Shown piece by piece: positions 1-64,000 of a stretch of DNA of 64,000 nucleotides. Positions within the stretch are counted from its first letter, which is position 1. The number at the start of each line of letters is the position of its first letter. Location of the stretch: the IMG/VR virus record IMGVR_UViG_3300036806_000429; one strand, given 5' to 3'. A program made the translations under genes and the position numbers. The DNA comes from a virus. The notes under the pieces are model-generated. The model searched no databases and was not told where the DNA came from. It saw only the letters and a list, made by a program, of their open reading frames with translations.

Positions 1-657
1 GCGGGGCAACTCGCCATCCGCAGCGTCCTGGTCGAGCGGTCCGGGCGGATGGCCGGCGCGCGCGGGCGAGCCGTCGGGCGCGAAGGCGCCGCCGGGCCCC
101 GAAGGGTCGAACGGGCCGACGCGGCGCTGCCAGATCACGCAAGGCTTCCCGCCCGGCGTTGCCGGGAGCGGCGCGGGCGTGTAGTGCGCGACCCACAACG
201 GGCGATCCAGCACGAAGTCCGGCTTGCCCAGGCGGCCGAAGTCGCGCTGCGTCACGTACACCATCGCCTCGCCGAACGACGACATCATGCCGCCCAGGAA
301 GGTGCGCAGCTGCTCCTGCCAGGCTGGTGCAATGGTCGCGACGTTGGGATCGTCTTCCACGTCCAGCGCAGGGCAAATGTCGCCCGCGCGCAGCCCCACG
401 TCCACGGCCGTCGACTCGAGCGCCTTGAGCTGGTCTGTGATCGGCTGGTTCGTTCTGAAGAAGGCATACAGGCCGATGCTCAAGCCTGCCGCGCGCGCCC
501 GCGCCACGTGAGCAACGGCGTTCGGGTCCTTCCAGACGCCGTACGTCGCGCGAACCATCGTGAAGCTGCAGCGCTTGGCGATCTGCTCGTACGTCACGCC
601 ACCAGGAGCGTTGGGGCTCTGGAAGTGGGAAACGTCGATGCCGTACGACCGCGCCAA
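1..657 (-). CDS. GH25-type lysozyme/muramidase (endolysin-like); 3' end runs off the window start
   Basis: Missing from the ORF track because it is truncated. My reverse translation from TTG at 657 gives LARSYGIDVSHFQSPNAPGGVTYEQIAKRCSFTMVRATYG...GLYAFF...PALDVEDD...LWVAHY...CVIWQ. This fits the GH25 GIDVSxxQG and D-x-E pattern. The frame is GC3-rich and GGAGAG lies upstream. Confidence 0.7.
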   Translation of the reverse strand, partial: MARSYGIDVSHFQSPNAPGGVTYEQIAKRCSFTMVRATYGVWKDPNAVAHVARARAAGLSIGLYAFFRTNQPITDQLKALESTAVDVGLRAGDICPALDVEDDPNVATIAPAWQEQLRTFLGGMMSSFGEAMVYVTQRDFGRLGKPDFVLDRPLWVAHYTPAPLPATPGGKPCVIWQRRVGPFDPSGPGGAFAPDGSPARAGHPPGPLDQDAADGELPR

Positions 658-663
658 GATGTG

Positions 664-1101
664 TTATCCTATCTCTCCTGGGTCGTTTTCACGATTCCTG
701 TCCGAGGGGTCGAAGCTCCGCCGGCCAATCTTCGACAGCGTGATTCGCACCGCCGGTTGCTCTGCGTGCGCCATGACTTGCAGCCTCACGTCGTCACAAT
801 ACAGCGTCGCGCGCTCGCCGCCCTTGATGGAGCCGGAGGCCTCCACGCGCTCTGCCACGAGTTGGACGCTCCTGAACTCCTGCGGACGCGAGATGGACAA
901 CTGCACGCCCAACGGGAATGAGCAGCGCTGCTGACACTCAGGGCAGGCGCCGCGCGCGGGGTGCTTCTCCACGAGCGTCACGCCACGAACGGTCGCCTGA
1001 AAGGCGGCGCCCTTCGCTCGAGTGAGCCAGGCGCGCGCCTGATCAGGGTCCGACAGATCGACGGCGTGCGTGCGGCCGTCTGCGGTGTGTATTCTCAGCA
1101 C
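664..1101 (-). CDS. hypothetical protein
   Basis: GTG start at 1101. The stop at 664 lies 6 nt upstream of the lysozyme TTG. GC3-rich. No motif recognised. Confidence 0.5.
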   Translation of the reverse strand: MLRIHTADGRTHAVDLSDPDQARAWLTRAKGAAFQATVRGVTLVEKHPARGACPECQQRCSFPLGVQLSISRPQEFRSVQLVAERVEASGSIKGGERATLYCDDVRLQVMAHAEQPAVRITLSKIGRRSFDPSDRNRENDPGEIG

Positions 1102-1131
1102 GACGGCCTTTCAAAGGCCGGCGGCCGGACT

Positions 1132-1503
1132 TCACTTCGGCTTGCCGCTCTTCTTGGGCGCGTCGCCGCCGTCCGCGGGTTGCTCGGCGGCCGGCGCGTC
1201 GCTCGCGGCGGCTTCCGGGGCGGCCGCTTGAGCGGACGCTTGGGCAGGCGCGGGCTGGGCCGGCGCCTCCGGCGGATCGTCGACCAAGACGCGGATGGAG
1301 CGCGCGATGTCCTTGCGCTCCTTGCGGATGAAGTCCAGCTCGTCGGCGGTGACTGGAAGCGTCGCCCCGGGCCGGAGATGCAGCGCGCCTTCACAGGACC
1401 GTCCGAAGCCGGGCCCTGGCTTGTCGCCTTCGCCCTTCTTCGTTGCTGGGAATCCTTCGACCTGGCAAAGCGGCGCGGTGGCGGCGTACTGAATCAACGG
1501 CAT
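1132..1503 (-). CDS. hypothetical protein with an Ala/Pro-rich acidic C-terminus
   Basis: AAGGAGA Shine-Dalgarno (SD) just upstream of ATG 1503. GC3-rich frame. Confidence 0.55.
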   Translation of the reverse strand: MPLIQYAATAPLCQVEGFPATKKGEGDKPGPGFGRSCEGALHLRPGATLPVTADELDFIRKERKDIARSIRVLVDDPPEAPAQPAPAQASAQAAAPEAAASDAPAAEQPADGGDAPKKSGKPK

Positions 1504-1538
1504 CGGGGCTGTCTCCTTGAAGCTGGGCGCGGTAGCGC

Positions 1539-2057
1539 TCAGCCCTCGTCGTCCGCCTCGTCGTCGTCGCCGTCGGCGTCTTGTGCCGCCAGCAACGCCG
1601 CCACGAGCGCGTCCTTGTTCGCGTTGGTGTCGACCTTCACGCCGCGCTCCTCCGCGAGCTCGCGGAGGGAGGCTTTGGTCTGCTTCGTCAGCTCGGCCTC
1701 GGTGAGCTTGCCATCGGCCGGCGTGGGCTCCTCGGGCTCCTCGTCGTCGTCGGCTTCTTCGTCGGCCTCGGGCGCCGGAGCGGGCTTCGAGGGCTTGCCC
1801 TTCTTCGCCTTGGCCGCCTTCGGGCCGCCGGCATCGCCGTGGTCGAAGTCCTCGTCACTCTCGTCGGGAGTGAGCGCGGCCGCCGCGCGCGGCTTCGTGC
1901 CTTCGAGCATCTCCACCGAAAAGCCGTGTTCCGCTTGGAACGTGAGGATCTCCGACTCATTGGTGGTGACGAAGCTCTGGCCGCGCGCGAGCACGCGACC
2001 GTGGCCGTTGTAGGTCAACGGCCCATTGTCCAGCAGAGTAATCTTGGCTTTTGCCAT
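1539..2057 (-). CDS. hypothetical protein downstream of the capsid gene, with a SAP/Rho-N-like helix-extended-helix motif
   Basis: ATG 2057 has a GGAGG SD (the track start at 2084 is an upstream alternative). The C-terminal LRELAEERGVKVDTNANKDALVAALL is flanked by poly-acidic runs. Confidence 0.6.
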   Translation of the reverse strand: MAKAKITLLDNGPLTYNGHGRVLARGQSFVTTNESEILTFQAEHGFSVEMLEGTKPRAAAALTPDESDEDFDHGDAGGPKAAKAKKGKPSKPAPAPEADEEADDDEEPEEPTPADGKLTEAELTKQTKASLRELAEERGVKVDTNANKDALVAALLAAQDADGDDDEADDEG

Positions 2058-2107
2058 CTCTTTGTGCCTCCTGAAATCAGCCAATCAAAGTGGCGGTTAC
2101 GTTACAA

Positions 2108-2128
2108 CCCTGGTGGTTGCCCACAGGG
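2108..2128 (-). terminator. hairpin just downstream of the capsid gene stop
   Basis: ccctggtgg / ccacaggg inverted repeat with a 4-nt loop. There is no clear U-tract. Confidence 0.3.
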
Positions 2129-2139
2129 CGGCGTCAGAA

Positions 2140-3342
2140 TCAGACGCCGGTGCCGACGTTGCGGACCTTGACCAGCGCGGTGAGCTCCTCGATTTGCACC
2201 GAGACCTTCGCCGTGATGGCGTACTGGTTCACGCCCTTGTAGATGTCGCGATCCTTCTCGATGCGCACGTCGCGACCGATGCCGATCACGAAGTTGTTCA
2301 TGTGCGTGAGCATGATCTGCGGGTTGCTCTGGTACGTCACCTTCACGGTGTTGCCCGAGCCGATGGCGCCAGCGCCGTTGCGGGTGATGGTGCCGTTGGT
2401 GTAGTCCACGACATAGTCCGTCGTTTCGATGAACGGCGTGGTCGGCGCCGAGCCCAGCGAGGTCGGCGTGATGACGACGTTCGCGATGGGGCCGCCCTTC
2501 AAGGCCGTCGGAGTCGTGCCGGTGAGCACGATGTGCTCGACCGTCAGCGGCTGGAACTGCCACAGGGGCACCGGAATCGCCGGGATGCCGAACGGGCCTG
2601 GCGTGCCGCCGCCTCCGCCCACGGCGGAGTCGCCGAGGAGGGTGGCGCGCGTCGACAGCTTCTCCAGGTACAGCTGCCAGAGGTCGGGCGAGATGAACCA
2701 GCGCAGCTGGCTCTTGTCGCGGCGGAACTTCGTGGGCAGCGCGCGAATCGCCTTGGAGAATACCGACAGGCCGATGTTCTGGCCCGCGGCGTTGACGATG
2801 TTCGCTTGGTCGCCCAAGAGGCTCCAGCCGTCCTGCAAGGCCAGGTAGGAGTCGGCCACGTACTGGGTGCTGCTGCCACCCTCCAGCAAGTCGCTCTGGA
2901 GCCGCGCGGGGCCGAGCTTGTTGCCGTTGATGTACAGGTCCTCCATGTCGTTGGCGAGCTGCGTGGCGAACAGCCGGATGATGGTGTCCTCCACGTTGTC
3001 GCCTTCGATGTTGATCTCACGGAAGGTGTCGCCGATCTCGATCGGCACCATGATCTCCACGGGAGTCAACGTGATCTTCGACGTGGTCACGCCACGGCGC
3101 ACGTTCGGGTCGCTGGCCTCCGCCTTCGGCACCGCGACGCGCTTGCCGACGCCGATCTTGTCGATCGTCAGCGACTCGTTGCGGAAACGGACGATGCGGG
3201 CGTTGTTCTTCAACACCGTTTCGTCGATCACGTAGTCGATGAACTTGTCCGACTGCGCGGGGTTGAGCTTGCCGCCTGTGGCCAAAGCATCGGCCGTGAT
3301 GACCGCCTTCTTGACCAGCTCCTCGTTGTTCACGTTCGCCAT
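2140..3342 (-). CDS. major capsid protein (HK97-fold type)
   Basis: 400 aa with a strong AGGAGG SD, directly after the scaffold gene. Length and overall sequence pattern are typical of phage major capsid proteins. The call comes from recall and synteny only. Confidence 0.85.
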   Translation of the reverse strand: MANVNNEELVKKAVITADALATGGKLNPAQSDKFIDYVIDETVLKNNARIVRFRNESLTIDKIGVGKRVAVPKAEASDPNVRRGVTTSKITLTPVEIMVPIEIGDTFREINIEGDNVEDTIIRLFATQLANDMEDLYINGNKLGPARLQSDLLEGGSSTQYVADSYLALQDGWSLLGDQANIVNAAGQNIGLSVFSKAIRALPTKFRRDKSQLRWFISPDLWQLYLEKLSTRATLLGDSAVGGGGGTPGPFGIPAIPVPLWQFQPLTVEHIVLTGTTPTALKGGPIANVVITPTSLGSAPTTPFIETTDYVVDYTNGTITRNGAGAIGSGNTVKVTYQSNPQIMLTHMNNFVIGIGRDVRIEKDRDIYKGVNQYAITAKVSVQIEELTALVKVRNVGTGV

Positions 3343-3405
3343 GTTAAACCTGTGCCTCCTGATGGTGTTTGAACTTGCCGGATCTGGTCAAAGATCCAGT
3401 GATTC

Positions 3406-4218
3406 TCAGAGAACGCCGCCCCACATCGAGCTCTTCTGCGTCTTGGTCTCCGTGCCGCCCTCGCCTTCGAGGGATTCGCTGCTTGGGCGCGCCTTCTTGA
3501 TGGAGGCCGTTTCGGCTTCGATCGTCGCCACCTTGTCGGTGAGCGCCTTCAGAACCGTGGTGATGTTGGTGAGAGCGGCCACCACCTCCGGGTCCGCGGA
3601 CTTGATCGTGGGCGTCTCGCTCGGCTTGGTCAGGTCCTTCACGCCGGAGGCGCCGAAGCTGGTGCCGCTCGGAGTGCTCACGCCCGGGTTGGTGCCCTGC
3701 TCGACGGAATCGATGAGCAGCTTCAGGATCTCCTGCGCCGCCTTCAGCTTCTCGATGCGGTCGGGGGTGAACTGCTTCGCCTTGGACACGGCGGAGGCCA
3801 CCACGTCCATGACGTTCTCCGACGTGAGCGCCGGAGTGGCCGCGCCTTCGTCGGCCTTGGTGACGGGCGGCTGCGCCGTCGGGAACTTTTGGTTGGGGTC
3901 GAAGCCAGCCTTTTTCGCCTTCTCGAGCGCCGCCGTCAGCGCTTCGCCCTCCAGGCCGGCCGCCTTCATCATGTCGGCCATCGTGGTGTACTTCTGGCCC
4001 TTCTTCGCCTTCTCGATCGCCTCGGCCTCGTCGGCTCCGGCGGCAGGCGCCGCGGCGGCAGGCATCGCAATGCCCGCCATCTTCGCGATGTCGGCCACGA
4101 TCGCACCCACGTGTTGGAGCGCGGCAGTCACATCGTTTTCGCCAGCCGTCTTCTCCACCGTGACGCGCTCGGCGCCTCCGGCCAACGCGGCGTTAGTGGC
4201 AACATTCGGCTCGGCCAT
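3406..4218 (-). CDS. scaffolding protein
   Basis: ATG 4218 has a GGAGGA SD. The protein is Ala/Glu/Lys-rich and helical-looking, and sits between the protease and capsid genes. The same frame stays open upstream to 4386 and there encodes DEVSLVDKPAN (see finding). Confidence 0.6.
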   Translation of the reverse strand: MAEPNVATNAALAGGAERVTVEKTAGENDVTAALQHVGAIVADIAKMAGIAMPAAAAPAAGADEAEAIEKAKKGQKYTTMADMMKAAGLEGEALTAALEKAKKAGFDPNQKFPTAQPPVTKADEGAATPALTSENVMDVVASAVSKAKQFTPDRIEKLKAAQEILKLLIDSVEQGTNPGVSTPSGTSFGASGVKDLTKPSETPTIKSADPEVVAALTNITTVLKALTDKVATIEAETASIKKARPSSESLEGEGGTETKTQKSSMWGGVL

Positions 4219-4348
4219 GTCACTGTCCTCCAGGTTCTTTGTCACTAAAAACTGAACTTCGTTCGCGGGCTTGTCGACGAGGGACACCTCATCGACTGTC
4301 AAGTCCAAGAATCGTCTTTTCGGCTCGCGGGGCAAAATTCTCTCCAGC

Positions 4349-4987
4349 TCAGCTCTTGAGGCTTTGGACCTTGGCTTTGCCGCCAATCGAGAAGCCGGTG
4401 ATGGACCCGGACTTGACCATGGTCCAGATCTTACTGTCCAGCACCTTCACGGTCATAATCCAAGAGCCGGCTTTGACGAGCGTTGAGCCCAACGCGAAGT
4501 CCATCGGCGCCAGGTAGCTTTCGACCAACGCGAAGCGCCCATCCCAGTTCTTGAAGTCCTTGTGCTGGTGGCCGAGCTTGGTGCTGTCGTTGTAGGACGC
4601 CAAGAAGTTGAAGGCGGCCTTCCGGATCACAGCCGCGTCGTAGATGTCACCTTGCGCGTCCGTCGTCTCCGGCGCGAGCACGACGCCGCACACGGTCTGT
4701 TCCTCGTCGTTCGCCTTGGCGATCTCCACGAACATCTTGGCCACGTCCTTGGCCTTTTTCATGGAGCAGTCGGCGCCCTTCTCGCACTTCGCGAGCTCCT
4801 TGGCGCTCTTGCCGCAGGCGCACTTCTCTTCCACCTTCGGCTTCAGCTTGCCGGGTGCGTGTGCCGGGCCGAGCTTGCCGCCATTGGCCAGGCTGTCAGC
4901 CGTGATCGTGTCCTTTTTCGCCCGCGCCGCCTTGGTCAGATCGGCGATGGCGATGAGGTGTTGCTGCACGGCTGCGTTTCCAGACAC
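4349..4987 (-). CDS. prohead protease, XkdF/S78-like (possibly continued in another frame)
   Basis: VCGVVLAPETTDAQGDIYDAAVIRKAAFNFL...GHQHKDF...SGSITGFSIGGKA resembles XkdF-type phage serine proteases. The position between the MuF-like and scaffold genes also fits. Confidence 0.6.
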   Translation of the reverse strand: MSGNAAVQQHLIAIADLTKAARAKKDTITADSLANGGKLGPAHAPGKLKPKVEEKCACGKSAKELAKCEKGADCSMKKAKDVAKMFVEIAKANDEEQTVCGVVLAPETTDAQGDIYDAAVIRKAAFNFLASYNDSTKLGHQHKDFKNWDGRFALVESYLAPMDFALGSTLVKAGSWIMTVKVLDSKIWTMVKSGSITGFSIGGKAKVQSLKS

Positions 4988-5021
4988 GAAGGAAACGATA
5001 AAAGCCCGTGGCGCGGCGGCG

Positions 5022-6137
5022 CTAATCCCCCGCCAGCGCGCCGTACGTCAACGACTCCTCGGCCACGTCCACCGTTGTGCGGCAGCGAAAGTGGAAAGGA
5101 GGGAACAGCTGCCCGGCTTCGCTCAGCGCCTTGGCGCCCTTGCCCAGGAGCTCTGAGAGCTTGCCCGAGCCCAGCCACGGCTTGATGGCCTTGTATTCGT
5201 CCGGGTCGCCCGCCGCGTTCAATGCGGCGATCTGGTCCATCGCGTCACCCACCAGGAAGCTCGTTCCGTTGAGCTCGGCGCACTGCTCCGTCGTCCGGTC
5301 GTCCATGGGATTGACGAGCTCGTACCGCTCGATGCCGATGTTGGCGAAGCTGGTGAGCGTGCCTTGAACTCGAGCGTTGGTGACGGCGTTGGCGGCGAGC
5401 CCCTCGAAGTACTGGATGGCCGAGCCTGTGTAGCCTTCGGGCAGCTCCAGCGTTGCGAGCTTCTCCGCCACCGTATCCTCCACGATGGCGCCGGCCGCCT
5501 CCTTGCTCAGGCCCTCCACCAGCTTCGTGGTCAGCGCTTCGCGGATCGTTGGCGCCACGTTCTTGTAGGCGTCGCCGATCCAGATCATCTCCTGGGATTG
5601 GAGTGCGTCGATGGCGTGTTCATCCTTCACGTCGAAGCTGAACTTCAGGTCCATCGTCTTGCCGCCGCTCTTGCCGGCCTTCTGCACCTGCTCGGCGAAG
5701 TTGGGAACGTTGTATTGCAATGACGCCTTGGTCTTGCCGGTCGCCTTCTTCCAACCGGCACGGCGCCCGAGCCGGTACACGTCCTCCACGTTGCGTTGGT
5801 AGCCGGCGGACACGTCGCCCTTCCACTGCTTCATCGCAGCGTCGACAGCTCCAGCTGCGCCCTTCACGCTGCCGCCTCCGCGAACGACGGCCGCCGCGCT
5901 CTTGGCGGCTTGGTTCGCGCGCACCGTCCACTTCTTGTACAGTAGCTCGCGCGCGCGTTGTTCGATCCGAGCCATCTGAACGACCTCGGGCAACGCCAGC
6001 GCTTTGGCCACAAGCCGGTCCGACTCGCGCAGAAAGATGTCCAGCTGTTCGATGTTGGCGCAGGCCACGCACGCCTTGCGCGCCAAGATGATCAGCGGCG
6101 CCGGCTTCACTCGAGCTCGCCGCCCTGATCCTGCCAC
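5022..6137 (-). CDS. head morphogenesis protein, Mu F / SPP1 gp7 family
   Basis: NPMDDRTTEQCAELNG...PPFHFRCRTT signature. Follows the portal gene. Confidence 0.8.
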   Translation of the reverse strand: MAGSGRRARVKPAPLIILARKACVACANIEQLDIFLRESDRLVAKALALPEVVQMARIEQRARELLYKKWTVRANQAAKSAAAVVRGGGSVKGAAGAVDAAMKQWKGDVSAGYQRNVEDVYRLGRRAGWKKATGKTKASLQYNVPNFAEQVQKAGKSGGKTMDLKFSFDVKDEHAIDALQSQEMIWIGDAYKNVAPTIREALTTKLVEGLSKEAAGAIVEDTVAEKLATLELPEGYTGSAIQYFEGLAANAVTNARVQGTLTSFANIGIERYELVNPMDDRTTEQCAELNGTSFLVGDAMDQIAALNAAGDPDEYKAIKPWLGSGKLSELLGKGAKALSEAGQLFPPFHFRCRTTVDVAEESLTYGALAGD

Positions 6138-7984
6138 ATCTTGGTGACCATGGCGTTCAACGCGGTGAGCTTCTTGGCCACCTCGTCGCGCGGCGTGTTT
6201 TCGTCGATGCCCAACTGAAATTCGTTGTCATCGCCCAGGAAGCCCATCGCCTTCAAGGTCTTGATCGCCGTGACCTGCTGGCCGGGCTCAGCCGGGTCTG
6301 CCATGTTCTTCACGGCCTCGGCCATGGTCAGGCTGAACGGCGTGTCCGCCGGGAAGCCTTGTGGGAATTCGGGCAGGTCTTGGTTCAACACCTCGGCCAG
6401 GACGTGGCGCGCGATACGCGGCGTCATGCCGCCCGTCTTCTCGGCGCCTGCCAGGATCTTCACGAGCTCCGCGTTGTCCGTGGTGTTCGGGCTGTTGGAC
6501 TTGAATTTGTGGTAGATCACGTCCATCTCCGGGAACACGACGCGATTCACCAGAGCATCCCACTCGTCGCGCTCGGGCGCGAACACCTGCTCATCGGCGA
6601 TCCGCCGCGAGGCCTCCGCCGTCGCGCGGCTGTAGTCATCGGCGCGCCCCACGAAGATGGGCGGTAACCGGAACGCGCGGCGCACCTTGTCTTGGTTGTT
6701 CTTGGAATATTCTTGGAACAGAGCGTCTTTGTGCTGGTTGGTCGTGAGTGGCTTGATGTCGATCTTGACCTGCCCGCCGTCCTCGCCCTCCTCGCCGAAC
6801 GGCTCGCCCTCGACGATCAAGAATTTGCTGTAATTGTCGCTGCCTTGGATCTGGCTCTCCACGAACGACTGGATGCGGTCGATGGTGCCCTGGGTGAGCT
6901 GGCCGTTGGAGACGCACACCACCATCGACGGGATGTTGTTGTTGCGAAAAGTGATGTAGTTGATCTCCTCGCTGGCGCGGTCGCCGAAGATGCTCAGGAG
7001 GTTGCCGATGAAACGGGGCAGGCCATAGGGCGAGCGGGAACAGTAGATGCGCAGGTGCATCACCTCGTTGGCCTCGTCGCCCGGCTTCACGTCCTCCTTG
7101 TACTCGCCGGTGTGCTTGTCCATCTTCCGCGGATCGCCAAACTGCTTGAACCAGCGGATCTTGGTGCCAAGAACGGCCTGGAGCGAGCGGCCATAGACGG
7201 CGCGTGACTGCGCGAAGCGCCGGAAGCGCTTCCACTCCTTCACTTTCTTCACCGCCACCGAGCCGTCCGGCTGCAGCTCGACGATCTTGCGGTCCACCAG
7301 CATCGCCTCGTCGTCCAATCGCCCGAGGCGCATCTGATACGAGGGCATGTGCGTGAAGGCTTGGATCTCGCCGGTCTGGTTCCTGATCACCTCGAAGTAG
7401 GCGTTGCCTGTGGCTTCAAGGTCGCGCCGGCACTTCCGCCGGAACTGGACGAACGACTCGTCAGTGCAGTACATGAAGAAGTTGCTGATGCGTGCGAATT
7501 CTGCTTGGCTCTCTGCCACCTCCTTGGGCGCCTGCGCCTCGCGCGCGGGCGGCGTGGGGTCGCCACCAGCGGCCTTGTTGGTGGACTCGGATTGGCCCTC
7601 GGCCACGAAGGTCGGATCCACCGCGTCCTTCTTCAGGCGCGGGATGAAGCGATAGCCGAAGCCCTCGATGTTGACTTCCATCGCCTCGATGCACTGGTTC
7701 AGCTCGCTGTTGTGCTCGCACAGCATCGACAGCGTCAGCATGTCAAACGGCGGCTCGATGATCTTGCCCTGCTGCGACAGCGCGCTCCAGGGCTCCTCCG
7801 GCAGCGCCTCCGACGGCTCCGGCGCCGCGGAGCTCGACGTGGCCCCGTTCGCCTTTCGCACCTCGATGATCTTGGCGCTCACCTCACGGAGCGCTCCGTG
7901 GTTGGCTCCGTTCCCCGATGCGTTGGCCTTCTTGATGTCGACGACGTTGGGCGCTGCTTTGGACTCGGCTGCGGGCTCGCTCAT
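6107..7984 (-). CDS. portal protein
   Basis: 625 aa immediately downstream of the large terminase and upstream of the MuF-like gene. Called from size and synteny. The family was not determined. Confidence 0.8.
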   Translation of the reverse strand: MSEPAAESKAAPNVVDIKKANASGNGANHGALREVSAKIIEVRKANGATSSSAAPEPSEALPEEPWSALSQQGKIIEPPFDMLTLSMLCEHNSELNQCIEAMEVNIEGFGYRFIPRLKKDAVDPTFVAEGQSESTNKAAGGDPTPPAREAQAPKEVAESQAEFARISNFFMYCTDESFVQFRRKCRRDLEATGNAYFEVIRNQTGEIQAFTHMPSYQMRLGRLDDEAMLVDRKIVELQPDGSVAVKKVKEWKRFRRFAQSRAVYGRSLQAVLGTKIRWFKQFGDPRKMDKHTGEYKEDVKPGDEANEVMHLRIYCSRSPYGLPRFIGNLLSIFGDRASEEINYITFRNNNIPSMVVCVSNGQLTQGTIDRIQSFVESQIQGSDNYSKFLIVEGEPFGEEGEDGGQVKIDIKPLTTNQHKDALFQEYSKNNQDKVRRAFRLPPIFVGRADDYSRATAEASRRIADEQVFAPERDEWDALVNRVVFPEMDVIYHKFKSNSPNTTDNAELVKILAGAEKTGGMTPRIARHVLAEVLNQDLPEFPQGFPADTPFSLTMAEAVKNMADPAEPGQQVTAIKTLKAMGFLGDDNEFQLGIDENTPRDEVAKKLTALNAMVTKMWQDQGGELE

Positions 7985-7989
7985 GCCCG

Positions 7990-9456
7990 CTAGATTACGC
8001 CTGGCTCAGTGTCGCGGCGGCGCCGACGGCTTCTTGACTTGGACGCGCTTACGGCCATGTCGAAGGCGTCGAACAGATCCTTGTACCTGTGATTGGGAAA
8101 AAGCACCATGTGTTCGATCAGAAGCTGTTGTGACTTCATGAAGAACACCTTCTTGTCCTCGAAGATGGCCGACAGCTTCCAAGCGCGCGTCGTCTTGTCC
8201 TTGTCCGTCTTCAACGGCTTGAGCCGCAGCTCGGGCTTCGTCTCGCGCAGCGTTTGGTATTGGGCTTCCTGATATGCGTTGGTCTCAATCGCAATTCGGA
8301 TTGGGTCCCAACGCTTGGCGAAGTCGATGATCTTGGCCGTTTGGGCCGAGAAGCGCAGTTGGTCCTCGAAGTAGTCCAACACGTAGTAGGCCGTGCGCTC
8401 CGGCGTGACGCCGATGACGACGATCGCAAACTTGTCCGCCGTTTCCTTCTCGCTGATGGCGAGATCGACCCCCATGTACACACGGAGCTCGGACTTGTCG
8501 GGGCAATCCTTGTCGGGGATCTGCTGGCAGTCGTCGTACTGGAACACCTCGCCCTTCATGGCCTCGGTGTCGCATTGGTACTGGGCGTTGAAGATGATGA
8601 CGCCGGCTTTCCGGCGCTTCTCCGCGAACCACTTGGGCGGGTACTTCTTGGGCCAAGGCGAACGCCCGCGATGGTCCAGCCCCGGAACGATGTTGTGGTG
8701 CTCCTTCAGCTCGTTCGCGATGAGATGGCCGTACAGGTCGTCATAGTGGTACCTGGTGCCCAGCCGATGGTGCTCGCCGCGATGAGGCACGCTCGGGTCG
8801 GGCGGCTCCAGGGTCGGGTCCAGGGTCTGGTAGTACCACGTCCGCGTCTTGTCGCGTTGGTTCTTGGTGCGGCTGTTCTCCTCGTCCACCAAGTCGTCGC
8901 TGATGATCACATCGTAGTGCTTCGACACGATCGTGGTGTCGACGCCGACGCAAGTGATGGAAGCCTCCTTGTTGGGCCTCTTGCGCGGGAGCACTTCGAT
9001 CTCGCGGTTGTCCCACTTCGTGACCTTCCGCGGGTCGTAGTATTCGCCAAATATCTCAGCCAGAAGCTGGTTCGACTCGAAGTGGTTCTTGATCTCCTTC
9101 AGGAACCCTTCGGCGTTCGCCGCCGTCTTCGACGCCAACAGAATCCGCAGATCTGGATTCTTCAGCAGAAGGTGGATGGCCTTCGTGACCGTGCAGCTCG
9201 TCGTCTTGCCGGCGCCGCGGAAGGCGAGCTGAAGATTGTCAGGGTGGATGAACTGGAACCGCAACAGCTCGCGGTGGAACGGCTGCAGCTCGTTGCCCAG
9301 CACCACGTTCGCCAGGATGTCGATCCTGTTGTTCTGGATGACCTGGCGCTTGATCCACTCGTTGCCCATGCCCCGAGCGTGCTTGTACTGATCGATCAGC
9401 TCCGAGCGCTCGCCGGTGGCGATGGCTCGCTTGACAGCGAGCGACGCGACGGACAT
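7990..9456 (-). CDS. terminase large subunit
   Basis: Walker A FRGAGKTT, Walker B-like VIISDDLVDEE, and a C-terminal RNaseH-like nuclease region (YMGVDLAISE). Confidence 0.9.
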   Translation of the reverse strand: MSVASLAVKRAIATGERSELIDQYKHARGMGNEWIKRQVIQNNRIDILANVVLGNELQPFHRELLRFQFIHPDNLQLAFRGAGKTTSCTVTKAIHLLLKNPDLRILLASKTAANAEGFLKEIKNHFESNQLLAEIFGEYYDPRKVTKWDNREIEVLPRKRPNKEASITCVGVDTTIVSKHYDVIISDDLVDEENSRTKNQRDKTRTWYYQTLDPTLEPPDPSVPHRGEHHRLGTRYHYDDLYGHLIANELKEHHNIVPGLDHRGRSPWPKKYPPKWFAEKRRKAGVIIFNAQYQCDTEAMKGEVFQYDDCQQIPDKDCPDKSELRVYMGVDLAISEKETADKFAIVVIGVTPERTAYYVLDYFEDQLRFSAQTAKIIDFAKRWDPIRIAIETNAYQEAQYQTLRETKPELRLKPLKTDKDKTTRAWKLSAIFEDKKVFFMKSQQLLIEHMVLFPNHRYKDLFDAFDMAVSASKSRSRRRRRDTEPGVI

Positions 9457-9911
9457 CAGCCCGAGGTTTCTTTGGGGTCGTGTCCAGAGGCGAAGATGGC
9501 CACGGCCTGCGCGGCGGTCACGCCGCCGGTGACCTCGATGAAGATGGTGCGGCCGAACACGTCCAGCTCGAATTCAAACGCCACGCCAGCACCTGCGGCC
9601 GCGATGGTCAGAGCCGGGTTGTGCACGACGAATTGCCCCGTGGCGTCGTTCCAGTAGCGAACGGACAACGCCGGGTTGGACGTGGCGCCTGCCAGCACGT
9701 CGGCGTGCGGCGACTGCCAGCCCGAGGTCGGATCCAGCGGCCCAGGCGACGCCGTGTTGATCGGCACGACCGTGAACAGGCCCTTCTGGTAGTTGCCGAA
9801 GTTCATGCCCGAGCCGCGCGACTTGTACGGCGCGGCGTCGTTCGCCGTCACCAACCTGTACAGGTTGTAGTCTGGGGAGCGCTGGGGCGAGCTTTGCGGG
9901 CTGGGCTGCAT
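9456..9911 (-). CDS. hypothetical protein (beta-rich), directly upstream of TerL
   Basis: ATG 9911. Its stop overlaps the TerL ATG (TGATG). It does not look like a small terminase. Confidence 0.5.
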   Translation of the reverse strand: MQPSPQSSPQRSPDYNLYRLVTANDAAPYKSRGSGMNFGNYQKGLFTVVPINTASPGPLDPTSGWQSPHADVLAGATSNPALSVRYWNDATGQFVVHNPALTIAAAGAGVAFEFELDVFGRTIFIEVTGGVTAAQAVAIFASGHDPKETSG

Positions 9912-9935
9912 GAATCACCTTCGGAGTGATGGGCG

Positions 9936-9977
9936 GCCGACCTCGGGCGGCTCGGCGGAGTCGTGGCCGAGGTCGGC
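9936..9977 (-). terminator. stem-loop between genes
   Basis: gccgacctcgg / ccgaggtcggc 11-bp inverted repeat, 23 nt after the stop at 10000. Confidence 0.35.
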
Positions 9978-9999
9978 GCCGTGCCTATCGTACCGCGGC

Positions 10000-10305
10000 T
10001 CACTCTTCGGCGGTGTAGTACACCAGCTGGCCGGCGATGTTCAGGTTGGCGTCCGCTCCGAGGCGGAAACCGGTGGCGAGCGGCGTGATGCCGTTGCCGC
10101 CAGTCACGAACGACGTGGTGCCGGCCGTGATCTCCTTCTGCATCGAACCGTCCGGCATCGCCTCCGTCCACATAGCGCCGGACAGGCCCGCGCCGCTGTT
10201 GAACAGACGCACTTCCTTGGGCTTGAAGCCCACCACCGTGACGTCCAGCTGGGCGCCGGTTCCGAGAAACGATCCGCGTTGGACTCTGCGTGCTCCTGAG
10301 CTCAT
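10000..10305 (-). CDS. hypothetical small beta-rich protein
   Basis: AAGGAGAAG SD before ATG 10305. Preceded by a TTGAGT-N17-CAAGAG promoter-like sequence. Confidence 0.5.
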   Translation of the reverse strand: MSSGARRVQRGSFLGTGAQLDVTVVGFKPKEVRLFNSGAGLSGAMWTEAMPDGSMQKEITAGTTSFVTGGNGITPLATGFRLGADANLNIAGQLVYYTAEE

Positions 10306-10437
10306 TTGGCTTCTCCTTGGTGAAGTTGACGTCTCTTGACAGCATCGCGAACCGAACTCAACCCGCGCGCCTGTTCCGTGGAACTGGAGACGTTCTCCTT
10401 TGGAAGCCGGAGGATAGCCGGCCGAGCTCCGGAGCCG

Positions 10438-10956
10438 TTACGCCTTCTGGTAGCCGGCGCGCGGCGCGCGGTAGCACAACCCCTTGTCAGGGTCGATGTT
10501 GAACAGGATGCCGCCCTGGGCGTGGAGAACCCTGATCAGCTTCTCGAGCTCCTCGCGCCCATAGCCCGCATCCATGAGGTGCTCGTTGTAGAACTTGGCC
10601 ATCAGCGTGGCGTTGGACGTTCCGTACATCGGCGTGGTGACGCCGTCCTTGGTCTCCGAGCCAATCTTGGCCCGGACGCCCGGCGTCAGGTTCGGGATGC
10701 CTTCGACGTAGAACTTGTGCGGCCAGCCGTACTTCCAGTCAGCTCCGTGAAGCGACGCGCCGCCCTCGATCAGCCTTAGCAGGTCCTCGGGGTGGACCGA
10801 TCCGCAATAGCTGCAGCGCCGAAACGGCTCGCTCTGGCCGTATTCCTCGTCAACACGCGGATCGCTCCACTTCGTCGGACCAAATTTGAAGACGCCTCCC
10901 TGGCTGGTGTCACCATGGCATGTCGGAACGGGCGGCCAAACGTGCGAAGCTTCCAT
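10438..10956 (-). CDS. hypothetical protein
   Basis: ATG 10956. GC3-rich. One CSYCG motif only. Confidence 0.5.
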   Translation of the reverse strand: MEASHVWPPVPTCHGDTSQGGVFKFGPTKWSDPRVDEEYGQSEPFRRCSYCGSVHPEDLLRLIEGGASLHGADWKYGWPHKFYVEGIPNLTPGVRAKIGSETKDGVTTPMYGTSNATLMAKFYNEHLMDAGYGREELEKLIRVLHAQGGILFNIDPDKGLCYRAPRAGYQKA

Positions 10957-10966
10957 GTTGACTATC

Positions 10967-11950
10967 CTACTTGAGCAACGGGAGCTGGCGATGCCGCTCG
11001 GTGATCTGCTTCTTCCGGTCGCCGTGGGCTCGGAAGCCGACGATGCTTTTGCGGTCCGCGACGGCGCAAAGCTTGCAACGCTCGCAGGTCACCGCCTCGC
11101 TGAGCTCCGCCGGGCAGACGACGATGGGGTGGCCTGCCGGCGTGCGGTTTCCCTTCCGCGGCGCGTCGTGCGGGAGCACAGTCGTGACCGGAAGGTGCAG
11201 CGCCATGGCTTCGTCGGCCGCCTTCAGGTTGTCCGTGGAGATGTTGACGGTGAAGCCTTCGAGCGTCGCGCGGCGGATCGCCTTGAAGTGGCGCTGGATT
11301 GGCTTGTGCGTGTAGGTGAAGCCGCGCTTCCCACGGTTGGCGTCCACGAGCTGTCCGAGGAGCTCCGTGTCCAACTCCAGGTCGCGCCCGGGAAGGTCGC
11401 CGGCCTCGTTGTGGCGCCAGACCTGGCCCTCCGGAAGCGCTCGGACGCGCTCGATGAACTCGCTCCATGGAATTCCCGTCTTGCCGCTGGACAATTTGCG
11501 CCAATGAATGGCCACTATGTGTTGCTCTGCGTAGCAGCCGCGGTTCATAAGTGGGCAAGTCGTTGGACAGGTGCTGGCCGAAGTCATGGAGACGGGGATG
11601 GGGCCTGTCTTGCGATTGCCAGATTCCTCCACGAAAAGAACACGAAGTGGGCCATCGCTCTTGATTCCCGAGCGTGGAGATGTGGCTTTTTCGCGCTCTT
11701 CTAGCGACTTTCCGTCCCAATTTGCGTACTTTTTGGTGCAAATCTTGCACCTTTTCACCAGTCTGCCTGTCTTTGATATGAAGGCGCCTGGCCTCCGCCA
11801 TGTCCAACACTGTGGGCAACGGATCTTCTGGCGACCCGTACCCTCGCAACGAGCACAGGCCGTGAGGAACGAAGCGCCCGGAACGTGGCCCGTGCTGCCA
11901 CAGGCTTCGCACGACTGCTCCATTGCACGCTTGTTCGTGGTTCGGGCCAT
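10967..11950 (-). CDS. Cys-rich protein with N-terminal CxxCxGxG knuckles, Gp88-like (recall only)
   Basis: CEACGSTGH...CARCEGTG...CPQC at the N-terminus. The central TCPTTCPLMNRGCYAE recalls mycobacteriophage Gp88-type proteins. Confidence 0.55.
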   Translation of the reverse strand: MARTTNKRAMEQSCEACGSTGHVPGASFLTACARCEGTGRQKIRCPQCWTWRRPGAFISKTGRLVKRCKICTKKYANWDGKSLEEREKATSPRSGIKSDGPLRVLFVEESGNRKTGPIPVSMTSASTCPTTCPLMNRGCYAEQHIVAIHWRKLSSGKTGIPWSEFIERVRALPEGQVWRHNEAGDLPGRDLELDTELLGQLVDANRGKRGFTYTHKPIQRHFKAIRRATLEGFTVNISTDNLKAADEAMALHLPVTTVLPHDAPRKGNRTPAGHPIVVCPAELSEAVTCERCKLCAVADRKSIVGFRAHGDRKKQITERHRQLPLLK

Positions 11951-12609
11951 CAGCGGTCCTTGACGACCTTCCTGCCAGCAGAGCGCTTCGCCGTTCTTGC
12001 ACGCGCCGTGCCCACGGCCTTCGCCGGCCGTCGCGTCACCAGCGCCTCGTCATCGTCCTCGTCGCCGGCCGCCTCGCTGAAGGCTTCGCCATAGTGGATC
12101 TCGCCCGGCGGCAGCGCCATGAAGTCCTTGTCGCCGAATTCCTCCAGCAGTCGACGGTTCAGGCGCGCCTGCTTCACGATCTCGCCCTTCAGCTCGGGCA
12201 TCCCGAGCTCTGCGATGACGATGCCGCCCACGAGCTCGCGGCGTTCGGCCTGCTTCTTCAGCAGACCAAACTCCTGCCCCTTCGCGACGATACGATCCAC
12301 CAAGTCTGCGCGCAGACGGATGGCGCCGATTAGCGCGTTGTACTGCGAATTGGCATCGAGATTGGTGATTAGCGTGTCCAAGTCGTGGATTGCCTTGCGC
12401 GTTTCCAGCTCATATTCCACATAAACGTGCTCTCTAGGGCGCGTTCTGTGTGTCTCCGCTCTGGATTCTAGCAAGAAGGATTGCACTTCTGCGTAGTCGT
12501 CGGCGTCCAACCCAAGGAATTCTTGGCACGCCGCGTCTTTCTTGCCCTCCACCCGGAGCTGGTAGAGGGTCGCCGCGGCTTCGAGCAGCACAGTTTTCTT
12601 CAATGCCAT
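11950..12609 (-). CDS. hypothetical protein (helical, basic C-terminus); small terminase not excluded
   Basis: ATG 12609. TGATG overlap with the next gene. The basic tail is RRPAKAVGTARARTAKRSAGRK. Confidence 0.5.
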   Translation of the reverse strand: MALKKTVLLEAAATLYQLRVEGKKDAACQEFLGLDADDYAEVQSFLLESRAETHRTRPREHVYVEYELETRKAIHDLDTLITNLDANSQYNALIGAIRLRADLVDRIVAKGQEFGLLKKQAERRELVGGIVIAELGMPELKGEIVKQARLNRRLLEEFGDKDFMALPPGEIHYGEAFSEAAGDEDDDEALVTRRPAKAVGTARARTAKRSAGRKVVKDR

Positions 12610-12628
12610 GGACGTATCGTAGCTGTTT

Positions 12629-13054
12629 TTAGGCCTTCGGGCCCAAGAAAGCCCTGGCCAAAGCCACTGGATCTGCGCTCGGATTCTTCCGGACGTGCTC
12701 CGTGACCTCCTCCAACCTGCCGTGCTCTTGGGCTTCCCCCACCATCGCGTGCGTTTCCATCATCGATGACAGCTGGTACGCCGTCGCGGTGAGCTCGTGC
12801 AGCATGGCGTCGTCCTGCTTGCCCTTCGCGAAGCGCATCTGAATCAGCACCTTCGCAAATTCCGTCGCGCGGTAGTCGCGGCGATTCGTCCTAATCACCG
12901 AGGCGAGCGCCACCTGCGCCGTCGCGATGGCTTCGACGCGCGCCAACAGCGGGTTGATGACGGCGCCCACGAGCTCGCGCACCGTCTCGTCGTTCGCCAG
13001 CTTGATGTTCGTCGCCAGCGCTTCGACGAAGGCCTTGATCTGTTCTTCATCCAT
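12629..13054 (-). CDS. hypothetical protein
   Basis: ATG 13054 overlaps the upstream stop. GC3-rich. Confidence 0.5.
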   Translation of the reverse strand: MDEEQIKAFVEALATNIKLANDETVRELVGAVINPLLARVEAIATAQVALASVIRTNRRDYRATEFAKVLIQMRFAKGKQDDAMLHELTATAYQLSSMMETHAMVGEAQEHGRLEEVTEHVRKNPSADPVALARAFLGPKA

Positions 13055-13517
13055 GATCCCTGAGACCTTTCGCGCCTTCGAGGCAGATCGCCAGATCAGA
13101 CGCTGTGAATTTCAACATGACATGGCCGATCATGCAGCCCATCTCGTCGCCCTGGAACGCGCAATTGCCGATCGAATGGCGCATGCGCTCTTGCCACTCC
13201 TCCAGCGTCGGGAATTCGCCGGTGAACACATCCATCAGCGCTGTGTTCTCGCGCGTGTCGACGTAGGCGTTGAAGAACGTCTCGAAGTGCGGGTGCTTTG
13301 GGTCGCACCCGAACCGCTCCCAAGCCGAGATGATCGCGTTGGCCTCGCGCAGGCACGCGGCGCGCGCGTAGCTCGCGCGCTGACCCGGCGACTGCGGAGC
13401 GGTCACCGTCTTGATCTGTGGAGGCAACGAGTAGGCCGGATGCTGGCCCGGAGCCGTGAAGACGACCTCCGCCACCCAATCGCCGGTCTGGAGCGTGTAC
13501 AACAGGATCTCTTTCAT
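13047..13517 (-). CDS. hypothetical protein
   Basis: GC3-rich ORF coupled to both neighbours. Confidence 0.5.
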   Translation of the reverse strand: MKEILLYTLQTGDWVAEVVFTAPGQHPAYSLPPQIKTVTAPQSPGQRASYARAACLREANAIISAWERFGCDPKHPHFETFFNAYVDTRENTALMDVFTGEFPTLEEWQERMRHSIGNCAFQGDEMGCMIGHVMLKFTASDLAICLEGAKGLRDHG

Positions 13518-14119
13518 TCGTCGTCCACCTGGCCTTGAAGGCGCCGCGGCAACGGCGTGCTGGCGGCCAACGCCATCAGCTCGGCCGCCTCCTCGGGCGT
13601 GATCTTGAAGCGACGTATTGCCGCCTTGTGGCTACCGGAGCTGAGTTGGAGGGCACAGACGTTGTGGGCCATCACCAGCCGCGCATCGGCGAGGATGCGC
13701 GCCACGGTCGTCTCGGTGACTTGGAGCTTCCGAGCGATGAAGGCCTTGCGCTTCTTCTTCACCCTGTACATGCGCTCAGCCCATTCGCGCTGTTCAGGGC
13801 CAATCTTTCCCTCGCGCTCTGGGATCAGACGTTCGCCCGAGGTCAACTCTTTCCACGTCTTGCCGATGGCGATCTTGTACACGGCCATGTAGCCGACGTG
13901 CAGCTGGCTCGAGATGCGTGCTGGCGTGTCGCCCGCGCGCAGCCTAGCGACGACCTCCGTGGCCAATCGCTGGTCGAGCGCCTTTCCCGTCGGCTCACGT
14001 GAAAGTAAGTGCGAGTTGCCGTTGGACTTCTTCGGAGGTTTCAACAGACACCTTGGACAATTGGAGCAAGAGCAACCGGAATTCGGCAGCCCGATCAGCA
14101 TCAAAATATCGGGATTCAA
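13514..14119 (-). CDS. DNA-binding protein with two helix-turn-helix-like segments
   Basis: DTPARISSQLHVGYMAVYKI and AFIARKLQVTETTVARIL. The start is uncertain. The track start overlaps the upstream gene by 125 nt, and TTG at 13966 is an alternative. Confidence 0.5.
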   Translation of the reverse strand: MNPDILMLIGLPNSGCSCSNCPRCLLKPPKKSNGNSHLLSREPTGKALDQRLATEVVARLRAGDTPARISSQLHVGYMAVYKIAIGKTWKELTSGERLIPEREGKIGPEQREWAERMYRVKKKRKAFIARKLQVTETTVARILADARLVMAHNVCALQLSSGSHKAAIRRFKITPEEAAELMALAASTPLPRRLQGQVDDE

Positions 14120-14453
14120 CGGCCGTGTGCAGCCGCCGTGTGGACCAAGCCTCGATGAGGCCCCAGCCGAGCTCCTCGGCTTCCGAGCGCCGGATCACCC
14201 CGGGGCGCGCGATGTAGTAGCGGTTTGTGCCCATCCCGCCGACGCGCCGGTGCTGCTTTCGGTCCTGTCTGGACCTCTCGGCCAGGAAGTCCTTGCGCGT
14301 GCGCTTCGCCTCAACGACGATGGACAGCGAACCGTCGAGCCAGCCGATCGCGTCCGGCTTCTCCTCGTGCCCCGACTCGGTCACGACGACGATGCAGCGG
14401 CGCTGACGCAGCCACCGGCGCGCGAGCGCCACGAGGTCGGCGTGTGTGATCAA
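13995..14453 (-). CDS. PD-(D/E)xK nuclease-fold protein (MmcB-like)
   Basis: TESGHEEKPDAIGWLDGSLSIVVEAKRTRKDF gives the E...D...(I/V)EAK core. TTG start in a TTGA overlap. Confidence 0.55.
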   Translation of the reverse strand: MITHADLVALARRWLRQRRCIVVVTESGHEEKPDAIGWLDGSLSIVVEAKRTRKDFLAERSRQDRKQHRRVGGMGTNRYYIARPGVIRRSEAEELGWGLIEAWSTRRLHTAVESRYFDADRAAEFRLLLLQLSKVSVETSEEVQRQLALTFT

Positions 14454-14773
14454 TTCAAGCCCTTGTTAGAGCTCGAGTCGGTTTGCTGCTCCGCTGCTTG
14501 CTGCTGCGCTTCTTCCAAACGCTGTTTCACGAGGGCGACGCGCTCCATGGGCATCACGCCGAACAGCATCGCGAGGCCGGCGCCGCCGTCGCCGCAAGCG
14601 TGCACGGCAAGGCGCTTCACGCCGTACGCCTCCGCGAGGCCTAGATCTGTCGTGAAGACAGAGAGCTGCTCGCCGGTGATCGGCGCGTCGTTCAGGTTGA
14701 AGCATTCGCCGCCGCAGCGCGTGCAACGATGAAGCGGAATCCCACACACGTCCTTCAGATTGCACTCGAACAT
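14450..14773 (-). CDS. hypothetical protein
   Basis: ATG 14773 (the track ORF is over-extended to 15043). It is preceded directly by GGGTAAGAGAGTTTGCG. Confidence 0.5.
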   Translation of the reverse strand: MFECNLKDVCGIPLHRCTRCGGECFNLNDAPITGEQLSVFTTDLGLAEAYGVKRLAVHACGDGGAGLAMLFGVMPMERVALVKQRLEEAQQQAAEQQTDSSSNKGLN

Positions 14774-14790
14774 CGCAAACTCTCTTACCC
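14774..14790 (-). promoter_or_regulatory. GGGTAAGAGAG box abutting a start codon
   Basis: The minus strand reads GGGTAAGAGAGTTTGCG-ATG. The same box recurs at 16895-16909, 18067-18082, 21454-21469 and 21526-21541. Confidence 0.4.
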
Positions 14791-14791
14791 T

Positions 14792-14807
14792 CGCCCGAGC
14801 TCGGGCG
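14792..14807 (-). terminator. palindromic hairpin after the collagen-like gene
   Basis: cgcccgagctcgggcg is a perfect 16-nt palindrome 8 nt after the stop. There is no U-tract. Confidence 0.35.
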
Positions 14808-14814
14808 GCTGAAT

Positions 14815-15576
14815 TCACGTCCCGTAGCGGTACGTGATGTAGGCCGTGGTGTACTTGTCGGTGTTCATGGGCACGCCGTTCACTTCGTCCTCCTGTCCGC
14901 AGCTCACCCAGATGCGGCCCGCGTCGATCCGGACCGGCGTCTGGACACATGTGGAATCCTGGTTGACGTTGCCCGTGCAGGTCACGCCGGTCTGGCCACA
15001 AACGTTCGCCGGAGCTGGCGCCACCGTGTGGTAGCAAGTCCAAGCAGACACGTACGCCAGGTTGCCATAGCCAATGTTGCCGTCAACGATCTCTGCCGTG
15101 TAGGTGGTGACCACGCGCCCGGCGGAGGTCGTGATCTGGCCGGCCTGCTTGCAAGCCACTTGGATGCCGGCGATGCCTGGCGTGCCCGCCGGGCCTTGGG
15201 CGCCCTTCGCGCCTTGGGGGCCAACGGCGCCCTGCGGACCGGTTGCGCCCGTTTGGCCCGGCGCGCCCGTCAAGCCTTGTGCGCCTTGGGGACCAACAGG
15301 GCCAACGGCGCCTTGGATGCCGCGGTCGCCTTGGTCTCCCTTCGGACCTTGGAGGCCGGTCGGGCCCTGCGGACCAACGTCGCCCTTGTCGCCCTTCGGA
15401 CCTTGCGGGCCGGCGACGCCAGCGGGGCCTTCGGGGCCCTGGGGGCCAACGGGTCCGGACGAGCCGACGAGGCCGGGCGTGCCGGAAGGACCGTTGCCGC
15501 CGGATGCGCCGGGGTCGCCGTTGCAAGCCGCCAGCGCCAAGAGCGTTGAGAGGATGAGAATGAGGTGCTTGTACAT
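14815..15576 (-). CDS. collagen-like repeat lipoprotein
   Basis: ATG 15576 with a GGAG SD. MYKHLILILSTLLALAAC is a signal peptide with a lipobox Cys. It is followed by 37 uninterrupted G-X-Y triplets and a Cys-containing globular C-terminus. Confidence 0.75.
   Translation of the reverse strand: MYKHLILILSTLLALAACNGDPGASGGNGPSGTPGLVGSSGPVGPQGPEGPAGVAGPQGPKGDKGDVGPQGPTGLQGPKGDQGDRGIQGAVGPVGPQGAQGLTGAPGQTGATGPQGAVGPQGAKGAQGPAGTPGIAGIQVACKQAGQITTSAGRVVTTYTAEIVDGNIGYGNLAYVSAWTCYHTVAPAPANVCGQTGVTCTGNVNQDSTCVQTPVRIDAGRIWVSCGQEDEVNGVPMNTDKYTTAYITYRYGT
15160..15492 (-). repeat. G-X-Y collagen triplet repeat coding region
   Basis: I counted 37 consecutive GXY triplets in the translated protein. Confidence 0.85.
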
Positions 15577-15602
15577 GTTGGATCTCCGTGTGTGGATGCC
15601 TA

Positions 15603-15632
15603 ATAGTACGGCCGACGCTTCCACGGCGCTAA
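15603..15632 (-). promoter_or_regulatory. copy 1 of the six-copy promoter element (TTAGCG-N18-TACTAT), inside the 3' end of the upstream gene
   Basis: It shares the AAAAAAAGTT...CGTGGAAGC...GGCCGTA core with the other copies. A 26-nt leader with an SD precedes the collagen-like gene. Confidence 0.45.
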
Positions 15633-15958
15633 CTTTTTTTTGTTCTGCGCTGAACTTTCTTCAGAAGTGGTTGAGGTTGCGAGCGTTTTCGGACTGCCTG
15701 GGTTGCCAACTTCGCGGCGTGAGCTGCGCAGTCCTCCAAAATGCCAACGGTCTCACGGAACGTTCTGCCCGCGTGGAAGGCGACGATGCACGGAAGCTGC
15801 GTGTTTGCTGCGTTGAAATACAGCTTGCCGGCCGGGCAGCCGTGCGCGAACCAGACGCGCGCCTGGAAGGGCCCGGAGCGCGCCGTCCAACTCTTGTCGT
15901 GCTGGAGACGGAACTTCGCCCCCAAGAAGGCGTAACGCACGTGGGAGTAGTTGGACAT
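15629..15958 (-). CDS. hypothetical protein
   Basis: ATG 15958 (GTG 15961 is an alternative). It ends in RRTKKS, encoded by the A-tract of the promoter element. Confidence 0.45.
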   Translation of the reverse strand: MSNYSHVRYAFLGAKFRLQHDKSWTARSGPFQARVWFAHGCPAGKLYFNAANTQLPCIVAFHAGRTFRETVGILEDCAAHAAKLATQAVRKRSQPQPLLKKVQRRTKKS

Positions 15959-16197
15959 CACAGCCGCCTTGTGGACAGAACGATGAAGAGCGCCGGCACG
16001 ATGGCGCTCCCGGCGATGAGCAGGAGGTCGCGCCCGTCCGCCGGGCGCGCTGACGCCAAGACGGCGAGCAGCCCGAAGGCGGCGCCGATGAGCGCCGCCC
16101 AGAAGATGGCCTTGCGTCGTTCCACGGGTCGCTTCTTTCTGGCCGCGAGAAACACCTGCGAGATGCGGTCCGCGTCGGGGTTGGGATCGTCGTTCAT
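15958..16197 (-). CDS. small membrane protein (2 TM)
   Basis: ATGA overlap. Hydrophobic segments are IFWAALIGAAFGLLAVLA and LLLIAGSAIVPALFIVL. Confidence 0.5.
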   Translation of the reverse strand: MNDDPNPDADRISQVFLAARKKRPVERRKAIFWAALIGAAFGLLAVLASARPADGRDLLLIAGSAIVPALFIVLSTRRL

Positions 16198-16565
16198 GCC
16201 TTTGGCGCCATCGGGATCAGGATCGAGCTGGCCTCTTCAGTCATGAAGTCGATGATGATAACGCGGAGTTGCGTGGGGTCGTCTGCTGCTTCCAGGCCCT
16301 CCCAGACCAACCGCCGGATGTCGCGATTCTGGATGCTCTGGTACGGGAAGCCCTTGCGCGCCATGAGGCGAATCTGCGTCGCGCCTTCATTGTCGTCGGG
16401 CGCCGTCCGGTCGTGCGCGATGATTCCGAGCAGACCTGGAAGCGCCAGAGCCTGCATCGTGCAGGTCAGCATGGCCTGGCGCCGAAAGTCCTCCACGATG
16501 TCCTTGGTGAGGAAGCGCCCGATGAACGCCTGGGCTTCCGTCTTCTGTCGCTCCTCCTCGCTCAC
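16194..16565 (-). CDS. hypothetical protein
   Basis: GTG 16565 in a GTGA overlap with the upstream stop. The track start at 16661 is over-extended. Confidence 0.5.
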   Translation of the reverse strand: MSEEERQKTEAQAFIGRFLTKDIVEDFRRQAMLTCTMQALALPGLLGIIAHDRTAPDDNEGATQIRLMARKGFPYQSIQNRDIRRLVWEGLEAADDPTQLRVIIIDFMTEEASSILIPMAPKA

Positions 16566-16861
16566 GTCGTACCCGGCCTTTCCAGGATCAGGAGGAGCTC
16601 GTGGACCAGCTTTATCTGCTCGTGCGCGTGGCGCGTTCCGGCCGGATGCTTCTTCGCCCAACGCGACACCAAAACGTACATCTCGAAGCCGCGCGCGGCG
16701 GCGAGCACCAACGGCGCGCGGATCGCATCGATCGCCTGAAGCACCTTCCGGGCGCCCTCCACGGCCGATTCGGCGAGCTCGGCGAGCGCTTCACGGGTTT
16801 CCGGGTCGTCCAGATTGACTTCCGGCGAGGAGCGCACCTCATCTTTTGTTGGGTTGGACAT
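16562..16861 (-). CDS. hypothetical protein
   Basis: ATG 16861. It is the first gene after the 170-bp repeat-bearing intergenic region. Confidence 0.5.
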   Translation of the reverse strand: MSNPTKDEVRSSPEVNLDDPETREALAELAESAVEGARKVLQAIDAIRAPLVLAAARGFEMYVLVSRWAKKHPAGTRHAHEQIKLVHELLLILERPGTT

Positions 16862-16894
16862 GTTTTCTTGGCCTTCCTGGTGTGTCTTTTGCGT

Positions 16895-17024
16895 GCAAAC
16901 TCTCTTACCTTGCGTCTTTTCTTGTGTCGTTCTGAACAGCGCTTCTGATTCTGTGCCAGTTCCGTGCGAGGGTAAGAAGGTTTTTTGGCAGGGTAACTGC
17001 GTTAAAACGGAGGGTAATTGCGTT
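16895..17024 (-). promoter_or_regulatory. operator-like box cluster
   Basis: The minus strand reads AACGCAATTACCCT, AACGCAGTTACCCT (24-nt register) and CTTCTTACCCT, then an inverted GGTAAGAGAGTTTGC ending 33 nt before ATG 16861. Confidence 0.45.
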
Positions 17025-17031
17025 GTGTGTT

Positions 17032-17298
17032 CTATTTGGCTGAATTCGGCGACACGTCGGGAGGTATCACCGTGCCCACGCGCTGGTACGAGCCGATGCG
17101 GTAGGACGGCGGCGACACGCGCGGTGCACAGGCCATGAGGTTCGTTCGCTTGGTGTCTGCCTCGTCCCAGTCCGTGTAGAACGAGGCGCCCTTCACGCCG
17201 AACGATCTGTATGGGCGCCAGGAGATGCCGCCGTCCGTCGAAACCTCGATGACGAACAACACTGACGACTCGGCCACGGTCGACTCTTGCTCAGCCAT
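17032..17298 (-). CDS. hypothetical protein
   Basis: ATG 17298. 8-nt overlap with the upstream gene. Confidence 0.5.
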   Translation of the reverse strand: MAEQESTVAESSVLFVIEVSTDGGISWRPYRSFGVKGASFYTDWDEADTKRTNLMACAPRVSPPSYRIGSYQRVGTVIPPDVSPNSAK

Positions 17299-17647
17299 CG
17301 GTCGGCTCCGCGCTCGGCGGAGACTCCGCCGGCTCGCGCTCGAGTTGAAGGCGTGCGAGCTCTGCCGGAACGTCCACCGCCAACGTGGTGAACAGCCGCT
17401 GCAGATCTGCCTTGGCCACCACTTCGCCCGGCGCGTCCACGTACATCTTGTAGAGCTGCAGTGCGGCGCGGATGGCCGGCGCGCGCTCGTTCGCTAGCGC
17501 CTGGGCGATCCGCTGCATCCGGGCGAGCTCCGCGCGCAACACGTCCATGGTCTGAGAGCTCTTGCCCGTCTCGGTCCATTCGTCGAACACGGGCGCTTGC
17601 CGGCCGTAATTGATGATCACGGCAGCCTGGCGGTACTTTTTGTCCAT
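17291..17647 (-). CDS. hypothetical protein
   Basis: ATG 17647 in a TAATG overlap. The track ORF is over-extended to 17947. Confidence 0.5.
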   Translation of the reverse strand: MDKKYRQAAVIINYGRQAPVFDEWTETGKSSQTMDVLRAELARMQRIAQALANERAPAIRAALQLYKMYVDAPGEVVAKADLQRLFTTLAVDVPAELARLQLEREPAESPPSAEPTDG

Positions 17648-18066
17648 TACTTTCCCTCTTTCTTTGGTTTGGGGCGTGGCGCGGGGTATTGGTCGGCGCG
17701 AACGTACTCCACGGGCACTGAGTTGAAGCCGTCGAAGGTGCCCTGTGGCGTGAGCGTTTCGGTAGGGTCCGTGAGCAGCACGCCGCCGAGCGCGCCCTGG
17801 TACGTGCCGATAAGGACCCAGACGCGCTCGGGCGGCGCCGTCTTCGGATCCAACTGGAACGCCTCGCGCGGGACCTTGGCCACGATGTTGCCGTGCCCGT
17901 CGCTGAGCTTGAACTTGCCCTGGTGGGTTCCGATGACGACGGCCCACTGCCGTTCACGCAGCGTCGCCTGTGTGATACCCTTGTGGCCGGCCTGGTGGAC
18001 GTCACGCAGGAGGCGCACGAGGCGCCCGACGTAGCCGTTGTTGGTCTGGGGTTCGGACTTTGCCAT
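17647..18066 (-). CDS. hypothetical protein
   Basis: ATG 18066 is preceded directly by GGGGTAAGAGGGTTGC. Confidence 0.5.
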   Translation of the reverse strand: MAKSEPQTNNGYVGRLVRLLRDVHQAGHKGITQATLRERQWAVVIGTHQGKFKLSDGHGNIVAKVPREAFQLDPKTAPPERVWVLIGTYQGALGGVLLTDPTETLTPQGTFDGFNSVPVEYVRADQYPAPRPKPKKEGK

Positions 18067-18082
18067 GCAACCCTCTTACCCC
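18067..18082 (-). promoter_or_regulatory. GGGTAAGAG box abutting a start codon
   Basis: The minus strand reads GGGGTAAGAGGGTTGC-ATG. TCAGCC lies 18 nt upstream of TAAGAG. The 14790 copy has TCAGCC 19 nt upstream. Confidence 0.4.
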
Positions 18083-18098
18083 TTAAACCCTTTAAGGG
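18080..18098 (-). terminator. hairpin after the HTH gene
   Basis: cccttaaa-ccc-tttaaggg lies 8 nt after the stop at 18106. Confidence 0.35.
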
Positions 18099-18105
18099 CT
18101 GACGT

Positions 18106-19221
18106 CTAGCGGCCGGGCGCAGGGAACAGGGCTAGCGCCGCCTCGTACCAAGCAGCGCGCTTCTCCGGATCCGCCGGGATGGGCGTTAGCGCTTCGAGCT
18201 TCGGCAGGTAGGCGTGCAGAGCCTCCAGCTGTTTCGCGCCGAGCGCCGGCCTGGAAGCGGCGGCGCGCTCGGATGCCAGCGCTGTCTTCGTGAGGTCGAG
18301 CTCTTGCCTCACGGCCTCCAGGCGCTCCTGCGTCTTGGACAGTATCTCTGCGTTGTTGGCCGACACGATGTCGCTGGCCTTTGCTTCGCCCTCCAACAGA
18401 TTGACCTTTCGCCCGAGCGCCTCCGCAGCCTCGCGCGTTGCGCGGAGCTCGCGCTGCAGCTCGTGCTCGCGCGCGATGTCTTTCAACGGGTCGGCGCCGG
18501 TATCGTCGGCGCCGTCGCGCGCCTCCAGCAACACGTCCAACGAGACGCCGGTCACCTCGCTGAGCTTCAACAGCGCGTCGTCGTCCGGCTTCACGTCGCC
18601 CAGCTCGATCTCGCTGAGCTTCCCGTACGTGACGCCGACATGCGGCGCGAACGTCCTTTGGTCGTGGCGCCGTTTCAAGCGCTCCGCGCGGAAGATGTTG
18701 CCGATGGCTGTCAACTCGTGCGTCTGGCGCGTACGCTTCGCACGGAGCCGTTTGGCTGTCGGCGCCGCGAGCGCCTGCGTGTCGTCCGGCGGGCTGGAAG
18801 ATGGCGCGCCGTCCTTGGGCGGCTCGTCGCCGAACGCGGCCCAAGCCGGTTGGCTGTCCACCTCCGGATCAAGCTCTGGCTCCGCCTCTGCCTTCTTTTC
18901 GGGGAGGTCGAAGCTGACCAGGCCGGAGCCGAGCAACGTCTTGGCTCGGATGGGCGTGGGCTCGTCCACGGGCGCGGGCTTCTTGATGTCGTCCAAGCCG
19001 GTCCCTGGCGGGTAAAGGTCCGTCCAGAAGGCGAAGCTGATGTGCCCGCCCGCGGTGGCCTTCAGCTCAACGCCGCGGCGTTGTGACGAACGGATCTTGC
19101 CATGGATGAGCTTCAGCGTGTTGTTGATGGTCTTGGCGTGGACGACCTCATCGCCGCGGCGGAGCTTCTCTCGCCAGATCTTCAGACCGTTCAAGTCCAT
19201 CTTTTTCTGTTGCGCCATCAT
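18106..19221 (-). CDS. XRE-type helix-turn-helix protein with a long coiled-coil C-terminus
   Basis: The central TFAPHVGVTYGKLSEIELGDVKPDDDALLKLSEVTGVSLDVLL matches the HTH_XRE pattern. 371 aa. Confidence 0.6.
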   Translation of the reverse strand: MMAQQKKMDLNGLKIWREKLRRGDEVVHAKTINNTLKLIHGKIRSSQRRGVELKATAGGHISFAFWTDLYPPGTGLDDIKKPAPVDEPTPIRAKTLLGSGLVSFDLPEKKAEAEPELDPEVDSQPAWAAFGDEPPKDGAPSSSPPDDTQALAAPTAKRLRAKRTRQTHELTAIGNIFRAERLKRRHDQRTFAPHVGVTYGKLSEIELGDVKPDDDALLKLSEVTGVSLDVLLEARDGADDTGADPLKDIAREHELQRELRATREAAEALGRKVNLLEGEAKASDIVSANNAEILSKTQERLEAVRQELDLTKTALASERAAASRPALGAKQLEALHAYLPKLEALTPIPADPEKRAAWYEAALALFPAPGR

Positions 19222-19466
19222 CGCTTCTCCTCCAACGCCTTCAGTTGCGCATCGACCTCTGCTTTGAGCTGGGCCAACTCCTCCAGCTTCGCGCGCCCGA
19301 GCTCCTCGAACATTCCCGCGCTGAGCTGGAGGAGGCTGTGCTGGGCGATGGCGGATGCTCCGGGCTCGCGCGCGCTGCTTAGCGCCGCCAGCAAAAACTC
19401 CGCCCCCTTGATCATCTCGTTCTGGAGCGCGTCGACGTGCTCCGCCGGTACGATCTCGCGGCTCAC
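19218..19466 (-). CDS. hypothetical small helical protein
   Basis: GTG 19466 in a GTGA overlap. ATG at about 19412 is an alternative. Confidence 0.4.
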   Translation of the reverse strand: MSREIVPAEHVDALQNEMIKGAEFLLAALSSAREPGASAIAQHSLLQLSAGMFEELGRAKLEELAQLKAEVDAQLKALEEKR

Positions 19467-19954
19467 GGCTTCACCCCAAGCACGGCTCGGACTTCGCGCG
19501 CCTTGTCGTTCACGCCGCGACGGTACGCGACTGTCAGCGCGTCCTTCAGGCGGATCGCGTCCAGCTCGTCCGTCGCGTGCAGGTCGTCGACTCCGGGCCC
19601 GACGACAGCCCAATATTCCGCGCCGCCCGGCTCCTGCCGCGTGCCGTGGATGAACGTCGCGTGCGCGCCCATCGGCGCGCGTTCGGTCGGCGGCAGCGCG
19701 AGCTCCGCTGAGATGCCGTCGCCGGGCTGGGCCGCCGTCATGCTCTGCTCGCACCCAACCAGCGTCAACAGCCGTGTCGCCTCCTTGTGCGACATGACGG
19801 TCGCGTACGCCGCGTCAGCCACGAAGCTAAGCGTGGGCTGCTGAGCGTCCCGGACGCGCACGAACATCCGCGAGCCTGTCCTGATCACGTAGCGCTCGGC
19901 CCGCGCCTTCGCCAGACTGTCCATCGTGTACTTGGGGTCCAATTCGTTCGGCAT
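19463..19954 (-). CDS. hypothetical protein
   Basis: ATG 19954 with a GGAGAC SD. Confidence 0.5.
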   Translation of the reverse strand: MPNELDPKYTMDSLAKARAERYVIRTGSRMFVRVRDAQQPTLSFVADAAYATVMSHKEATRLLTLVGCEQSMTAAQPGDGISAELALPPTERAPMGAHATFIHGTRQEPGGAEYWAVVGPGVDDLHATDELDAIRLKDALTVAYRRGVNDKAREVRAVLGVKP

Positions 19955-20041
19955 CCTGTGGTCTCCGGTCTACAAATGGTCGTGGGTCGGGTAACTGGGT
20001 TAGGTGGTTCTAGTTGGCGGGTCGTCGGCTGGCTGAACGCC

Positions 20042-20605
20042 CTACTCGCCGACGAGGCAGTACAGGATTTGGGCGAGAGCTGCCGCGAACGTCGGGCGCA
20101 TCTCCTCGTGGAGCAGGCGCTCCTCAATCTGGGCCGCGCTCCCGAGCCGGTCACCCACGAGCCAGTCCTGTGCCCGTTCCACGAGCGTGTTCGTGGTCGT
20201 CGGGGCGAAGCCAGGATTGAAGAGCGCCGGCACGCCGCCGTGGGCCGCGGGGTAGCGCGTGCCCGCCACGAAGCTTTCCATGATGCGTTGAACATCCAGC
20301 AGCCGTGCGCGTTTCGTCGCCCGGTCGTCTGCCCCGCTCCGGTCGTTCAGCTCGTAGGGCTCGCCGAGCTCCGCAGCCGTGGCTTCAACGCCGCGCGAAC
20401 GGAGCTCGAGATTGTAGGCCGTCTCGGTGGCGGCGTCTGCCGCCATCTTCACGGCTGCGGCCTCGTCCACCGAGCGCTCCTCGTGGTGTCGAGAGTAGCG
20501 CAGCTCGCCGGCTCGGGCGCCGTAGGCGCGGCGGAGCTCGGCGCTGAAGCGCAGGTCGAAGTCCAGTGCCACGCGGCGGATTTGGTGCAGGGTTGCTCGG
20601 TCCAT
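20042..20605 (-). CDS. hypothetical protein
   Basis: ATG 20605. GC3-rich. Confidence 0.5.
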   Translation of the reverse strand: MDRATLHQIRRVALDFDLRFSAELRRAYGARAGELRYSRHHEERSVDEAAAVKMAADAATETAYNLELRSRGVEATAAELGEPYELNDRSGADDRATKRARLLDVQRIMESFVAGTRYPAAHGGVPALFNPGFAPTTTNTLVERAQDWLVGDRLGSAAQIEERLLHEEMRPTFAAALAQILYCLVGE

Positions 20606-20618
20606 GGTCTGCTGCCTT

Positions 20619-21140
20619 TCACTTCACTTTGCGACTGGGCCACTGGTTGAACAGCTTGCCCAAGACGGAGACGTTCACGATTTGCTGCGTCCGCCACTTC
20701 TCCTTCGAGCCGTCCGCCTTCGTGACCGTCAGCTCCGAGAAGCCCCAGACGTGGCTGCCTTCGAGGGTGGCCGAGACGTGGGCGCCGACCTTGCTCTCCA
20801 ACTTCCGGATGAACAGCGTGTACTGCTCCGAGGCCATGGTGCCTGCTTCCTTCACGAAGCGTTGGACGGCCTCCTCGCTGCGCTCGTACTTCGGAGTCAT
20901 CGTGGTGCCCGTGTTCGTCACGAGGTGGAGGAGCCGGGCGCGGCGGCTGCTCTGCTCCTGGCGCTCGCGGCGGCCGAGCAGCACGCTCGGGTATTCGTAG
21001 CGCTGCGGGAAGGCCGCGAAGTCCGTCAGTGTGGCTTCCGCGAGCAGGCGCGCTTCCTTCTCGGCGCGCTCGACAGTGGCGGCGCGGAGCGGTTCGACGG
21101 CTGCTGCGATGGCGGTGGGCGTCGTGGTGCTGTTGTGCAT
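20619..21140 (-). CDS. hypothetical protein, first gene of a predicted leaderless operon
   Basis: ATG 21140 lies 6 nt downstream of the TATACC -10 of promoter copy 2. The N-terminus is MHNSTTT. Confidence 0.55.
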   Translation of the reverse strand: MHNSTTTPTAIAAAVEPLRAATVERAEKEARLLAEATLTDFAAFPQRYEYPSVLLGRRERQEQSSRRARLLHLVTNTGTTMTPKYERSEEAVQRFVKEAGTMASEQYTLFIRKLESKVGAHVSATLEGSHVWGFSELTVTKADGSKEKWRTQQIVNVSVLGKLFNQWPSRKVK

Positions 21141-21146
21141 GTCCTA

Positions 21147-21176
21147 GGTATACGGCCTGTGGATGCAGGAGTCGAG
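21147..21176 (-). promoter_or_regulatory. copy 2 of the six-copy promoter element (CTCGAC-N18-TATACC)
   Basis: AAAAAAGTTCTCGAC, then an 18-nt spacer, then TATACC, then 6 nt to the ATG. Confidence 0.5.
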
Positions 21177-22313
21177 AACTTTTTTGGAGATGGCTGATCT
21201 TTTTGCCTATGTGTGGAAGAACATTGGGGGCGGTTCGGTTGTTCTGCTGTGCGTGCGGGCCAGGCAAGGCCACGGCACGGCAAAGTTCCACGAAAACCAC
21301 ACAAGTGGGGGTGGGGAGGCTCCCTTTGCCCATGAATACCCAAGCATCGTACGTACCCACCATCCACAATACCAAAGCGTGGAAGCGCCAGCACAGCAGG
21401 GCGGGGCGGCTCGTGGAAGCACGCTGCTCGGCGATCCGTACGCGCGAGCCCGAGGGTAAGAGAGTAACATTGGATACAAGGGTAAGTAGGTAACAATACG
21501 TCTAGCGTAGGGGCGGACTACAGACTGTTACTCTCTTACCCTATCGTATGTAACCCAGTCACCCTAATAGAGAGTCTTGTAAGCCTCTGTCGGCGCCCTC
21601 TCTTGCTATGGCCTAACCTACTTACCCTGTATGCCAATTGCCTCCCAGGCACACCCACATTGGCGATTACGGATTGTCCACGATTGATAGGGGATTCTCT
21701 ATATGTAACCCTATTACCCTATAGCGTATACGTACGCGCCCCCATACGCTGTAACCCAATTACCCTATTGGCTACCACGATCGCCCATAATATACACAGG
21801 ATTATGGCTGTTGGGTCTGTGTTGTGGAAGCACCGAGCATGGTGGCTGTTGTGTGGTGGAAGTGTGCATCGCACAGCCAGCAGGGTTTCTACAGCGTCAC
21901 GGAGAACATCCCGGAGCCTTCCGCGTTCGCGTTTCCGGGGCGAGCTCGGCCGCTCCGTCACCACCGTTCTAGCCGCGAATTCCTGGGCCTTCCGCTTTCC
22001 TGGGGCAGGGCGGCAGAGTAGTCCTCCGCGCGCGTCTCCGTCCGTCTTCGTTCTACTTCCTAGGTGCTTTCGTAGTTGTGGTGGTATTTCACAGGGTGGG
22101 TGGCTGTGGCAGATCGTGGGCGAAGCGTCTGCTATGGTGGGCTGAAATGGTGGGTTTCGAGGCACAAGCCGTTGGCGAAAAACCCATGTCTCTGAAAATG
22201 GCCATTCCGCGATGGTGGCAAAACAGTCCGTAGCAAGCTCCGCCCGCTAGTGCCAAAGTCTGATGCCTAACTCAGTTACCCAACCTAGTTACCCGCGAAG
22301 GCGGGAAACAGCG
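21177..22313. repeat. non-coding, lower-GC gene desert packed with short repeat families
   Basis: No GC3-biased ORF is present. It holds a perfect 16-bp inverted repeat GGGTAAGAGAGTAACA (21454-21469 / 21526-21541), at least 8 further TTACCC/GGGTAA boxes, 5 plus-strand GTGGAAG boxes and 4 ATGGTGG boxes. Confidence 0.7.
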
Positions 22314-24260
22314 TTAGGTCCAGCGCGGCGTTGCGTCGTAGCCAGCAGGTTTGCTGTGAACTCCGAGGCCGCGTGCTAGCCGGCTCGCTTCGATGGACCG
22401 AACGTCGAGAGCGCGCGCTAGGCTTCCGACTCCGTGACAATTCGGACACAGCGGCGCATCGAGGTGCGTGATCGCGGCATGGTCGCCAAGCGGGCATGGC
22501 ACTAGCTCCACTTTGTACAGGTCCGCCTGCAGGACGCACGCCCGGCTCCGATCGCGATGCGTCTGCCCAGGAACGTCCACCCAAGCGCCCGCTCCGTCCA
22601 GGCTCCGGAACGACACCAGCACGCTCCGCGTCGCGTCGAACAGCAGCTCAGCGATGCCGGGGTGCGCGAGGCCTCCGTGCGTCTCGAGCGCCCTTAGCAG
22701 CGATGGTACCTCGTAGCGTTCGAGTTTTGCGATGCTTCCAGCACGGGCGGGTGGTGGCTCGGGCATGTCGAGCGTGTCCAATGTTGGTCCGCCGGGCCCG
22801 AGCGCGAACACCACCGGCTCACCATCGCGCCCGAACAAGATCGCGCTGTCGACGTGCCCGGACACCGGTGCTATCTCGATATCATCGATGGACGGCGTGT
22901 CGTCCAATGGCTTGCCGATGTCTTCCGGCTTCCGGCCCTTGAAGTACAGCGCGCCGCGCCCGGAGCGTGTCCGGTCGTCCTCGCCGACCGTGATCACGTA
23001 GTGACTCGGCTTCCCGTCGCGCGTGATCACTTTGATCTCGTCGCCGGCTCCGATGGTTATGGTTTTTGGCAACCCTTCCACAAGGCCCAGCTCGCTCATC
23101 AGCCGCGTGTCGGCAACTTCGCGCTCGGCATCTGTGAGGCGCGAGCGAGCCAACAACGGTGGCATTACCTTGCCAGGGTCCATCTCGAGCGCCGCGATCG
23201 TGACGGCGCGCCCGGCCAGCTTCGTCGCCTCCGTCGCCACCATCTCCAGCAGCCTGCTCTTGCCCGCGCGCAGTCCGGGCATCCAGAGGCTGCGCCGCGG
23301 CTTCGCGGGCGGATCGTCGATGAAGCGCGCCTCGTGAATGCTCACCGTTCCGTCCGGCGCCTTCGACATCGTCACGACAGCGCTGCGGTCGCCCTCGCCG
23401 CCCGGGTCGACTCCGAACAACACCGGATGGCCCGCGGCCAAGGCTTCCCGCACGGAGTCCATGCTGGGCGGCTCGCTCGTTTCCACGGGCAGCCCGGTTA
23501 GCATCGCGCCACCGACTGCTGCGCTGCCTTCGATCTTGATCGGGCGCAGCTTCTGGAACGTGATCAGCACGAGCTCGCGCGTGGGGCGGCTCGGGTCGGC
23601 GCCACGGCTGAGCTCCCGGAAGGCGTACGAGTCGCCGGAGGGCGCTACCAGGATCGACTCGCGGCGAAGGCGATGGAGCGTCTCATCCACAGGTAGCGCC
23701 CAGGAGCGCACGATGCGCTGCAAGGCTTCCACGTCCTCCACCGCTAGGCCTTCGCCTTCCACCACGATCAGCGGCTCGCCTGTCAACTTGGGCACTTCGT
23801 CCCAGATCGTGGTGATTCTTGGGAATTCAAACGTGAATGACGGCATCTCTGGGAACGCGCAAGCCGATGGCGCGCCAGGATACACCAGCTTTTCTTCCGT
23901 CGTGGCCTCGTCCCATTTCATCCGGTCCAGCGGCGTAGCCGGCTTCACTTCCACGGTGCTGCGCTTCCCGAGCGCCTTCCACCAGCGTTCGATCTCGTCC
24001 GTCTTCTGAAAGCTCCAATCCTCGCTGGTAGCGCGCAGATTGAGCACCAGCGCGTCTGCCAACGCTGCGGGCGCTAGCGTGACGCCCGCATCCACCAGGT
24101 AGCCGGCCAAGGCCTCCGGCAAGATGCCCAGAACCCCAGAAAGCTTGCGCAGTTGCTCGGTCGCGATGACCTTGTCCAGCGGCTTGTCGGGCCACTCGAG
24201 CTCTGGCGGCGCCTCCTCGTCGGCTTCGCGCGCCGCCTCCCTGAAGGCGTCGAGCTTCAT
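22314..24260 (-). CDS. MKL-leader family protein (648 aa)
   Basis: ATG 24260 gives MKLDAFREAA (the track is over-extended to 24383). C-terminal CPNCHGVG knuckle. Confidence 0.6.
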   Translation of the reverse strand: MKLDAFREAAREADEEAPPELEWPDKPLDKVIATEQLRKLSGVLGILPEALAGYLVDAGVTLAPAALADALVLNLRATSEDWSFQKTDEIERWWKALGKRSTVEVKPATPLDRMKWDEATTEEKLVYPGAPSACAFPEMPSFTFEFPRITTIWDEVPKLTGEPLIVVEGEGLAVEDVEALQRIVRSWALPVDETLHRLRRESILVAPSGDSYAFRELSRGADPSRPTRELVLITFQKLRPIKIEGSAAVGGAMLTGLPVETSEPPSMDSVREALAAGHPVLFGVDPGGEGDRSAVVTMSKAPDGTVSIHEARFIDDPPAKPRRSLWMPGLRAGKSRLLEMVATEATKLAGRAVTIAALEMDPGKVMPPLLARSRLTDAEREVADTRLMSELGLVEGLPKTITIGAGDEIKVITRDGKPSHYVITVGEDDRTRSGRGALYFKGRKPEDIGKPLDDTPSIDDIEIAPVSGHVDSAILFGRDGEPVVFALGPGGPTLDTLDMPEPPPARAGSIAKLERYEVPSLLRALETHGGLAHPGIAELLFDATRSVLVSFRSLDGAGAWVDVPGQTHRDRSRACVLQADLYKVELVPCPLGDHAAITHLDAPLCPNCHGVGSLARALDVRSIEASRLARGLGVHSKPAGYDATPRWT

Positions 24261-24478
24261 CGCTGGTTCCTGGCTTCCAGTCGTCGCAGCGCGGCGCGGC
24301 GCCGGAGCTCGTACGGAACAGCGCGCGCGAAGTTGAAGGCGAAGGCCGCGACGCACGTCCAGAACGTGAAGATGCCGGCCCACCCGGCCAACCAGGTCAG
24401 CAGGCGCGCCGCGTACCAGAGCGCGACGAGCAAGAAGCTACCGGCCAACACGAGCGCGGAGGCGAATGCCGTGAACAT
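24257..24478 (-). CDS. small membrane protein (2 TM)
   Basis: ATG 24478 gives MFTAFASALVLAGSFLLVALWYAARLLTWLAGWAGIFTFWTCVAAFAF. ATGA overlap downstream. Confidence 0.5.
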   Translation of the reverse strand: MFTAFASALVLAGSFLLVALWYAARLLTWLAGWAGIFTFWTCVAAFAFNFARAVPYELRRRAALRRLEARNQR

Positions 24479-24480
24479 GC

Positions 24481-25047
24481 TCACATCCCTTCTTTCAATC
24501 GAACGAGCGCGGGCGGTTGGACGCGGCGGCCGAATCCATTGCACATTACGCACAGATTGGTCTTGCCGCGCACATATTCGTGTTCTTCCTTGCCGGTGCA
24601 GGCCGGACAGTCTTCCAACTCCAGATGGCGATACAACACCTTGGCGTCCGAGCCGACGGGAATGTGCGTCAAGCCACTCTTTACTGCGATGCGCGGCTCC
24701 GGCGGTGGTGGCTCGTCCGGCCTAGGTCGCGTGTGCAAGTCCTCCGTCGCCAAGACCAAGCAATTGCGCTGTTTTGACCAAAGCAGCTGGCCTTCCACCA
24801 TGATCGACGCCAGACCGTCTTTGTTGCCGGCAGCGAGCTGGCGGAGCTCGTCGGCGAGAGATTGGCTCTTGGCCACCACCTTGTGGCTCGGGCTGTGGAT
24901 CGGCAGCGCGGGGTGGCCGAGTTGGACCGGCTGGCCACGGTCGTTGAACACCGTGATCTCCACGTTGTCGATCCGTCGCGGCCGGCCCGTGTTGGGGTTG
25001 ATGTGGTCCGTGCCCCGGAGCCGGGCACGGAACTTGTCCAGCTTCAT
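24481..25047 (-). CDS. MKL-leader family protein with a CxxC / CxxCxGxG pair
   Basis: MKLDKFRARL start. CPACTGK...CVMCNGFG near the C-terminus. Confidence 0.6.
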   Translation of the reverse strand: MKLDKFRARLRGTDHINPNTGRPRRIDNVEITVFNDRGQPVQLGHPALPIHSPSHKVVAKSQSLADELRQLAAGNKDGLASIMVEGQLLWSKQRNCLVLATEDLHTRPRPDEPPPPEPRIAVKSGLTHIPVGSDAKVLYRHLELEDCPACTGKEEHEYVRGKTNLCVMCNGFGRRVQPPALVRLKEGM

Positions 25048-25562
25048 GGCGGCAACCCCTTTTTGAATGGAGCGACGCTCTTGGCTGACAACACCCAGCC
25101 AACGCCATCGCAGCTGTGGCAGATGCCCATGTCCAGGCTGGTTTCAGGACCCGTCAGTCGTCCGTCGCCGCCACAAGTCCGACAGCGGATGTCGTGCTTC
25201 ACGCGATACAGCTCCTCCAAGAGCACTTCACGGCGGATGCGGCGATGCCGGCCGCCGTTTTTCGTCCGCTCCCACCACTCCACCTTCACGGGCCCGAAGG
25301 TCATGCCAGGATCGAACACGTCGATCACCTTCACCAGCTCATTCTCGCTGCGATAGTACAGGTGGCCTTGGACCAGCGACATGCGCCCCTTCAGTTCCAC
25401 TTCCGTGCGCGCGTTCGGCGGCCAATTTGGATCTGGCTCCTCCCAACGGCCCATCAGCTCGTCGGCGAGGCGCCCAGCCGGCACCGTCTCCACCGCCTTG
25501 GGCACAGGCGGCGCGGCCAGAGCCGTCGTCCGGAGCGCGTTGCGGAGCGCGCCGAGCTTCAT
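25044..25562 (-). CDS. MKL-leader family protein with paired CxxCxGxG
   Basis: ATG 25562 gives MKLGALRNAL, in an ATGA overlap. CRTCGGDG...CHSCDGVG. Confidence 0.6.
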   Translation of the reverse strand: MKLGALRNALRTTALAAPPVPKAVETVPAGRLADELMGRWEEPDPNWPPNARTEVELKGRMSLVQGHLYYRSENELVKVIDVFDPGMTFGPVKVEWWERTKNGGRHRRIRREVLLEELYRVKHDIRCRTCGGDGRLTGPETSLDMGICHSCDGVGWVLSAKSVAPFKKGLPP

Positions 25563-26512
25563 CGGGCCGTCCTCGCGGCGAGCTTTCGCCGGAGCCGCTC
25601 GGCAAACGCGGCCTCGCCGTCCTCGTCGCCGTCGATGAAGTCCGCGAAGCGCGGCTGCTTCGCGAGAAGCGCGCGGATCCGTGCGAGCTCGCCCGGCAGC
25701 GGCCACTTGCCCACGCCGTCGCAGAAGGGGCAAGGGTGATCGCCGTCCTTGCCCACGGTTGACACGGGGTGCGCGGCCTTGCCGCTTCCGTCGCACCAGC
25801 CACAGTCGTACCTGTCGACGTGGAACAGCGCGTCGGAGGCCACGTTGGCCGTGTAGGCGACGGCCGGCGAGCGCGCGCTGCTCGACGGGTTGACGCGCAC
25901 CACAATCCTGGGCTTGCTGTTGATAACGTCCAAGAAGAAGCCGCCGATGCCGAGCACCATGGCATCGTGCTCCGCCGAGAACAGCGGCACGTTCGCTAAC
26001 GCTTCTATGTGTTCCTCGTTGGTGCCCTCCTGCTCAGCTACGCTGATGGGCATCGCCACGAGCGTCGGGCCCGGCGGCAGCAACAGGCCATCCATGTCGA
26101 CCTTCCGCCGTTGCCCATCGACATCGCCCCCTATCTGGACCAGCAGGCCGCCGCAACTGATACAGCGTGGCGAGAATTTGTGGCGCGGCTCGCCGTCGCA
26201 CATCGCACACTGCTCCAGCGGCACGCGATACAGGTGAAACTCCAGAACCCAGCTCTTGTAGCGACGCCCTTCCAGGTAGGCGTGAACGCGGCGCACCTTG
26301 CCGTCGTCGCTGCCGTTGCCCACGTACACGAGCCGATCGTGCGGCCGCGAATACAGAACGGCTCCGGGCTCGCACTCGCCGCCGGTCAGCTGCTGCCACT
26401 CGTCCGTCGCCGAGCCCATCGATGCCACTCGAGCCCAGGCCGGGAGCTCGGCCGCTTTCGGCACCACGACCTCGCCGCCGCGCAGGTGGTCTTTGAGCTG
26501 CCCGAGCTTCAC
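25559..26512 (-). CDS. MKL-leader family protein with two zinc-knuckle pairs
   Basis: GTG 26512 gives VKLGQLKDHL, in a GTGA overlap. CAMCDG...CISCGG and CGWCDGSG...CPFCDGVG. Confidence 0.6.
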   Translation of the reverse strand: MKLGQLKDHLRGGEVVVPKAAELPAWARVASMGSATDEWQQLTGGECEPGAVLYSRPHDRLVYVGNGSDDGKVRRVHAYLEGRRYKSWVLEFHLYRVPLEQCAMCDGEPRHKFSPRCISCGGLLVQIGGDVDGQRRKVDMDGLLLPPGPTLVAMPISVAEQEGTNEEHIEALANVPLFSAEHDAMVLGIGGFFLDVINSKPRIVVRVNPSSSARSPAVAYTANVASDALFHVDRYDCGWCDGSGKAAHPVSTVGKDGDHPCPFCDGVGKWPLPGELARIRALLAKQPRFADFIDGDEDGEAAFAERLRRKLAARTAR

Positions 26513-26940
26513 GGCTCCAGCCTCGATCCGGCGAGCCAGCCTTGGCCGCGGCAGTTGTGGCAAACCTGCTCGCCTGGTAGGAAGCCCTGGCCGTCACAGA
26601 TCGGACAACACTTCATGGGCGCTAGGAACAGGCTGTCTTGCGCAACCCAAGCGTCCTCCCAATTCTCCTTCGTCGGGCTCCAGTAGGCCGTCTTGGCCAC
26701 GGCCGTGATCAGCCCGCTGTCCAGCGCCGTCTTGTTCTGGAGCGCCTTCACCGTCACGACGCGACTGTGCGCCATGTCCCAGAAGCGAACGCCCAGCGGA
26801 ATGGTGGGGTGCTTCACCAAGATGGCGCTGAGCCGCTCGCCAATGCACTCCTCGCCCGACCAAGTGATCCAGGGCGGAGGCCGCAAGGCGCGCTCCGGGA
26901 GCGGCCCGCGCTGACGCGCGCGGAATTCTTCCAGCTTCAC
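26509..26940 (-). CDS. MKL-leader family protein with paired CxxCxGxG
   Basis: GTG 26940 gives VKLEEFRARQ, in a GTGA overlap. CPICDGQG...CHNCRGQG. Confidence 0.6.
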   Translation of the reverse strand: MKLEEFRARQRGPLPERALRPPPWITWSGEECIGERLSAILVKHPTIPLGVRFWDMAHSRVVTVKALQNKTALDSGLITAVAKTAYWSPTKENWEDAWVAQDSLFLAPMKCCPICDGQGFLPGEQVCHNCRGQGWLAGSRLEP

Positions 26941-27467
26941 GCCGTCCTCCGAAGGTGGGTGCCCAAGCCCATGCAACTCCCGCAAAGCGCGTCTGTGTCC
27001 GTGCCGGTGGTCACGCCATTCCAGCTGACGATCGGGACTTCGCAGCGACCCGTTCCCTGGCACATCTCGCACGGGACCATTCGAGCTTCAATGAGGTTCG
27101 CCGCCTTCACCGTGAAGCTGATCCAGCCGCGTCCGAGATCGTACCGCCCCACGAGCACATCGGGGTTGGTGATGCGAGAACCGGTGGGATCCCAGACCGG
27201 TCCAACCTCCTCCACGACGACAAGGCGCCGCGATGACTCGGGCGAATTCTCCGGAGACAGGTACAGCTCGCCCACGCGCTTGGCACGAGGCGCCTGTTCC
27301 AAGCCCCAGGCCAACGTCGAGCCGCCCGGAGGTACGACGCCAGGCCTGAAGCGCACGTTGTTGAGGCTGGCCGGATGGGGCTGCCGCCCCGTCCAGGGCA
27401 CCGGCGCTTTCGGCTTCAGAATGGCCGCCCCTCGCCGGGCGAGCGCGCGGAAGGCGGACAGCTTCAC
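26937..27467 (-). CDS. MKL-leader family protein with paired CxxCxGxG
   Basis: GTG 27467 gives VKLSAFRALA, in a GTGA overlap. CEMCQGTG...CGSCMGLG. Confidence 0.6.
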   Translation of the reverse strand: MKLSAFRALARRGAAILKPKAPVPWTGRQPHPASLNNVRFRPGVVPPGGSTLAWGLEQAPRAKRVGELYLSPENSPESSRRLVVVEEVGPVWDPTGSRITNPDVLVGRYDLGRGWISFTVKAANLIEARMVPCEMCQGTGRCEVPIVSWNGVTTGTDTDALCGSCMGLGTHLRRTA

Positions 27468-27739
27468 GTGACGGGCCCTTTGTTCTTCCTGTAGCGAACG
27501 GCGAGAGCCACCCAAAGCGTGTTGGCCGTGACCACCAGCATGCCAGCGATCCAACTCGAATACTGCTTCAGCTGGAAGTAATACACCAAGTTCCAGAAGC
27601 CCCACAGAGCGAACCAGGCGACCTGGATGACGCGGATCCCCGACACGAATTTGTCGCGATAGAGCTTGTGGCAACTCCAGAAGATGAAGCCGGCGGCGCC
27701 GAATTCAAACGCGGCGTTGATGTGGTCCAATGGCTTCAC
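27464..27739 (-). CDS. small 3-TM membrane protein (weak SemiSWEET/PQ-loop-like pattern)
   Basis: GTG 27739 in a GTGA overlap. FGAAGFIFWSCHKLYRDKFVSGIRVIQVAWFALWGFWNLVYY...IAGMLVVTANTLWVALAV. Confidence 0.5.
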   Translation of the reverse strand: MKPLDHINAAFEFGAAGFIFWSCHKLYRDKFVSGIRVIQVAWFALWGFWNLVYYFQLKQYSSWIAGMLVVTANTLWVALAVRYRKNKGPVT

Positions 27740-27969
27740 GATGACCTCCGCGCGCGAGCTCGGCGCAACAACTTCCAAAGCATCCAAAACGAGCGTAGCG
27801 ACCACAGCGTGATCAGCGGCACCGACACGAACCAGGTGGCCGACACCAGCGCGATCTCCCGCTCGCGGCGCGTCCACTTCCGGCCGTGCTCAGCGCGCCA
27901 GGAGCGGATCAGCGGACGCCACGTCACGTAAACGCCCAAGAAGTACAGATAAAGGACCAGGATTGTCAT
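27736..27969 (-). CDS. small 2-TM membrane protein
   Basis: ATG 27969 in an ATGA overlap. MTILVLYLYFLGVYVTW...ALVSATWFVSVPLITLW. Confidence 0.5.
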   Translation of the reverse strand: MTILVLYLYFLGVYVTWRPLIRSWRAEHGRKWTRREREIALVSATWFVSVPLITLWSLRSFWMLWKLLRRARARRSS

Positions 27970-28187
27970 GGCGTCAAGTCGATGTCCACGATGTTGGGCT
28001 TTGGGTCGCCGTTGAGCTTTAGGCAGAGCTTCGAGGCGTCCCACTTGTTCAAGCCGGTCGCCTCGTCCTTGTCCGTGCCGGCGTGGAAGACGGCCCATTC
28101 CAGCGCGTGATCCTGGTGCGTCGGGCCGCGGCACTCGAAGTGGTACGGGAATTCGGCGCCGTACGAGTATCCACGTTTATTCAACAT
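27966..28187 (-). CDS. hypothetical small protein
   Basis: ATG 28187 (the track start is 28262). GC3-rich. Confidence 0.45.
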   Translation of the reverse strand: MLNKRGYSYGAEFPYHFECRGPTHQDHALEWAVFHAGTDKDEATGLNKWDASKLCLKLNGDPKPNIVDIDLTP

Positions 28188-28503
28188 TGCAGTCGTCCCA
28201 ATGCTCGGCGCGGTACAGCGCCGCGCGGAGCGACGTGTGACCGCCCGCGAGCTCTTGTTCATCGTCGGAGTCGAGCCAATAGATGCCCTCGCGGGTGATC
28301 AGCGCCGGATACACGCCGCATCCGAGCTCCTCGCCGTCGGCGACCTCCTTGTTGAAGGCCATCGAGAAGCGGCCGGCGTCCGAGTGTTTCGCGAAGAAGC
28401 CCATGAACTCCTCGGAATTGGACACCACCCAGCCCTCGGTCTGCACCTCAACATCGCTGAGTCGGCACTCCTCCTGGGCCGTACGGCTACGGATCGCCAT
28501 CAC
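28177..28503 (-). CDS. hypothetical acidic protein
   Basis: GTG 28503 or ATG 28500, at the upstream stop. Confidence 0.5.
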   Translation of the reverse strand: MMAIRSRTAQEECRLSDVEVQTEGWVVSNSEEFMGFFAKHSDAGRFSMAFNKEVADGEELGCGVYPALITREGIYWLDSDDEQELAGGHTSLRAALYRAEHWDDCNVE

Positions 28504-28790
28504 TCGCCTCCTTCCACTTCGCGCAACACGCGGAGCGCGCGGCGGAAGGCCGGAGTGCCCTGTTGGAAGCCGTCGAAGCAGGACAGAACGGCGCGCGCCT
28601 CGTCCCGCGTGAGCTCCACCAGGGCGCCGCCGCGCCGAAGGCGCCGGAACTTCTCCGCCGCGCTGATCACCGCGGCGCCCCAGGCGTTGGATTCGTCGGA
28701 CAGATCGCCGGCCTCGTACAGGTTGACGCTTTCCTGGACGGCGGCGAGCTCCAGGCCACGAAGGACGACGGGCTTGGCCTTGGCCATCAC
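28500..28790 (-). CDS. hypothetical protein
   Basis: GTG 28790 or ATG 28787, at the upstream stop. Confidence 0.5.
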   Translation of the reverse strand: MMAKAKPVVLRGLELAAVQESVNLYEAGDLSDESNAWGAAVISAAEKFRRLRRGGALVELTRDEARAVLSCFDGFQQGTPAFRRALRVLREVEGGE

Positions 28791-29254
28791 AGCGCCTGTA
28801 GCGCGCGGGCCGCGAGCTCGCGCGTGTCGAACACGAAGCCGAGCGAATCGTGATCAGCGCCGAGCTCGATCAGCGTCCGCTCGGCGGCCATGAAGTGGCG
28901 GTTGGTCGAGCCGCCCGCGCCGAGCGGGCGCCCTTCTTCGTCCTCGATGCGGAAGGCGTCGAAGACCTTCTGGATCTTCAGGGTCAACGTGATTCGGCCC
29001 GGGTCGCCGAGATGCTTGGCCGTCATGAGTGCTTTCTTCTCCGGAGCGCGCGCGGCGCCTGAACTCCTGCCTGGACACTGGCCTGGCTTCCCGGTCAGCG
29101 CAACGCCGTCGCGATAGTAGTCAAAACTGTACAGCGTTCCGCCTTTCGGACCCTTTCGCCTGGGGAATTTGCGCTGCAAGCCGCACTTCAGGCAAACGTC
29201 GAATTTGGCGCCGGTGTAGTCTGCGCCGGCCCATTTGTGTGGTTTGTATGCCAT
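28787..29254 (-). CDS. hypothetical protein
   Basis: ATG 29254 in a TGATG overlap. CLKCG motif. Confidence 0.5.
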   Translation of the reverse strand: MAYKPHKWAGADYTGAKFDVCLKCGLQRKFPRRKGPKGGTLYSFDYYRDGVALTGKPGQCPGRSSGAARAPEKKALMTAKHLGDPGRITLTLKIQKVFDAFRIEDEEGRPLGAGGSTNRHFMAAERTLIELGADHDSLGFVFDTRELAARALQAL

Positions 29255-29442
29255 CACTTCTCCGTGCTGGCGCGCCAAGCCTTCTCGGCTTCCGCCTTGG
29301 ATTCTTCAGCCCAGTCCAGGTCCTGGCGAGCCTTCTTCAGAGCGGCTTCGAGCTGGGCAACCTGGCGTTTCCTGTTGGCGACGATGCGATTGGCCAGAGA
29401 GAGCTCGACGGCCAGAACCTCGGTGGTTTTGGGCTTGGCCAC
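29254..29442 (-). CDS. hypothetical coiled-coil peptide
   Basis: 62 aa, heptad-like, Lys/Glu/Ala-rich. Confidence 0.45.
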   Translation of the reverse strand: MAKPKTTEVLAVELSLANRIVANRKRQVAQLEAALKKARQDLDWAEESKAEAEKAWRASTEK

Positions 29443-29733
29443 TCAGCCCACCACAACGACGGACGGCGAGGCCGCGAGCTCTGCCTTGGACATCTCGGGG
29501 TTCAGCAGCGCGACGGCGCGCGCGGCGGCGAGGCCATCCCAATGGAACGAGCAGAGCTCGTCGCCCTCCTCGTTTTGGATCGAGACGCACAGGCCTTCGC
29601 CGTCCAGGACGATCGTGGCGGCATCGCCGTCCACCTTCGCCTCGCCCAGGAGCGGCTCGGAGCCGTCGGCGAAGGGCGATGCGCCCGCGAGGCCTTGCCA
29701 GTCGGAATTCGTGAACGGTTTGAGGTTGATCAT
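29443..29733 (-). CDS. hypothetical protein
   Basis: ATG 29733 with a GGAGAA SD. The track ORF is over-extended. Confidence 0.5.
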   Translation of the reverse strand: MINLKPFTNSDWQGLAGASPFADGSEPLLGEAKVDGDAATIVLDGEGLCVSIQNEEGDELCSFHWDGLAAARAVALLNPEMSKAELAASPSVVVVG

Positions 29734-29749
29734 TTTGGCCGATTCTCCT

Positions 29750-29956
29750 TCAGTTGGATGCGAGGCGGGACAGAAGCGCTTCAGCGTGGTCGAACGTCGC
29801 GCGGCGCGGCAGGACGTGTTCGCCGGTCGCCGTTTGGAGCGTCCAGCGCCCGTCGGCGCCACGTACGAGACGGCTGCGGCCGTCGCTGTGTGCGTACGCC
29901 GTCGCCGTGCCGTGTGCGCCGTCGGTGTTCTCGGGGGTCCAAGTCGCCTTTTTCAT
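29750..29956 (-). CDS. hypothetical protein
   Basis: ATG 29956 in an ATGA overlap. MKKATWTPENTDG. Confidence 0.45.
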   Translation of the reverse strand: MKKATWTPENTDGAHGTATAYAHSDGRSRLVRGADGRWTLQTATGEHVLPRRATFDHAEALLSRLASN

Positions 29957-30156
29957 GCTTGGCCTTCGAGCTCGACGACCGTGTTGCCGTCGGAGTCCTC
30001 GATGATGACGTCGCGGTTGGTGCGCTTCACCAAGTAGTCGGCGAATTCGCGAGCCGCCGCGAGGGTGAGGCCCTCGGCGCGCGGGGCGCGGGCGCCCGGC
30101 ATGATCTCCGCGAATTCCGAACCGCTCTTGCGTACGCTGTAGGTCGTGTTGTTCAT
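29953..30156 (-). CDS. hypothetical protein, first gene of a predicted leaderless operon
   Basis: ATG 30156 lies 7 nt downstream of the TATGTT -10. The N-terminus is MNNTTYS. Confidence 0.5.
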   Translation of the reverse strand: MNNTTYSVRKSGSEFAEIMPGARAPRAEGLTLAAAREFADYLVKRTNRDVIIEDSDGNTVVELEGQA

Positions 30157-30163
30157 GAAGAGA

Positions 30164-30193
30164 AACATAGCTCCTATGCTTCCACAAGTCGAG
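30164..30193 (-). promoter_or_regulatory. copy 3 of the six-copy promoter element (CTCGAC-N18-TATGTT)
   Basis: AAAAAAGTTCTCGACTTGTGGAAGCATAGGAGCTATGTT, then 7 nt to the ATG. Confidence 0.5.
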
Positions 30194-30237
30194 AACTTTT
30201 TTGTAGTTGGTTGAACTTTTCTTCGTATGTTGGCAAA

Positions 30238-30573
30238 TCACACAGGAATCGACGCGAACAACGCCCGGACTGCCGCAGCGGCCTCCGCGTCCGTGTAGAG
30301 GCGCTTCCCTGCCAGCACCGTCATCGCAGGAAGCGGCCTCCAACCCTTGGCTGTCAGCGCCGCCGCGAAGCACGCGGCGCGGCGCTCGTTGTCACCCTCG
30401 CTGGACTCCACCCAAGGCCGGTAGGCCACCACGACCTTGTTGCTGGCGATCGATACGACGGCGTGATGGCCGCCGACGGCCGCCGGAGCACCGAGCCCGC
30501 CCGGCTTCTGTGTCTTGGGCAGGTTGTCGGCGATGACGCGGATCACCGCGGAGCCTTCCAGATTCGCGCTCAC
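30238..30573 (-). CDS. hypothetical protein
   Basis: GC3-rich ORF, last gene before promoter copy 3. Confidence 0.5.
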   Translation of the reverse strand: MSANLEGSAVIRVIADNLPKTQKPGGLGAPAAVGGHHAVVSIASNKVVVAYRPWVESSEGDNERRAACFAAALTAKGWRPLPAMTVLAGKRLYTDAEAAAAVRALFASIPV

Positions 30574-30980
30574 TTCTCGCCCCGCTCTGCCTTCTGCGCG
30601 GCCAACACCATGTCTTCGGCCGTCTTCTGCGCGAGGAGCGCCGCGGCGAGCTTCTCTTGGAGCGCCGTGACGGCGTCGCGGCAGACCTGAAGGTTGGTCT
30701 CGGCCGCCTTCGTCGCCGCCGCGAGCTCGTCCCGGCGCACGTTGTACTCGGGGCCGACAATCTGACGGACGTGACGGCTGTGGTGCTCCTTGCGCTCGCG
30801 CCCGTTCTTGTCGAAGTTTTGCGTGTAGGAGTTGCCGTGGATTCCCCAGCCGGTCTGGACGCCTCCGCCGGGGTTGCGGCGCAACACGACGTGAACGGAG
30901 GCGTGGCCGGCTTCGCCGTGGGTGTATTGGACCACGCGCACGCGGTCGCCCTTCTTCAGATCCTTCAGAAAGTCTTCCAT
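30570..30980 (-). CDS. hypothetical protein with a coiled-coil C-terminus
   Basis: ATG 30980 with a GAGGAG SD (the track start at 31013 overlaps the upstream gene). Confidence 0.5.
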   Translation of the reverse strand: MEDFLKDLKKGDRVRVVQYTHGEAGHASVHVVLRRNPGGGVQTGWGIHGNSYTQNFDKNGRERKEHHSRHVRQIVGPEYNVRRDELAAATKAAETNLQVCRDAVTALQEKLAAALLAQKTAEDMVLAAQKAERGEK

Positions 30981-30993
30981 TGGCCGATTCTCC

Positions 30994-31215
30994 TCAGACG
31001 TGGTAGGCGACATCTTGCGAGCCGCCGACGATGTGGCTGTTGATCTGCTTCGCGGCCCGGAGCTCGCCGAGCGCGGCGCGAACGACGCGAAGGTTGGGGC
31101 GGTTCACGATCAAGCCGAGGCGGAAGCAAACCACTTCTGCCGTCGCCGCGCGGCCGTTGAGCGCGCCACGAACCGCCGTCTTGATCGTCGCCATGTTCTT
31201 CGTCGTCGTGTTCAT
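30994..31215 (-). CDS. hypothetical protein, first gene of a predicted leaderless operon
   Basis: ATG 31215 lies 7 nt downstream of the TATGTT -10. The N-terminus is MNTTTKN. Confidence 0.5.
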   Translation of the reverse strand: MNTTTKNMATIKTAVRGALNGRAATAEVVCFRLGLIVNRPNLRVVRAALGELRAAKQINSHIVGGSQDVAYHV

Positions 31216-31222
31216 GAGAGGA

Positions 31223-31252
31223 AACATAGCCCCTCTGCTTCCACACGTCGAG
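31223..31252 (-). promoter_or_regulatory. copy 4 of the six-copy promoter element (CTCGAC-N18-TATGTT)
   Basis: TTGACTTTTTTCTCGACGTGTGGAAGCAGAGGGGCTATGTT, then 7 nt to the ATG. Confidence 0.5.
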
Positions 31253-31280
31253 AAAAAAGTCAACGCCTGCTAACTTTTCT

Positions 31281-31574
31281 TCACTCCACCAGCTTTAGGT
31301 GGCGTTGCGGCGCAGGCAAGGTCGGAGGCGGCGCCGGCTCCGTGCGCCCCTCGCGGAGATCCGCGAAGGTGTCCTCATCGTCCGTTGCCGACAACGCCAG
31401 GTAGGGCTCGCCGTCGCAGCCCTCGGTGACTTCTGCCATGGCCAAGCCGCCGATGAACGTGTCTGATTCCAGCTCGTCCTCGCCAGCTCGATGGAAGCTG
31501 ACCTGGACTTCCAGGCCGTCCGGAACGCTCGCTAGCAGCGCCTTCAGGTCGCCCGCGGTTAGGGTTTTGGGCAT
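31281..31574 (-). CDS. hypothetical acidic protein
   Basis: ATG 31574 (MPKTLTAGDLKALL). The track ORF is over-extended. Confidence 0.45.
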   Translation of the reverse strand: MPKTLTAGDLKALLASVPDGLEVQVSFHRAGEDELESDTFIGGLAMAEVTEGCDGEPYLALSATDDEDTFADLREGRTEPAPPPTLPAPQRHLKLVE

Positions 31575-31798
31575 TGCTGGAGGCAGGCCGAAAGCAGGTC
31601 CGCGGAGTCGCGCTTGATGCACTGGTTCTGAGTGGTGAACACCACCAGCTCGCCGACGCAATCGCCCAGCACCTTCGTCTCGCACTGCTGGCGACAGGTC
31701 GGCGCCGCGGGCGGAGGCCGCGTTACGATCTCGGGCACGGAGCCACAACACAGCGTGGCCAAAGCGAGGAGGGCGAGGGCGTATTTGTTGGTTTTCAT
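31559..31798 (-). CDS. small secreted or lipoprotein, Cys-rich
   Basis: ATG 31798 with an AAGGAGAA SD. MKTNKYALALLALATLCCG is a signal peptide. The mature part contains six further Cys. Confidence 0.5.
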   Translation of the reverse strand: MKTNKYALALLALATLCCGSVPEIVTRPPPAAPTCRQQCETKVLGDCVGELVVFTTQNQCIKRDSADLLSACLQQCPKP

Positions 31799-31818
31799 CG
31801 TGTTCTCCTTGGTCTGAT

Positions 31819-32037
31819 TCATGGTAGATATTCCATAGTTTCCACGGCGCCTACTCGCTTGGCGGCCTGGGCGCAGCTCCAGCACATCGGCACGTCGTCG
31901 GCGACAACGACGGCCGCATTGTCACAATCCAACTCGAGCTCGATCAGCGCCTCGCACCGGAGCTCGATGCGCGGAACGCTAGGAGATGGAGAAGATGCCA
32001 CTTCGCTCCCAATTGATCTGGAAAGAATCGCCCTCAT
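31819..32037 (-). CDS. possible small protein (weak)
   Basis: The start is uncertain (ATG 32037 or GTG 32001). It overlaps the upstream gene end. Confidence 0.3.
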   Translation of the reverse strand: MRAILSRSIGSEVASSPSPSVPRIELRCEALIELELDCDNAAVVVADDVPMCWSCAQAAKRVGAVETMEYLP

Positions 32038-32668
32038 TGATGCGGTATGGGCTTTCAGTCTCGATGTCGGTGCCGTACTGCGCCGTTGGCTTCCACCCCT
32101 TCTTCGTGGCAGAGCCCTTGACCACCAGGACGAGTCGGAACGCCTTCACAGTGCCCGGCACCATCGTCGCCGGGCCGAACGTGACGTTGTCCGCCTTCAA
32201 TGACGTCCCGAGGCAGATCACGCCCGTCAGCGCAATTGCCTCCGACATTATGGCGCCGGTCGTGTCGACAAGCGCCACCTTCAAGTCGCGCATCGCCTTC
32301 GGCACGTGCGTGGCGAATTCCTCAACCACCAACGCGAAGAATTCAAACGGCTCCATCATCTTGACAGCCGCTGGAGCAAGGAGCTTCTTTCGCTTGCCTT
32401 CCAGGCGGAGGCCTGAGCCGTTGCAGTCGGGACAGCGATCGGCAGAAGCGCCGCGGCCGAAGGCGCTTGTGAGCTCGGTGTCGAACAGAGCTGCCAACTT
32501 GTCGGCGTCCTCGTCCGGGCGCGCCTCGGGATTGACGCCCGTGCCGTTGCAGGTTGGGCAGTTGCTCGGGTGTGGCTTGGGAGGCGGAGGCGGCTTGGGC
32601 GGCACGTACTTCGTCGGCTTGGCCTGTTCCGCCTTCTGGAGCGCGCGGCGGAGCTCGTTGAGCTTCAT
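31979..32668 (-). CDS. MKL-leader family protein with paired CxxCxGxG
   Basis: MKLNELRRAL start in an ATGA overlap. CPTCNGTG...CPDCNGSG follows a Pro-rich linker. Confidence 0.6.
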   Translation of the reverse strand: MKLNELRRALQKAEQAKPTKYVPPKPPPPPKPHPSNCPTCNGTGVNPEARPDEDADKLAALFDTELTSAFGRGASADRCPDCNGSGLRLEGKRKKLLAPAAVKMMEPFEFFALVVEEFATHVPKAMRDLKVALVDTTGAIMSEAIALTGVICLGTSLKADNVTFGPATMVPGTVKAFRLVLVVKGSATKKGWKPTAQYGTDIETESPYRINEGDSFQINWERSGIFSIS

Positions 32669-33333
32669 CGTCCGAACCTCCGTGCGTTGAAGCGCGCCTG
32701 GCGCAGTTGCTCTCGCCGCTGCTCGCGGGCGGTCAACTTCGCCGGCCGACCGCGGCGCGGATCGTGACCCATCGGCGCCGGCTCTGCCTTGGGTTGCTCC
32801 TCGGCCGCTGCCAAGAGCTCGTCCGCCAACTCCTTCATGCTGGGGTGGGCGCCGAAGTCCGAGATGCTGTCCAAGGTCATCTTCACGCCCTCGGCCAGGC
32901 CCTTCACGCCTTCGCCCAGACCAGCCATCGCCGACACCACGTCCGACATCGACATGCCTGTCATGCGCGCGGCGAGCTCGGCCAGCGACGGCTCCCTGAT
33001 CGGGTCGTCGATGATCAGGAGGTCGGCGCTGCGGCCGTGCGTCTTCTTGTCACGCACATGGCGAAGTCCGCCGCTGATGAGTTGAAACAGCGCGGTGGCA
33101 TCCTCTGCGCCCTTCGTGCCCTCCATGCCCGTGAGGTTGCGATAGGCCAGGCTCAGCGCGTCGAGCACCTGTGTGTGCGTACGGTGGCAGCTTGCTGCCA
33201 GAAAGTCGATCAGCCTCCAAGTGGCGATCACTTCCGGCGATGCGTTGTCCGGCGGAGCTCCGCGCGCCTCCTCCGGCGGAGTCTCATCCAGCTCGCCGGA
33301 GCGCGCCGCGCCGCGGATGGACTCGAGCTTCAC
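32665..33333 (-). CDS. MKL-leader family protein (no zinc knuckle)
   Basis: GTG 33333 gives VKLESIRGAA, in a GTGA overlap. Confidence 0.55.
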   Translation of the reverse strand: MKLESIRGAARSGELDETPPEEARGAPPDNASPEVIATWRLIDFLAASCHRTHTQVLDALSLAYRNLTGMEGTKGAEDATALFQLISGGLRHVRDKKTHGRSADLLIIDDPIREPSLAELAARMTGMSMSDVVSAMAGLGEGVKGLAEGVKMTLDSISDFGAHPSMKELADELLAAAEEQPKAEPAPMGHDPRRGRPAKLTAREQRREQLRQARFNARRFGR

Positions 33334-34007
33334 AGCAACTCCAGGTCGGAGACGTTGAGCGACAGCGAAGCGCCCGGATAGGGCGGGATGGCTACGCTCC
33401 AAGAATCGCCACCATTCGTCATGTCCGTCGAAAAGTCGCCACCGTATTGGTCCGTGCGCAAACGCCCCCACATTCGACCGTCCTTGTGCTGGATGTCTTC
33501 GATCCAGGACGACTCCGGCCACGCGCGGAACTGGATGGCATCGTGGAAGACGGCCGTGGGAAGCTTATCGCGCAGCAGCTCCAGATCGACAGGGAGACCA
33601 ACCAGGGCAGTACATTGCGAGCCTACCGGGCGCCTCGCGACGATGCGCACGGTCCATTGGCTTTTCTCGATGCCGCGAGCGCCGAAGTTGACGCGCAACG
33701 GTTGAAGGTGTTGGCTCATGCCACTTTCATACAAGATCAACTTGAACTCTAGCGTTCCACGGAAGTGATCTCGATCCATGGTCACGCGCAGGTCGTGGCC
33801 GTGCTCCTCCTGGTCCAGCCCGAGCTCCTCGCACAGATCGTACAACGGCTTGGGGGTGTAATTCTTCCGAAAGCCATCGACCAACGCACCCAGCGCGATG
33901 TCCTTCTCAAGCTTCTGGCCGACGTAACGCGATTGGAAGACGGGGCCATGGACGCCCGTCGCAAGGTTCAACCCTTCCAGCGCTTGCTTCCATTCAGCCA
34001 ATTTCAT
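33330..34007 (-). CDS. MKL-leader family protein (no zinc knuckle)
   Basis: ATG 34007 gives MKLAEWKQAL. Confidence 0.55.
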   Translation of the reverse strand: MKLAEWKQALEGLNLATGVHGPVFQSRYVGQKLEKDIALGALVDGFRKNYTPKPLYDLCEELGLDQEEHGHDLRVTMDRDHFRGTLEFKLILYESGMSQHLQPLRVNFGARGIEKSQWTVRIVARRPVGSQCTALVGLPVDLELLRDKLPTAVFHDAIQFRAWPESSWIEDIQHKDGRMWGRLRTDQYGGDFSTDMTNGGDSWSVAIPPYPGASLSLNVSDLELL

Positions 34008-34097
34008 CGCTAATAACCGCTACTTTACAACCGGCCCTAAAGTCGGGCTGAAGGCGGCCGTTAGGCGCGAAGCGGCCACCCGGCTAAGATCGCCGGA

Positions 34098-34451
34098 ATG
34101 GAGACGCAGCTCAGCCCCGAAGCCGTTGAAGCCCTGGCACGCTCCCTCGCCAACAAGATGGAGGGGCAGATGTCGGCCAACAGAGACCTGGCGGACCAAA
34201 TGCTGATATTCCATCAAAATGACGCCGAATTCAAGCGCGAAGACGCCGTGTTCAAGGACGAAGTACGCGCGGCGCTCCGGAACCTTCGCCGCGAAAGAAC
34301 TTACCTGCCCCACCTCGCGATGATCGCCGCTGTTTTCGCACTGCTGATCTCCGCCTTCACGATGAGCCGGACGGCCTCCGCGACGCAGTCTCTGTCCACC
34401 GACATTCAGGGCCTGAAGGACGCTGTGGCGGCCCAGCATGTCGGACGATAA
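34098..34451 (+). CDS. plus-strand tail-anchored membrane protein
   Basis: The plus frame is GC3-rich. C-terminal TM LPHLAMIAAVFALLISAFTM. The antisense 400-aa ORF was rejected. Confidence 0.55.
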   Translation: METQLSPEAVEALARSLANKMEGQMSANRDLADQMLIFHQNDAEFKREDAVFKDEVRAALRNLRRERTYLPHLAMIAAVFALLISAFTMSRTASATQSLSTDIQGLKDAVAAQHVGR

Positions 34452-35037
34452 ACGCCAGATCGGACGGATGCGGCCGCCTCCTGTGCCGCGCATCGATGCG
34501 AGCGAGCCGCCGATCGTGCCCAAGCGTCCTGGGAGCTCGGACAGCTTCCCCGCGCTGACGGACTCCGATCGCGACCTGCTGAACAACGTGCTCCGCTTGT
34601 CCAAGGACGCGCTGGAAGAGAGCCGCCTCAACGGCGAGCGCGAAGCCCGCGAGCGCATCGCCCTGGAAGGGCAGATGAAGGCGCGCTTCAGCGACGTGGA
34701 GACGGAGCTCGCCGAGTTGAAGAGCGCCGTGTCAGAGCTCCGTGGGCTCGGCGGCGACATCCGCGGCCTGCGCGGCGACATCTCCACCTTGAACACGAAC
34801 GTGATGAACAACCTGGCTGCCGACGCGATCCGCGAGCGCGCGCTAGGCGAGCTCCGCGTGGAGATGGCCGGCCTGAGCCACAAGGAAGGCCACGACGCTG
34901 GCAAGAAGGCCGGCGCGCTTTGGGGTGCCCTTTCCGGGCTCGCGCCGCTCATTCTTGCCCTGGGCCTGTGGGTGGTGGCCGCGCTGCTGTCGCTGGCGAC
35001 GGGGAAGCCGCTGCCCCACCTTCCTGGCGAGCACTGA
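34438..35037 (+). CDS. plus-strand coiled-coil protein with a C-terminal TM anchor
   Basis: 14-nt overlap with the previous plus-strand gene. Pro-rich N-terminus, ELRGLGGDIRGLRGDISTL repeats, and TM WGALSGLAPLILALGLWVVAALLSLA. Confidence 0.6.
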   Translation: MSDDKRQIGRMRPPPVPRIDASEPPIVPKRPGSSDSFPALTDSDRDLLNNVLRLSKDALEESRLNGEREARERIALEGQMKARFSDVETELAELKSAVSELRGLGGDIRGLRGDISTLNTNVMNNLAADAIRERALGELRVEMAGLSHKEGHDAGKKAGALWGALSGLAPLILALGLWVVAALLSLATGKPLPHLPGEH

Positions 35038-35242
35038 CGGCCCTGATCTGTTGGACCTGCGCCATGATGGCCACGGCCGACGAGATGGGGTTGTTCCGCC
35101 AAAGCCAGAAGAAGTTCCAGGCGAGCACCGCGTTGTAGCAAGCGAGGTCGCGGAACAACGCCGGCTTCAGCGCTTCGACCTCCGCCGCGTCGCTTTGGGC
35201 TGCGGCGATCGACACGAGGCACACGACGATCTGTTCAATCAT
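34949..35242 (-). CDS. possible small protein (weak), convergent with the plus-strand pair
   Basis: ATG 35242 (MIEQIVVCLVSIAAAQ). Its 3' 89 nt is antisense to the plus-strand gene end, so the true extent is unclear. Confidence 0.3.
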   Translation of the reverse strand: MIEQIVVCLVSIAAAQSDAAEVEALKPALFRDLACYNAVLAWNFFWLWRNNPISSAVAIMAQVQQIRAVSARQEGGAAASPSPATAARPPPTGPGQE

Positions 35243-35612
35243 GCGAACCGCCTGAGCAGTAGCGCTCGAACATCGCCGTGAGCACGGCGTCCATGGCGTT
35301 GCCGACGCGAACGCCGCGCGCTCGATGCAGCGGCCCCCGCTCCAGCACGTCGTCCGACGAAGCCTTAGCGACGAGGCGATGGCGGACGCGGCGCGCGGAG
35401 TTGGGCCAAGGCTTATCGGCCGTGTACTGCCAATCCAACTTTGCGTACGGATCCTCAACCAGCGCGGCCTCCGCCGCGGCGAAGACGGAGCCGGCGGCCG
35501 CCCCGAGCTCCTCCGGCGAGAGCTCACCGGCCTTGTTCGGGTAGACCTCCACCGACACGCACGGGACGGCGCTGGACTCGCCGAGCCGCCCGCGGCTGAT
35601 TCCGAAGCTCAC
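35235..35612 (-). CDS. hypothetical protein
   Basis: GTG 35612 in a GTGA overlap. Confidence 0.5.
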   Translation of the reverse strand: MSFGISRGRLGESSAVPCVSVEVYPNKAGELSPEELGAAAGSVFAAAEAALVEDPYAKLDWQYTADKPWPNSARRVRHRLVAKASSDDVLERGPLHRARGVRVGNAMDAVLTAMFERYCSGGSHD

Positions 35613-36151
35613 TTGCCCGCTTCCTTCAACAACGCACGAACCCGCTCCAGCTCTTTCGCCGTGTGGACCACGCCGCCGCTGTTCATCTCCAGGTACCAAC
35701 GGAGAACGGCGGCGCGCGTCTCCAGGTGATTGACGTGCCAGTTGAAGAAACAGGTGGTCAAACGCGGCGTGTCCTCGAAGTCACGCCGCAGCAAGGTGCC
35801 GCTGCCGAGCTCCGGGAAGTGGACGGCGAGGCGATTGTTCATGAAGCGGCGGACGGCCTCCAAGCGCTGCTTCCCATCCACGATCACGTACGGCCCGCGC
35901 CAGTCGCGCATCCAACCGACGCAGTTGAAGTACAGGTCCTTGCCGGACCCTCCGCCGCGCAGGATGAATTCCACATAGCGCGCGCGCTTCTCGTCGTTCC
36001 AGACGTGCGCCCGTTGGAAGTCCGGCTCCAGGTCGAGCGGCGCCGAATCCTCCTGCGTCTGTTTTTCGATGTGCCGTTCCAGGTAATCCCAGCCGACCGT
36101 GACGCAGTACGCGCCCGGCTGGGTGAGCTTCTTGATCTGTTCGAATTTCAC
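35609..36151 (-). CDS. DUF262-like (ParB/Srx-fold nuclease-type) domain protein
   Basis: GTG 36151 with an AAGGAGAG SD. PDFQRAHVWNDEKRARYVEFILRG...YVIVDGKQRLEAVRRF matches the DUF262 xxFQRxxVW...DGQQR pattern. Confidence 0.6.
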   Translation of the reverse strand: MKFEQIKKLTQPGAYCVTVGWDYLERHIEKQTQEDSAPLDLEPDFQRAHVWNDEKRARYVEFILRGGGSGKDLYFNCVGWMRDWRGPYVIVDGKQRLEAVRRFMNNRLAVHFPELGSGTLLRRDFEDTPRLTTCFFNWHVNHLETRAAVLRWYLEMNSGGVVHTAKELERVRALLKEAGK

Positions 36152-36600
36152 GATGCTCTCCTTGCCATCAGGTTGGCACAGTCTGGGCCCAAGCCGCTCT
36201 CGATGGACTCGGGCACGGTCAGCTTGCGTCCGCAGCGCCCGCAGATGCCCTCGTGCCAAACCTCCACCTTGTCGGCGAGCTGCTGGCTGAGCTGCGACGG
36301 AAAGAGCGCCTGCCGGCAGAACCAGCCGAAGGCGACGACGGACGGCGCCTCTGCCTTCGCGAAGCTCTTGCGGCCACCGTGGTGGAAACGCCGCTCGCGG
36401 ATGAATCCGATGTAGCGGTAATCACCGGTGTTGTCGGCGCCCGCCAGGAGCCTCACGAACCAGACGCCGGGCGAGGTGGCCGCCTGGATCTTGAACGTGA
36501 AGCGCGTTCCGGTCGCGATGGACCGGACCGTGAGCGTGGCGTTGCCGGCAAGGGCGAATTTGGCGATGGCCTCGCCGTTGAGGCGCGCGGCGGCGATCAC
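36148..36600 (-). CDS. hypothetical protein with a DUF6011-like C-terminal zinc ribbon
   Basis: CGRCGRKLTVPESIESGLGPDC at the C-terminus (recall of the CGRCGRxLTxPxSxxxGxGPxC motif). Confidence 0.55.
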   Translation of the reverse strand: MIAAARLNGEAIAKFALAGNATLTVRSIATGTRFTFKIQAATSPGVWFVRLLAGADNTGDYRYIGFIRERRFHHGGRKSFAKAEAPSVVAFGWFCRQALFPSQLSQQLADKVEVWHEGICGRCGRKLTVPESIESGLGPDCANLMARRAS

Positions 36601-36896
36601 AGCTGCTGCTCCGCCTGGTGAAGGAGGTTACGGCCCAGGTAGGTGATGTTCCAGCGGCCGTTTGCCGCGCCCGGCTTCGAGCGAGCGAAGCCGATCGGAA
36701 GCCACTCCACCAGACGGAGCTCCTGGTGGATGCGGAGCGAGCACGACTTCACCTTGTCGCCCGCACGGAGCGCGAGAAGCGCCGCGCGCTCCTCCGGGTC
36801 GAGCTGCTCCAAGATGGAACGGGCGAGGAGCACCAGCTGGCGGTCCGGAGCGGCGAGCCTCTCGAGTGATTCTTTGAGCGATCCTGGTTTGTCCAT
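36597..36896 (-). CDS. hypothetical protein
   Basis: ATG 36896. GC3-rich. Confidence 0.5.
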   Translation of the reverse strand: MDKPGSLKESLERLAAPDRQLVLLARSILEQLDPEERAALLALRAGDKVKSCSLRIHQELRLVEWLPIGFARSKPGAANGRWNITYLGRNLLHQAEQQL

Positions 36897-36900
36897 GTTT

Positions 36901-37086
36901 TCAACCTGTGAAGCCGATGACGGCCATTGTTTCGTTGTTGATTCGGCCTTCGATCCATGCCTTGTAGGCGTCGAAGCCGATGGTGGTGGTGAAGCGGCCC
37001 GGGGCGAGCGCGCCGATGACGATCAGCGCGCCCACCGAGGGCTTGAACTTCTCGGCCGCCGCGGGGCTGTCCGTCGTGGGGTTCAC
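36901..37086 (-). CDS. hypothetical small protein
   Basis: GTG 37086 in a GTGA overlap. Confidence 0.4.
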   Translation of the reverse strand: MNPTTDSPAAAEKFKPSVGALIVIGALAPGRFTTTIGFDAYKAWIEGRINNETMAVIGFTG

Positions 37087-37292
37087 GACGCACCGCAGAA
37101 GGATGAGAAGTTGACGGAGGCCGGCGCGCCGAGCTTGGTCTGCGCGAAGCGGCAGGCGCCGATGAGGGCGCGCGCCTCGGACACGGACCAGGAGGTGCGC
37201 GAGCCGGCGAGCGCCCGAGCCTCGCCGACGAGGCCACGGACGACGAGACGGGCGACCTGAACGCCCAGTTGCATTTTCTTCGTGTTGCTCAT
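37083..37292 (-). CDS. hypothetical protein, first gene of a predicted leaderless operon
   Basis: ATG 37292 lies 6 nt downstream of the TATAAC -10. The N-terminus is MSNTKKM. Confidence 0.45.
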   Translation of the reverse strand: MSNTKKMQLGVQVARLVVRGLVGEARALAGSRTSWSVSEARALIGACRFAQTKLGAPASVNFSSFCGAS

Positions 37293-37298
37293 GCTTCT

Positions 37299-37328
37299 GT
37301 TATACGGCCGCTGCTTCCACAAGTCGAG
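37299..37328 (-). promoter_or_regulatory. copy 5 of the six-copy promoter element (CTCGAC-N18-TATAAC)
   Basis: TTGACTTTTTTCTCGACTTGTGGAAGCAGCGGCCGTATAAC, then 6 nt to the ATG. Confidence 0.5.
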
Positions 37329-37346
37329 AAAAAAGTCAACGGTTGA

Positions 37347-37589
37347 TTAACTTTTTTTCTTGCACTTGGGGCAACCCAATCGTTTCATGGCTTTATACAA
37401 GCGCTCCACCTGCTCCCGATCGGGCGACCACCCCCAAGACTGGCCGCACTGCTCGCAGTACGTGCCGAACGTCTCGAAGCTCCGGCCCTTCTTGCCGTAC
37501 ACGAGCAGCCAGCCGAGCGTCAGATTGCCGCGGTACCCATCCCAAACCTGGATCCGGTCGGGAACAGGCCGGAGCTTCGGGAATTCCAC
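37347..37589 (-). CDS. hypothetical zinc-ribbon protein
   Basis: GTG 37589. CEQCG...CPKCKKKS. Its last codons are the A-tract of promoter copy 5. Confidence 0.45.
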   Translation of the reverse strand: MEFPKLRPVPDRIQVWDGYRGNLTLGWLLVYGKKGRSFETFGTYCEQCGQSWGWSPDREQVERLYKAMKRLGCPKCKKKS

Positions 37590-37590
37590 G

Positions 37591-38085
37591 CTACTCCGCG
37601 AGGATGCGCAGGAAGTTCTTGCACTGGGCTACGGCTTGCCGGAGCGCGTTGGCGCGTACGACTGCCACGACGTTGGCCATGATCGATGTTGAGTTGGGGT
37701 GCCACGGACCCTTTCCCACGCCGGTATCGCCGCCCGCGAGCACGGCCGTGAACTTCGCCAGCCGCTCCTCGGTGGCGACGTGGAATGCTTCCATGCCCTG
37801 GGCGTCCGCGGCCGCAATCAACTCGAGCTCGACGCCGACGAAGGGCGCCAGCATCAGCTCGCCCAGCAAGGCCTCCTCGCCTGCCCACTCGATGGCTTCC
37901 GTGATGCCCATTTGCTCGAGCTTCTCCGTGAAAGCGGCCGTGTAGCGCTTGGCCCGATCCGAGTAGCCGGCGAAGGAGGCCTGGAGCGTCTCCTGCTTCG
38001 TGAAGATGCGCGGCGGCTCTGGCTGCGGCTTAGGGTCGGCGGCTTCTGCCACCTTACGGAATGATGGGGACTTGGGATTGGACAT
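37591..38085 (-). CDS. hypothetical protein
   Basis: ATG 38085 (MSNPKSPSF). The track ORF is over-extended to 38343. Confidence 0.5.
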   Translation of the reverse strand: MSNPKSPSFRKVAEAADPKPQPEPPRIFTKQETLQASFAGYSDRAKRYTAAFTEKLEQMGITEAIEWAGEEALLGELMLAPFVGVELELIAAADAQGMEAFHVATEERLAKFTAVLAGGDTGVGKGPWHPNSTSIMANVVAVVRANALRQAVAQCKNFLRILAE

Positions 38086-38548
38086 CTTGGCCTTTCTGTA
38101 TGTCTGCTGTGGCTTGGGAGGCGTTCGGGTTTCGGCCGCGCGTGTCGACCGGCGCACTGCTGACGGGGTCGTTGATGGCCGGCGCCGCCGCGTCCAACGT
38201 CGCCAGGTCCGCCGTCGGGTTGGTGGCGAGGAGGTGGAGCGCAGCGACAGGATCGCGCTGGACGACGTTCCAAGCCCCGCAGCGCGCGATGCGGCGCGGG
38301 TACTTCTGGCCCAATGGTACGAAAGCGATGTACTGGGCCACATCTGCCGCCGTGGGCCGCGTAGGATTGCCGATGGACGGCTGGGCTGGGTCGTCCGGGC
38401 CGCTGACCGTTAGCGTCACCGTAATCGGCATCAGGACCGTGATCGTCACGCTCGGGTGTGGCACTCCGAGGCGCACTTGCTGGAGGGGCTGCGCGTCGGC
38501 GACGGCGGCCAGATCGGTTTCAGCCAGGTTGTCTTGGTTGAGTTCCAT
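38054..38548 (-). CDS. hypothetical protein
   Basis: ATG 38548. It diverges from the plus-strand gene at 38615. Confidence 0.45.
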   Translation of the reverse strand: MELNQDNLAETDLAAVADAQPLQQVRLGVPHPSVTITVLMPITVTLTVSGPDDPAQPSIGNPTRPTAADVAQYIAFVPLGQKYPRRIARCGAWNVVQRDPVAALHLLATNPTADLATLDAAAPAINDPVSSAPVDTRGRNPNASQATADIQKGQDVQSQVPIIP

Positions 38549-38614
38549 GGTATTGCCTCTCTTTTTTCGCCATCCCCGCTCAGCCGACGATGGACCATCG
38601 GCTAAACTAGCGGC

Positions 38615-39568
38615 ATGCTAAAAGAGATTCTGCTGGCTCTCCTGCTGAAACACGCTCCTCCTGGCCACACCAAGTATTCCGTCGAGATGGCGCCCGAGTG
38701 CGCTTGGGCGCAGGATCAGACGTGCGAGGGCGCCGTCTGGTCGACCTTCTATGGCGGCTGGGTGCGGCATGAGTCCGCCGATAGCGGCGCGGAGCGGCTC
38801 CGGCTGATCGCCTCTGCCGTGGTCGACTCTGCCACGGAGCTGCTGTGCCTGCGTGACGACGGAACGAAGGTGGACGGTTGCAAGCCGGAGCCCGGCGCGA
38901 TGCTCGCTGGTGGCAAGAAGCCGCGCTGGCGACTGACGGAGCTGACGATGGTGGAAGCGGCCGTGCTGATCATGGAGTCGGGCCTGCGCGAGGATGTCGA
39001 AGTTGGCCGCGGCCGAGCTCGGAAGCACCCCAAAGATCCGCCGACAGACGATGCAGGCGGCGAAGGGCGAGGGCCGGCGAACGAAGCTTGCCTGGCCCAG
39101 ATCCACCCTGTAATCGCGTTCCGCTACGCTGACGCCGTGCCCGAGGAGCTCCGCAAGCGTGCGGCGCGGGACGAGCGCGGCGCCCGGGAGGAGCTCGCCC
39201 AGCTGCTGCTCGGAACGTCGCCGGAGGCGCTCCGCCGCTGCGTGCGAACGTCGATGCGGATGCTCATCGCGGCGCGTGCGTACTGCGATTGGCGCTATGA
39301 GCAGAACCTGAAGGAGCTCAAGAACTACAACAAAGCGCTGAAAGCCGCGGACCAGTCCTGGGCATTCGCCACATTCAGTCTGTACGGCACCGGGGAATCC
39401 TGCGGCGCCTACAACCGCGGCAAGACGCCGTTGCGAGCGGAGCTCTACAAGAAGCTGGCCGAGGAGGCGAAAGAGGCCTGGCGCGCTACTCGAGCGCGTC
39501 ACGCACCAGCTCCGCCTGCTCGGCCGCCTTCGCTACCGTCGCCAAGTCGATCTTCTTCAACCCCCTGA
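38615..39568 (+). CDS. plus-strand hypothetical protein with a weak lytic-transglycosylase-like motif
   Basis: The plus frame is GC3-rich. IMESGLRED...GEGRGPANEACLAQIH loosely resembles the SLT E-S...GLMQ motif. Its last 83 nt overlap the convergent gene. Confidence 0.45.
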   Translation: MLKEILLALLLKHAPPGHTKYSVEMAPECAWAQDQTCEGAVWSTFYGGWVRHESADSGAERLRLIASAVVDSATELLCLRDDGTKVDGCKPEPGAMLAGGKKPRWRLTELTMVEAAVLIMESGLREDVEVGRGRARKHPKDPPTDDAGGEGRGPANEACLAQIHPVIAFRYADAVPEELRKRAARDERGAREELAQLLLGTSPEALRRCVRTSMRMLIAARAYCDWRYEQNLKELKNYNKALKAADQSWAFATFSLYGTGESCGAYNRGKTPLRAELYKKLAEEAKEAWRATRARHAPAPPARPPSLPSPSRSSSTP

Positions 39569-40649
39569 ACCTTTTCTCGGCGATCGGCATCTGGCGGTGG
39601 AAGCGGATGAAGGCGCCGTGGACCTCGGACGAGCGGGGCTTCACCATGCCGCTCGTCACGAGGTCGTCCATGATCTTCAGCGCGCGCGGCGACGCCTCGG
39701 CCGAGACCTTCGTGACGGCGTACACGCCGCCCGGCTTGCGGTGGCCGCACTTACGCTCGGGCTCGCCCTTCGTCGTCTTCACGATGGCCAAACCCTTCAC
39801 CGCCTTCAGCTCCTCCGGCGTCTCGTCGCCGCGCAGGATGTATTCGATGCGGTCCGGGGCGAACAGGCCGAAGATGCGCCCGCAAGGCAGGTCGCCCGTG
39901 CCGCCGCATGATTCGCACATCTCGCGAGAGACCACCTGGGTGTCGGGGTGGAACTTCTTGGGCTGGTGCAGCCAGTAGTTGAAGGTGCGGTAATCCCACT
40001 TGCGCCCGTCCACGAGCGTGACGTGGCCGCCGGTGCCGGCCTTGTAGAAGCCCTTGCCCTTGCAGTCCTCGCACTCCTCCGTCTCGCGCTCCAGCGCTTC
40101 GATCCGCGCCTCCCGGACGCGCACGAAACGCTTGTTGCCGTCGCTCGCCTCCGCGTCGAAGTCCTCGCCCTTGAACGCGGCCTTCATCTTGTCGATCGCC
40201 GAGCGCAAGCCCGCCATCTCGCTGATGGCCTTGCGGCAACGCGGACACTCCACCTTGCCCATGCAGTCGGGGCAATCCTTCATCTCGCCCTCGTCGTGGG
40301 CGACGAACACGACGCAGCCCGGATCCATGAGCTTGCGGCCGAGCGCGACGCCGGGAAGCCGCTTGGAGACGCCCAGGGCAATCGCCTCGTCGCTCCAGTC
40401 TGCGATTCCCTTGTAGGATTCGCTGCCAACCCAGATCAGGTAGGCGGCCGTGATGGAGGTTTTCGGCGCGGCTTTCTTGGCCTTCTTCTTGGCCTTGGCG
40501 GCGTCGTGTGCCGCCGCGTGGGCCTCGATGGCCTTCCGCTCAAAGTCTGGATCGCCGTGCACGCTGCAATCCTGCGTGTGCTCTTTGGGCGTTTCGTCGG
40601 TGCCGCCGCAGCAGCCGAAGTCGGGAGCCTTGGTCTTCTTGCTAGCCAT
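39486..40649 (-). CDS. hypothetical Cys-rich protein, first gene of a predicted leaderless operon
   Basis: ATG 40649 lies 7 nt downstream of the TATGCT -10. CPDCMGKVECPRC, CEDCKGKG and CESCGGTG motifs. Confidence 0.6.
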   Translation of the reverse strand: MASKKTKAPDFGCCGGTDETPKEHTQDCSVHGDPDFERKAIEAHAAAHDAAKAKKKAKKAAPKTSITAAYLIWVGSESYKGIADWSDEAIALGVSKRLPGVALGRKLMDPGCVVFVAHDEGEMKDCPDCMGKVECPRCRKAISEMAGLRSAIDKMKAAFKGEDFDAEASDGNKRFVRVREARIEALERETEECEDCKGKGFYKAGTGGHVTLVDGRKWDYRTFNYWLHQPKKFHPDTQVVSREMCESCGGTGDLPCGRIFGLFAPDRIEYILRGDETPEELKAVKGLAIVKTTKGEPERKCGHRKPGGVYAVTKVSAEASPRALKIMDDLVTSGMVKPRSSEVHGAFIRFHRQMPIAEKRFRGLKKIDLATVAKAAEQAELVRDALE

Positions 40650-40656
40650 GGAGGGA

Positions 40657-40686
40657 AGCATAACCGCTTCACTTCCACGCGTCGAG
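40657..40686 (-). promoter_or_regulatory. copy 6 of the six-copy promoter element (CTCGAC-N18-TATGCT)
   Basis: AAAAAAGTTCTCGACGCGTGGAAGTGAAGCGGTTATGCT, then 7 nt to the ATG. Confidence 0.5.
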
Positions 40687-40714
40687 AACTTTTTTGGAGT
40701 TGGATGAAGAAAGT

Positions 40715-41344
40715 TCAGCCTGGTGGAGGTTTACCATCAAACTTCATGATGCCGAACGTCTTGGTGAGCTCCAGCTCATCGATCAGGGCGTTGGCCGCCG
40801 CGTGGTTCCCCGTCTCCTGATTCAGGATGGCCAACACCAAGCCCACCGCGCTCGGCGGCCGACCCTCCGTGAGCGTCGCGACGATGGACCGCAACCGCTT
40901 CCGAGCCACCTGGATCGGCTCAGGCTCCTGGGGTCGCCGCGGCGCCTCCGACGCCGGCAGCGCGCGGCGCTTCGGGCCCGTTTTTTTGGCAACTTCGGGC
41001 CCGGTGGGTTGCGTAACTGCCGGAGCCTGCTCAGCTTTCTTTGGCTTCGTTTTCGGGCCCGAGGCTTTGGCCGGTCCGGAGGCCGGCTTGGCTCGCAGCG
41101 GTTTCGTCTCGATGACGCGGTCCAGCCGATCGTCCGTCTGCCAGGCCGGGATGACTCGAGCTTGCGCGACGGGAATGCCCTTCACCGCGTTCACCGCCGG
41201 GTTGCGATACACGCCGCTGAAGCTCTTGCAATCGGGGTTGGAGCAGTACTTGTAGGGCTGGTCCTTGTGGACCTTTCCCGAGTCAGGCCGCTTGAACAGC
41301 GCCTTCTGGCAATCGGGACAGGCCGGGTGGCGAGGGTGCGACAT
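40715..41344 (-). CDS. hypothetical protein with an N-terminal zinc ribbon
   Basis: CPDCQ...CSNPDC. Lys/Pro-rich linker. Confidence 0.5.
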   Translation of the reverse strand: MSHPRHPACPDCQKALFKRPDSGKVHKDQPYKYCSNPDCKSFSGVYRNPAVNAVKGIPVAQARVIPAWQTDDRLDRVIETKPLRAKPASGPAKASGPKTKPKKAEQAPAVTQPTGPEVAKKTGPKRRALPASEAPRRPQEPEPIQVARKRLRSIVATLTEGRPPSAVGLVLAILNQETGNHAAANALIDELELTKTFGIMKFDGKPPPG

Positions 41345-41884
41345 CTACGCCTTCTTGCCGTGCTTGAACGGCCGCGTTTCGTTGTAAGCCATCTTCCTGA
41401 CGATCTCGTGGCCGAGGTCGATCTTGACGAGCGCGGCGAGATGGAAACAACGGATCACGACATCGGCGAGCTCGGAGCCCAAGCCCTGCGGCTTCTCCGC
41501 GCCTTCGTCCGGCTGGATGGCCGCTGCTATGGAGTCGACGGCCTCCGTGGCCTCGGTGTGAACGAGTGCCAGCTTGGCCAGAACCTTCACGACGTTGATG
41601 CCTGCCATCTTCAGAACGCCCGGGTTGGCGACACGGCCACGCTCCGGGTTTCCGAGCGGCTCGCCCGCGCGGACGCGCTCGGCGAGCTTGCTCAGGTTGA
41701 CGTGCAGCAACGCGATGAGGGCCAGGTCACGCTCGGCTTTCGTGGGCTCCGCCGTCTCGTCCGTCAGGTCCTCGTTCCAACCCTTGCGCTCGCCCCAGGC
41801 TTCAATCCAGCGCTGAAGGTCGCACATGCCCATCGCAGCACCAATCTGGCGTTGCATCTCCACGAATGTTTCGATCTTTTCCAT
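41345..41884 (-). CDS. MazG-like nucleoside triphosphate pyrophosphohydrolase
   Basis: All-alpha protein, about 180 aa. LVHTEATEAVDS...ELADVVIRCFHLA matches the MazG E-x-x-E...ELADV pattern. Confidence 0.65.
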   Translation of the reverse strand: MEKIETFVEMQRQIGAAMGMCDLQRWIEAWGERKGWNEDLTDETAEPTKAERDLALIALLHVNLSKLAERVRAGEPLGNPERGRVANPGVLKMAGINVVKVLAKLALVHTEATEAVDSIAAAIQPDEGAEKPQGLGSELADVVIRCFHLAALVKIDLGHEIVRKMAYNETRPFKHGKKA

Positions 41885-41911
41885 GCTTCACCAACTATAG
41901 CTGAAAGCCCG

Positions 41912-42160
41912 TCAATCGTCGATGGATACTTTGTCGAGCACAGCAAGCGGCACGCAGTCGCTGGGGTCGCCGTTCAACTCGAGCTCGATGATGACGTGCT
42001 GCTCCTCGCCGTTGAACTTCACGACCTTCGTCCGGAAGCCCGACAACTTGCCAGAGCGCTGCACGCCGTCCGTCGTCTCCAGGCGGACGAATTTGCCCGT
42101 GCCGTTCCACACGGTGTCGATCCACGCGCCCATGGAGGGCTTCTTTTTCCCATTTGCCAT
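41912..42160 (-). CDS. hypothetical protein
   Basis: ATG 42160 abuts the upstream stop. Confidence 0.45.
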   Translation of the reverse strand: MANGKKKPSMGAWIDTVWNGTGKFVRLETTDGVQRSGKLSGFRTKVVKFNGEEQHVIIELELNGDPSDCVPLAVLDKVSIDD

Positions 42161-42364
42161 TCACTTTTCCCTTGCGTTGTAGCAGGCTTGGCTGCAGTAA
42201 GCCTTGGATTTGTAGGTTTCCCCGCCGCACTTCTTGCAGCGGACGATCCTGAAGATGGTCAGCGAGCCGTCGGCGACGAGGCGCTTGAATAGCGTCGCCT
42301 CTGCGACCGTCATGTAGGGCTTGTCCGGCTTGAACCGCAACAGGAAGGTGTCAACCAGTCCCAC
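42161..42364 (-). CDS. hypothetical small zinc-ribbon protein
   Basis: CKKCGG...CSQAC. ATG 42313 is an alternative start. Confidence 0.4.
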   Translation of the reverse strand: MGLVDTFLLRFKPDKPYMTVAEATLFKRLVADGSLTIFRIVRCKKCGGETYKSKAYCSQACYNAREK

Positions 42365-42908
42365 GGCCCGCCCATCGACTGCCTTGGACGCCCAGCTGTC
42401 CTTGGTATTTGCTGCGCCGGTTTGGATGGCCGTAGGGCAGAGTACAGCGAGTCTGGAGCCGCTCGATGGCGAGTTGGCAGATGCCGAGCCCGGCCACGAG
42501 CCGGATGTGGTGCGGGCTGATATTCGTCAGCTCGAGTGTGATTTGGCCCCTGAAGCCAGGATCGATGAAACCGGCGGTGGCGTGGACCACGAGCCCGAGC
42601 CGCCCCAATGAGCTCCGCCCTTCGACGCGCGCCACGAGGTCGGGGCCGATCTGCACCGTCTCGTAAGTGGTCGCCAGAACGAATTGGCCCGGCGACAGGA
42701 TGAACTCGTGCGCGTTGAGCTCCTTCATCGGCGGGATGGCATCCGGACCCTTGTCCAGATCTACGAGGGCCGGACCCTCCGGCCACCACGCGAAGTCGCT
42801 GCCCAGCCGCAGGTCGATGGATGCCGGTTGGATTGAGCCTTCGGCCAACGGGTGCACCAGCAAGCCCGAGCCGAGCTCTTTGACCAGGTCTGTGTCGGAA
42901 AGGATCAT
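42351..42908 (-). CDS. dcd: dCTP deaminase (Dcd/dUTPase superfamily)
   Basis: IQPASIDLRLG...VEGRSSLGRLGLVVHATAGFIDPGFRGQITLELTN is the classical Dcd pattern. Confidence 0.85.
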   Translation of the reverse strand: MILSDTDLVKELGSGLLVHPLAEGSIQPASIDLRLGSDFAWWPEGPALVDLDKGPDAIPPMKELNAHEFILSPGQFVLATTYETVQIGPDLVARVEGRSSLGRLGLVVHATAGFIDPGFRGQITLELTNISPHHIRLVAGLGICQLAIERLQTRCTLPYGHPNRRSKYQGQLGVQGSRWAGRGTG

Positions 42909-42947
42909 TTGGCCTCGCGGAAGGTACGCTGCTTTGGGCCTTGGCGT

Positions 42948-43550
42948 CTAGGCCAAAGCAAGCTTCAGCGCTGAACGCACGTCGCCCAAGGCCAACGTGA
43001 ACGCCTCCGAGGCCAAGCCGCCCGCTCGCAAGATGTAGGACGGATGGAACGTGGCGATGGCCGGCCAACTCCGGATCTCGCCATCGTACATCAGCAGCTC
43101 CACGTTGGTCTCCTCGCCGCGGAATGCCGTGATGGACGTGATGCCGGCGAGGCGCCCCGCCGTGCTTCCCAACAGCAAGAGCGCCTTGGGCCTGACGACC
43201 TTCAGCAGCATGTGGAGCCGGCCGGAGCACGCGCGGAGCTCGTCGTGCGTTGGCTTCCGATTGGCCGGCGGCCGACATGCCACCATGTTGGTGATGAACA
43301 CGTGCTCGGAGCGAACGTTCGCACGATGAAACAGCGTGTCGAGGAGGCGCCCGGCCGGGCCGACGAAGGGCCGCCCTTTCCTGTCCTCGTCCGCGCCCGG
43401 CGCTTCGCCGATGACGAACAGCGGCGCCGTCGGGTCGCCGCGCCAGTGCACGACGCTGTTGCGTTCCTCGCTCAGCGCGCAGTCCTCGCAGGCGTTCCAC
43501 TTCCGCTCGATGCCATCGAGCACTTCCAGTCGTCGGCGGATCAGGGGCAT
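42948..43550 (-). CDS. uracil-DNA glycosylase, family 4
   Basis: ATG 43550. CEDC, GEAPGADEDRKGRPFVGPAGRLL and C-terminal HPSYILR motifs. Confidence 0.8.
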   Translation of the reverse strand: MPLIRRRLEVLDGIERKWNACEDCALSEERNSVVHWRGDPTAPLFVIGEAPGADEDRKGRPFVGPAGRLLDTLFHRANVRSEHVFITNMVACRPPANRKPTHDELRACSGRLHMLLKVVRPKALLLLGSTAGRLAGITSITAFRGEETNVELLMYDGEIRSWPAIATFHPSYILRAGGLASEAFTLALGDVRSALKLALA

Positions 43551-44455
43551 TTCGCCATGTCCCACAGAGCCTTCTTCTCGCTCGGATGGACTAGCGACGC
43601 AAATTTGTAACGCAGCAGCGCTTCGGTGAGGTCGCCGGGCGAGCCTGGCTGGGCCGGGATGAGCTCCCAATCCAGATTGGTTCGGATCCGCGTGAGCTTG
43701 TAGTACAGCAGCACGTCCGCCCAGGAGTCGCTGATCAGCTTGCGGCGCCGCGGCGTCTCCGGCCAAGTGCCCTCCGGCCGGAACGACGCCAGCAACACCC
43801 TGCGCAGCGAACCGTAGTGGTTCAACAGCTTGGCCGCCGTGACCGCGCCGATGCCCGGCGCGCCCGGTATCTTGTCGCTGTGGTCGCCCGCGAGCGCCTT
43901 GAGCTGGGCGATCAGACGCGGCGGCACGCCGTGCTTCTTCTCCACCGCCTGCGCGTCGTACAATGTGTCTGACCGGAAGCCTGGCGCGACGACGAAAACG
44001 CTAGGGCGCACCAGCTGCCGCAAGTCGCTGTCGCCCGAATAGACGATCACCGTTTCGCCGCGCGCGGCGCCTTCGCGGGCGAGCCGCCCGATCACGTCGT
44101 CGGCCTCGCAAGCCACGCCGCGGTATTGCTCCACGCCGATGAGGCTGAGCATCTTGATGAGGTGCTGTTCCTGGGCGTCCATCTCGGCGATGATGTTCAG
44201 CCGATCCTGGTCCGGCTCCCCGCCGCGGCCCTTGTAGCCCGGGAACAGATCGAACCTGAAGTTGTTCTTCCCTTCCCAGGCCACGACGGCACGGCCGCCG
44301 AATTTGCTGTGGATTCGGATGGCGCAAGTCAGAAAGCCGTACATGCCGCCCGTGGACATCTCCTCGCCATCCACCGTTGCGGACAGGTCCTTGAAGGCGT
44401 CCGACGTTCGCCACAAGAGGTGGCGGCCGTCGAGCACGAGCAGATCGCCCCTCAT
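43541..44455 (-). CDS. 5'-3' exonuclease / flap endonuclease (Pol I N-terminal type)
   Basis: ATG 44455 in an ATGA overlap. GGMYGFL, CEADDVIG, YSGDSDLRQL and LAGDHSDKIPGAPGIG motifs. Confidence 0.8.
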   Translation of the reverse strand: MRGDLLVLDGRHLLWRTSDAFKDLSATVDGEEMSTGGMYGFLTCAIRIHSKFGGRAVVAWEGKNNFRFDLFPGYKGRGGEPDQDRLNIIAEMDAQEQHLIKMLSLIGVEQYRGVACEADDVIGRLAREGAARGETVIVYSGDSDLRQLVRPSVFVVAPGFRSDTLYDAQAVEKKHGVPPRLIAQLKALAGDHSDKIPGAPGIGAVTAAKLLNHYGSLRRVLLASFRPEGTWPETPRRRKLISDSWADVLLYYKLTRIRTNLDWELIPAQPGSPGDLTEALLRYKFASLVHPSEKKALWDMAKCP

Positions 44456-44811
44456 TTGCCGCAGTCGGCCGGGCAGCCGTCGTGGTGGAAGTGGAGCGGC
44501 TCGCCCAACGGGCAGGCGATGATGGAGCAGATCAGGCATTCCGCGTCGGAGCAGGCCTTGTAGTCACCGATCTCCACGCCGTGGATCAAAGCCAAGAGCT
44601 CCTTCCCGCCCGTCTGCTCCTCGATCTCCATGGCCTCCTTGATCGTCAGACCGGCCGGAGCGCCGCCGGTTCCACGGCAACGCGGACACGGCGCCGGCTT
44701 CCCGCCGTGCGCCGACGACCAAGCGGCCGCCGTGTGATCGTTCCAGTCGTCCTCGCCGTCGGACTTGTACTGGCCGGAGCCGTCGCAGAGCTCGCACTTG
44801 GGTTCGGTCAC
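44452..44811 (-). CDS. hypothetical protein with paired CxxCxGxG knuckles
   Basis: GTG 44811 in a GTGA overlap. CELCDGSG...CPRCRGTG. Confidence 0.5.
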   Translation of the reverse strand: MTEPKCELCDGSGQYKSDGEDDWNDHTAAAWSSAHGGKPAPCPRCRGTGGAPAGLTIKEAMEIEEQTGGKELLALIHGVEIGDYKACSDAECLICSIIACPLGEPLHFHHDGCPADCGK

Positions 44812-45404
44812 GGCCCGGTCGCTCCCGACGCGGCGATGGCGTTGGCTGGCACGCCCAGGATGCGCCCGAGCTCCTCGGTGGAGACGCCGGTGGTGTGGAC
44901 AGCGGCCGGACGCCAGAGCGTCTTGCATTCGGCGCACCTGTGCGTCCTGTGCGGAGGATTGGTCCAGTCCGTTGCCGGGTCCGGCGCGTCGATGTGCTGG
45001 GCGTGGCACACGGGGCAAGCCAGGAACATGGGGATGGGCACGGGCTGATAGGCGCGCAGCGCCAGCTTGCCTTCGTCCGTGGTGTGCCAAAAGTCGTTGT
45101 CCGGCAGCTTGCTTTGCGCGATCAGCCGACGCTTGGCCAGAGAGTCGAAGGCCTCGCGCTCCTCGGCCGAGCCGTTTCCGATGGTGTCCTTGTCATCGTC
45201 GCACATCTTCAAGACACGGAGCTCCTCGCCCGACAAGATGACCGCGAGCGGCGCGAGCGCGATGCCGCTCATGTCGATCACAGGCTTGCCGTCGTGTTGG
45301 TCGAAGGCGTGATCATAGCCGGCGGCCGCCAGCTTGTCGTACACGAATGCGTACAGCTCGTTGGGAACTTCCAGCGTGGCGTATGTGTGAGTTTGGCGGA
45401 TCAA
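44808..45404 (-). CDS. hypothetical protein with a C-terminal zinc ribbon
   Basis: TTG 45404 in a TTGA overlap. CPVCH...CAECK. Confidence 0.5.
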   Translation of the reverse strand: MIRQTHTYATLEVPNELYAFVYDKLAAAGYDHAFDQHDGKPVIDMSGIALAPLAVILSGEELRVLKMCDDDKDTIGNGSAEEREAFDSLAKRRLIAQSKLPDNDFWHTTDEGKLALRAYQPVPIPMFLACPVCHAQHIDAPDPATDWTNPPHRTHRCAECKTLWRPAAVHTTGVSTEELGRILGVPANAIAASGATGP

Positions 45405-45694
45405 AATGGCACTCCTTCCACTGCTACGTTGTGCGCGCCGATCGGCTCGGCCGCGTCGCTTTCCTCGCGGAGCTCCGGGCAGCCCTCGCGCACGTGATGT
45501 TCAAACAGGTCCTTCTTGTGCGCGTGCCAAGCGCCCAACACGGTACGGCGGCGCTTGTAGCGCCAAGTGCCCGAGTCGTCGTCCACGGACCAGAACCACT
45601 GGAAAACCTCGTTGTAGGTGAGCCCCGTCTTGAATTGACGGTAGGTCGTCTTGCAGTGAGGGCATCGCTTGTGGTTTCCGTGGTAGCTTGACAC
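45401..45694 (-). CDS. hypothetical protein
   Basis: GTG 45694. CPHC motif. Confidence 0.45.
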   Translation of the reverse strand: MSSYHGNHKRCPHCKTTYRQFKTGLTYNEVFQWFWSVDDDSGTWRYKRRRTVLGAWHAHKKDLFEHHVREGCPELREESDAAEPIGAHNVAVEGVPF

Positions 45695-45703
45695 ACGGTG
45701 TGC

Positions 45704-45919
45704 CTATTCCAGGCCGCGCTCGGCGGCGAACCAACCCTGGACCACCAGCTTTCCTGCCTTGTTCTCGTCGTCGTCGAACACCTCGGAGTCGTCGTGCACG
45801 ACGGACTTGGGCACCCACATCTTCCTGTTGTCTGGGAATTTGATGTGCAGCGCCTTCGGCGTCTGGCCGATGCAAACGGCCTCGCAGCTGAACGGCTCCT
45901 CTTCATCCTCGCGCGCCAT
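45704..45919 (-). CDS. hypothetical acidic protein
   Basis: 71 aa. GC3-rich. Confidence 0.45.
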   Translation of the reverse strand: MAREDEEEPFSCEAVCIGQTPKALHIKFPDNRKMWVPKSVVHDDSEVFDDDENKAGKLVVQGWFAAERGLE

Positions 45920-46721
45920 TGGAACCTTTCATGATCTTCTCCAGGAAACCCACGAGCTCTAGCTTGTCCTTGGATTGGGCGCGCGCGATAGCGCGCGACA
46001 GCCGAGCTTCTATGCTGCTCACGCCGTCGAAGCTGCCCGACGGGTTGTGGATCCACTCTCGAGCCAACAGCGATGTTGGATAGGTCTTGGTCACGCGATT
46101 GAACACCTGGCGCTCTTTGTCATGGCCGAGCTTGTCCAACGTCAGCTTTCCACTGCGGATCTGCTGCTCGACATCCACCAGCTTCGCGACGGCGAAGGCG
46201 TCCGCCAAGTCCTCGGACGATGTGCGGCTCTGCTTCTTCCCGGGCAGCGCCTTCGCGTTGACCTCGGAGAAGTCCTCGCCCCAGCGCTGGATCACGCTGC
46301 GCTCGATCAGGTCCTTTTGGGCCGTTCCGTCGTGCGTGACGAACATCTTCACGCTGATGGGGTCGTGCTTCCTGAAGGGCACGCCCATTCGCCACAGCAA
46401 CATCCGCGCGGCGCCGCCGACCTCGCCGAGTTGGTGGGCGCCCTGCTCGGCGCGCAGCGCGTAGTCTTCGATGCCGGCGAAGTCCGGCCGCCGTGACTGA
46501 ATCACCAGAGACAGCCAGGCCTCCACCCAAGCCAGCCGTTCCATCTGATACTGCTGCTTGTCGCCGTCCTTCGACGGCGGCGCGGGAAGGCGCGCGCCCG
46601 TCGGCCAACGCGAAGCCACGCCAGCGACATTGGTGTAGTAGCCGGCCCACGAGCGCTTTCCATTCGTGAGCTCAACCACGGCGCCGTGGTTCAGGCTGAT
46701 GTCCAGGCCCAGAACCCTCAC
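45903..46721 (-). CDS. RuvC-like Holliday junction resolvase
   Basis: GTG 46721 in a GTGA overlap. VLGLDISL, AGIEDYAL and SEDLADAFAVAKL place the acidic residues in RuvC-like order. Confidence 0.65.
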   Translation of the reverse strand: MRVLGLDISLNHGAVVELTNGKRSWAGYYTNVAGVASRWPTGARLPAPPSKDGDKQQYQMERLAWVEAWLSLVIQSRRPDFAGIEDYALRAEQGAHQLGEVGGAARMLLWRMGVPFRKHDPISVKMFVTHDGTAQKDLIERSVIQRWGEDFSEVNAKALPGKKQSRTSSEDLADAFAVAKLVDVEQQIRSGKLTLDKLGHDKERQVFNRVTKTYPTSLLAREWIHNPSGSFDGVSSIEARLSRAIARAQSKDKLELVGFLEKIMKGSNGARG

Positions 46722-47089
46722 AGGAACGGCTTGGCGTCTTCGAGTTGGGCGCGGAGTGCTCTGATCTGCTCGGACAACGCCGGGTGTGACGAGCGCGCGG
46801 CGCGGGCATGACGCTCCATCCGCAGAACGCCGCGGATCTTCACGTCGTCCGTTCGATTCAAGAGCTCGCAGAACGCCAAGACGCGCGACCAAGACGCCTC
46901 CACGGACCAAGTCCGCGAGCTCCGGCGATGCGCCCAAGCGCCCTTGAAGTGGACGTTGAGCAGGTGCTCGAATTGCTCCACGATCGGCTTCCAAGCCCGA
47001 ACGTCCTTCCAATCGGGCTGGTTGAAGTAGAATTCGCCCTTGCGATAAGTCAGGTCAAGAGCCAGGATCTGCTTCGTCTTCGTCGCCAT
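46718..47089 (-). CDS. hypothetical protein
   Basis: ATG 47089 (MATKTKQILALD). Confidence 0.45.
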   Translation of the reverse strand: MATKTKQILALDLTYRKGEFYFNQPDWKDVRAWKPIVEQFEHLLNVHFKGAWAHRRSSRTWSVEASWSRVLAFCELLNRTDDVKIRGVLRMERHARAARSSHPALSEQIRALRAQLEDAKPFL

Positions 47090-47279
47090 CGTCGTCCTCG
47101 TCGGGTGGGATGTCGTGTTGCGTCTCGTAGCCACAGTTGTCGCAGACGTACAGGACCACGTCCGGCGCGCTGTCGTCGGCTTCCAGCTCGTCGTCGCCCT
47201 CGTTGCCCGACAATGTGACGGAGATGGTGCGCTCACGCTCCATTTCCTCCAGGTTGCCGTCGCAGTTGGGGCACTTCAT
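47055..47279 (-). CDS. hypothetical zinc-ribbon protein with an acidic tail
   Basis: CPNC...CDNC. Confidence 0.45.
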   Translation of the reverse strand: MKCPNCDGNLEEMERERTISVTLSGNEGDDELEADDSAPDVVLYVCDNCGYETQHDIPPDEDDDGDEDEADPGS

Positions 47280-47280
47280 G

Positions 47281-47799
47281 TCAGCGCTTCCGGCGCCGAG
47301 CTCGACGCGGGGCGCTCGGCTCCTGCATGCGCTTCAGCAACGCCTCGCAACGCTCCAGCTCCCGGCGAGCTCGGGCGTGGTCCTTCTCGGCGCTCTTCAG
47401 CTGCTCGGATGCCCGGGCAGCCATGGACTTCGCTGCGAGCTCGGGCGTGGCGAACGCTCGGTGGTAGGAAAGAACCTGGCCCGCTGGACCGATGACGTGG
47501 AGATGCCCCAGGCTGTCGCGAGCCACCAGGCACGACTCGATCTTGCCAGCGTGCACGTAACATCCACGATCCAACGCGCAGGCCGTGAGTGCCGCAGCGC
47601 GCGTACGGAACACGCTGGAAGCCGGAACGGCGTGGAACGTCTTGCTCTGGTAGTTACGCGGCGTGTACGGCGCTCTGATGAAGGCCTGGTCGCCCACGAT
47701 GGTGCCGACGACCTCCCGGACGGAGCGCACGCCGTGTTCGACCTTGACGGTGTACAACGTGCCTTGGACGCCTTTGACTGCTTTCAATTCGTTTCTCAT
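47281..47799 (-). CDS. hypothetical protein
   Basis: Strong GGAGG SD before ATG 47799. Confidence 0.5.
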   Translation of the reverse strand: MRNELKAVKGVQGTLYTVKVEHGVRSVREVVGTIVGDQAFIRAPYTPRNYQSKTFHAVPASSVFRTRAAALTACALDRGCYVHAGKIESCLVARDSLGHLHVIGPAGQVLSYHRAFATPELAAKSMAARASEQLKSAEKDHARARRELERCEALLKRMQEPSAPRRARRRKR

Positions 47800-47844
47800 T
47801 TGGACCTCCGCCCGAGGTAGGGGCCAATCCCAACGCGCGCTGAC

Positions 47845-49731
47845 CTAAGCCGCCTCCAGCGTGGAGATGCCGTCGGACTTGCGCACGATGATCGCGCGCT
47901 CGAACCACTCCTGCATGGAAGCCGAGTGGCTGATCACCATGATCGTCCCGCGCTCGGCGCGAAGCTTTTGGAGCAGATGGCCGACGCGATCGATGCCTTC
48001 GGCGTCCAAGCCGTCGAACACCTCGTCCAGCAGCAACAGGTCGTTGGCGGCGCCTTCGCGCGTGGCCACCAGGTCCATCAGCGCGAAGTTGGTGGCAATC
48101 TCCATCTTCTTCCACTGGCCTCCGGACGGCGGGTAGCCGGTCTGGCCTTCGACCTCCCAAGTCAGGCTGATCTCGTCGCGGAATTCACCCTTGGCGCTCT
48201 TCAGCTCCTTCAGCGTGGAGAAGTTGACTGTGATGTCGCCGTCGGCGAGCACGTCCAAGTAGTGGTTGGCGCGCTCCGTCAGGAACGGCATCAGCGCATC
48301 CAAAGCGAACGACGGCAACCCGGACGGGCTGAAGCCCTTGTTCCAGAATTCCAGGTGCGCCATGTCCGTCCGGAGCTTGCCCAACTTGGCCTCCGATTCG
48401 TCCACGATGGCTTGGCACTCTGCAATGCGCGCCTTGGCCTTCTCGATCTGGGCGTGGAAGGGGTTGACCTCCGCCTTGATCTCCTTGAAGCGCCCCAGAG
48501 CCGCCGTGCCTGCGTCATAGGCCACCTTGGCCCTGTCCTTCGCGCCGCGCGCCTCCGCGAGCTCGTCCCGCAATTCGTCGATGCCCTCGGCTTCCAGACG
48601 CAGCTTGGAGCGCCGCTCCTTCGCCGCCTTCAGCTGCTTTCTGGCTTCTTCCCAGGCCTTGTCCGCCTTGACCTTCTTCGCCGCGGCTTTCTTCGCCGCG
48701 GCCTTCGCGTCCTCCAAGGCCTGGGCCAGATGGCCACGATGTTCCGCCGCGGCGCCGGAGGCGAGCGAGCCGTGGCACAGCGGACATTCATCGCCGTCGA
48801 GCTCGCCCAGTGCGTCCTGCGCCCGCTCCACCGCCCGATCGGCGCCGTCGGCGCTCGAGTCGGCTGCGTTTGCGGCGTCGCCCGCCGTGCGCTCGGCGGT
48901 GGCGAGCTCCTCGATGGTGTCGTCCATCGCCGCTGCGTCCGTCTGTGCCTTCTTCAGCTTGGCCAGCCGAGCCTCCAGGCCTGCGGTGTCTGGTGTGCTC
49001 TTGCGCAAGTCCTTGGCAAGCTTGATTTGCGCCTTCGCGCCGGCCGACACCTTCTTCAGACGCTCGGCACGCTCCGTGTCCCAGTCGTGCTCCTCCTCCG
49101 TCAGCGCTTCCACGTCGTACTCCTCCAGACGCGCCTTGTTTTGGTCGCGCGCTGTCTCGGCGCTGACGACCTCCTTGCGCACCTTGGAGAGCTCTGCCTT
49201 GATCCAGTCGTGAGCGAGGCTCCACAGCGCGGTCCGGACGATGCGTTGCAACACGTCCTTCCGCTCCTTGTCCGGCGTCTTGGGATCGATGAACCGCTTG
49301 TTGTCGCGTTGTCCGTACATGACTGAGCGGTGGAAGGCGGCCCAGTCTGCCCCCATCAGCTCGTCCAACTTGAGCTGCAGCTCCTCCTTGGAGCCGGGGA
49401 AGGGCTCGCCGGACGGATCGATGAGCTGCAGCTTTGGCTGCGCGCGGCGCCGGTCCCGGAGCGCGACCCAGCCGTTGTCGAACGTGAGCTTGGTCTTGGC
49501 GACCTTCGCCCCGCTGCGGATCACTTGATCGCCGTCGGCCTCGTCGGTGCTCTGGCCGTAGCCGGCCCAGCCAATGGCCTTAAAGATGGTGGACTTGCCC
49601 GAGCCGTTGGAGTCCGCGGCCGACGTGTCGCGGTTGTCGCCGCCAATCCAGACCAGACCGCGCTTGCGCAGCTTGATGGCCAGATGCTCAAAGCAACAAA
49701 AGTCCCAAGCCTCCAGGCTTTTCAGAGCCAT
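47845..49731 (-). CDS. sbcC: SbcC/Rad50-type ATPase
   Basis: ATG 49731. Walker A GSGKST, a long coiled coil with a CPLC zinc hook, signature SGGQ, and Walker B LLLLDEVFDGLD. Confidence 0.8.
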   Translation of the reverse strand: MALKSLEAWDFCCFEHLAIKLRKRGLVWIGGDNRDTSAADSNGSGKSTIFKAIGWAGYGQSTDEADGDQVIRSGAKVAKTKLTFDNGWVALRDRRRAQPKLQLIDPSGEPFPGSKEELQLKLDELMGADWAAFHRSVMYGQRDNKRFIDPKTPDKERKDVLQRIVRTALWSLAHDWIKAELSKVRKEVVSAETARDQNKARLEEYDVEALTEEEHDWDTERAERLKKVSAGAKAQIKLAKDLRKSTPDTAGLEARLAKLKKAQTDAAAMDDTIEELATAERTAGDAANAADSSADGADRAVERAQDALGELDGDECPLCHGSLASGAAAEHRGHLAQALEDAKAAAKKAAAKKVKADKAWEEARKQLKAAKERRSKLRLEAEGIDELRDELAEARGAKDRAKVAYDAGTAALGRFKEIKAEVNPFHAQIEKAKARIAECQAIVDESEAKLGKLRTDMAHLEFWNKGFSPSGLPSFALDALMPFLTERANHYLDVLADGDITVNFSTLKELKSAKGEFRDEISLTWEVEGQTGYPPSGGQWKKMEIATNFALMDLVATREGAANDLLLLDEVFDGLDAEGIDRVGHLLQKLRAERGTIMVISHSASMQEWFERAIIVRKSDGISTLEAA

Positions 49732-50864
49732 CAGAGCCGCCCTCTCATCGATGTGATCGCCTCGCGGCCGAGCCGCCGGAGCCGTTCCACGTCCAGGCCT
49801 GTCTTGTCGACCTCCGGCGCGTCCAGGTAGGCGTCCATGGTGTCCTCGAACAGCGGTCCGCCCTTCTTGGCCAACTTGGAAGGCTTGATGCGCGTGGCAT
49901 GGTGGTACAGCGGCTTGTGAACGTAGGACGCTCGGAAGCCGTCGGCGTTGAGCTTGTCCACCATGGCGCGTACGGCCGCGCGCGTCAGCTCCCACTCCGC
50001 CGATGTCATCGTGGCCGTGATCCGGATGTAGTCGCCGCGTTTGGCGTCCACGAGCGTGGCCGTAGGCCATTCAAAGTTGTGGAATCGCGGGCAACCGCCG
50101 TCCACGAAGTCCCGGACGCACTCCCCACCTTCGTGGAATTCCACGGTCCAATAGCCGGCCGGGCGCCCCTCGTCGTCAAAGCGGTGGTGCATCGGCGCGC
50201 CCAGGTACATGCCGCGATCCTTCGGCCCGAAGGTCTGCGTGGTGTGGAAGTGGCCGCTGAACACCCAGTCCATGCTCTGACACACCTCCTCCGGCGTCAG
50301 CCCGTCGTCGCACTTCCAACCCACGTGCTCGCAGCCCAGGATGCTCTGGTGGAGCAACAGCACCTCCGTGGACTTCTTGCGGTCGCGCGCGGCGAGTTGG
50401 CGATGGATATTGGCGAGCCACTCTCGAGCTCGGTCCTGTGCGCAGTACTCCACAGGCCAGAAGCCCAACCAAGGCTTCAGCTTCAGGCGCCGCCCGGTCT
50501 GGAGGTAGCGCACGTGCGGGTTGTTCATCGCCCCGAACGCCTCCACGGTGAAGCGGCCGCCGCGCGTGTTGACGGCGTCGTGATTCCCTGCCATGATCAG
50601 CGCGGGGCAAGGAGCCTCTGTGATCGCGCTGATGGTGTGCGTTAGCGTGATCGCATCCACCAGACTCTTGTCGAAAAGGTCGCCCAACACGAAGATATGC
50701 TCTGCGTTGAACTCCTCCGCCGAGCGGTGGACGCGCCTCCAGAGCGCCGCTTGGTCGGCGAGCCGGTCCGTCACGCCGTCTTCGGCCGTCGCCGCGCGGG
50801 CGTGCGGCAGCCGATTGGACATGTGGATGTCCGATATCAGCAGCGCTCTGTAGCTGTCCCTCAC
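49731..50864 (-). CDS. sbcD: SbcD/Mre11-type nuclease
   Basis: GTG 50864 in a GTGA overlap. LLISDIHMS, VLGDLFD, AGNHD and GHFH phosphoesterase motifs. Confidence 0.8.
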   Translation of the reverse strand: MRDSYRALLISDIHMSNRLPHARAATAEDGVTDRLADQAALWRRVHRSAEEFNAEHIFVLGDLFDKSLVDAITLTHTISAITEAPCPALIMAGNHDAVNTRGGRFTVEAFGAMNNPHVRYLQTGRRLKLKPWLGFWPVEYCAQDRAREWLANIHRQLAARDRKKSTEVLLLHQSILGCEHVGWKCDDGLTPEEVCQSMDWVFSGHFHTTQTFGPKDRGMYLGAPMHHRFDDEGRPAGYWTVEFHEGGECVRDFVDGGCPRFHNFEWPTATLVDAKRGDYIRITATMTSAEWELTRAAVRAMVDKLNADGFRASYVHKPLYHHATRIKPSKLAKKGGPLFEDTMDAYLDAPEVDKTGLDVERLRRLGREAITSMRGRL

Positions 50865-51952
50865 GCAGCCTCCCAGTTCATGGCTTCGCGGAACTTCTTG
50901 TTCAGCTCGGCGCGGATCTCCGGGTGCTTGCGTAGGAACTTCGTGGCGGCAATCTCGCCCATGCCGATGCGCTCGCCGTCCATCGAATACCAAGTGCCAG
51001 CCTTGGTGACCAAGCCCAGCCGCTCGCACTCCTTCAACAGCGAGCGCGCCGCGTCGGCGCCCTTCCCGTACTTGATGATGAAGGCGGCCTTCTTGAACGG
51101 CGGAGCGATCTGATTCTTGCGACAGTCCACCTCGATCTTGTTGGCTATCTTGACGCCTTCTTCCTTCTCGTTACCGACGCGAATGACCTTCATGATCAGC
51201 GAGGCGTAGAAGCGCGGCGCTTGGCCTCCGCCGATGTCGTCCGGGTCGCCGAACATCACGCCAATCTTCTTGCGCACTTGGCTGATGAGTACCAATGCGA
51301 TGTCCTCGTGCGACAGAACCTTCACCAGCTTGGGCAACTGACGAGACCAGATGCGCGCTTCGGGCGCGATGTGGTGGTCGCCGGCCTCCGCGTCCAACAC
51401 CGCCTTGGCGATGGCCGCGTTGATGGAGTCGAGCACGATGAGCACCGGCTTGCGCTTCCCGGTGGCCTCGCGACGCTCCTTGATCTTCTCCACCAGCTTG
51501 AATGTCCCGTCGAAGAATTGCTCCAACGTCGATGGCTGGCTGATGAGCAGCCGGTTCTTGTCCACGCCGAGCGCTTCGGCATAGTCCGGATCCAACTTGT
51601 GCTCGTTGTCGAAGTAGATGGCCCAGCCGCCGCGCGATTGGACCTCTGCCACGAGTTGCAGACACAGAGTGGTCTTTCCGGAGCCCTCGCCGCCGTGAAG
51701 GATGGTGACGCGGCCGAGCGGCACACCGCCGCGCCCGATGGCGACATCCAACGCCGGGATGCGCGTTGAGATCACGCCGCGGATCTTCAGCGCCACTTCG
51801 TCGCTGCCCAACAGCATGGCGTTCTCTTCTCCGATTGCCTCCTGCATGCCCTCCAGCAGGAACTTCATGTCATCGCCGCTCGAAGACGAAACCGGCGCCC
51901 CTTTCGAGGCGCCGGCTTTCTTCGCGGCTTTTTTGGCCGCTGCCATGCTCAC
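50861..51952 (-). CDS. recA: RecA-family recombinase
   Basis: GRVTILHGGEGSGKTTLCLQLVAEVQSRGGWAIYFDNEHKLDPDYAEALGVD...LLISQPSTLEQ follows bacterial RecA closely. Confidence 0.85.
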   Translation of the reverse strand: MSMAAAKKAAKKAGASKGAPVSSSSGDDMKFLLEGMQEAIGEENAMLLGSDEVALKIRGVISTRIPALDVAIGRGGVPLGRVTILHGGEGSGKTTLCLQLVAEVQSRGGWAIYFDNEHKLDPDYAEALGVDKNRLLISQPSTLEQFFDGTFKLVEKIKERREATGKRKPVLIVLDSINAAIAKAVLDAEAGDHHIAPEARIWSRQLPKLVKVLSHEDIALVLISQVRKKIGVMFGDPDDIGGGQAPRFYASLIMKVIRVGNEKEEGVKIANKIEVDCRKNQIAPPFKKAAFIIKYGKGADAARSLLKECERLGLVTKAGTWYSMDGERIGMGEIAATKFLRKHPEIRAELNKKFREAMNWEAA

Positions 51953-53289
51953 TTCTTCTTCTTGGGCTTCTTGGGCGTCTCGTCCTCGTCGGGCTCGAGA
52001 TCCGCCAGAGCGGCCTCCATGTCTTCCAGGTCCTCCTCCTCGTCGTCAGCCGCGGGCTTCGCCGGCTTGGAGGGCTTCTCGGACTTCACCGGCTTGGCCG
52101 GCTTCTTGGGTGGCGGCGGCTCGTCATCTTCGTCGTCCGCCTCCTCGTCGTCGTCCTCGTCGTCTGCTTCGTCCTCGTCCTCCTCGGGCTCGGGCGCGGG
52201 CTTCTTCTTCGCCGGCTTAGCGGGTTTAGCGGGCGGCTCGTCGTCGTCCTCGTGCTCCGGCTTCTTGGGCTTTTTGGCCGGCTTAGCGGGAGGCTCGTCG
52301 TCATCGTCCTCGTCTGCTTCCGGCTCGTCGTCCTCGTCGTCGTCCTCCTCGGGCTCCGGCTTCTTCGCCGGCTTGGCGCTCTTGGCGGGCTTCTTTGGCG
52401 GCGGCTCGTCGTCGTCGTCCTCGTCTGCTTCCGGCTCGTCGTCCGCCTCCTCCTCGTCGTCGTCCTCGGGCTCCGGCTTCTTGGCTTTCTTCTTCTTGGG
52501 CGTCTCGTCCTCGTCGTTTTCGTCCGGGTCGGTTTCGACGGCCACGCCGTCGACCATGGCCTGAACTTCCGCCGTGGGCTTGATCAAGTTGGACGTGATG
52601 CGGAACAGGTCGCAGTCGCCGCCTTCCGCGATGGCCTTGGCCAACGCGCTCTTCATGGACTTCGGCAGCACGAACGCCGTTTTCAGCGTCGAGCTCTCCA
52701 CCGTCACCTTGTACTTGGTGTTCCGGCTGTCGCCGGTGCGCTCAATGCGCACGAGGATTGCCGCCGAAGGGTCGGTGATGTCGTCGTGCTCCATGAACAG
52801 ATCCATGATGCCCGAGTGGATCTGCTTGCCGATGAATGCCACGCTCGGCTTCCCGCTCAGATCGCTCCACGGCGCCGAGCTCTTGGTGCGGTGCTTCAGC
52901 GGGGTCATGCCCCACAGGTACCGCGACTGCCGCCGCGACTCGTCCGCCGCGTCCTCCTCGATGGTGCCATCCCGGAGCGCCGTCGCGACGGGGCAACCGC
53001 CGGTGAGGCGCTTCTTGGCCTTCTTCAGGAAGGCCTTCACGTAGGGGTGATCGATGATGGGGTTGGCTTCGGAATCCAACGACACCGCCATCTGCTTTGC
53101 GGACGATCCGAGGCCGTAATGGACAGCGACGGGCACGAACGGCAGGTTGGCCGTCGGCTCCCACTCGTCGTCGGGGCGACACTGCGGGTGGATGTAGACC
53201 AGCGTCTGGCCCTTCTCGAAGCTCAAGAAGTCCCCAGATTTCTGGTCCTCCTCGTAGCGCTTCCGCATCTTGTCCATATCAATTGCCAT
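51949..53289 (-). CDS. replication-module protein with a long acidic/basic repeat tail (possible ssDNA-binding protein)
   Basis: AAGGAGAA SD. The roughly 250-aa globular N-terminus precedes an approximately 195-aa tail. It lies between the RecA gene and the possible mediator gene. The function is inferred from position and the acidic tail only. Confidence 0.55.
   Translation of the reverse strand: MAIDMDKMRKRYEEDQKSGDFLSFEKGQTLVYIHPQCRPDDEWEPTANLPFVPVAVHYGLGSSAKQMAVSLDSEANPIIDHPYVKAFLKKAKKRLTGGCPVATALRDGTIEEDAADESRRQSRYLWGMTPLKHRTKSSAPWSDLSGKPSVAFIGKQIHSGIMDLFMEHDDITDPSAAILVRIERTGDSRNTKYKVTVESSTLKTAFVLPKSMKSALAKAIAEGGDCDLFRITSNLIKPTAEVQAMVDGVAVETDPDENDEDETPKKKKAKKPEPEDDDEEEADDEPEADEDDDDEPPPKKPAKSAKPAKKPEPEEDDDEDDEPEADEDDDDEPPAKPAKKPKKPEHEDDDEPPAKPAKPAKKKPAPEPEEDEDEADDEDDDEEADDEDDEPPPPKKPAKPVKSEKPSKPAKPAADDEEEDLEDMEAALADLEPDEDETPKKPKKKK
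51952..52536 (-). repeat. low-complexity coding repeats (alternating poly-Asp/Glu and Pro/Lys/Ala blocks)
   Basis: Repeated DDDDEPP(A/P)K(K)PAK(P/K) units are visible in the protein. ggcttcttgg and cgtcgtcctcgtc recur in the DNA. Confidence 0.8.
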
Positions 53290-53848
53290 CGGATTCTCCT
53301 TCAGCGGGCTTGGCGCCCTTCTTCTTCTTGTTGATTTGGCGCAGCTTGTCCACGCGCGGGTCCTGGGTGTCGTCGTCGTCCGTCGTTACCGTCGGGCGCG
53401 TCTTGGGCGTGACCGGAGTGGTCATGCCTGTCTTGGCGAGCTCGCCGCGCGCGATGGCGCCGCGCGACTGGAGCATGTTGCCCTTCTTGTCGAAGGACTG
53501 GAAGATGGCGCGGGCGATCGTGACGTTCTCCGCGGCCTTCGCGATTGCCTGCTTGAACTTCAGGAATTCCTCGCAGGCCTCCACCTTGCGCTCGATCTTG
53601 TCCACGCCCATCTTGGGGTCGGACTCCAAGAATTCGTTGAACTTCCTGGCGCGCCAGGAACGGTAGAAGGCGTCAGCCTCCACGGCCTCGCGCTCGGCGG
53701 CAGCCCAAACGGAGCCCCACCAAGCCATCTCCGACGCCACGCGGTCCATGTCGGCGGAGATGTCCGAGATGGGCAAACCGTCCTTGGTGTTGAGCTCCAC
53801 GACGGTCCCGGCGACCGTGATGGAGCGTTTGGAAAAGTCCGTTGCCAT
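53279..53848 (-). CDS. hypothetical protein (possible UvsY-like recombination mediator; weak)
   Basis: Position next to the SSB-like and RecA genes. Helical. AWWGSVWAAAEREAVEADAFYRSWRA and LQSRGAIARG loosely recall UvsY. Confidence 0.45.
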   Translation of the reverse strand: MATDFSKRSITVAGTVVELNTKDGLPISDISADMDRVASEMAWWGSVWAAAEREAVEADAFYRSWRARKFNEFLESDPKMGVDKIERKVEACEEFLKFKQAIAKAAENVTIARAIFQSFDKKGNMLQSRGAIARGELAKTGMTTPVTPKTRPTVTTDDDDTQDPRVDKLRQINKKKKGAKPAEGESDGN

Positions 53849-53850
53849 CG

Positions 53851-54234
53851 CTATTCGTCGGCCGCGGGCTTCTTCGCGGCTTTCTTCTTGGCAGGGGCAG
53901 CCTCGGGCGCCGCGGGCTTCTTGGACTTCTTCTTAGGCGCCTCCTGCGACGCGGCCTTGGCAGCCTTCTTGGCCACCACGTTGATCCGACGCTTCGCGAT
54001 CTGCGACTGTCGGAACTTCAACACGAAGCTGTCCGGGTATTCCACCGGCTTTCCCGCGTTGACGGCCGGCGTCACGAGCGTGCGCCCCTTGTACTTCCGG
54101 CGCTCGAAGGTGCCGAAGTTCTTGATGCGGACGGCCTCGCCGCGCGTGATCGCGGCCAGTATGGCCTCGAACACGTTGGACAGGATGTCCGTTCTCACCC
54201 CGGCTTCCCGGGCCACGTCGTGAATACCTGGCAT
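53851..54234 (-). CDS. HU/IHF-family DNA-binding protein with a Lys/Ala-rich C-terminal tail
   Basis: VRIKNFGTFERRKYKGRTLVTPAVNAGKPVEYPDSFVLKFRQS is the HU beta-arm pattern. The tail is AKKAAKAASQEAPKKKSKKPAAPEAAPAKKKAAKKPAADE. Confidence 0.8.
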   Translation of the reverse strand: MPGIHDVAREAGVRTDILSNVFEAILAAITRGEAVRIKNFGTFERRKYKGRTLVTPAVNAGKPVEYPDSFVLKFRQSQIAKRRINVVAKKAAKAASQEAPKKKSKKPAAPEAAPAKKKAAKKPAADE

Positions 54235-54267
54235 GTTTTCTCCTTAATCTTTGGAGTGGTGGTGTCT

Positions 54268-57200
54268 TTACTCTGCTGCGACGGGTTTGGCTGAAGGCAA
54301 CTCCGCTTTCTTCAGCACCTTCAGCGTTCCGCCATTGAATATGTTGGCCAGACCGCCACGCAACCGGTCCGGCGACCGCTCGATGTTCACGGTGAGCAGC
54401 CTGCCCACCTTCACCACCGACAACACGTCCTCCCAGACGGACGCGAAGCACATCACCTCAATCCAACGCTGGTCGCCGCCGAGCAGCCCGAAGTAGGCCA
54501 TCAAGCCACCCTTCCTGTCGTACTTGGGCCGAACGTCGGTGACGATGCCCGTGAACAGTCCGCCGCGCGTCGATTCCCAGAACTTCTTGTTGGTGTAGCG
54601 CGCCTTGAGGTGCGCCTTGTCCTTCCACGGGTAGTACCGCGACGGATGCCGCCCCATCACGATCCGCTCCCACAGTCCGAGCTCCTCGCCCTTGCGCACC
54701 TTCTGCCGGAAGGCGGCGATGTCGACGGCGTACTGCGCGCGGAGCGTCTGCGTAAAGTTGGAAGCGGTGACGTGCACGATCACCGGAGTGCCCAAGCCCT
54801 TGTCGATGATCTCGCGGAAGTCATCGAACAGGTGGAAGTCAAACTTCACCCGGTTCTGCTTCCCGGAGCGCTCCTCGATATTGACGTTGGCGTAGCGCGC
54901 TCCCCAGAATTGCTGCTCGCGCTCCTCCTGGCTTGGCAGAGTGCCAGTGTGGAAGTCGCCGATCTGGTTGTACTTCACCTCCACGATGACGCCCGCGATG
55001 TAGTGGCCCTTGCCGTCGAAGTCCTTGAAATAGTCATCGGATCCCATCTCGGTGATTGGCACCTTCACCGACTCGGCCATGAATGAGGCGTAGGCGTCAA
55101 TGGGGTGCCGACCGAACGCGAGCGGGCTGACCTGGCTGGACACCAACAGCTTGTCCTCCTCGTTGTAGTCGGGCTCGGCGCGGCTCGCCTCCAGCATCGC
55201 CGTCGTCTTCTCGAGCGTGTCGGACTTCCGCTTGGACGTGAGCGCGCCCCAAGCAGCGTCGGCATTCTCGATGAACCAGCGTACGTTCGGCACCAACCCG
55301 TCCAGCGCGCCGGCCTTCGCCAAAGCGACGACCGCACCACGGTTGCACTTCCGCCGCTCCACCCGGGCCGCGAAGTCCTGGATTGAAGCATAGGGCTGCG
55401 CGGCCATGATGGCGCCGGCTGCGCCCTCGCCCACGCCCTTGATGTCCACCAGCGAGCCGCGGATGGCCAGAGCTCCGTCGATGACGAAGTGCGTCTTGGA
55501 GGTCGAGACGTGCGGCGGCTTCAACTCGATGCCGTGTCGCTTCGCGTCCTTCGCGATCTGTTGGATGCGGATGCGCTCTGGCTCGTTCTTGAGCAGAGCC
55601 CAGTAGAACTCCACAGGGTAATACACCTTGATCCACATGCACCAGAACGCGATCATGCCGTACGCGGTGGCGTGGCTCTTGTTGAAGCCGTACGAGCCGA
55701 AGAAGGTGATGGCGTCCATGATCTTGTTGGCCACCGCCTCCGTCATCCCGGGCGTGTGCTTCATCGCCCCCTCCACAAACTTCTCGCGCTCCTTGCCCAG
55801 TGTCTCGTCGCCGATCTTCTTGGCAATCGTCTTGCGCAGCGAATCGGCGGTGCCCGGCGCGAAGCCCGCGATCTCGGTGAAGATGCGCAGCACGTGCTCC
55901 TGGTACACGATGATGCCCAGTGTGTCCGCCGTGACCTTGGAAACGGCCGGATGGAAGTCGATCTTTTTCACCAGGTGCGGCTTCTTCTTGCGCTCCACGT
56001 ACTTCGTCGCGAGGCCGGAGCGGCTCGTGCCCGGACGGTTGAGCGCCGTCATCGCTGCCACGTCCTCGAAGCTGTTGAAGTTCACGCCTTGGCAGACCTT
56101 GTCGGCGCTAGGCGTGTCGTACTGGAACACGCCGCCATATTCGTGGTCGGTGAAGCCCTGGAGCACCTTCGGGTCGTTCAGGTCGACATCCGACGGATTC
56201 TCCATGTCGATGTGCCGACCGTGGCGCGTCTCGATGGCCTCCAACGCCTCCTTGATCACGGTGAGCGTCCGCAGCCCGAGCACGTCCATCTTCACGAGGC
56301 CGGCCGCCGCGACGCCGTACATGTCGAAGGCGCTGACGATCACCTTCTCGTCGTTGTGCGTTCGGACCTCAAGCGGGATCACGTCCGTCAGCGGGACCGG
56401 CGAGGCCACGACCCCAGCGGCGTGGATCCCCAAGTTCTTGGCCATGCCTTCCAGCTTGCGCGCGTGGTGGAGCACCTTCGGATAGCGCTTGTTGAACTCG
56501 CGGCACACCTCGAAGTCCTTGAAGCTGTCTTCGATCGTCTGGCTGGCGCGCTCGTCGCCCGAGCTCCGCTCGATGATGCTGTTGGTGACTTGGTTCACCT
56601 CGTTCAGCGGTATCTCCAGGACGCGCGACACCGAACGGATGCACTCTTTGCCCGACAGCTTCCCGATGGTGGCTATTTGGCACACCTTGTCTTCGCCGTA
56701 CTTCTGGCGAATGTACTGGATGATCTCGCCGCGGCGCCGGTCCTCGAAGTCCATGTCCACGTCCGGCATGTCGATGCGGAACGGGCTGATGAAGCGTTCG
56801 AAGATCAACCCGTGCTCGATCGGGTCTGTCGCTGCGATGCCCAGCAGGAACGCGATGAGCGATCCGCCGACGGAGCCGCGGCCGGGCCCGACCATGATCT
56901 TGGCCTCGCGAGCGAAGGCGTACAGGTCGCGAATGATCAGGAAGTATGGCACAAACTTCTGTTTTTTGAGCGCCTTCAGCTCCATCAGCAGCCGCTGCCT
57001 GTAGATGTCCAGCGCCGCCGTCGGCGCGATCTTCTCGCGCCGCGCGTACACGTTGGCGCGACGCGGTATCTCGCGCCAAGCCCAGCCGCCCAAACACAGG
57101 TCCTTCAGATAGGCGAAGTGATCGCCCGCGTACTTCTCCGGCACGCCCGGGTCCGGAAGCAGCGCGGCGTGGTAGTCGGCCTCAATCTTGGCGGTGCACC

Positions 57201-58131
57201 CGTCGGCGAGCTCGAGTGCGCTGTTGAGTGCCTCGCGCACGAGCTCCTTGGGGATGTGGCTGTGGTGCTTCCTGAAGGCCTGGAACATCTCCTTGCGCGT
57301 TCTGAAGTGGAATTCGTCGCCGTCGAATTTGAAACGCTCGGGGTCACGCAGGTTGGTCGCCGTACCGATGCACAGCAAAACCTCGTGGTGTTCGGCGTCC
57401 GCCTGCTCCACATAGTGGGCGTCCTGCGTGGCGAGGAGCTTGTTGCGTCCGCCGTAGCGATCGCGCAGCTTCAGCATCAGCTCGTTGGCAATGTACTGGT
57501 CCTTGATGGCGTGCGGCTGCACCTCCAACCAGAACCGGTCGCCGAAGGCCTCCTGGAGTTGATCGGCAAAGTCGAACGCCTGGCGCTTCTTCCCGGCCAG
57601 CCACGAGTCGTTGATGGGGCTGGACAGACAGCCGGAGGCAACGTGGATGCCCGCGCCGTGCTCGATGAGGGCCGCCAAGTCGACGCGCGGCTTGTAGTAG
57701 AATCCATCGATGAACGACGCGCTGGACAGCTTGTACAGGTTCCGGAGCCCCTCATTGGTCTGGGCCCAACACGTGATGTGCCAACGGTCCCGGATGCCCT
57801 CGCGCTCCTCGTACTGCTTGACCAGCAGCTTGTGGTCGGCCTTCTTGGCGCCGGCTGTGATTGTCGCCTTCTCCTCGTCCGTCAGGCCGCGGCGCCTCAT
57901 GTCGCGCGACACGTAAAACTCCGTGCCGAAGATGGGCTTGATGTCGGCCGCCTTGCACTGCTCGTAGTGCGTCATCACCCCGCGCATCGTGCCGTGATCT
58001 GTGAAGGCGAGGGCCTTGTGGCCGCGAGCCTTCGCCGTCTTCACGTACTCGCTGATCTTCCCGCAGCCATCGAGCTGGCTCATGTCGCTGTGGGTGTGAA
58101 GGTGAACGAAGTCGTCAACCAATTCAGGCAT
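54268..58131 (-). CDS. dnaE: DNA polymerase III alpha subunit (DnaE-type replicative polymerase)
   Basis: 1287 aa. N-terminal PHP motif HLHTHSDMSQLDG, followed by polymerase core and OB-fold region in the usual order. Confidence 0.95.
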   Translation of the reverse strand: MPELVDDFVHLHTHSDMSQLDGCGKISEYVKTAKARGHKALAFTDHGTMRGVMTHYEQCKAADIKPIFGTEFYVSRDMRRRGLTDEEKATITAGAKKADHKLLVKQYEEREGIRDRWHITCWAQTNEGLRNLYKLSSASFIDGFYYKPRVDLAALIEHGAGIHVASGCLSSPINDSWLAGKKRQAFDFADQLQEAFGDRFWLEVQPHAIKDQYIANELMLKLRDRYGGRNKLLATQDAHYVEQADAEHHEVLLCIGTATNLRDPERFKFDGDEFHFRTRKEMFQAFRKHHSHIPKELVREALNSALELADGCTAKIEADYHAALLPDPGVPEKYAGDHFAYLKDLCLGGWAWREIPRRANVYARREKIAPTAALDIYRQRLLMELKALKKQKFVPYFLIIRDLYAFAREAKIMVGPGRGSVGGSLIAFLLGIAATDPIEHGLIFERFISPFRIDMPDVDMDFEDRRRGEIIQYIRQKYGEDKVCQIATIGKLSGKECIRSVSRVLEIPLNEVNQVTNSIIERSSGDERASQTIEDSFKDFEVCREFNKRYPKVLHHARKLEGMAKNLGIHAAGVVASPVPLTDVIPLEVRTHNDEKVIVSAFDMYGVAAAGLVKMDVLGLRTLTVIKEALEAIETRHGRHIDMENPSDVDLNDPKVLQGFTDHEYGGVFQYDTPSADKVCQGVNFNSFEDVAAMTALNRPGTSRSGLATKYVERKKKPHLVKKIDFHPAVSKVTADTLGIIVYQEHVLRIFTEIAGFAPGTADSLRKTIAKKIGDETLGKEREKFVEGAMKHTPGMTEAVANKIMDAITFFGSYGFNKSHATAYGMIAFWCMWIKVYYPVEFYWALLKNEPERIRIQQIAKDAKRHGIELKPPHVSTSKTHFVIDGALAIRGSLVDIKGVGEGAAGAIMAAQPYASIQDFAARVERRKCNRGAVVALAKAGALDGLVPNVRWFIENADAAWGALTSKRKSDTLEKTTAMLEASRAEPDYNEEDKLLVSSQVSPLAFGRHPIDAYASFMAESVKVPITEMGSDDYFKDFDGKGHYIAGVIVEVKYNQIGDFHTGTLPSQEEREQQFWGARYANVNIEERSGKQNRVKFDFHLFDDFREIIDKGLGTPVIVHVTASNFTQTLRAQYAVDIAAFRQKVRKGEELGLWERIVMGRHPSRYYPWKDKAHLKARYTNKKFWESTRGGLFTGIVTDVRPKYDRKGGLMAYFGLLGGDQRWIEVMCFASVWEDVLSVVKVGRLLTVNIERSPDRLRGGLANIFNGGTLKVLKKAELPSAKPVAAE

Positions 58132-58381
58132 CTTCCCTCAAAGTTAGCAGGTAGCGCGCGACCTCGCGCAGGTCGTCGGGCGCGTTGGACATGGACAGCT
58201 GCCGTACGTACTGCGGATCCTTGGCGGCCACCTGACTGAGCGTGCTGCCCGAGTGCTGCCCGCTGAGCAGCAGCGCGTCGCCGCCGTCTGTGCTGACCTT
58301 CGCGCGGAGCGGCCGCGCCGCGTTCAACTGTTGCGGGTCGCGTGCGCCCTTCAGGCTCTGGCGCAGCTCACCGAGCTTCAT
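58124..58381 (-). CDS. MKL-leader family small protein
   Basis: ATG 58381 gives MKLGELRQSL. It overlaps the dnaE start by 8 nt. Confidence 0.5.
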   Translation of the reverse strand: MKLGELRQSLKGARDPQQLNAARPLRAKVSTDGGDALLLSGQHSGSTLSQVAAKDPQYVRQLSMSNAPDDLREVARYLLTLREDA

Positions 58382-58934
58382 ACATGCTGGCCAGGAGCTC
58401 GATGCGCGACACGCCGTCTTCAGGCCGCGTCACGTCGGTGTCGATGGCGTCCTTGAAGAAGGGCACGAGCTCATACACGAGCTCGAAGGAGCCGTGCAGA
58501 GCTTTCAGGATGGACAGCGAGGGCGAGGCGTCGCCCCTTGCCACTACGCGCTTCAGGGACGTGTTGGGGTCGGCCGTCAGCCAGACGTACAGGACCGGGG
58601 TGCGCCCGAACAACCCTGCCCAAAGGCGCACCAGCTCGCCTGCATCTGAGATGGGCCTGGATCCGTAGGCGACGGCTGAAGCCATCGAGCGGTCCAGCAC
58701 GACGTTCGACGGCTTCAGCTTGCCCAAGATGTCGGCGACGTACAGATCATCCACGTGCGTGTTGTATGGCACGTTGAAGGCCTGAAGGTCGCGCTCCACC
58801 TTGTACTTGCCGTTGAAGTGACAGTCGGAGCTCGGCCGGAAGGCCCGGAGCGGCGTGTAGCCGAGCCGCTCCTGTAGCAGCCTTGCGTAGGTCGACTTGC
58901 CCACGCCGTTCACGCCTTCCAACACGATGATCAA
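58368..58934 (-). CDS. thymidylate kinase-like P-loop dNMP kinase
   Basis: TTG 58934. P-loop LEGVNGVGKST, DRSMASAVAYG (Tmk DR(Y/H)xxSxxAY), and LID-like KRVVARGD. Confidence 0.7.
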   Translation of the reverse strand: MIIVLEGVNGVGKSTYARLLQERLGYTPLRAFRPSSDCHFNGKYKVERDLQAFNVPYNTHVDDLYVADILGKLKPSNVVLDRSMASAVAYGSRPISDAGELVRLWAGLFGRTPVLYVWLTADPNTSLKRVVARGDASPSLSILKALHGSFELVYELVPFFKDAIDTDVTRPEDGVSRIELLASMYEAR

Positions 58935-59077
58935 TGGAGGTTCTCCGGAGGTGCCGCCTTGGGCTTGTTCGGAACCAAACGAAGCAGCGCGGATCCGACG
59001 AGGCCAAAGACGAGCAGAACGACGGCGAGGCCTCCGCCGACGGCCACGATGTACTGGAAGACGAGAAGCGGGTTCAC
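58931..59077 (-). CDS. possible 48-aa single-TM peptide
   Basis: Not in the track. GTG 59077 is in a GTGA overlap with the thyX stop. VNPLLVFQYIVAVGGGLAVVLLVFGLVGSALLRLVPNKPKAAPPENLH. Its stop overlaps the kinase TTG. Confidence 0.35.
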   Translation of the reverse strand: MNPLLVFQYIVAVGGGLAVVLLVFGLVGSALLRLVPNKPKAAPPENLH

Positions 59078-60084
59078 GCGATGACTTTCAGCCGTCGTCC
59101 GGAGAACACGTCCCGGCCCCAGAACTTCTTGTAAGCGCCGCCGCGCTTCAGGAGCTCCTCGGCCATGGGAACGCCGGATGCCTCCAGAGCCTCGATGCGC
59201 GTCACGTCGGTGGTCGCCGACGTGAGGCGCTGCTTTCCCTCGTCCGTGAGGTGGTGATTCACGACGTGCAGCGGGCAGGGCGCGTGACGGTCATCCTGCG
59301 TGTAGCGGCGCCGGTTCTCCTCCATGTACACGCAGCCGGTGAAGTCGTCGCCCTTCAGGCACGGTGGCGTGACGAGCTCGCCGAAGATGGGATCCACCTT
59401 GGTCGTCAGCTCGCTGATCATCCCTTCGATCACCGGCCCCCAGATGCCCAGCTGCAGAATCCAGCAGCCGCGCTTGGAGACGATGTGTTGGAGCGCGCCG
59501 ATGTTGAGGCGCCAGCTGATCCGGTGCGTCGCGCCGAGCGGGATGAGCTCACGCGCGTCCTCCATGGGAACGCCGGCCTTGACCAGCTCGTTGTACACAT
59601 CCTGGATCATATCCATGGTGTCGTGGTACTTCATCCGCAGCGTTTGGTCGGCGTGGTCACGGACCGTCTCGGGCAGGCGGTACTGTTTCCGCTCGGCGAA
59701 GCGCCCCATGTCCTGGATGCGCATCGACTGGCTCCACCAGCTCGAGTCGGCGAGGTCGGGGATGGCCTTCACGTCCACCATGCCCATGTCCACTCCGAGG
59801 CGCTCCGGGCTCGGGCTGACGCCGATGCGATGTCGCACGGCCTGCTCGCGCCAACTCACGCTCACGCCCTCGATCATGAACACGAAGTCCACGTGCTCGC
59901 CGATCGGGATGCGCTGTGCGACGACGGCGCGGAACAGCTCGCGGACCTTCTCGGGGTCCACGTCGCGTTTCACTTCTTCGACGCTGAGCAGCTTGTTCTC
60001 GTTCTTGGACGCCTCCCAGACCACGTACACGGTTTCCAGCGGGTCTTTGGTGTGCGTCACCAGCGTTACTTTGGGTTTAGCCAT
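59074..60084 (-). CDS. thyX: ThyX-like flavin-dependent thymidylate synthase, divergent and extended
   Basis: EHVDFVFMIEGVSVSWREQAVRHR...WWSQSMRI...ARELIPLG...ALQHIVSKR follows ThyX motif order. An insertion of about 27 aa follows RHR, and there is a C-terminal extension of about 90 aa. Confidence 0.7.
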   Translation of the reverse strand: MAKPKVTLVTHTKDPLETVYVVWEASKNENKLLSVEEVKRDVDPEKVRELFRAVVAQRIPIGEHVDFVFMIEGVSVSWREQAVRHRIGVSPSPERLGVDMGMVDVKAIPDLADSSWWSQSMRIQDMGRFAERKQYRLPETVRDHADQTLRMKYHDTMDMIQDVYNELVKAGVPMEDARELIPLGATHRISWRLNIGALQHIVSKRGCWILQLGIWGPVIEGMISELTTKVDPIFGELVTPPCLKGDDFTGCVYMEENRRRYTQDDRHAPCPLHVVNHHLTDEGKQRLTSATTDVTRIEALEASGVPMAEELLKRGGAYKKFWGRDVFSGRRLKVIA

Positions 60085-61267
60085 GGCCGTTCTCCTTTTT
60101 CGTTGACGTTTGCACCGCGATGTGGGCGCGCTCGAGTCGTTCGATGCCCGTCTTGAGCATCGAGTGCGTGATGTTCAGCGGCGGCGTGAGCTTCACAGGG
60201 CCCGGCCCGTCGTGGAACACGCCAATCAGCAAGTGCTGATTCAGCGCCGCCTCCGCGAGAGCCATCGGCCGGTCGTAATCGAACGCGATCAGAGCTCCTG
60301 GGCCGCGCACGTTCCTGAAACCGGGGATGGCGCGCAGGCTACCGCGTAGGATCTTGCCGATGTCTTCGGCCGCCTCGCGGTTTTTCTTCCACCAAGACAG
60401 CATCCCTTCGACCATGCTACAGCTGAACGGGTTGCCGCCGAACGTGGAGAAGTGCGAGCCGACCGTGAATGCGTTTGCGTAGTCGCCGCGCGCGAGCATC
60501 GCCCCGACCGGCGCCCCCATGGCCACACCCTTCGCCAGCGTGACGATGTCCGGGCGGACGCCCACCCGCTGTGCGTAGGTGAACGCATCGCCGCCGCAGC
60601 GGCCCGAACCTGTCTGGACCTCATCGAAGATGAGGGCGATGTCATTCCGGTCACAGAAGTCACGGAGCTGGTACAGGTACGATCCGCCGAGCTCGTTGAC
60701 GTCGCCGTTGGCGAACACCGGCGACAGGATCACAGCGGCTGCCTTCGCGCTGAGCTCGCTGATGTCGGTGAAGTGTCGGAAGCCTTGAAGGTGCGGACCG
60801 AACCCGGTGTAATGGTACACGGGCCCGTCGCCGGCCGCCAACGCGCCGTACGTTCGCCCGTGGAAGCCCTTGCGATAGGCCCAAACCTCGTAGCGCAGGT
60901 TGTCATCGCCGGCCGAGCCGCTACGCTGGAATTGGCGGAGGCGAGCGCACTTTATGGCAGCTTCAACGGCCTCCGTGCCGGAGTTGCAGAAGAAAACCTT
61001 GTCCATTCCCACCACCTTGCACAGCTCAGCGGCGACATCGGTGCGCGTCTTGAAGGCGTAGCGGTTCGGAGCGTGGACTGGAATCCTGTTGTCCACGAGC
61101 CGCCCCAGCGCCGCCCAAGGCTCCGAGTAGCCCAGAGACGCTGTGCCGACGTCACAGAAAAAGTCCAAGTATCGTTCGCCAGTGCCGGTGAAGAGCTCGG
61201 GCCCGTCGCCGCCGCAGAACGTCGGAGCGTTCGGCGGCAACTTGATCGTGTCCATCAAACTTGACAT
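60077..61267 (-). CDS. class-III PLP-dependent aminotransferase (ArgD/GabT/omega-transaminase type)
   Basis: ATG 61267 in a TGATG overlap. FCNSGTEAVEAAIKCAR, IFDEVQTGSGRCG and TLAKGVAMGAPVGA (PLP Lys). Confidence 0.85.
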   Translation of the reverse strand: MSSLMDTIKLPPNAPTFCGGDGPELFTGTGERYLDFFCDVGTASLGYSEPWAALGRLVDNRIPVHAPNRYAFKTRTDVAAELCKVVGMDKVFFCNSGTEAVEAAIKCARLRQFQRSGSAGDDNLRYEVWAYRKGFHGRTYGALAAGDGPVYHYTGFGPHLQGFRHFTDISELSAKAAAVILSPVFANGDVNELGGSYLYQLRDFCDRNDIALIFDEVQTGSGRCGGDAFTYAQRVGVRPDIVTLAKGVAMGAPVGAMLARGDYANAFTVGSHFSTFGGNPFSCSMVEGMLSWWKKNREAAEDIGKILRGSLRAIPGFRNVRGPGALIAFDYDRPMALAEAALNQHLLIGVFHDGPGPVKLTPPLNITHSMLKTGIERLERAHIAVQTSTKKENGHG

Positions 61268-62208
61268 CAAGCTCCTGCTACTTGTTGCTGCGTTGGCTGG
61301 CTGAATCCGACGATGGAAGCGACTTGCTCCCAGTCCACCACGCGCGTCGTGCCGGGGATGGTGAGGCCTCTGTTGTGCGGCTGATCGAACAACAGCACGT
61401 TTACGCCGACGCGCGCCAGAGCTCCGGCGTTGTCGGGGTGGTCCTCCACGAACGCCACCGGCCAAGCCGGAGCGACGTGCTTGTAGAGCGCTTCGACCTT
61501 GTTCCTGTCGAAGATCAGCAGGTCGCAAGGGATCTTGTGCTTGTCCAGCCAGAAAACCGTGTCGGCGTGCAGGCGCTTGTATTGCCACTGCGGGCGCGCC
61601 GTGATGATCACGATCTTCAGGCCGGCGGCCTTCGCCGCGCGGAGCGCGTCGGCGGCGCCTGGAATGGCGTCCATCTCCCGGAAGCGGCCGCCCGCATAGA
61701 ACTGGTTCTTCATGTTCTCGGACGCTTCGAGGCGCAAGACGGCCGTCACGTCGCGGTCATCCACGATGCCCAACTCATCACGCCACGGCTGCAGGTCGCA
61801 CAGCACGTCGTCCAAGTCGCTGACCAGGACCCTCGTGTTGTTCTCGAGCTTCAGCCGCTCCTCCATCGCGCGGCGTTGCACCAGAACCGTCTTCGACGTG
61901 AAGGCGTGCACGAGCTCGACCAATGACACGCCATGAAGCTGCGCGAGCGCCAACAGCGTCTTCAGGACGTCAGCGCATTCCTCTGCCACCGCCGTGGTGT
62001 TGGGGCGCGGGGCGCGCAGGATGTGCCGCTTGTAGCCGGCGCTAAGCCGCCCGAGCTCCGTGGCCTCCTCGTGGAGGTGAAGCACCAGATCGTCGGCGAG
62101 GTCGCGCCGCTCGACGTCAGACAGGTCGTCCGGGTCGAGCCCGAGAAACTGCTGCTGCTGCGCCTGAAGACGCCAAAGGCTTTCCAGATCGTTCACGCCA
62201 GATTCCAT
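61267..62208 (-). CDS. fusion of a MazG/dimeric-dUTPase-like NTP pyrophosphatase domain with a HAD 5'(3')-deoxyribonucleotidase-like domain
   Basis: ATG 62208. N-terminal HLHEEATELGRL...AEECADVLKTLLALA. C-terminal VLVSDLDDVLCDL (DxDxV), IVIITARP and AFVEDHPDN. Confidence 0.65.
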   Translation of the reverse strand: MESGVNDLESLWRLQAQQQQFLGLDPDDLSDVERRDLADDLVLHLHEEATELGRLSAGYKRHILRAPRPNTTAVAEECADVLKTLLALAQLHGVSLVELVHAFTSKTVLVQRRAMEERLKLENNTRVLVSDLDDVLCDLQPWRDELGIVDDRDVTAVLRLEASENMKNQFYAGGRFREMDAIPGAADALRAAKAAGLKIVIITARPQWQYKRLHADTVFWLDKHKIPCDLLIFDRNKVEALYKHVAPAWPVAFVEDHPDNAGALARVGVNVLLFDQPHNRGLTIPGTTRVVDWEQVASIVGFSQPTQQQVAGA

Positions 62209-63173
62209 TCTTTCACGAGCTTTTTCGACGTGTTGAGCACCACGTCCGAGGTGGCCCGCGGATCCCACTGGGCGAAGCGCCCCAGCGGGCGGATGTTGAA
62301 CGGCCAAGCGGGCTTCGTGGCCAGCGGCAATAGGTGCCCGTTCAGGTCCTTCAGAACGCGATTCAGCGCCCAGCCCTCTGGGAAAAGAAAGTTCATCTCT
62401 GATGTGATTCGGTCGCTGGTCTTCTCCTCGTCCCAAGCGCCGTTGAACTCGCACGTGTAGCCACCATCGCGCGGCGAGAGCCTGTGGACGAGGTTCTCCG
62501 GCGTGTAGGGAGTGTACACGTAATCCCAGCGCGCGTAGTGATCCATGCGCGGGTTGGGGTCGACCATCACGAGGTTCAGCTTGGAGGCCATCGCATCGGG
62601 GAGGTCGAACCAGGACAGCTGCTTCATCACCCACAGCGGCACCGTGGTGATCATCAGGTCGTACCTGTGCACGACGCCGGACGAGCCGGTGACCTTGTGC
62701 GGTTCGATCTTGTCGGCACGATCAGGAACGATGTTGGCGCGCGCGACGAGGCGGCGAAGCGCCTGCTGCATGTCGCAGCGCAGAGCCGTTCGCGGGCCGG
62801 TCGCCTCTGGATCGTTCATCGAGCGCGCAGCGAAGGCGTCCGGCTCGATGCCACGGGTTTTCCTGTAGTGATCGTGCTGGATTCGCATCGCACGATCCTT
62901 GTCAATGCCGCGCATGCAAGCCGGGTACGGCTCCACGACGCCCTTCAGGAGGATGCCGCCCTGGACGGAATAGTCGGTGTGCGTCACCCCCAGGTCGTCG
63001 AGCATCCCCATCATCTCGTCCGTCTTGTGGAGGTACTTCAGGCCGCCCGCCATGAAGTCACCGCCGGGCCTGCCGATCTCGAGCACTTTGACATCCAGCC
63101 CTGGCACCTTCTGGAAAACCCAGGAGGCGATCAAGCCTGAGATGCCTCCGCCAATTATCAACAGCTTTTTCAT
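62193..63173 (-). CDS. FAD/NAD(P)-binding Rossmann oxidoreductase (Glf / amine-oxidase superfamily-like)
   Basis: ATG 63173 with a GGAGGA SD. MKKLLIIGGGISGLIAS is a GxGxxG dinucleotide fold. The C-terminal PLGRFAQWD recalls the Glf GRxxxYxY motif. Confidence 0.65.
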   Translation of the reverse strand: MKKLLIIGGGISGLIASWVFQKVPGLDVKVLEIGRPGGDFMAGGLKYLHKTDEMMGMLDDLGVTHTDYSVQGGILLKGVVEPYPACMRGIDKDRAMRIQHDHYRKTRGIEPDAFAARSMNDPEATGPRTALRCDMQQALRRLVARANIVPDRADKIEPHKVTGSSGVVHRYDLMITTVPLWVMKQLSWFDLPDAMASKLNLVMVDPNPRMDHYARWDYVYTPYTPENLVHRLSPRDGGYTCEFNGAWDEEKTSDRITSEMNFLFPEGWALNRVLKDLNGHLLPLATKPAWPFNIRPLGRFAQWDPRATSDVVLNTSKKLVKEWNLA

Positions 63174-63190
63174 GAAGTCCTCCATCGGAA

Positions 63191-63246
63191 TGCCCCGGGC
63201 GGGGAGGCGTAGAAATCGGCCAAGACCGCTTCCCCCGCCCGGGGCA
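63191..63246 (-). terminator. long GC-rich stem-loop between operons
   Basis: tgccccgggcgggga / tcccccgcccggggca form a stem of about 14 bp, 13 nt after the stop at 63259. There is no clear U-tract. Confidence 0.4.
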
Positions 63247-63258
63247 CCACGAATCTTG

Positions 63259-64000
63259 TTAGGGCAAGGCCAGAACCTTCCGGCGAATCGCCTTGGCGAT
63301 GGACTCTGCCACGATTGATGCGCGCTCCTTGTCGACGCCTCGGATGCGCACCTTGAAAGCTCCGTCTTTTCCTGTGTAATCCGTTGGTGCCAACTTGGCC
63401 GCGTCGGCCGCTGCCAACAGCTCCTCGTATACAGGAAAGCTGCAAGCCACCCTGATCTCGAGCGATCCGAGCGCGGCGCGGCGATACGCCGACGCGATGG
63501 CCTGTTGCTTTCGCTGTGGTAAGCGACAATACACCGCAATGTAATTGGACTTTTCCAATCTGTCAACTATGAACAGCTGGCCGGGGCGGGCCGCCGCGTC
63601 CACGTCGGCCACTTTGCGGCCCGTCTCCTCGGACAAGCGCTTCATGAACCACTGGATCAACTCGGTGGTCTTGGATTGGTCGGAGCTCGCCTGGACCGTA
63701 CGGCCGCGGTGCGCTGCACGCTTCTGCTGCTTCGTGAGCTTGCGCTGCCGCGCCGTCTCGAGCGCGGCCGGTGGGATGCGGCGCGGGTACTTCTTGGCAA
63801 CGGCGCGCGGCGGAGGCGCCTTGCGCGTCACCCGGCCGTTGCGGATGCCCCAACGGTGGATCTGCTCGCTGAGCTGGTCTTGGAAACCTTCGCTGTTGGC
63901 CAGCTTGTACTGCCGCAGCTTGGCCTTCGGTGACGGACGGAGCTCGACCAACCTGACGAAGAATTCCTGGGGGCGGCCGCTGTCGGCGAGGAGCTTTTGG
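63259..64000 (-). CDS. hypothetical basic protein; 5' end runs off the window
   Basis: The frame is open from 64000 (QKLLADSGRPQEFFVRLVELRPSPK...). The track start at 63951 is an internal TTG. Confidence 0.5.
   Translation of the reverse strand, partial: QKLLADSGRPQEFFVRLVELRPSPKAKLRQYKLANSEGFQDQLSEQIHRWGIRNGRVTRKAPPPRAVAKKYPRRIPPAALETARQRKLTKQQKRAAHRGRTVQASSDQSKTTELIQWFMKRLSEETGRKVADVDAAARPGQLFIVDRLEKSNYIAVYCRLPQRKQQAIASAYRRAALGSLEIRVACSFPVYEELLAAADAAKLAPTDYTGKDGAFKVRIRGVDKERASIVAESIAKAIRRKVLALP

What the first reader, a model, noticed from the sequence alone, without database searches (positions are those of the whole stretch)
21177..22313. 1.1 kb gene desert packed with three families of short repeats: candidate origin, regulatory hub or genome-end region
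This is the only long non-coding stretch in a genome where genes otherwise overlap. It is visibly less GC-rich and has no GC3-biased ORF.

Seen in sequence:
- A perfect 16-bp inverted repeat GGGTAAGAGAGTAACA at 21454-21469 and 21526-21541, 56 bp apart. A third near-copy, GGGTAAGTAGGTAACA, lies between the arms at 21480-21495.
- Plus-strand TTACCC boxes at about 21623, 21714, 21761, 22276 and 22289. Two of them are extended repeats TGTAACCC(T/A)ATTACCCTAT (21704-21722 and 21749-21768) that flank an AGCGTAT...ATACGCT hairpin.
- Five plus-strand GTGGAAG boxes (21213, 21379, 21413, 21824, 21856). This heptamer sits in the spacer of the six-copy promoter, but here in the opposite orientation and without -10 hexamers.
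- Four ATGGTGG boxes (21839, 22134, 22147, 22212).

Inference: these could be iteron-like binding arrays for a phage initiator or repressor, decoy or titration sites for the factor that recognises the promoters, a packaging or terminal region, or a structured ncRNA locus.
Basis: partly seen in the sequence, partly recalled or inferred. Interest (0 to 1): 0.65.

Follow-up and report, generated by a model that had tools for sequence, protein, structure and literature searches.

The report
Conserved phage control region with iterons
The 1.2-kb gene-free stretch is a real non-coding control region, conserved across an uncultured group of large soil phages and packed with binding-site repeats for an unidentified DNA-binding protein that most likely switches the downstream genes and may also mark where DNA replication starts.

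Summary
Window 21141-22313 is the longest stretch without coding signal, is G+C-poorer, and holds the repeats listed. The inverted repeat and the TTACCC boxes are one family: a bipartite 17-19-bp unit, tgTAACcC(A/T)nTTACCCTa. It has 9 copies in the gap (7 one way, 2 the other). Six more copies lie outside, all in short intergenic spacers between 14.7 and 20 kb (0.02 expected).

Homologous gaps occur in three other metagenomic phage lineages (L004; L151/L086/L139; L157). They share the same iterons, an AT-rich core that is the least stable duplex in each sequence, conserved blocks and the same leaderless-type promoter. Iteron core positions are 94% identical to the closest relative, against 68% between iterons. 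No tRNA, Rfam hit, RNA covariation, hidden gene or GC-skew break was found, and the cluster is internal in a 116-kb contig.

Best reading: a protein-binding control region (operator/iteron array) governing the downstream gene block (about 0.45). The main rival, not exclusive, is an iteron-plus-unwinding-element replication origin (about 0.33). The binder is unidentified; the conserved 371-aa HTH protein is only a circumstantial candidate. This is a new member of a known kind, of moderate interest.

The parts
21141..22313 (.). Whole non-coding control region, between the stop of the 689-aa orphan gene (22314-24383, minus) and the ATG (21140) of the 173-aa gene (20619-21140, minus)
   Evidence: No codon-position GC signal. 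Longest gene-free stretch. The gene calls of the public contig leave it empty.
21147..21187 (-). Promoter of the downstream block. Read on the minus strand: A-tract CCAAAAAAGT (21178-21187), -35-like TCTCGACT (21170-21177), 17-nt spacer, -10-like TATACC (21147-21152), then 6 nt to the ATG (leaderless-type)
   Evidence: Member of a 5-copy promoter family in the window. Conserved in L003, L004, L151, L086 and L157. Function is inferred from the consensus; it is not shown.
21199..21230 (-). Conserved block B3 (sense CCCCCAATGTTCTTCCACACATAGGCAAAAAG), about 50-80 nt upstream of the start. It contains one CTTCCAC box.
   Evidence: 100% identical in L003 and L004. The core CCCCAATG..C(T/A)TCCACA is conserved in L151, L086, L139 and L157.
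21258..21311 (-). Conserved blocks B2 (GCCTTGCCTGGCC) and B1 (CCCCACTTGTGTGGTTTTCGTGGAAC)
   Evidence: Aligned and largely invariant in all five gap sequences, and present in L157.
21451..21469 (-). Iteron (left arm of the perfect 17-bp inverted repeat)
   Evidence: Identical in L004 and conserved in all lineages.
21477..21495 (-). Iteron
21526..21544 (+). Iteron (right arm of the inverted repeat)
   Evidence: Identical in L004.
21549..21567 (+). Iteron
   Evidence: Conserved in all five aligned gaps.
21612..21630 (+). Iteron
21631..21703 (.). AT-richer core between iterons. The least stable 40-bp duplex of the whole 64-kb window starts at 21684 and runs into the iteron at 21704.
   Evidence: Nearest-neighbour stability scan: rank 1 at 21684 and rank 2 at 21459. 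The equivalent tract ranks 1 in L151, L157, L086 and L139.
21704..21722 (+). Iteron (one of the two best matches to the consensus, TGTAACCCTATTACCCTAT)
21750..21768 (+). Iteron (one of the two best matches to the consensus)
   Evidence: Conserved in all five aligned gaps.
22266..22297 (+). Two overlapping distal iterons (22266-22284 and 22279-22297) at the far edge of the gap. They overlap a GC hairpin (22292-22305) just after the stop of the upstream gene.
   Evidence: L151 likewise has an iteron at the distal gap edge (7907).
21800..22260 (.). Distal, iteron-free part. It holds CCACCAT/ATGGTGG boxes (21839, 22134, 22147, 22212), two GTGGAAG boxes (21824, 21856) and a 21-nt direct repeat (21908 and 21979).
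   Evidence: No relative of the window's own lineage covers this part. The equivalent part is conserved within clade L151/L086/L139.
16895..17027 (.). Secondary iteron cluster (16895+, 16967-, 16988-, 17009-; three sites at 21-bp spacing) upstream of the operon that starts at 16861
   Evidence: The same 3+1/3+2 arrangement occurs at the homologous place in L157 (13337-13496) and L058 (487-647).
14775..14793 (+). Single iteron-like site abutting the ATG at 14773, preceded by a GC hairpin
18066..18084 (+). Single iteron-like site abutting the ATG at 18066, directly downstream of the HTH gene
19986..20004 (-). Single iteron-like site in the 87-bp spacer upstream of the gene that starts at 19954
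18106..19221 (-). 371-aa XRE-type HTH protein: circumstantial candidate for the iteron-binding factor
   Evidence: Pfam HTH_3. It is the only window protein shared with all the iteron-bearing loci that have enough flank to judge: L003, L151 and L157. However, its recognition-helix residues vary between lineages.

Best explanation
The gap is a conserved non-coding control region of a large (>=106 kb), uncultured soil phage.

Its core is an array of nine bipartite 17-19-bp sites (two 8-bp-phased half-units, TAACCC and TTACCC). The array surrounds the most easily melted DNA of the window. About 300 bp of conserved blocks follow, then a leaderless-type promoter for the 173-aa gene.

Proposed mechanism: a phage-encoded sequence-specific DNA-binding protein occupies the array cooperatively. 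The resulting nucleoprotein complex does two things. It blocks or insulates transcription arriving from the promoter-dense early region upstream. It also sets the activity of the promoter at 21147-21187.

The same protein acts at the secondary cluster (16895-17027) and at the single sites (14775, 18066, 19986). Together these sit in four of the five intergenic spacers of the gene block between the gap and the virion genes. That block therefore behaves as one regulon.

Shown here: the sites, their non-random distribution, their site-by-site conservation, the conserved synteny and the conserved promoter.

Inferred: that a protein binds the sites, which protein it is, and whether the effect is repression, roadblock or activation.

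The array may also serve as a replication origin (see rival 1). The two roles are not exclusive.
For: - One motif family, 9 copies in the gap.
- A matrix trained only on the relatives' clusters finds 8 copies in the gap and 6 outside, against 0.02 expected from shuffles. All 6 outside hits lie in the 2.8% non-coding DNA of the 12.6-28.2 kb region.
- The outside sites occupy four of the five spacers of 39 bp or more in the 14.7-21 kb block, and none elsewhere in the window.
- The same layout occurs in L151 and L157: a main cluster in a 1.2-1.5-kb gap, with scattered sites in downstream spacers. The secondary cluster keeps its arrangement in the window, L157 and L058.
- The gap aligns to L004 at 76.6% nucleotide identity, equal to the flanking genes (75-78%), whose proteins are 70-81% identical.
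- Iteron core positions are 94% identical to L004 against 68% between sites. Across clades the figures are 67-77% against 37-39%.
- The promoter and three upstream blocks are conserved in all lineages.
- Sites occur in both orientations and abut start codons in either orientation. That fits DNA operators, not promoters or RNA elements.
- An XRE-HTH protein co-occurs with the element in all lineages that have enough flank.
Against: - No binding protein is identified. The HTH candidate's recognition helix is not conserved, although the iteron consensus is.
- Eight to eleven operators within 320-400 bp is unusually many for a promoter that lies about 280 bp away.
- The array always encloses the least stable DNA of the locus, which a purely transcriptional role does not require.
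- No transcription data exist: only two low-depth DNA metagenome runs hold the sequence.
- Orientation and spacing of the sites are not conserved between clades.
Confidence: 0.45

Rival explanations
1. Replication origin. The iterons are initiator-binding sites arranged around an AT-rich DNA-unwinding element. Initiator binding melts the core and loads the replisome of this phage, which encodes a DnaE-type polymerase. The dispersed copies are auxiliary or autoregulatory sites. This may coexist with the regulatory role.
For: - There are 8-11 sites of 17-19 bp within 320-400 bp, in four lineages.
- The least stable 40-bp duplex of the whole 64-kb window lies in the array (21684, with 21459 second). 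The equivalent tract ranks first in L151, L157, L086 and L139, at 28-30% G+C in genomes of about 60%.
- In L157, three sites point one way and five the other, around this tract.
- No sigma-70-like promoter is predicted in the AT-rich cores.
- The phage encodes its own replication and recombination proteins.
- [AT]TCCAC boxes, which share the DnaA-box core, are 2-4-fold enriched in all three gaps.
- It is the largest non-coding region, and is more conserved than its flanking genes.
Against: - No initiator, helicase or primase gene is adjacent to the gap or recognisable in the window.
- The replication genes lie 20-40 kb away.
- There is no GC-skew inflection at the gap.
- Orientation is mixed and spacing irregular, unlike classic 22-bp-phased direct iterons.
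- Full DnaA-box matches are not enriched, and the one TTGTCCACG is not conserved in L004.
- The iterons are themselves AT-rich, which partly explains the low stability.
- Origin iterons would not be expected in nearly every intergenic spacer of the next 7 kb.
Confidence: 0.33
2. A site for DNA handling other than initiation: a packaging (pac/cos) recognition array, a physical genome end, or a centromere-like site for positioning phage DNA. It would be bound by a small terminase or a ParB-like protein.
For: - Arrays of short repeats in mixed orientation are typical of terminase-binding and centromere sites (background knowledge).
- Several low-coverage assemblies break inside the gap (X2 contigs; L003 and L004).
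Against: - The breaks fall at four different positions (21245, about 21355, 21762, 21954), not at one end.
- The cluster is internal in the 116-kb contig, at about 92.5 kb. It is also internal in the window's own contigs, one of them >=106 kb.
- The large terminase gene is 11.7 kb away in the window and 17.5 kb away in L157.
- No ParA, ParB or integrase was seen among the proteins scanned.
- This reading does not explain the dispersed copies at gene starts.
Confidence: 0.08
3. A non-coding RNA locus: the conserved blocks and repeats are parts of one or more structured RNAs.
For: Long conserved non-coding sequence. The region lies downstream of a gene and could be transcribed by read-through.
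Against: - No Rfam family at gathering or permissive thresholds, and no tRNA or tmRNA.
- Sliding-window fold z-scores are unremarkable except at the DNA inverted repeat.
- RNAalifold covariation terms are unfavourable for both the promoter-proximal blocks (+2.96) and the distal part (+0.69).
- The motif occurs in both orientations.
- There is no promoter/terminator pair.
Confidence: 0.04
4. No function: chance repeats in relaxed, AT-richer spacer DNA, or a decayed gene.
For: Coding DNA of the same genome is at least as k-mer-repetitive. The adjacent 689-aa orphan gene shows that the locus is plastic.
Against: - Conservation across four lineages equals or exceeds that of the flanking genes.
- Selection is site-specific.
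- Shuffle controls are exceeded.
- No frame carries a coding signal.
Confidence: 0.01

Closest known systems
Iteron-type replication origins (phage lambda ori; P1 oriR/incA; plasmid RK2 oriV; satellite phage P4 ori plus crr). From background knowledge.
   Same: Multiple 17-22-bp binding-site repeats clustered next to an AT-rich, easily melted tract. Inverted copies occur alongside direct ones. A second cluster lies kilobases away, as with P4 crr or P1 incA.
   Different: No initiator gene is adjacent or identified. Orientation is mixed and spacing irregular, not 22-bp phased. Copies sit in almost every intergenic spacer of the following gene block. Replication is untested.
Dispersed asymmetric operators of phage repressors: Cluster A mycobacteriophage stoperators (PMC9283540, PMC6550527) and P1 C1 operators (background knowledge)
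   Same: The site is asymmetric and bipartite. It recurs in short intergenic spacers, where it could block elongating RNA polymerase or control promoters. PMC9283540 shows that one monomer with two DNA-binding domains can read such an asymmetric site.
   Different: Stoperators are spread across the phage genome (PMC9283540) and, from background knowledge, favour one orientation relative to transcription. Here the sites are confined to about 8 kb, occur in both orientations, and are dominated by one dense array of nine. No repressor, integrase or other sign of a temperate lifestyle was found in the window.
Start-associated sequences (SAS/ESAS) of Cluster K mycobacteriophages (PMC3203893)
   Same: A short conserved asymmetric motif restricted to the non-structural part of the genome. 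Some copies lie immediately upstream of start codons (14775 and 18066 abut the ATG). Nearby 17-bp inverted repeats are present. Function is unknown but conserved.
   Different: SAS is a 13-bp motif (GGGATAGGAGCCC). It is almost always in one orientation and tied to translation starts. Here most copies are in a gene-free array, in both orientations, far from any start.
Non-coding control regions of small DNA viruses (polyomavirus NCCR) and the Mu operator/enhancer region. Functional analogy from background knowledge.
   Same: One compact non-coding region combines clustered, bidirectional binding sites for one viral protein, an AT-rich tract and a promoter. It couples transcriptional switching with replication.
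   Different: There is no sequence or protein homology. This is an analogy of layout only.

Membership tests
Iteron-type replication origin | Several copies of a 17-22-bp initiator-binding repeat clustered in a few hundred bp | tested here: met
   Nine copies in 21451-22297, seven of them within 320 bp. There are 8-11 copies in L151, L086, L139 and L157.
Iteron-type replication origin | Adjacent AT-rich DNA-unwinding element | tested here: met
   The least stable 40-mer of the 64-kb window is at 21684. The equivalent tract ranks first in four relatives. The iterons themselves contribute to the low stability.
Iteron-type replication origin | Direct repeats in one orientation with helical (about 22-bp) phasing | tested here: not met
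   Orientations are mixed. Spacings range from 13 to 124 bp, and only some pairs are 21-23 bp apart.
Iteron-type replication origin | Cognate initiator (Rep) gene adjacent or identifiable | tested here: not met
   The flanking genes are an orphan and a phrog_4687 protein of unknown function. No Rep, helicase or primase domain was found in the proteins scanned. The rest of the >=106-kb genome was not available.
Iteron-type replication origin | Supports (phage-dependent) autonomous replication; replication initiates there | not testable with these tools
   No raw reads or cultured phage are available. GC skew shows no inflection at the gap, which is weak evidence against.
Dispersed-operator repressor system (stoperator / P1 C1 type) | Asymmetric operator recurring in intergenic DNA well beyond chance | tested here: met
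   Six sites outside the gap against 0.02 expected, all in non-coding spacers. The same holds in L151 and L157.
Dispersed-operator repressor system (stoperator / P1 C1 type) | Orientation bias relative to transcription | tested here: not met
   Both orientations are used in the gap and in the spacers.
Dispersed-operator repressor system (stoperator / P1 C1 type) | Identified cognate repressor and temperate lifestyle | tested here: inconclusive
   An XRE-HTH protein co-occurs with the element, but its recognition helix varies. No integrase or partition genes were seen in the window. There are no clustered copies of the iteron in 185,579 bacterial genomes.
Start-associated sequences (Cluster K SAS/ESAS) | Motif positioned a few bp upstream of start codons, in one orientation | tested here: not met
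   Only 2 of 15 copies abut an ATG (14775, 18066). Most copies are in gene-free DNA, in both orientations.
Packaging site / genome terminus | Located at the physical end of the genome or next to the terminase genes | tested here: not met
   The cluster is internal in a 116-kb and a >=106-kb contig. It is 11.7 kb from the large terminase gene. Read termini could not be examined.
Structured non-coding RNA | Match to a known family or conserved secondary structure with covariation | tested here: not met
   No Rfam match. Covariation terms are unfavourable. There is no z-score signal. Power is low, with 3-5 sequences.

The most novel reading that the evidence does not exclude
A single phage protein reads a bipartite, 8-bp-phased site and uses one non-coding region as both replication origin and master operator. 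The same site in nearly every spacer of the next gene block would then couple the start of DNA replication to the switch from early to middle/late transcription. This would define the shared control logic of a previously undescribed clade of roughly 110-kb soil phages.
Probability: 0.15. Interest if true: 0.7.

Novelty: new member of a known kind. Interest (0 to 1): 0.45.

Why it matters
The element is the most conserved non-coding feature of an uncultured clade of large soil phages. It outlasts the genes that flank it, so it marks an essential cis-acting function.

It gives a concrete handle on how these phages organise their gene-expression programme, and possibly their replication: a defined 17-19-bp site, a small regulon and a candidate protein.

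The motif also works as a sequence tag for recognising members of the clade in metagenomes where protein searches fail. Here it recovered L018/L151, L086, L139 and L058.

It does not at present point to a new kind of mechanism.

Tried and rejected
- Hidden or decayed gene: no frame has a GC3 signal. Rejected.
- tRNA, tmRNA or a known RNA family: none.
- Structured RNA: no z-score signal and no covariation.
- Origin by GC skew: no breakpoint near 22 kb; the best two-segment break is at 49 kb.
- DnaA boxes: only the short [AT]TCCAC core is modestly enriched. Full boxes are not, and the single TTGTCCACG is not conserved in L004.
- Protelomerase/telomere site, prompted by the adjacent 689-aa gene and the inverted repeat: the protein has no Pfam hit, is an orphan, and is absent from relatives at this position. 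The repeat arms are 56 bp apart, not a contiguous palindrome. Rejected.
- The motif as a promoter for a phage polymerase: both orientations occur, and some copies leave no room before the ATG. Rejected.
- Close relatives by DNA or protein in deposited phages and IMG/VR: none.
- Exact inverted-repeat probe: no hits in any collection.
- Prophage or plasmid carriage: only single matches, at about the chance level (my estimate), in bacterial genomes.
- Read-level analysis: only low-depth assembled contigs from two soil runs were available.
- The 173-aa gene as a synteny anchor: it is a widely exchanged gene. L005-L008 carry it without the gap.

Full report
**Context.**
The window is about 65% G+C, and almost all genes are on the minus strand. 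It belongs to a phage-like genome.
- Virion genes: large terminase (7990-9456), portal (6107-7984) and capsid-type genes.
- Replication and recombination genes: a DnaE-type Pol III alpha (54268-58131), RecA, an SbcC-like protein and a 5'-3' exonuclease.
- Source: the sequence occurs in two soil-metagenome runs and on public contigs, the longest 106 kb.
- Relatives: no deposited phage is similar at the DNA level. Hallmark proteins reach only about 30-35% identity to known phages.

**Observation.**
- The gap runs from 21141 to 22313, between the stop of a 689-aa gene (22314-24383, minus) and the ATG of a 173-aa gene (20619-21140, minus).
- It has no codon-position GC signal and is the longest such stretch. 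Public gene calls leave it empty.
- The three most frequent 7-mers are AGGGTAA, CTTCCAC and ATGGTGG. None of 300 dinucleotide shuffles reaches the observed number of recurring 7-mers.
- Coding DNA of this genome is equally k-mer-repetitive. The excess is therefore relative to composition only.

**Anatomy.**
The inverted repeat and the TTACCC boxes form one family, a 17-19-bp unit.
- From 81 sites in seven sequences, the unit reads tgTAACcC(A/T)nTTACCCTa. It is made of two 8-bp-phased half-units with a variable centre.
- Nine copies lie in the gap: 21451-, 21477-, 21526+, 21549+, 21612+, 21704+, 21750+, 22266+ and 22279+.
- The left edge of the gap is a promoter. Read on the minus strand it is CCAAAAAAGT-TCTCGACT, 17 nt, TATACC, then 6 nt to the ATG.
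- That promoter belongs to a family with five copies in the window. All are followed by an ATG 6-7 nt after the -10 element. Four carry TGTGGAAG in the spacer, and the copy at the gap does not.

**The motif outside the gap.**
- A weight matrix finds further copies only at 14775+, 16895+, 16967-, 16988-, 17009-, 18066+ and 19986-.
- With a matrix trained only on the relatives' clusters, six of these score above threshold, against 0.02 expected from shuffles. All six lie in the 2.8% of that region that is non-coding.
- They occupy four of the five intergenic spacers of 39 bp or more between the gap and the virion genes.
- Two of them abut start codons.

**Relatives.**
- The 689-aa protein is an orphan.
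- The 173-aa protein has homologs. The closest, at 70% identity, lies on L003 and L004.
- L004 carries 622 bp of upstream DNA. This aligns with window 21762-21141 at 76.6% identity, the same as the neighbouring genes at 75-78%.
- A probe of three core units, followed by matrix filtering, recovered true clusters in four contigs. These are L018 (from a 116-kb viral contig), L086, L139 and L058.
- L151 is 20 kb around L018. It shows homologs of the window's early genes, then a 1.3-1.5-kb gap with 10-11 iterons. The same promoter type follows, then small genes and a homolog of the window's 371-aa HTH protein. Isolated iteron sites sit in the downstream spacers.
- L157 was found through the HTH protein. 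It has the same synteny up to the terminase and a gap of about 1.2 kb. Three iterons point one way, then comes a 50-bp tract of about 30% G+C, then five iterons point the other way.
- L157 also has a secondary cluster that matches the window's 16895-17027 and the cluster in L058.
- In the five-way alignment, four iterons, three non-iteron blocks and the promoter are conserved throughout.
- Iteron core positions are 94% identical between the window and L004, against 68% between sites. Across clades the figures are 67-77% against 37-39%.
- The flanking genes are not conserved between lineages. The element therefore outlasts its neighbours.

**What it is not.**
- RNA: no tRNA or Rfam match, no fold signal apart from the DNA inverted repeat and no covariation.
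- Genome end: the cluster is internal in large contigs. The assembly breaks in low-coverage data fall at different positions.
- Prophage or plasmid: bacterial genomes hold no clustered copies.

**Function.**
- The evidence establishes a conserved array of protein-binding-type sites. It forms part of a small regulon-like set, upstream of a conserved promoter.
- I favour a transcriptional control hub, at about 0.45. One activity explains both the array and the spacer sites, and both orientations are used, as for operators.
- The array could block read-through from the promoter-dense early region and set the promoter at 21147-21187. These steps are inferred.
- The main rival is a replication origin, at about 0.33. 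In the window and in four relatives, the least stable 40-bp duplex lies inside the array. The array is also unusually dense.
- Against an origin: no initiator gene is recognisable, the skew has no inflection and the spacing is irregular.
- The two roles may coexist.
- The binder is unknown. The HTH protein co-occurs with the element, but its recognition helix varies while the site does not.

**Comparison with known systems.**
- Iteron origins: the layout resembles them, but two defining features were not met (phasing, adjacent initiator).
- Stoperators: the layout resembles dispersed asymmetric operators such as stoperators (PMC9283540), but without an orientation bias or an identified repressor.
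- Cluster K SAS/ESAS (PMC3203893): the resemblance holds only for the two start-abutting copies.

It is best filed as a new sequence family of a known kind of cis-acting element. Interest is moderate.

Noticed in passing
window 21147-21187, 30140-30200, 31200-31260, 37280-37335, 40640-40700 (minus strand): A five-copy promoter family: an A- or T-tract, then TCTCGAC, about 17 nt, TATnnT, and 6-7 nt to an ATG. This implies leaderless mRNAs. Four copies carry TGTGGAAG in the spacer. L151 has at least 7 copies, about one per kb in its early region.
   Followed up: partly
window 22314-24383 (minus): The 689-aa ORF next to the gap is an orphan. Its only match among 5.8 billion proteins is itself, and it has no Pfam or PHROG hit. 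Relatives L151 and L157 have different genes at this position.
   Followed up: partly
window 16895-17027; L157 13337-13496; L058 487-647: A secondary iteron cluster (three direct sites at about 21-bp spacing, plus one or two inverted sites). It is conserved upstream of the operon that contains the homolog of window gene 16194-16565/16661.
   Followed up: partly
window 14815-15576 (minus): A collagen-like Gly-X-Y repeat protein (Pfam Collagen, weak hit, in the public gene call). It produces the 9/18-nt periodic DNA repeats at 15157-15459.
   Followed up: no
window 51949-53289 (minus): A 446-aa, very acidic and lysine-rich low-complexity protein with no family match. It is the source of most long direct repeats in the window.
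   Followed up: no
window 58368-61588, 42351-43766 (minus): A cluster of nucleotide-metabolism genes: a class-III aminotransferase, a thymidylate-synthase-like protein, a thymidylate-kinase-like protein, a UDG-superfamily protein and a dCTP-deaminase-like protein. This suggests a modified base in the phage DNA.
   Followed up: no
window 35609-36259 (minus): A protein with a GmrSD_N (type IV restriction endonuclease N-terminal) domain, encoded inside the phage early region.
   Followed up: no
window 20619-21140 (minus): The 173-aa protein (phrog_4687, function unknown) has 40-60% identical homologs in Vi01-like enterobacterial phages and in many metagenomic contigs that lack the gap. It is a widely exchanged gene.
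   Followed up: partly
window 14794-14808, 18085-18100, 22292-22305: Three sense-oriented iteron copies directly follow a short GC-rich hairpin at the end of the upstream gene. This may be a terminator-plus-binding-site module.
   Followed up: no
window 18106-19221 (minus); A4: The HTH protein has three conserved modules separated by proline-rich or coiled-coil linkers. They are an N-terminal WRxxxRRG...FAFWTDLYP module, the HTH_3 domain, and a C-terminal EKRxAWYEAAL motif. The N-terminal module could be a second DNA-binding domain.
   Followed up: partly

Follow-up and report, generated by a model that had tools for sequence, protein, structure and literature searches.

A lineage-specific tandem family of phage accessory genes combines a constant N-terminal leader, a candidate docking helix, with divergent zinc-knuckle bodies

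The stretch of DNA analysed here (the window; 64,000 nt of IMG/VR record IMGVR_UViG_3300036806_000429) carries a tandem array of six minus-strand genes at positions 22314–27467, each opening with (M/V)KLxx(F/L)(R/K). The five array junctions are 4-nt NTGA stop–start overlaps, and a Shine–Dalgarno-like stretch lies 5′ of each. An independent gene caller returned the same six protein lengths on Logan contig SRR11835809_252738, and the orthologs in a second phage, L218, begin at the same MKL position, five of them with ATG, including the counterparts of all three window genes that start with GTG. Since the GTG starts of the window are replaced by ATG at the same position, the MKL starts look genuine. 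The N-termini, coordinates and sizes proposed in the initial annotation were all confirmed. Its six members were all recovered, but a seventh ORF between members 2 and 1 had been missed (24257–24478, minus strand), which encodes a 73-aa membrane protein with two hydrophobic helices and neither leader nor knuckle. This ORF runs into member 1 through an ATGA stop–start overlap, and the independent caller also recognised it on the Logan contig; in L218 it is missing, and member 2 is followed directly by member 1.

Each array protein ends in one or two DnaJ-type CxxCxGxG knuckles, and every C-terminal knuckle listed earlier was found. Member 6 (26937–27467; 176 aa) combines the leader VKLSAFRALARRG with a proline-rich linker and C-terminal CEMCQGTG and CGSCMGLG, and is 56% identical to its L218 ortholog (P0013, L218:10001-10513). 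Member 5 (26509–26940; 143 aa; leader VKLEEFRARQRG) has a tryptophan-rich core followed by CPICDGQG and CHNCRGQG and shares 63% identity with its ortholog. Member 4 (25559–26512; 317 aa; leader VKLGQLKDHLRGG; 45% identity) contains four CxxCxG motifs forming two zinc centres, CAMCDG/CISCGG and CGWCDGSG/CPFCDGVG, which corrects the earlier count. Member 3 (25044–25562; 172 aa; leader MKLGALRNALRT; CRTCGGDG and CHSCDGVG) is 49% identical to the L218 copy, which bears a 12-aa insertion immediately past the leader, and member 2 (24481–25047; 188 aa; leader MKLDKFRARLRG; CPACTG and CVMCNGFG) is only 31% identical. Member 1 (22314–24260; 648 aa; leader MKLDAFREAARE) has an acidic body without detectable relatives and a single CPNCHGVG near its C-terminus; its first 24 residues are 83% identical in L218, and its final ~120 aa bear a weak resemblance to the small members.

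The start of member 6 is overlapped by the stop of a gene for a 91-aa membrane protein (27464–27739, minus strand), which was rejected as a specific partner of the array because homologs occur in unrelated phages lacking any array. Directly downstream of the array, a 1.17-kb ORF-free gap with repeated iteron-like elements of ~19 nt (21141–22313) marks the end of the array-holding operon; a comparable gap follows the array of a third, related phage, L089.

The initial annotation described the leader for the array span, where it does head all six genes; it also heads four minus-strand genes outside. Three of these form a cluster upstream of the array (31979–34007). The first (33330–34007; 225 aa; MKLAEWKQALEG) lacks the zinc motif, and its orthologs L218:6046 (45% identity) and L089:12391 (about 24–27%) retain MKLxxWK. 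The second (32665–33333; 222 aa; VKLESIRGAARSG) is likewise zinc-free and contains the segment GRSADLLIIDDPIRE, while the third (31979–32668; 229 aa; MKLNELRRALQK) has a poly-proline linker, CPTCNGTG and CPDCNGSG near its N-terminus and a different C-terminal domain. The fourth gene (58124–58381; 85 aa; MKLGELRQSLKG) shows a weak ExoX-like_C match and lies directly upstream of a DnaE-type polymerase gene; orthologs upstream of DnaE in three further phages keep the core motif (MSKLDELRAKLRTG in L002, MPTLKELRNWARG in L004 and LPSLEEIREWLRG in L003). In phage L220, the leader is found on a unique gene (L220:3728) inserted between sbcD and sbcC. The leader is therefore portable over unrelated bodies, namely those of the array, the ExoX_C-like protein, the two zinc-free cluster proteins and the L220 gene. 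All ten leader genes of the window lie in the replication/accessory region, between 22 and 58 kb, and are coupled to non-structural genes.

The leader consensus spans 12 residues, M-K-L-x-x-(F/L/I/W)-(R/K/Q)-x-x-(L/A)-R-(G). Its core, K-L-x-x-[FLIW]-[RK], occupies residues 2–7 in 10 of the 91 window genes called by a simple GC3-based caller (about one in nine) against 0.011 expected, and occurs at four internal sites against 2.4 expected; the extended motif begins nine ORFs in the window and none across 1.70 Mb of unrelated viral contigs. Translational coupling is found for 8/10 leader genes against 24/81 other genes (p = 0.003). Codons within the leader vary (AGG, CGT, CGC or AAA at position 7; TTC, CTC, ATC, CTG or TGG at position 6), and orthologous leaders retain the motif with just 17–21 of 36 nt identical (47–58%). 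Over 33 nt, within-genome paralogs share 16.9–17.8 identities, cross-genome non-orthologs 17.0 and orthologs 23.1, so that paralogous leaders within a genome are no more alike than non-orthologs between genomes and show no gene conversion or homogenisation. Because codons differ while the residue class is kept, and gene conversion is not seen, these comparisons indicate that selection maintains the leader as a peptide, at the protein level, rather than as a nucleotide sequence. When window proteins are compared with their L218 orthologs, identity is 77% at motif positions and 30% at the remaining leader positions; for the leader as a whole it is 56%, only a little above the 48% of the remaining protein.

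Behind the leader, residues 13–40 contain 15% proline, compared with 4.3% in other genes (p = 2e-5). In the window–L218 comparison, identity is 36% for this linker, with gaps in 21% of columns, and 46% for the body, with 9% gaps. The description of a constant leader of ~12 aa on bodies without detectable similarity, closed by DnaJ-type knuckles, holds: the middles show no significant similarity (Smith–Waterman z ≤3.9 across 55 pairs). Marginal similarity, over the full length or at the C-terminus, links member 3 with member 5 (E = 1.5e-6) and with member 4 (E = 0.005 over 164 aa), and a MAFFT alignment can be drawn through the five small members from one end to the other. A body segment, GRxADLLIIDDPI, recurs in different leader genes of two phages. 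For member 5, AlphaFold2 predicts a leader helix at residues 3–10, disorder at 11–27 and, with moderate confidence, a small beta-rich core at 30–110; a fold search with this model gave no significant match. Two models place a short helix before a disordered stretch, with the leader unpacked against the body, which supports the helix and disordered linker weakly because confidence is low in both (pLDDT 45 and 54). Collectively, an array protein consists of a leader helix, a proline-rich linker of variable length and a fast-evolving body, the latter modelled as a small beta-rich core at whose end two CxxCxGxG knuckles form one Cys4 zinc centre.

The proteins called in the window contain 17 copies of CxxCxGxG (0.025 expected), and knuckles accompany the leader in 7/10 leader genes but in only 3/82 others (p = 1.5e-6). 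Paired knuckles of this kind are found in the DnaJ cysteine-rich domain (PF00684) and in its single-centre relative Anti-TRAP (PF15777), and by analogy with Anti-TRAP the two knuckles of an array protein would be expected to form one Cys4 centre. The DnaJ module, however, has four repeats, whereas the array has two knuckles per centre, no J domain and unrelated flanks, and all scores against both Pfam profiles stay under the curated cut-offs (≤22.2 vs 32.7 bits for PF00684; ≤15.4 vs 32 for PF15777).

Searches of Pfam, PHROGs, NCBIfam and PADLOC returned nothing over threshold for the leader or array proteins, and member 1 matched nothing in Pfam or the PDB. In word-index searches of 5.8 billion proteins, members 1 and 4 each matched nothing but themselves, and a profile run against 1.84 billion representatives brought up one ortholog besides the members in the window and nothing else. 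The earlier remark that no family of this architecture has been described is thus upheld by all three kinds of search. The array family has no relatives outside an uncultured lineage of ~105–116 kb phages with a DnaE-type polymerase. The lineage has no cultured member, and its DnaE and TerL are at most 35% and 33% identical, respectively, to those of any deposited phage. Within it, leader-gene bodies evolve much faster than replication genes: the three-gene cluster shows 24–30% identity against 77% for DnaE, and the six-gene array of the window and L218 is replaced in L089 by two unrelated leader-plus-knuckle genes. Such rates agree with the suggestion that these are diversifying accessory effectors.

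One alternative is that the genes are ordinary, very old tandem paralogs, in which a single inherited fold is under its strongest constraint at the N-terminal helix and the zinc centre, for example as an element for packing on the domain or for self-association, and the leader has no separate address function. The array is tandem and translationally coupled, its small members can be threaded end to end with the two marginal pairs among them, and the strong co-occurrence of leader and knuckles implies that most leader genes may be one old family whose N-terminus was simply inherited; since each member has its own L218 ortholog, the duplications are old. Yet the leader also heads knuckle-free proteins with different bodies (33330–34007, 32665–33333, 58124–58381 and L220:3728), a poorly conserved, indel-rich, proline-rich linker sets it apart from the body, the middles lack significant similarity and AlphaFold2 leaves it undocked from the core, the last being weak evidence. 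We consider this account unlikely. Far less credible is a signal in RNA or translation, with the first codons acting as a translational-repressor operator, as a landing pad for recombination or, at the NTGA overlaps, as an enhancer of re-initiation, and the peptide as a by-product. Eight of the ten leader genes begin within an NTGA overlap, so that codon 2 must begin with A and AAG is favoured, and nine share RTGAAGCTS, the gene at 33330–34007 having ATGAAATTG. Past these 9 nt, however, the residue class is conserved and the nucleotides are not, as the low identity of orthologous leaders attests; concerted evolution within a genome is not seen, an Rfam search gave no match, and in orthologs from more distant phages the motif is displaced by one or two residues (MSKL, MPTL), so that the peptide is kept and the RNA register lost.

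Among protein-level functions, a secretion tag finds no support, as the leader has neither a hydrophobic core nor a twin-arginine motif. An N-terminal degron or protease-adaptor tether, by which a host or phage AAA+ protease (ClpXP, Lon or FtsH) would time the removal of early proteins or receive bound targets, would suit non-structural-region accessory genes, which are expected to be transiently expressed. N-terminal ClpX signals and adaptor tethers such as the ClpX-binding peptide of SspB are exposed basic and hydrophobic peptides on flexible linkers, a format that the leader shares; it nevertheless has no demonstrated match to a defined degron consensus, family-database searches found no protease or adaptor genes adjoining the array, and the proposal is indistinguishable from generic docking on these data. 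We regard it as very improbable. A capsid-targeting sequence in the style of T4 internal proteins or P1 DarB, which would bind the procapsid scaffold or core and thereby load the proteins into the head, to be injected with the DNA and act as effectors of anti-defence or takeover, with possible removal of the leader by the prohead protease, seems doubtful. The prohead protease noted earlier is indeed encoded in the window, together with a putative scaffold gene; it is of the XkdF/S78 type, not the gp21 type. The logic is that of T4, a short N-terminal peptide on otherwise divergent, fast-evolving proteins, here tethered through a flexible linker. T4 targeting sequences are N-terminal peptides of 10–19 residues that suffice for packaging (PMC9026906; PMC3012670), the packaging signal of P1 DarB occupies 30 N-terminal residues (PMC9024508), and the conserved hydrophobics L3 and F6 are spaced i, i+3, like T4 targeting residues 4 and 7 (PMC9026906). 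Against this, the leader shares only MK with MKTYQEFIAE, lacks a conserved (L/I)xE site or any Glu or other cleavage determinant at a fixed distance from the motif, and is present on none of the head-module proteins; all its genes sit with non-structural neighbours, one of them ExoX_C-like and beside DnaE. The leader proteins are of mixed charge (pI 5.2 to 9.8), unlike the internal proteins of T4, which are known as uniformly basic.

We favour, with a probability of about 0.45, a lineage-specific, tandemly expanded, modular accessory family in which the leader acts as a tethered helix that docks onto a single common partner. This option, already raised in the initial annotation, best fits the low-confidence AlphaFold2 helix, the indel-prone proline-rich linker and the selection on residue class. 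During the early or middle, non-structural phase of infection, the docking peptide would gather different bodies at a single shared partner; this may be a hub of phage or host, such as a chaperone, a protease or part of the replisome, or it may be the leader-bearing proteins themselves, and the variable bodies would provide different target specificities. The family probably evolves fast because of its dealings with the host.

Several known systems combine constant and variable parts in comparable ways. Polymorphic toxins, T6SS MIX/FIX effectors and T7SS LXG proteins join a conserved N-terminal module for trafficking or docking to diverse C-terminal modules, often in tandem arrays whose modules shuffle between genes. 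The array shares the conserved N-terminus, the rapidly changing C-terminal modules, the tandem order and the shuffling, but the heads of those families are domains of 50–200 aa serving bacterial secretion systems, whereas the head here belongs to a phage and is a helix of 12 residues, with no secretion apparatus or immunity genes present. The PeSL elements of T4-type phages are reportedly mobile regulatory cassettes for modular shuffling, composed of a non-coding promoter and stem-loop conserved at the nucleotide level; they resemble the leader as repeated elements at gene boundaries tied to insertion or replacement of accessory genes, but the leader is conserved in amino acids and is not homogenised. 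The targeting peptide of T4 IPI, IPII, IPIII and Alt is likewise common to divergent, fast-evolving accessory proteins, whose effector bodies differ between related phages as the array bodies do (PMC9026906; PMC3012670); the array genes differ in lying in the replication/accessory region rather than the head module and in the protease family encoded alongside. An N-terminal segment of ~30 residues of P1 DarB is sufficient to send cargo to the capsid (PMC9024508), demonstrating that packaging tags exist outside T4, although that signal was described for one very large protein rather than as a multigene-family motif and has no evident sequence relation to the leader. Set beside these systems, the pattern suggests that many different proteins share a single address tag, a variation on the theme of constant tag and variable effector.

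A short N-terminal peptide recurs at the starts of ten genes in the window. The pattern K-L-x-x-[FLIW]-[RK] occupies residues 2–7 in 10 of the 91 called genes, against 0.011 expected, and was found at internal positions four times, against 2.4 expected. The consensus of this 12-residue leader, predicted to be helical, is MKLxxFRxxLRG. Six carriers form a minus-strand array (22314–27467), and the four beyond it comprise a three-gene cluster (33330–34007, 32665–33333 and 31979–32668) and an 85-aa ExoX_C-like protein (58124–58381) directly upstream of DnaE. At ORF starts, the extended motif occurs nine times in the window and is absent from 1.70 Mb of unrelated viral contigs.

Judged from codon choice and ortholog alignments, the leader is conserved at the protein level. 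Hydrophobic position 6 is encoded by TTC, CTC, ATC, CTG or TGG and basic position 7 by AGG, CGT, CGC or AAA, and leader orthologs from two phages share just 17–21 of 36 nucleotides while keeping the motif. The protein beside DnaE reads MSKLDELRAKLRTG, MPTLKELRNWARG and LPSLEEIREWLRG in its more distant orthologs, where the peptide core L-x-E-φ-R-x-x-φ-R-G outlasts a shift in register. Gene conversion or concerted evolution among leaders was considered and rejected, since paralogs within one genome (16.9–17.8 of 33 nucleotides identical) are as divergent as non-orthologs across genomes (17.0), with orthologs at 23.1. A 371-aa HTH-domain protein (18106–19221) carries a leader-like stretch, DLNGLKIWREKLRRG, from residue 8 and not at its N-terminus.

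The phage is uncultured, has a G+C content of 64% and encodes nearly all of its genes on the minus strand. Transcription runs from a replication/accessory region, with ThyX, a DnaE-type polymerase (54268–58131), SbcCD and a FEN-type exonuclease, towards a head module comprising TerL (7990–9456), portal (6107–7984), a Mu-F-like protein, an XkdF/S78_2 protease (4349–4987), a putative scaffold (3406–4335) and a capsid protein. Megablast of the locus against deposited phages returned no close relative, and the best tblastn identities to them were at most 33% for TerL and 35% for DnaE. IMG/VR contigs of ~104–116 kb represent the same lineage, with DnaE 59–77% identical to that of the window and gene order conserved. 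In one of these related phages (L004:10007–15979), the DnaE homolog is 1990 aa long, compared with 1287 aa in the window, and is broken up by long insertions of intein-like and HNH-like sequence. The N-terminal domain of GmrSD type IV restriction enzymes (DUF262) is recognised, at 36.4 bits and above the cut-off, in a 180-aa window protein (35609–36151) whose sequence begins VKFEQIKKL and which has a homolog in a second relative, L218.

The initial annotation described six array genes, and their starts, sizes and zinc motifs are borne out in the sequence: members 1–6 measure 648 (22314–24260), 188, 172, 317 (25559–26512), 143 and 176 aa. Five junctions are NTGA overlaps, each with a Shine-Dalgarno-like sequence upstream, and an independent gene caller, applied to a Logan assembly of this phage, gives exactly these lengths. 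L218, reached through its ortholog of member 6 (P0013), keeps the six genes in order, all starting from the same MKL position, with ATG replacing GTG in three. Two features had been overlooked: a 73-aa two-helix membrane ORF (24257–24478) between members 2 and 1, which has no counterpart in L218, and the arrangement of the motifs of member 4 as two separate pairs ~115 aa apart, corresponding to two zinc centres.

Directly upstream of the array lies a 91-aa membrane protein (27464–27739) that matched nothing in a family search. Its homologs (41–50% identity) occur in unrelated phages beside methyltransferase, nucleotidase or chaperonin genes; because these phages lack arrays, the protein was rejected as a conserved anchor. 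Just downstream lies an ORF-free gap of 1.17 kb (21141–22313), in which an element of ~19 nt, TGTAACCCnnTTACCCTAT, recurs at least seven times between 21453 and 21768, five times in direct and twice in inverted orientation; one weaker copy is found outside the gap at 18066. A further relative, L089, has a ~800-nt AT-rich gap full of repeats in the same place. The window gap may serve as an origin of replication or as a switch region for regulation. Rfam and tRNA scans for non-coding RNA returned nothing.

CxxCxGxG zinc knuckles occur 17 times in the called proteins, against 0.025 expected, usually one or two per protein, and are tied to the leader, being present in seven of ten leader genes versus three of 82 others (p = 1.5e-6). 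Three window proteins carry knuckles without the leader: a 391-aa protein (39486–40661) conserved across the whole lineage (38–63% identity) and lacking a family match, an ORF of ~119 aa (44452–44811) with CELCDGSG and CPRCRGTG, and a DUF7227 protein (10967–11950). Similarity to described knuckle proteins stays below family thresholds. The DnaJ cysteine-rich domain (PF00684, threshold 32.7 bits) scores at best 19.5 bits in the array and 22.2 in the 31979–32668 protein. In DnaJ, a J-domain co-chaperone, two interleaved zinc centres are built from four CxxCxGxG repeats, whereas the array proteins show no J-domain match and reach 13–17 bits with DnaJ equivalog models (cut-offs 338–556). Anti-TRAP models gave 15.4 bits (PF15777, cut-off 32) and 19.4 bits (NF058604, cut-off 65), and Anti-TRAP is a protein of ~53 aa with a single zinc centre, in contrast to array proteins of 143–648 aa with extra domains. 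The match of the 31979–32668 protein to lambda Q-like antiterminators (PHROG 6060 / 127, E = 5e-7) spans 19 residues around one knuckle and does not cover the Q fold; the same PHROGs reach only E ≥ 0.03 with array members, and a Q chain in the PDB matched at E = 0.62.

Comparison of window and L218 orthologs divides these proteins into leader, linker and body. Identity is 77% at the six motif positions and 30% across the rest of the leader; in the ~23 residues that follow it is 36%, with gaps in 21% of the columns, and in the body 46%, with 9% gaps. Two of eight ortholog pairs carry insertions of 12–16 residues directly behind the leader, and proline makes up 15% of residues 13–40 in leader genes versus 4.3% in other genes (p = 2e-5). 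AlphaFold2 models were weak (pLDDT 45.5 from a five-paralog alignment, 54.4 from two orthologs), both predicting a short N-terminal helix followed by disorder, and for the 143-aa member a small beta-rich core of moderate confidence. Foldseek searches of PDB and BFVD had no significant match (best E 0.22 and 0.018, to generic small beta-barrels), and PDB sequence searches found no match. The middles, earlier judged unrelated by eye, indeed show no significant pairwise similarity among paralogs (z ≤ 3.9), which resemble one another only in the leader and the knuckle region. A role of the leader as membrane anchor is not supported, its hydrophobic moment being 0.37 where other N-termini have 0.29 ± 0.15, and its helix just ~3 turns long.

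No relatives outside the lineage were found in Pfam, PHROGs, NCBIfam, PADLOC, large protein databases or a metagenome scan, in agreement with the earlier statement that no family of this architecture had been described; the first four returned sub-threshold zinc-knuckle matches only. Members 4 and 1 retrieved just themselves from 5.8 billion proteins. When a profile built from the five small members was run against 1.84 billion representatives, the window itself accounted for four matches, all of its members that the library contains; P0013 was the single ortholog, and the other matches were generic multi-knuckle proteins that lack the leader. No relatives emerged from metagenome data scanned with the alignment of member 5 or from IMG/VR scanned with member 1.

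Within the lineage, L218 has its own ortholog for each array member (31–63% identity); the duplications are therefore old and every copy has been maintained. In L089, DnaE is 77% identical to that of the window and the three-gene cluster just 24–30%; the array position, again before a long non-coding gap, holds two leader genes (272 and 176 aa) with C-terminal knuckles and bodies unrelated to those of the window. A body segment, GRxADLLIIDDPI, belongs to cluster gene 2 in the window and to cluster gene 3 in L089. The sbcD and sbcC homologs, adjacent in the window, are split in another relative by a unique 197-aa leader gene (L220:3728–4321, MKLDEMRRRFERG). In more distant lineage members, the sequence within 10 kb of the conserved 391-aa gene contains few leader genes if any, and the expansion is thus confined to a sub-lineage. 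Collectively, these patterns indicate that the leader serves as a portable head for accessory genes that change quickly, and that it has expanded in a single sub-lineage.

The shared body segment reads GRSADLLIIDDPIRE in the window (~32980–33021, residues 100–114 of the 32665–33333 protein) and GRRADLLIIDDPIKE in L089:13676–14392. It is a near-copy of the large-terminase Walker-B strand of many unrelated phages, TGRGADLLIIDDPIKNREEA, perhaps through capture of a fragment or as a mimic; the phage's own TerL reads DVIISDD at this strand. As a probe, the DNA pattern for ADLLIIDDPI fetched no relatives, the motif being common to terminases of many unrelated phages.

The predicted anatomy, in which a flexible tether rich in proline joins a short conserved helix to a variable folded head, is the one usually seen in docking or targeting peptides, and on this basis we favour, with a probability of roughly 0.45, a docking helix through which varied bodies would be brought to one common partner. 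All ten leader genes lie in the non-structural region, one of them beside the polymerase; eight of the ten are translationally coupled to neighbours (p = 0.003), and no head-module protein of the window bears the leader, which favours a hub inside the cell over the procapsid. A broader reading, possible but on balance doubtful, makes the leader a genome-wide portable address tag whose helix and linker would deliver any gene's product to one destination. That destination might be the procapsid interior, as an independently evolved packaging route resembling T4 capsid targeting in a phage with an XkdF-type protease, by which at least ten fast-evolving zinc-ribbon effectors would be loaded for injection; or it might be a single host or phage hub, reprogrammed via interchangeable adaptor heads. 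Among the roles initially suggested, docking helix and diversifying accessory proteins fit these observations, whereas a secretion tag does not: Sec and Tat signal peptides combine an N-region with a hydrophobic core of 10–20 residues (for Tat, with S/T-R-R-x-F-L-K), and the leader is followed by charged, proline-rich sequence with neither hydrophobic core nor twin-arginine motif.

A tag common to ~11% of the phage's genes offers a rare handle on proteins otherwise without relatives, and where ten unknown proteins go could be learned at once from a single binding assay on a 12-residue peptide. Were this the capsid, the phage would have independently invented the anti-defence protein injection of T4 and P1 and would supply a tag ready for loading cargo into another type of capsid; were it a host hub, phage adaptor or takeover proteins would gain a new class, one whose zinc-ribbon heads are exchangeable. 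Short-motif searches anchored at ORF starts can, moreover, group phage genes of unknown function that sequence and fold searches leave unconnected.

Other explanations of the constant N-terminus are less probable than a docking helix. A purely inherited family N-terminus would account for the link between leader and knuckles, yet zinc-free leader proteins and the linker speak against it, and we consider it unlikely. A degron or a protease-adaptor tether would be one particular form of docking and is very improbable. An RNA-level signal gains something from the NTGA overlap, which partly explains Lys at position 2, but is contradicted by the codon data and appears extremely improbable. The beta-clamp binding motif, QL[SD]LF or QLxLxL, is an extended pentapeptide or hexapeptide with Gln at position 1; the leader has Lys for Gln in almost all copies, agrees only in the L...F spacing and is predicted to be helical with conserved basic residues.

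The remaining alternative is that the leader works by analogy with the capsid targeting sequence (CTS) of T4, which we regard as decidedly unlikely. The T4 CTS is a propeptide of 10–19 residues in which targeting depends on residues 4 and 7 and processing on residues 8 and 10 (PMC9026906), and it is cut off by gp21 (PMC9026906; PMC3012670); P1 DarB carries an analogous N-terminal signal (PMC9024508). The common logic of a short N-terminal peptide on otherwise divergent proteins, here a 12-aa motif on ten genes, is shared, as is the hydrophobic i, i+3 spacing. However, beyond M-K and this spacing the leader is unrelated to MKTYQEFIAE, and neither Glu nor any other residue stands at a fixed distance behind the motif as a counterpart of the (L/I)xE prohead-protease site of T4; Gly at position 12–13 is common, not universal. 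For receiving and processing such cargo the phage has candidates in its XkdF/S78_2 protease and putative scaffold, which belong to families other than those of T4 gp21 and gp22 and neither of which bears the leader. Membership in the T4-type CTS class is therefore not supported by sequence similarity, by a conserved cleavage determinant or by protease family. The leader/zinc-knuckle proteins form an undescribed family, whose architecture falls under the theme of a constant tag on variable effectors.
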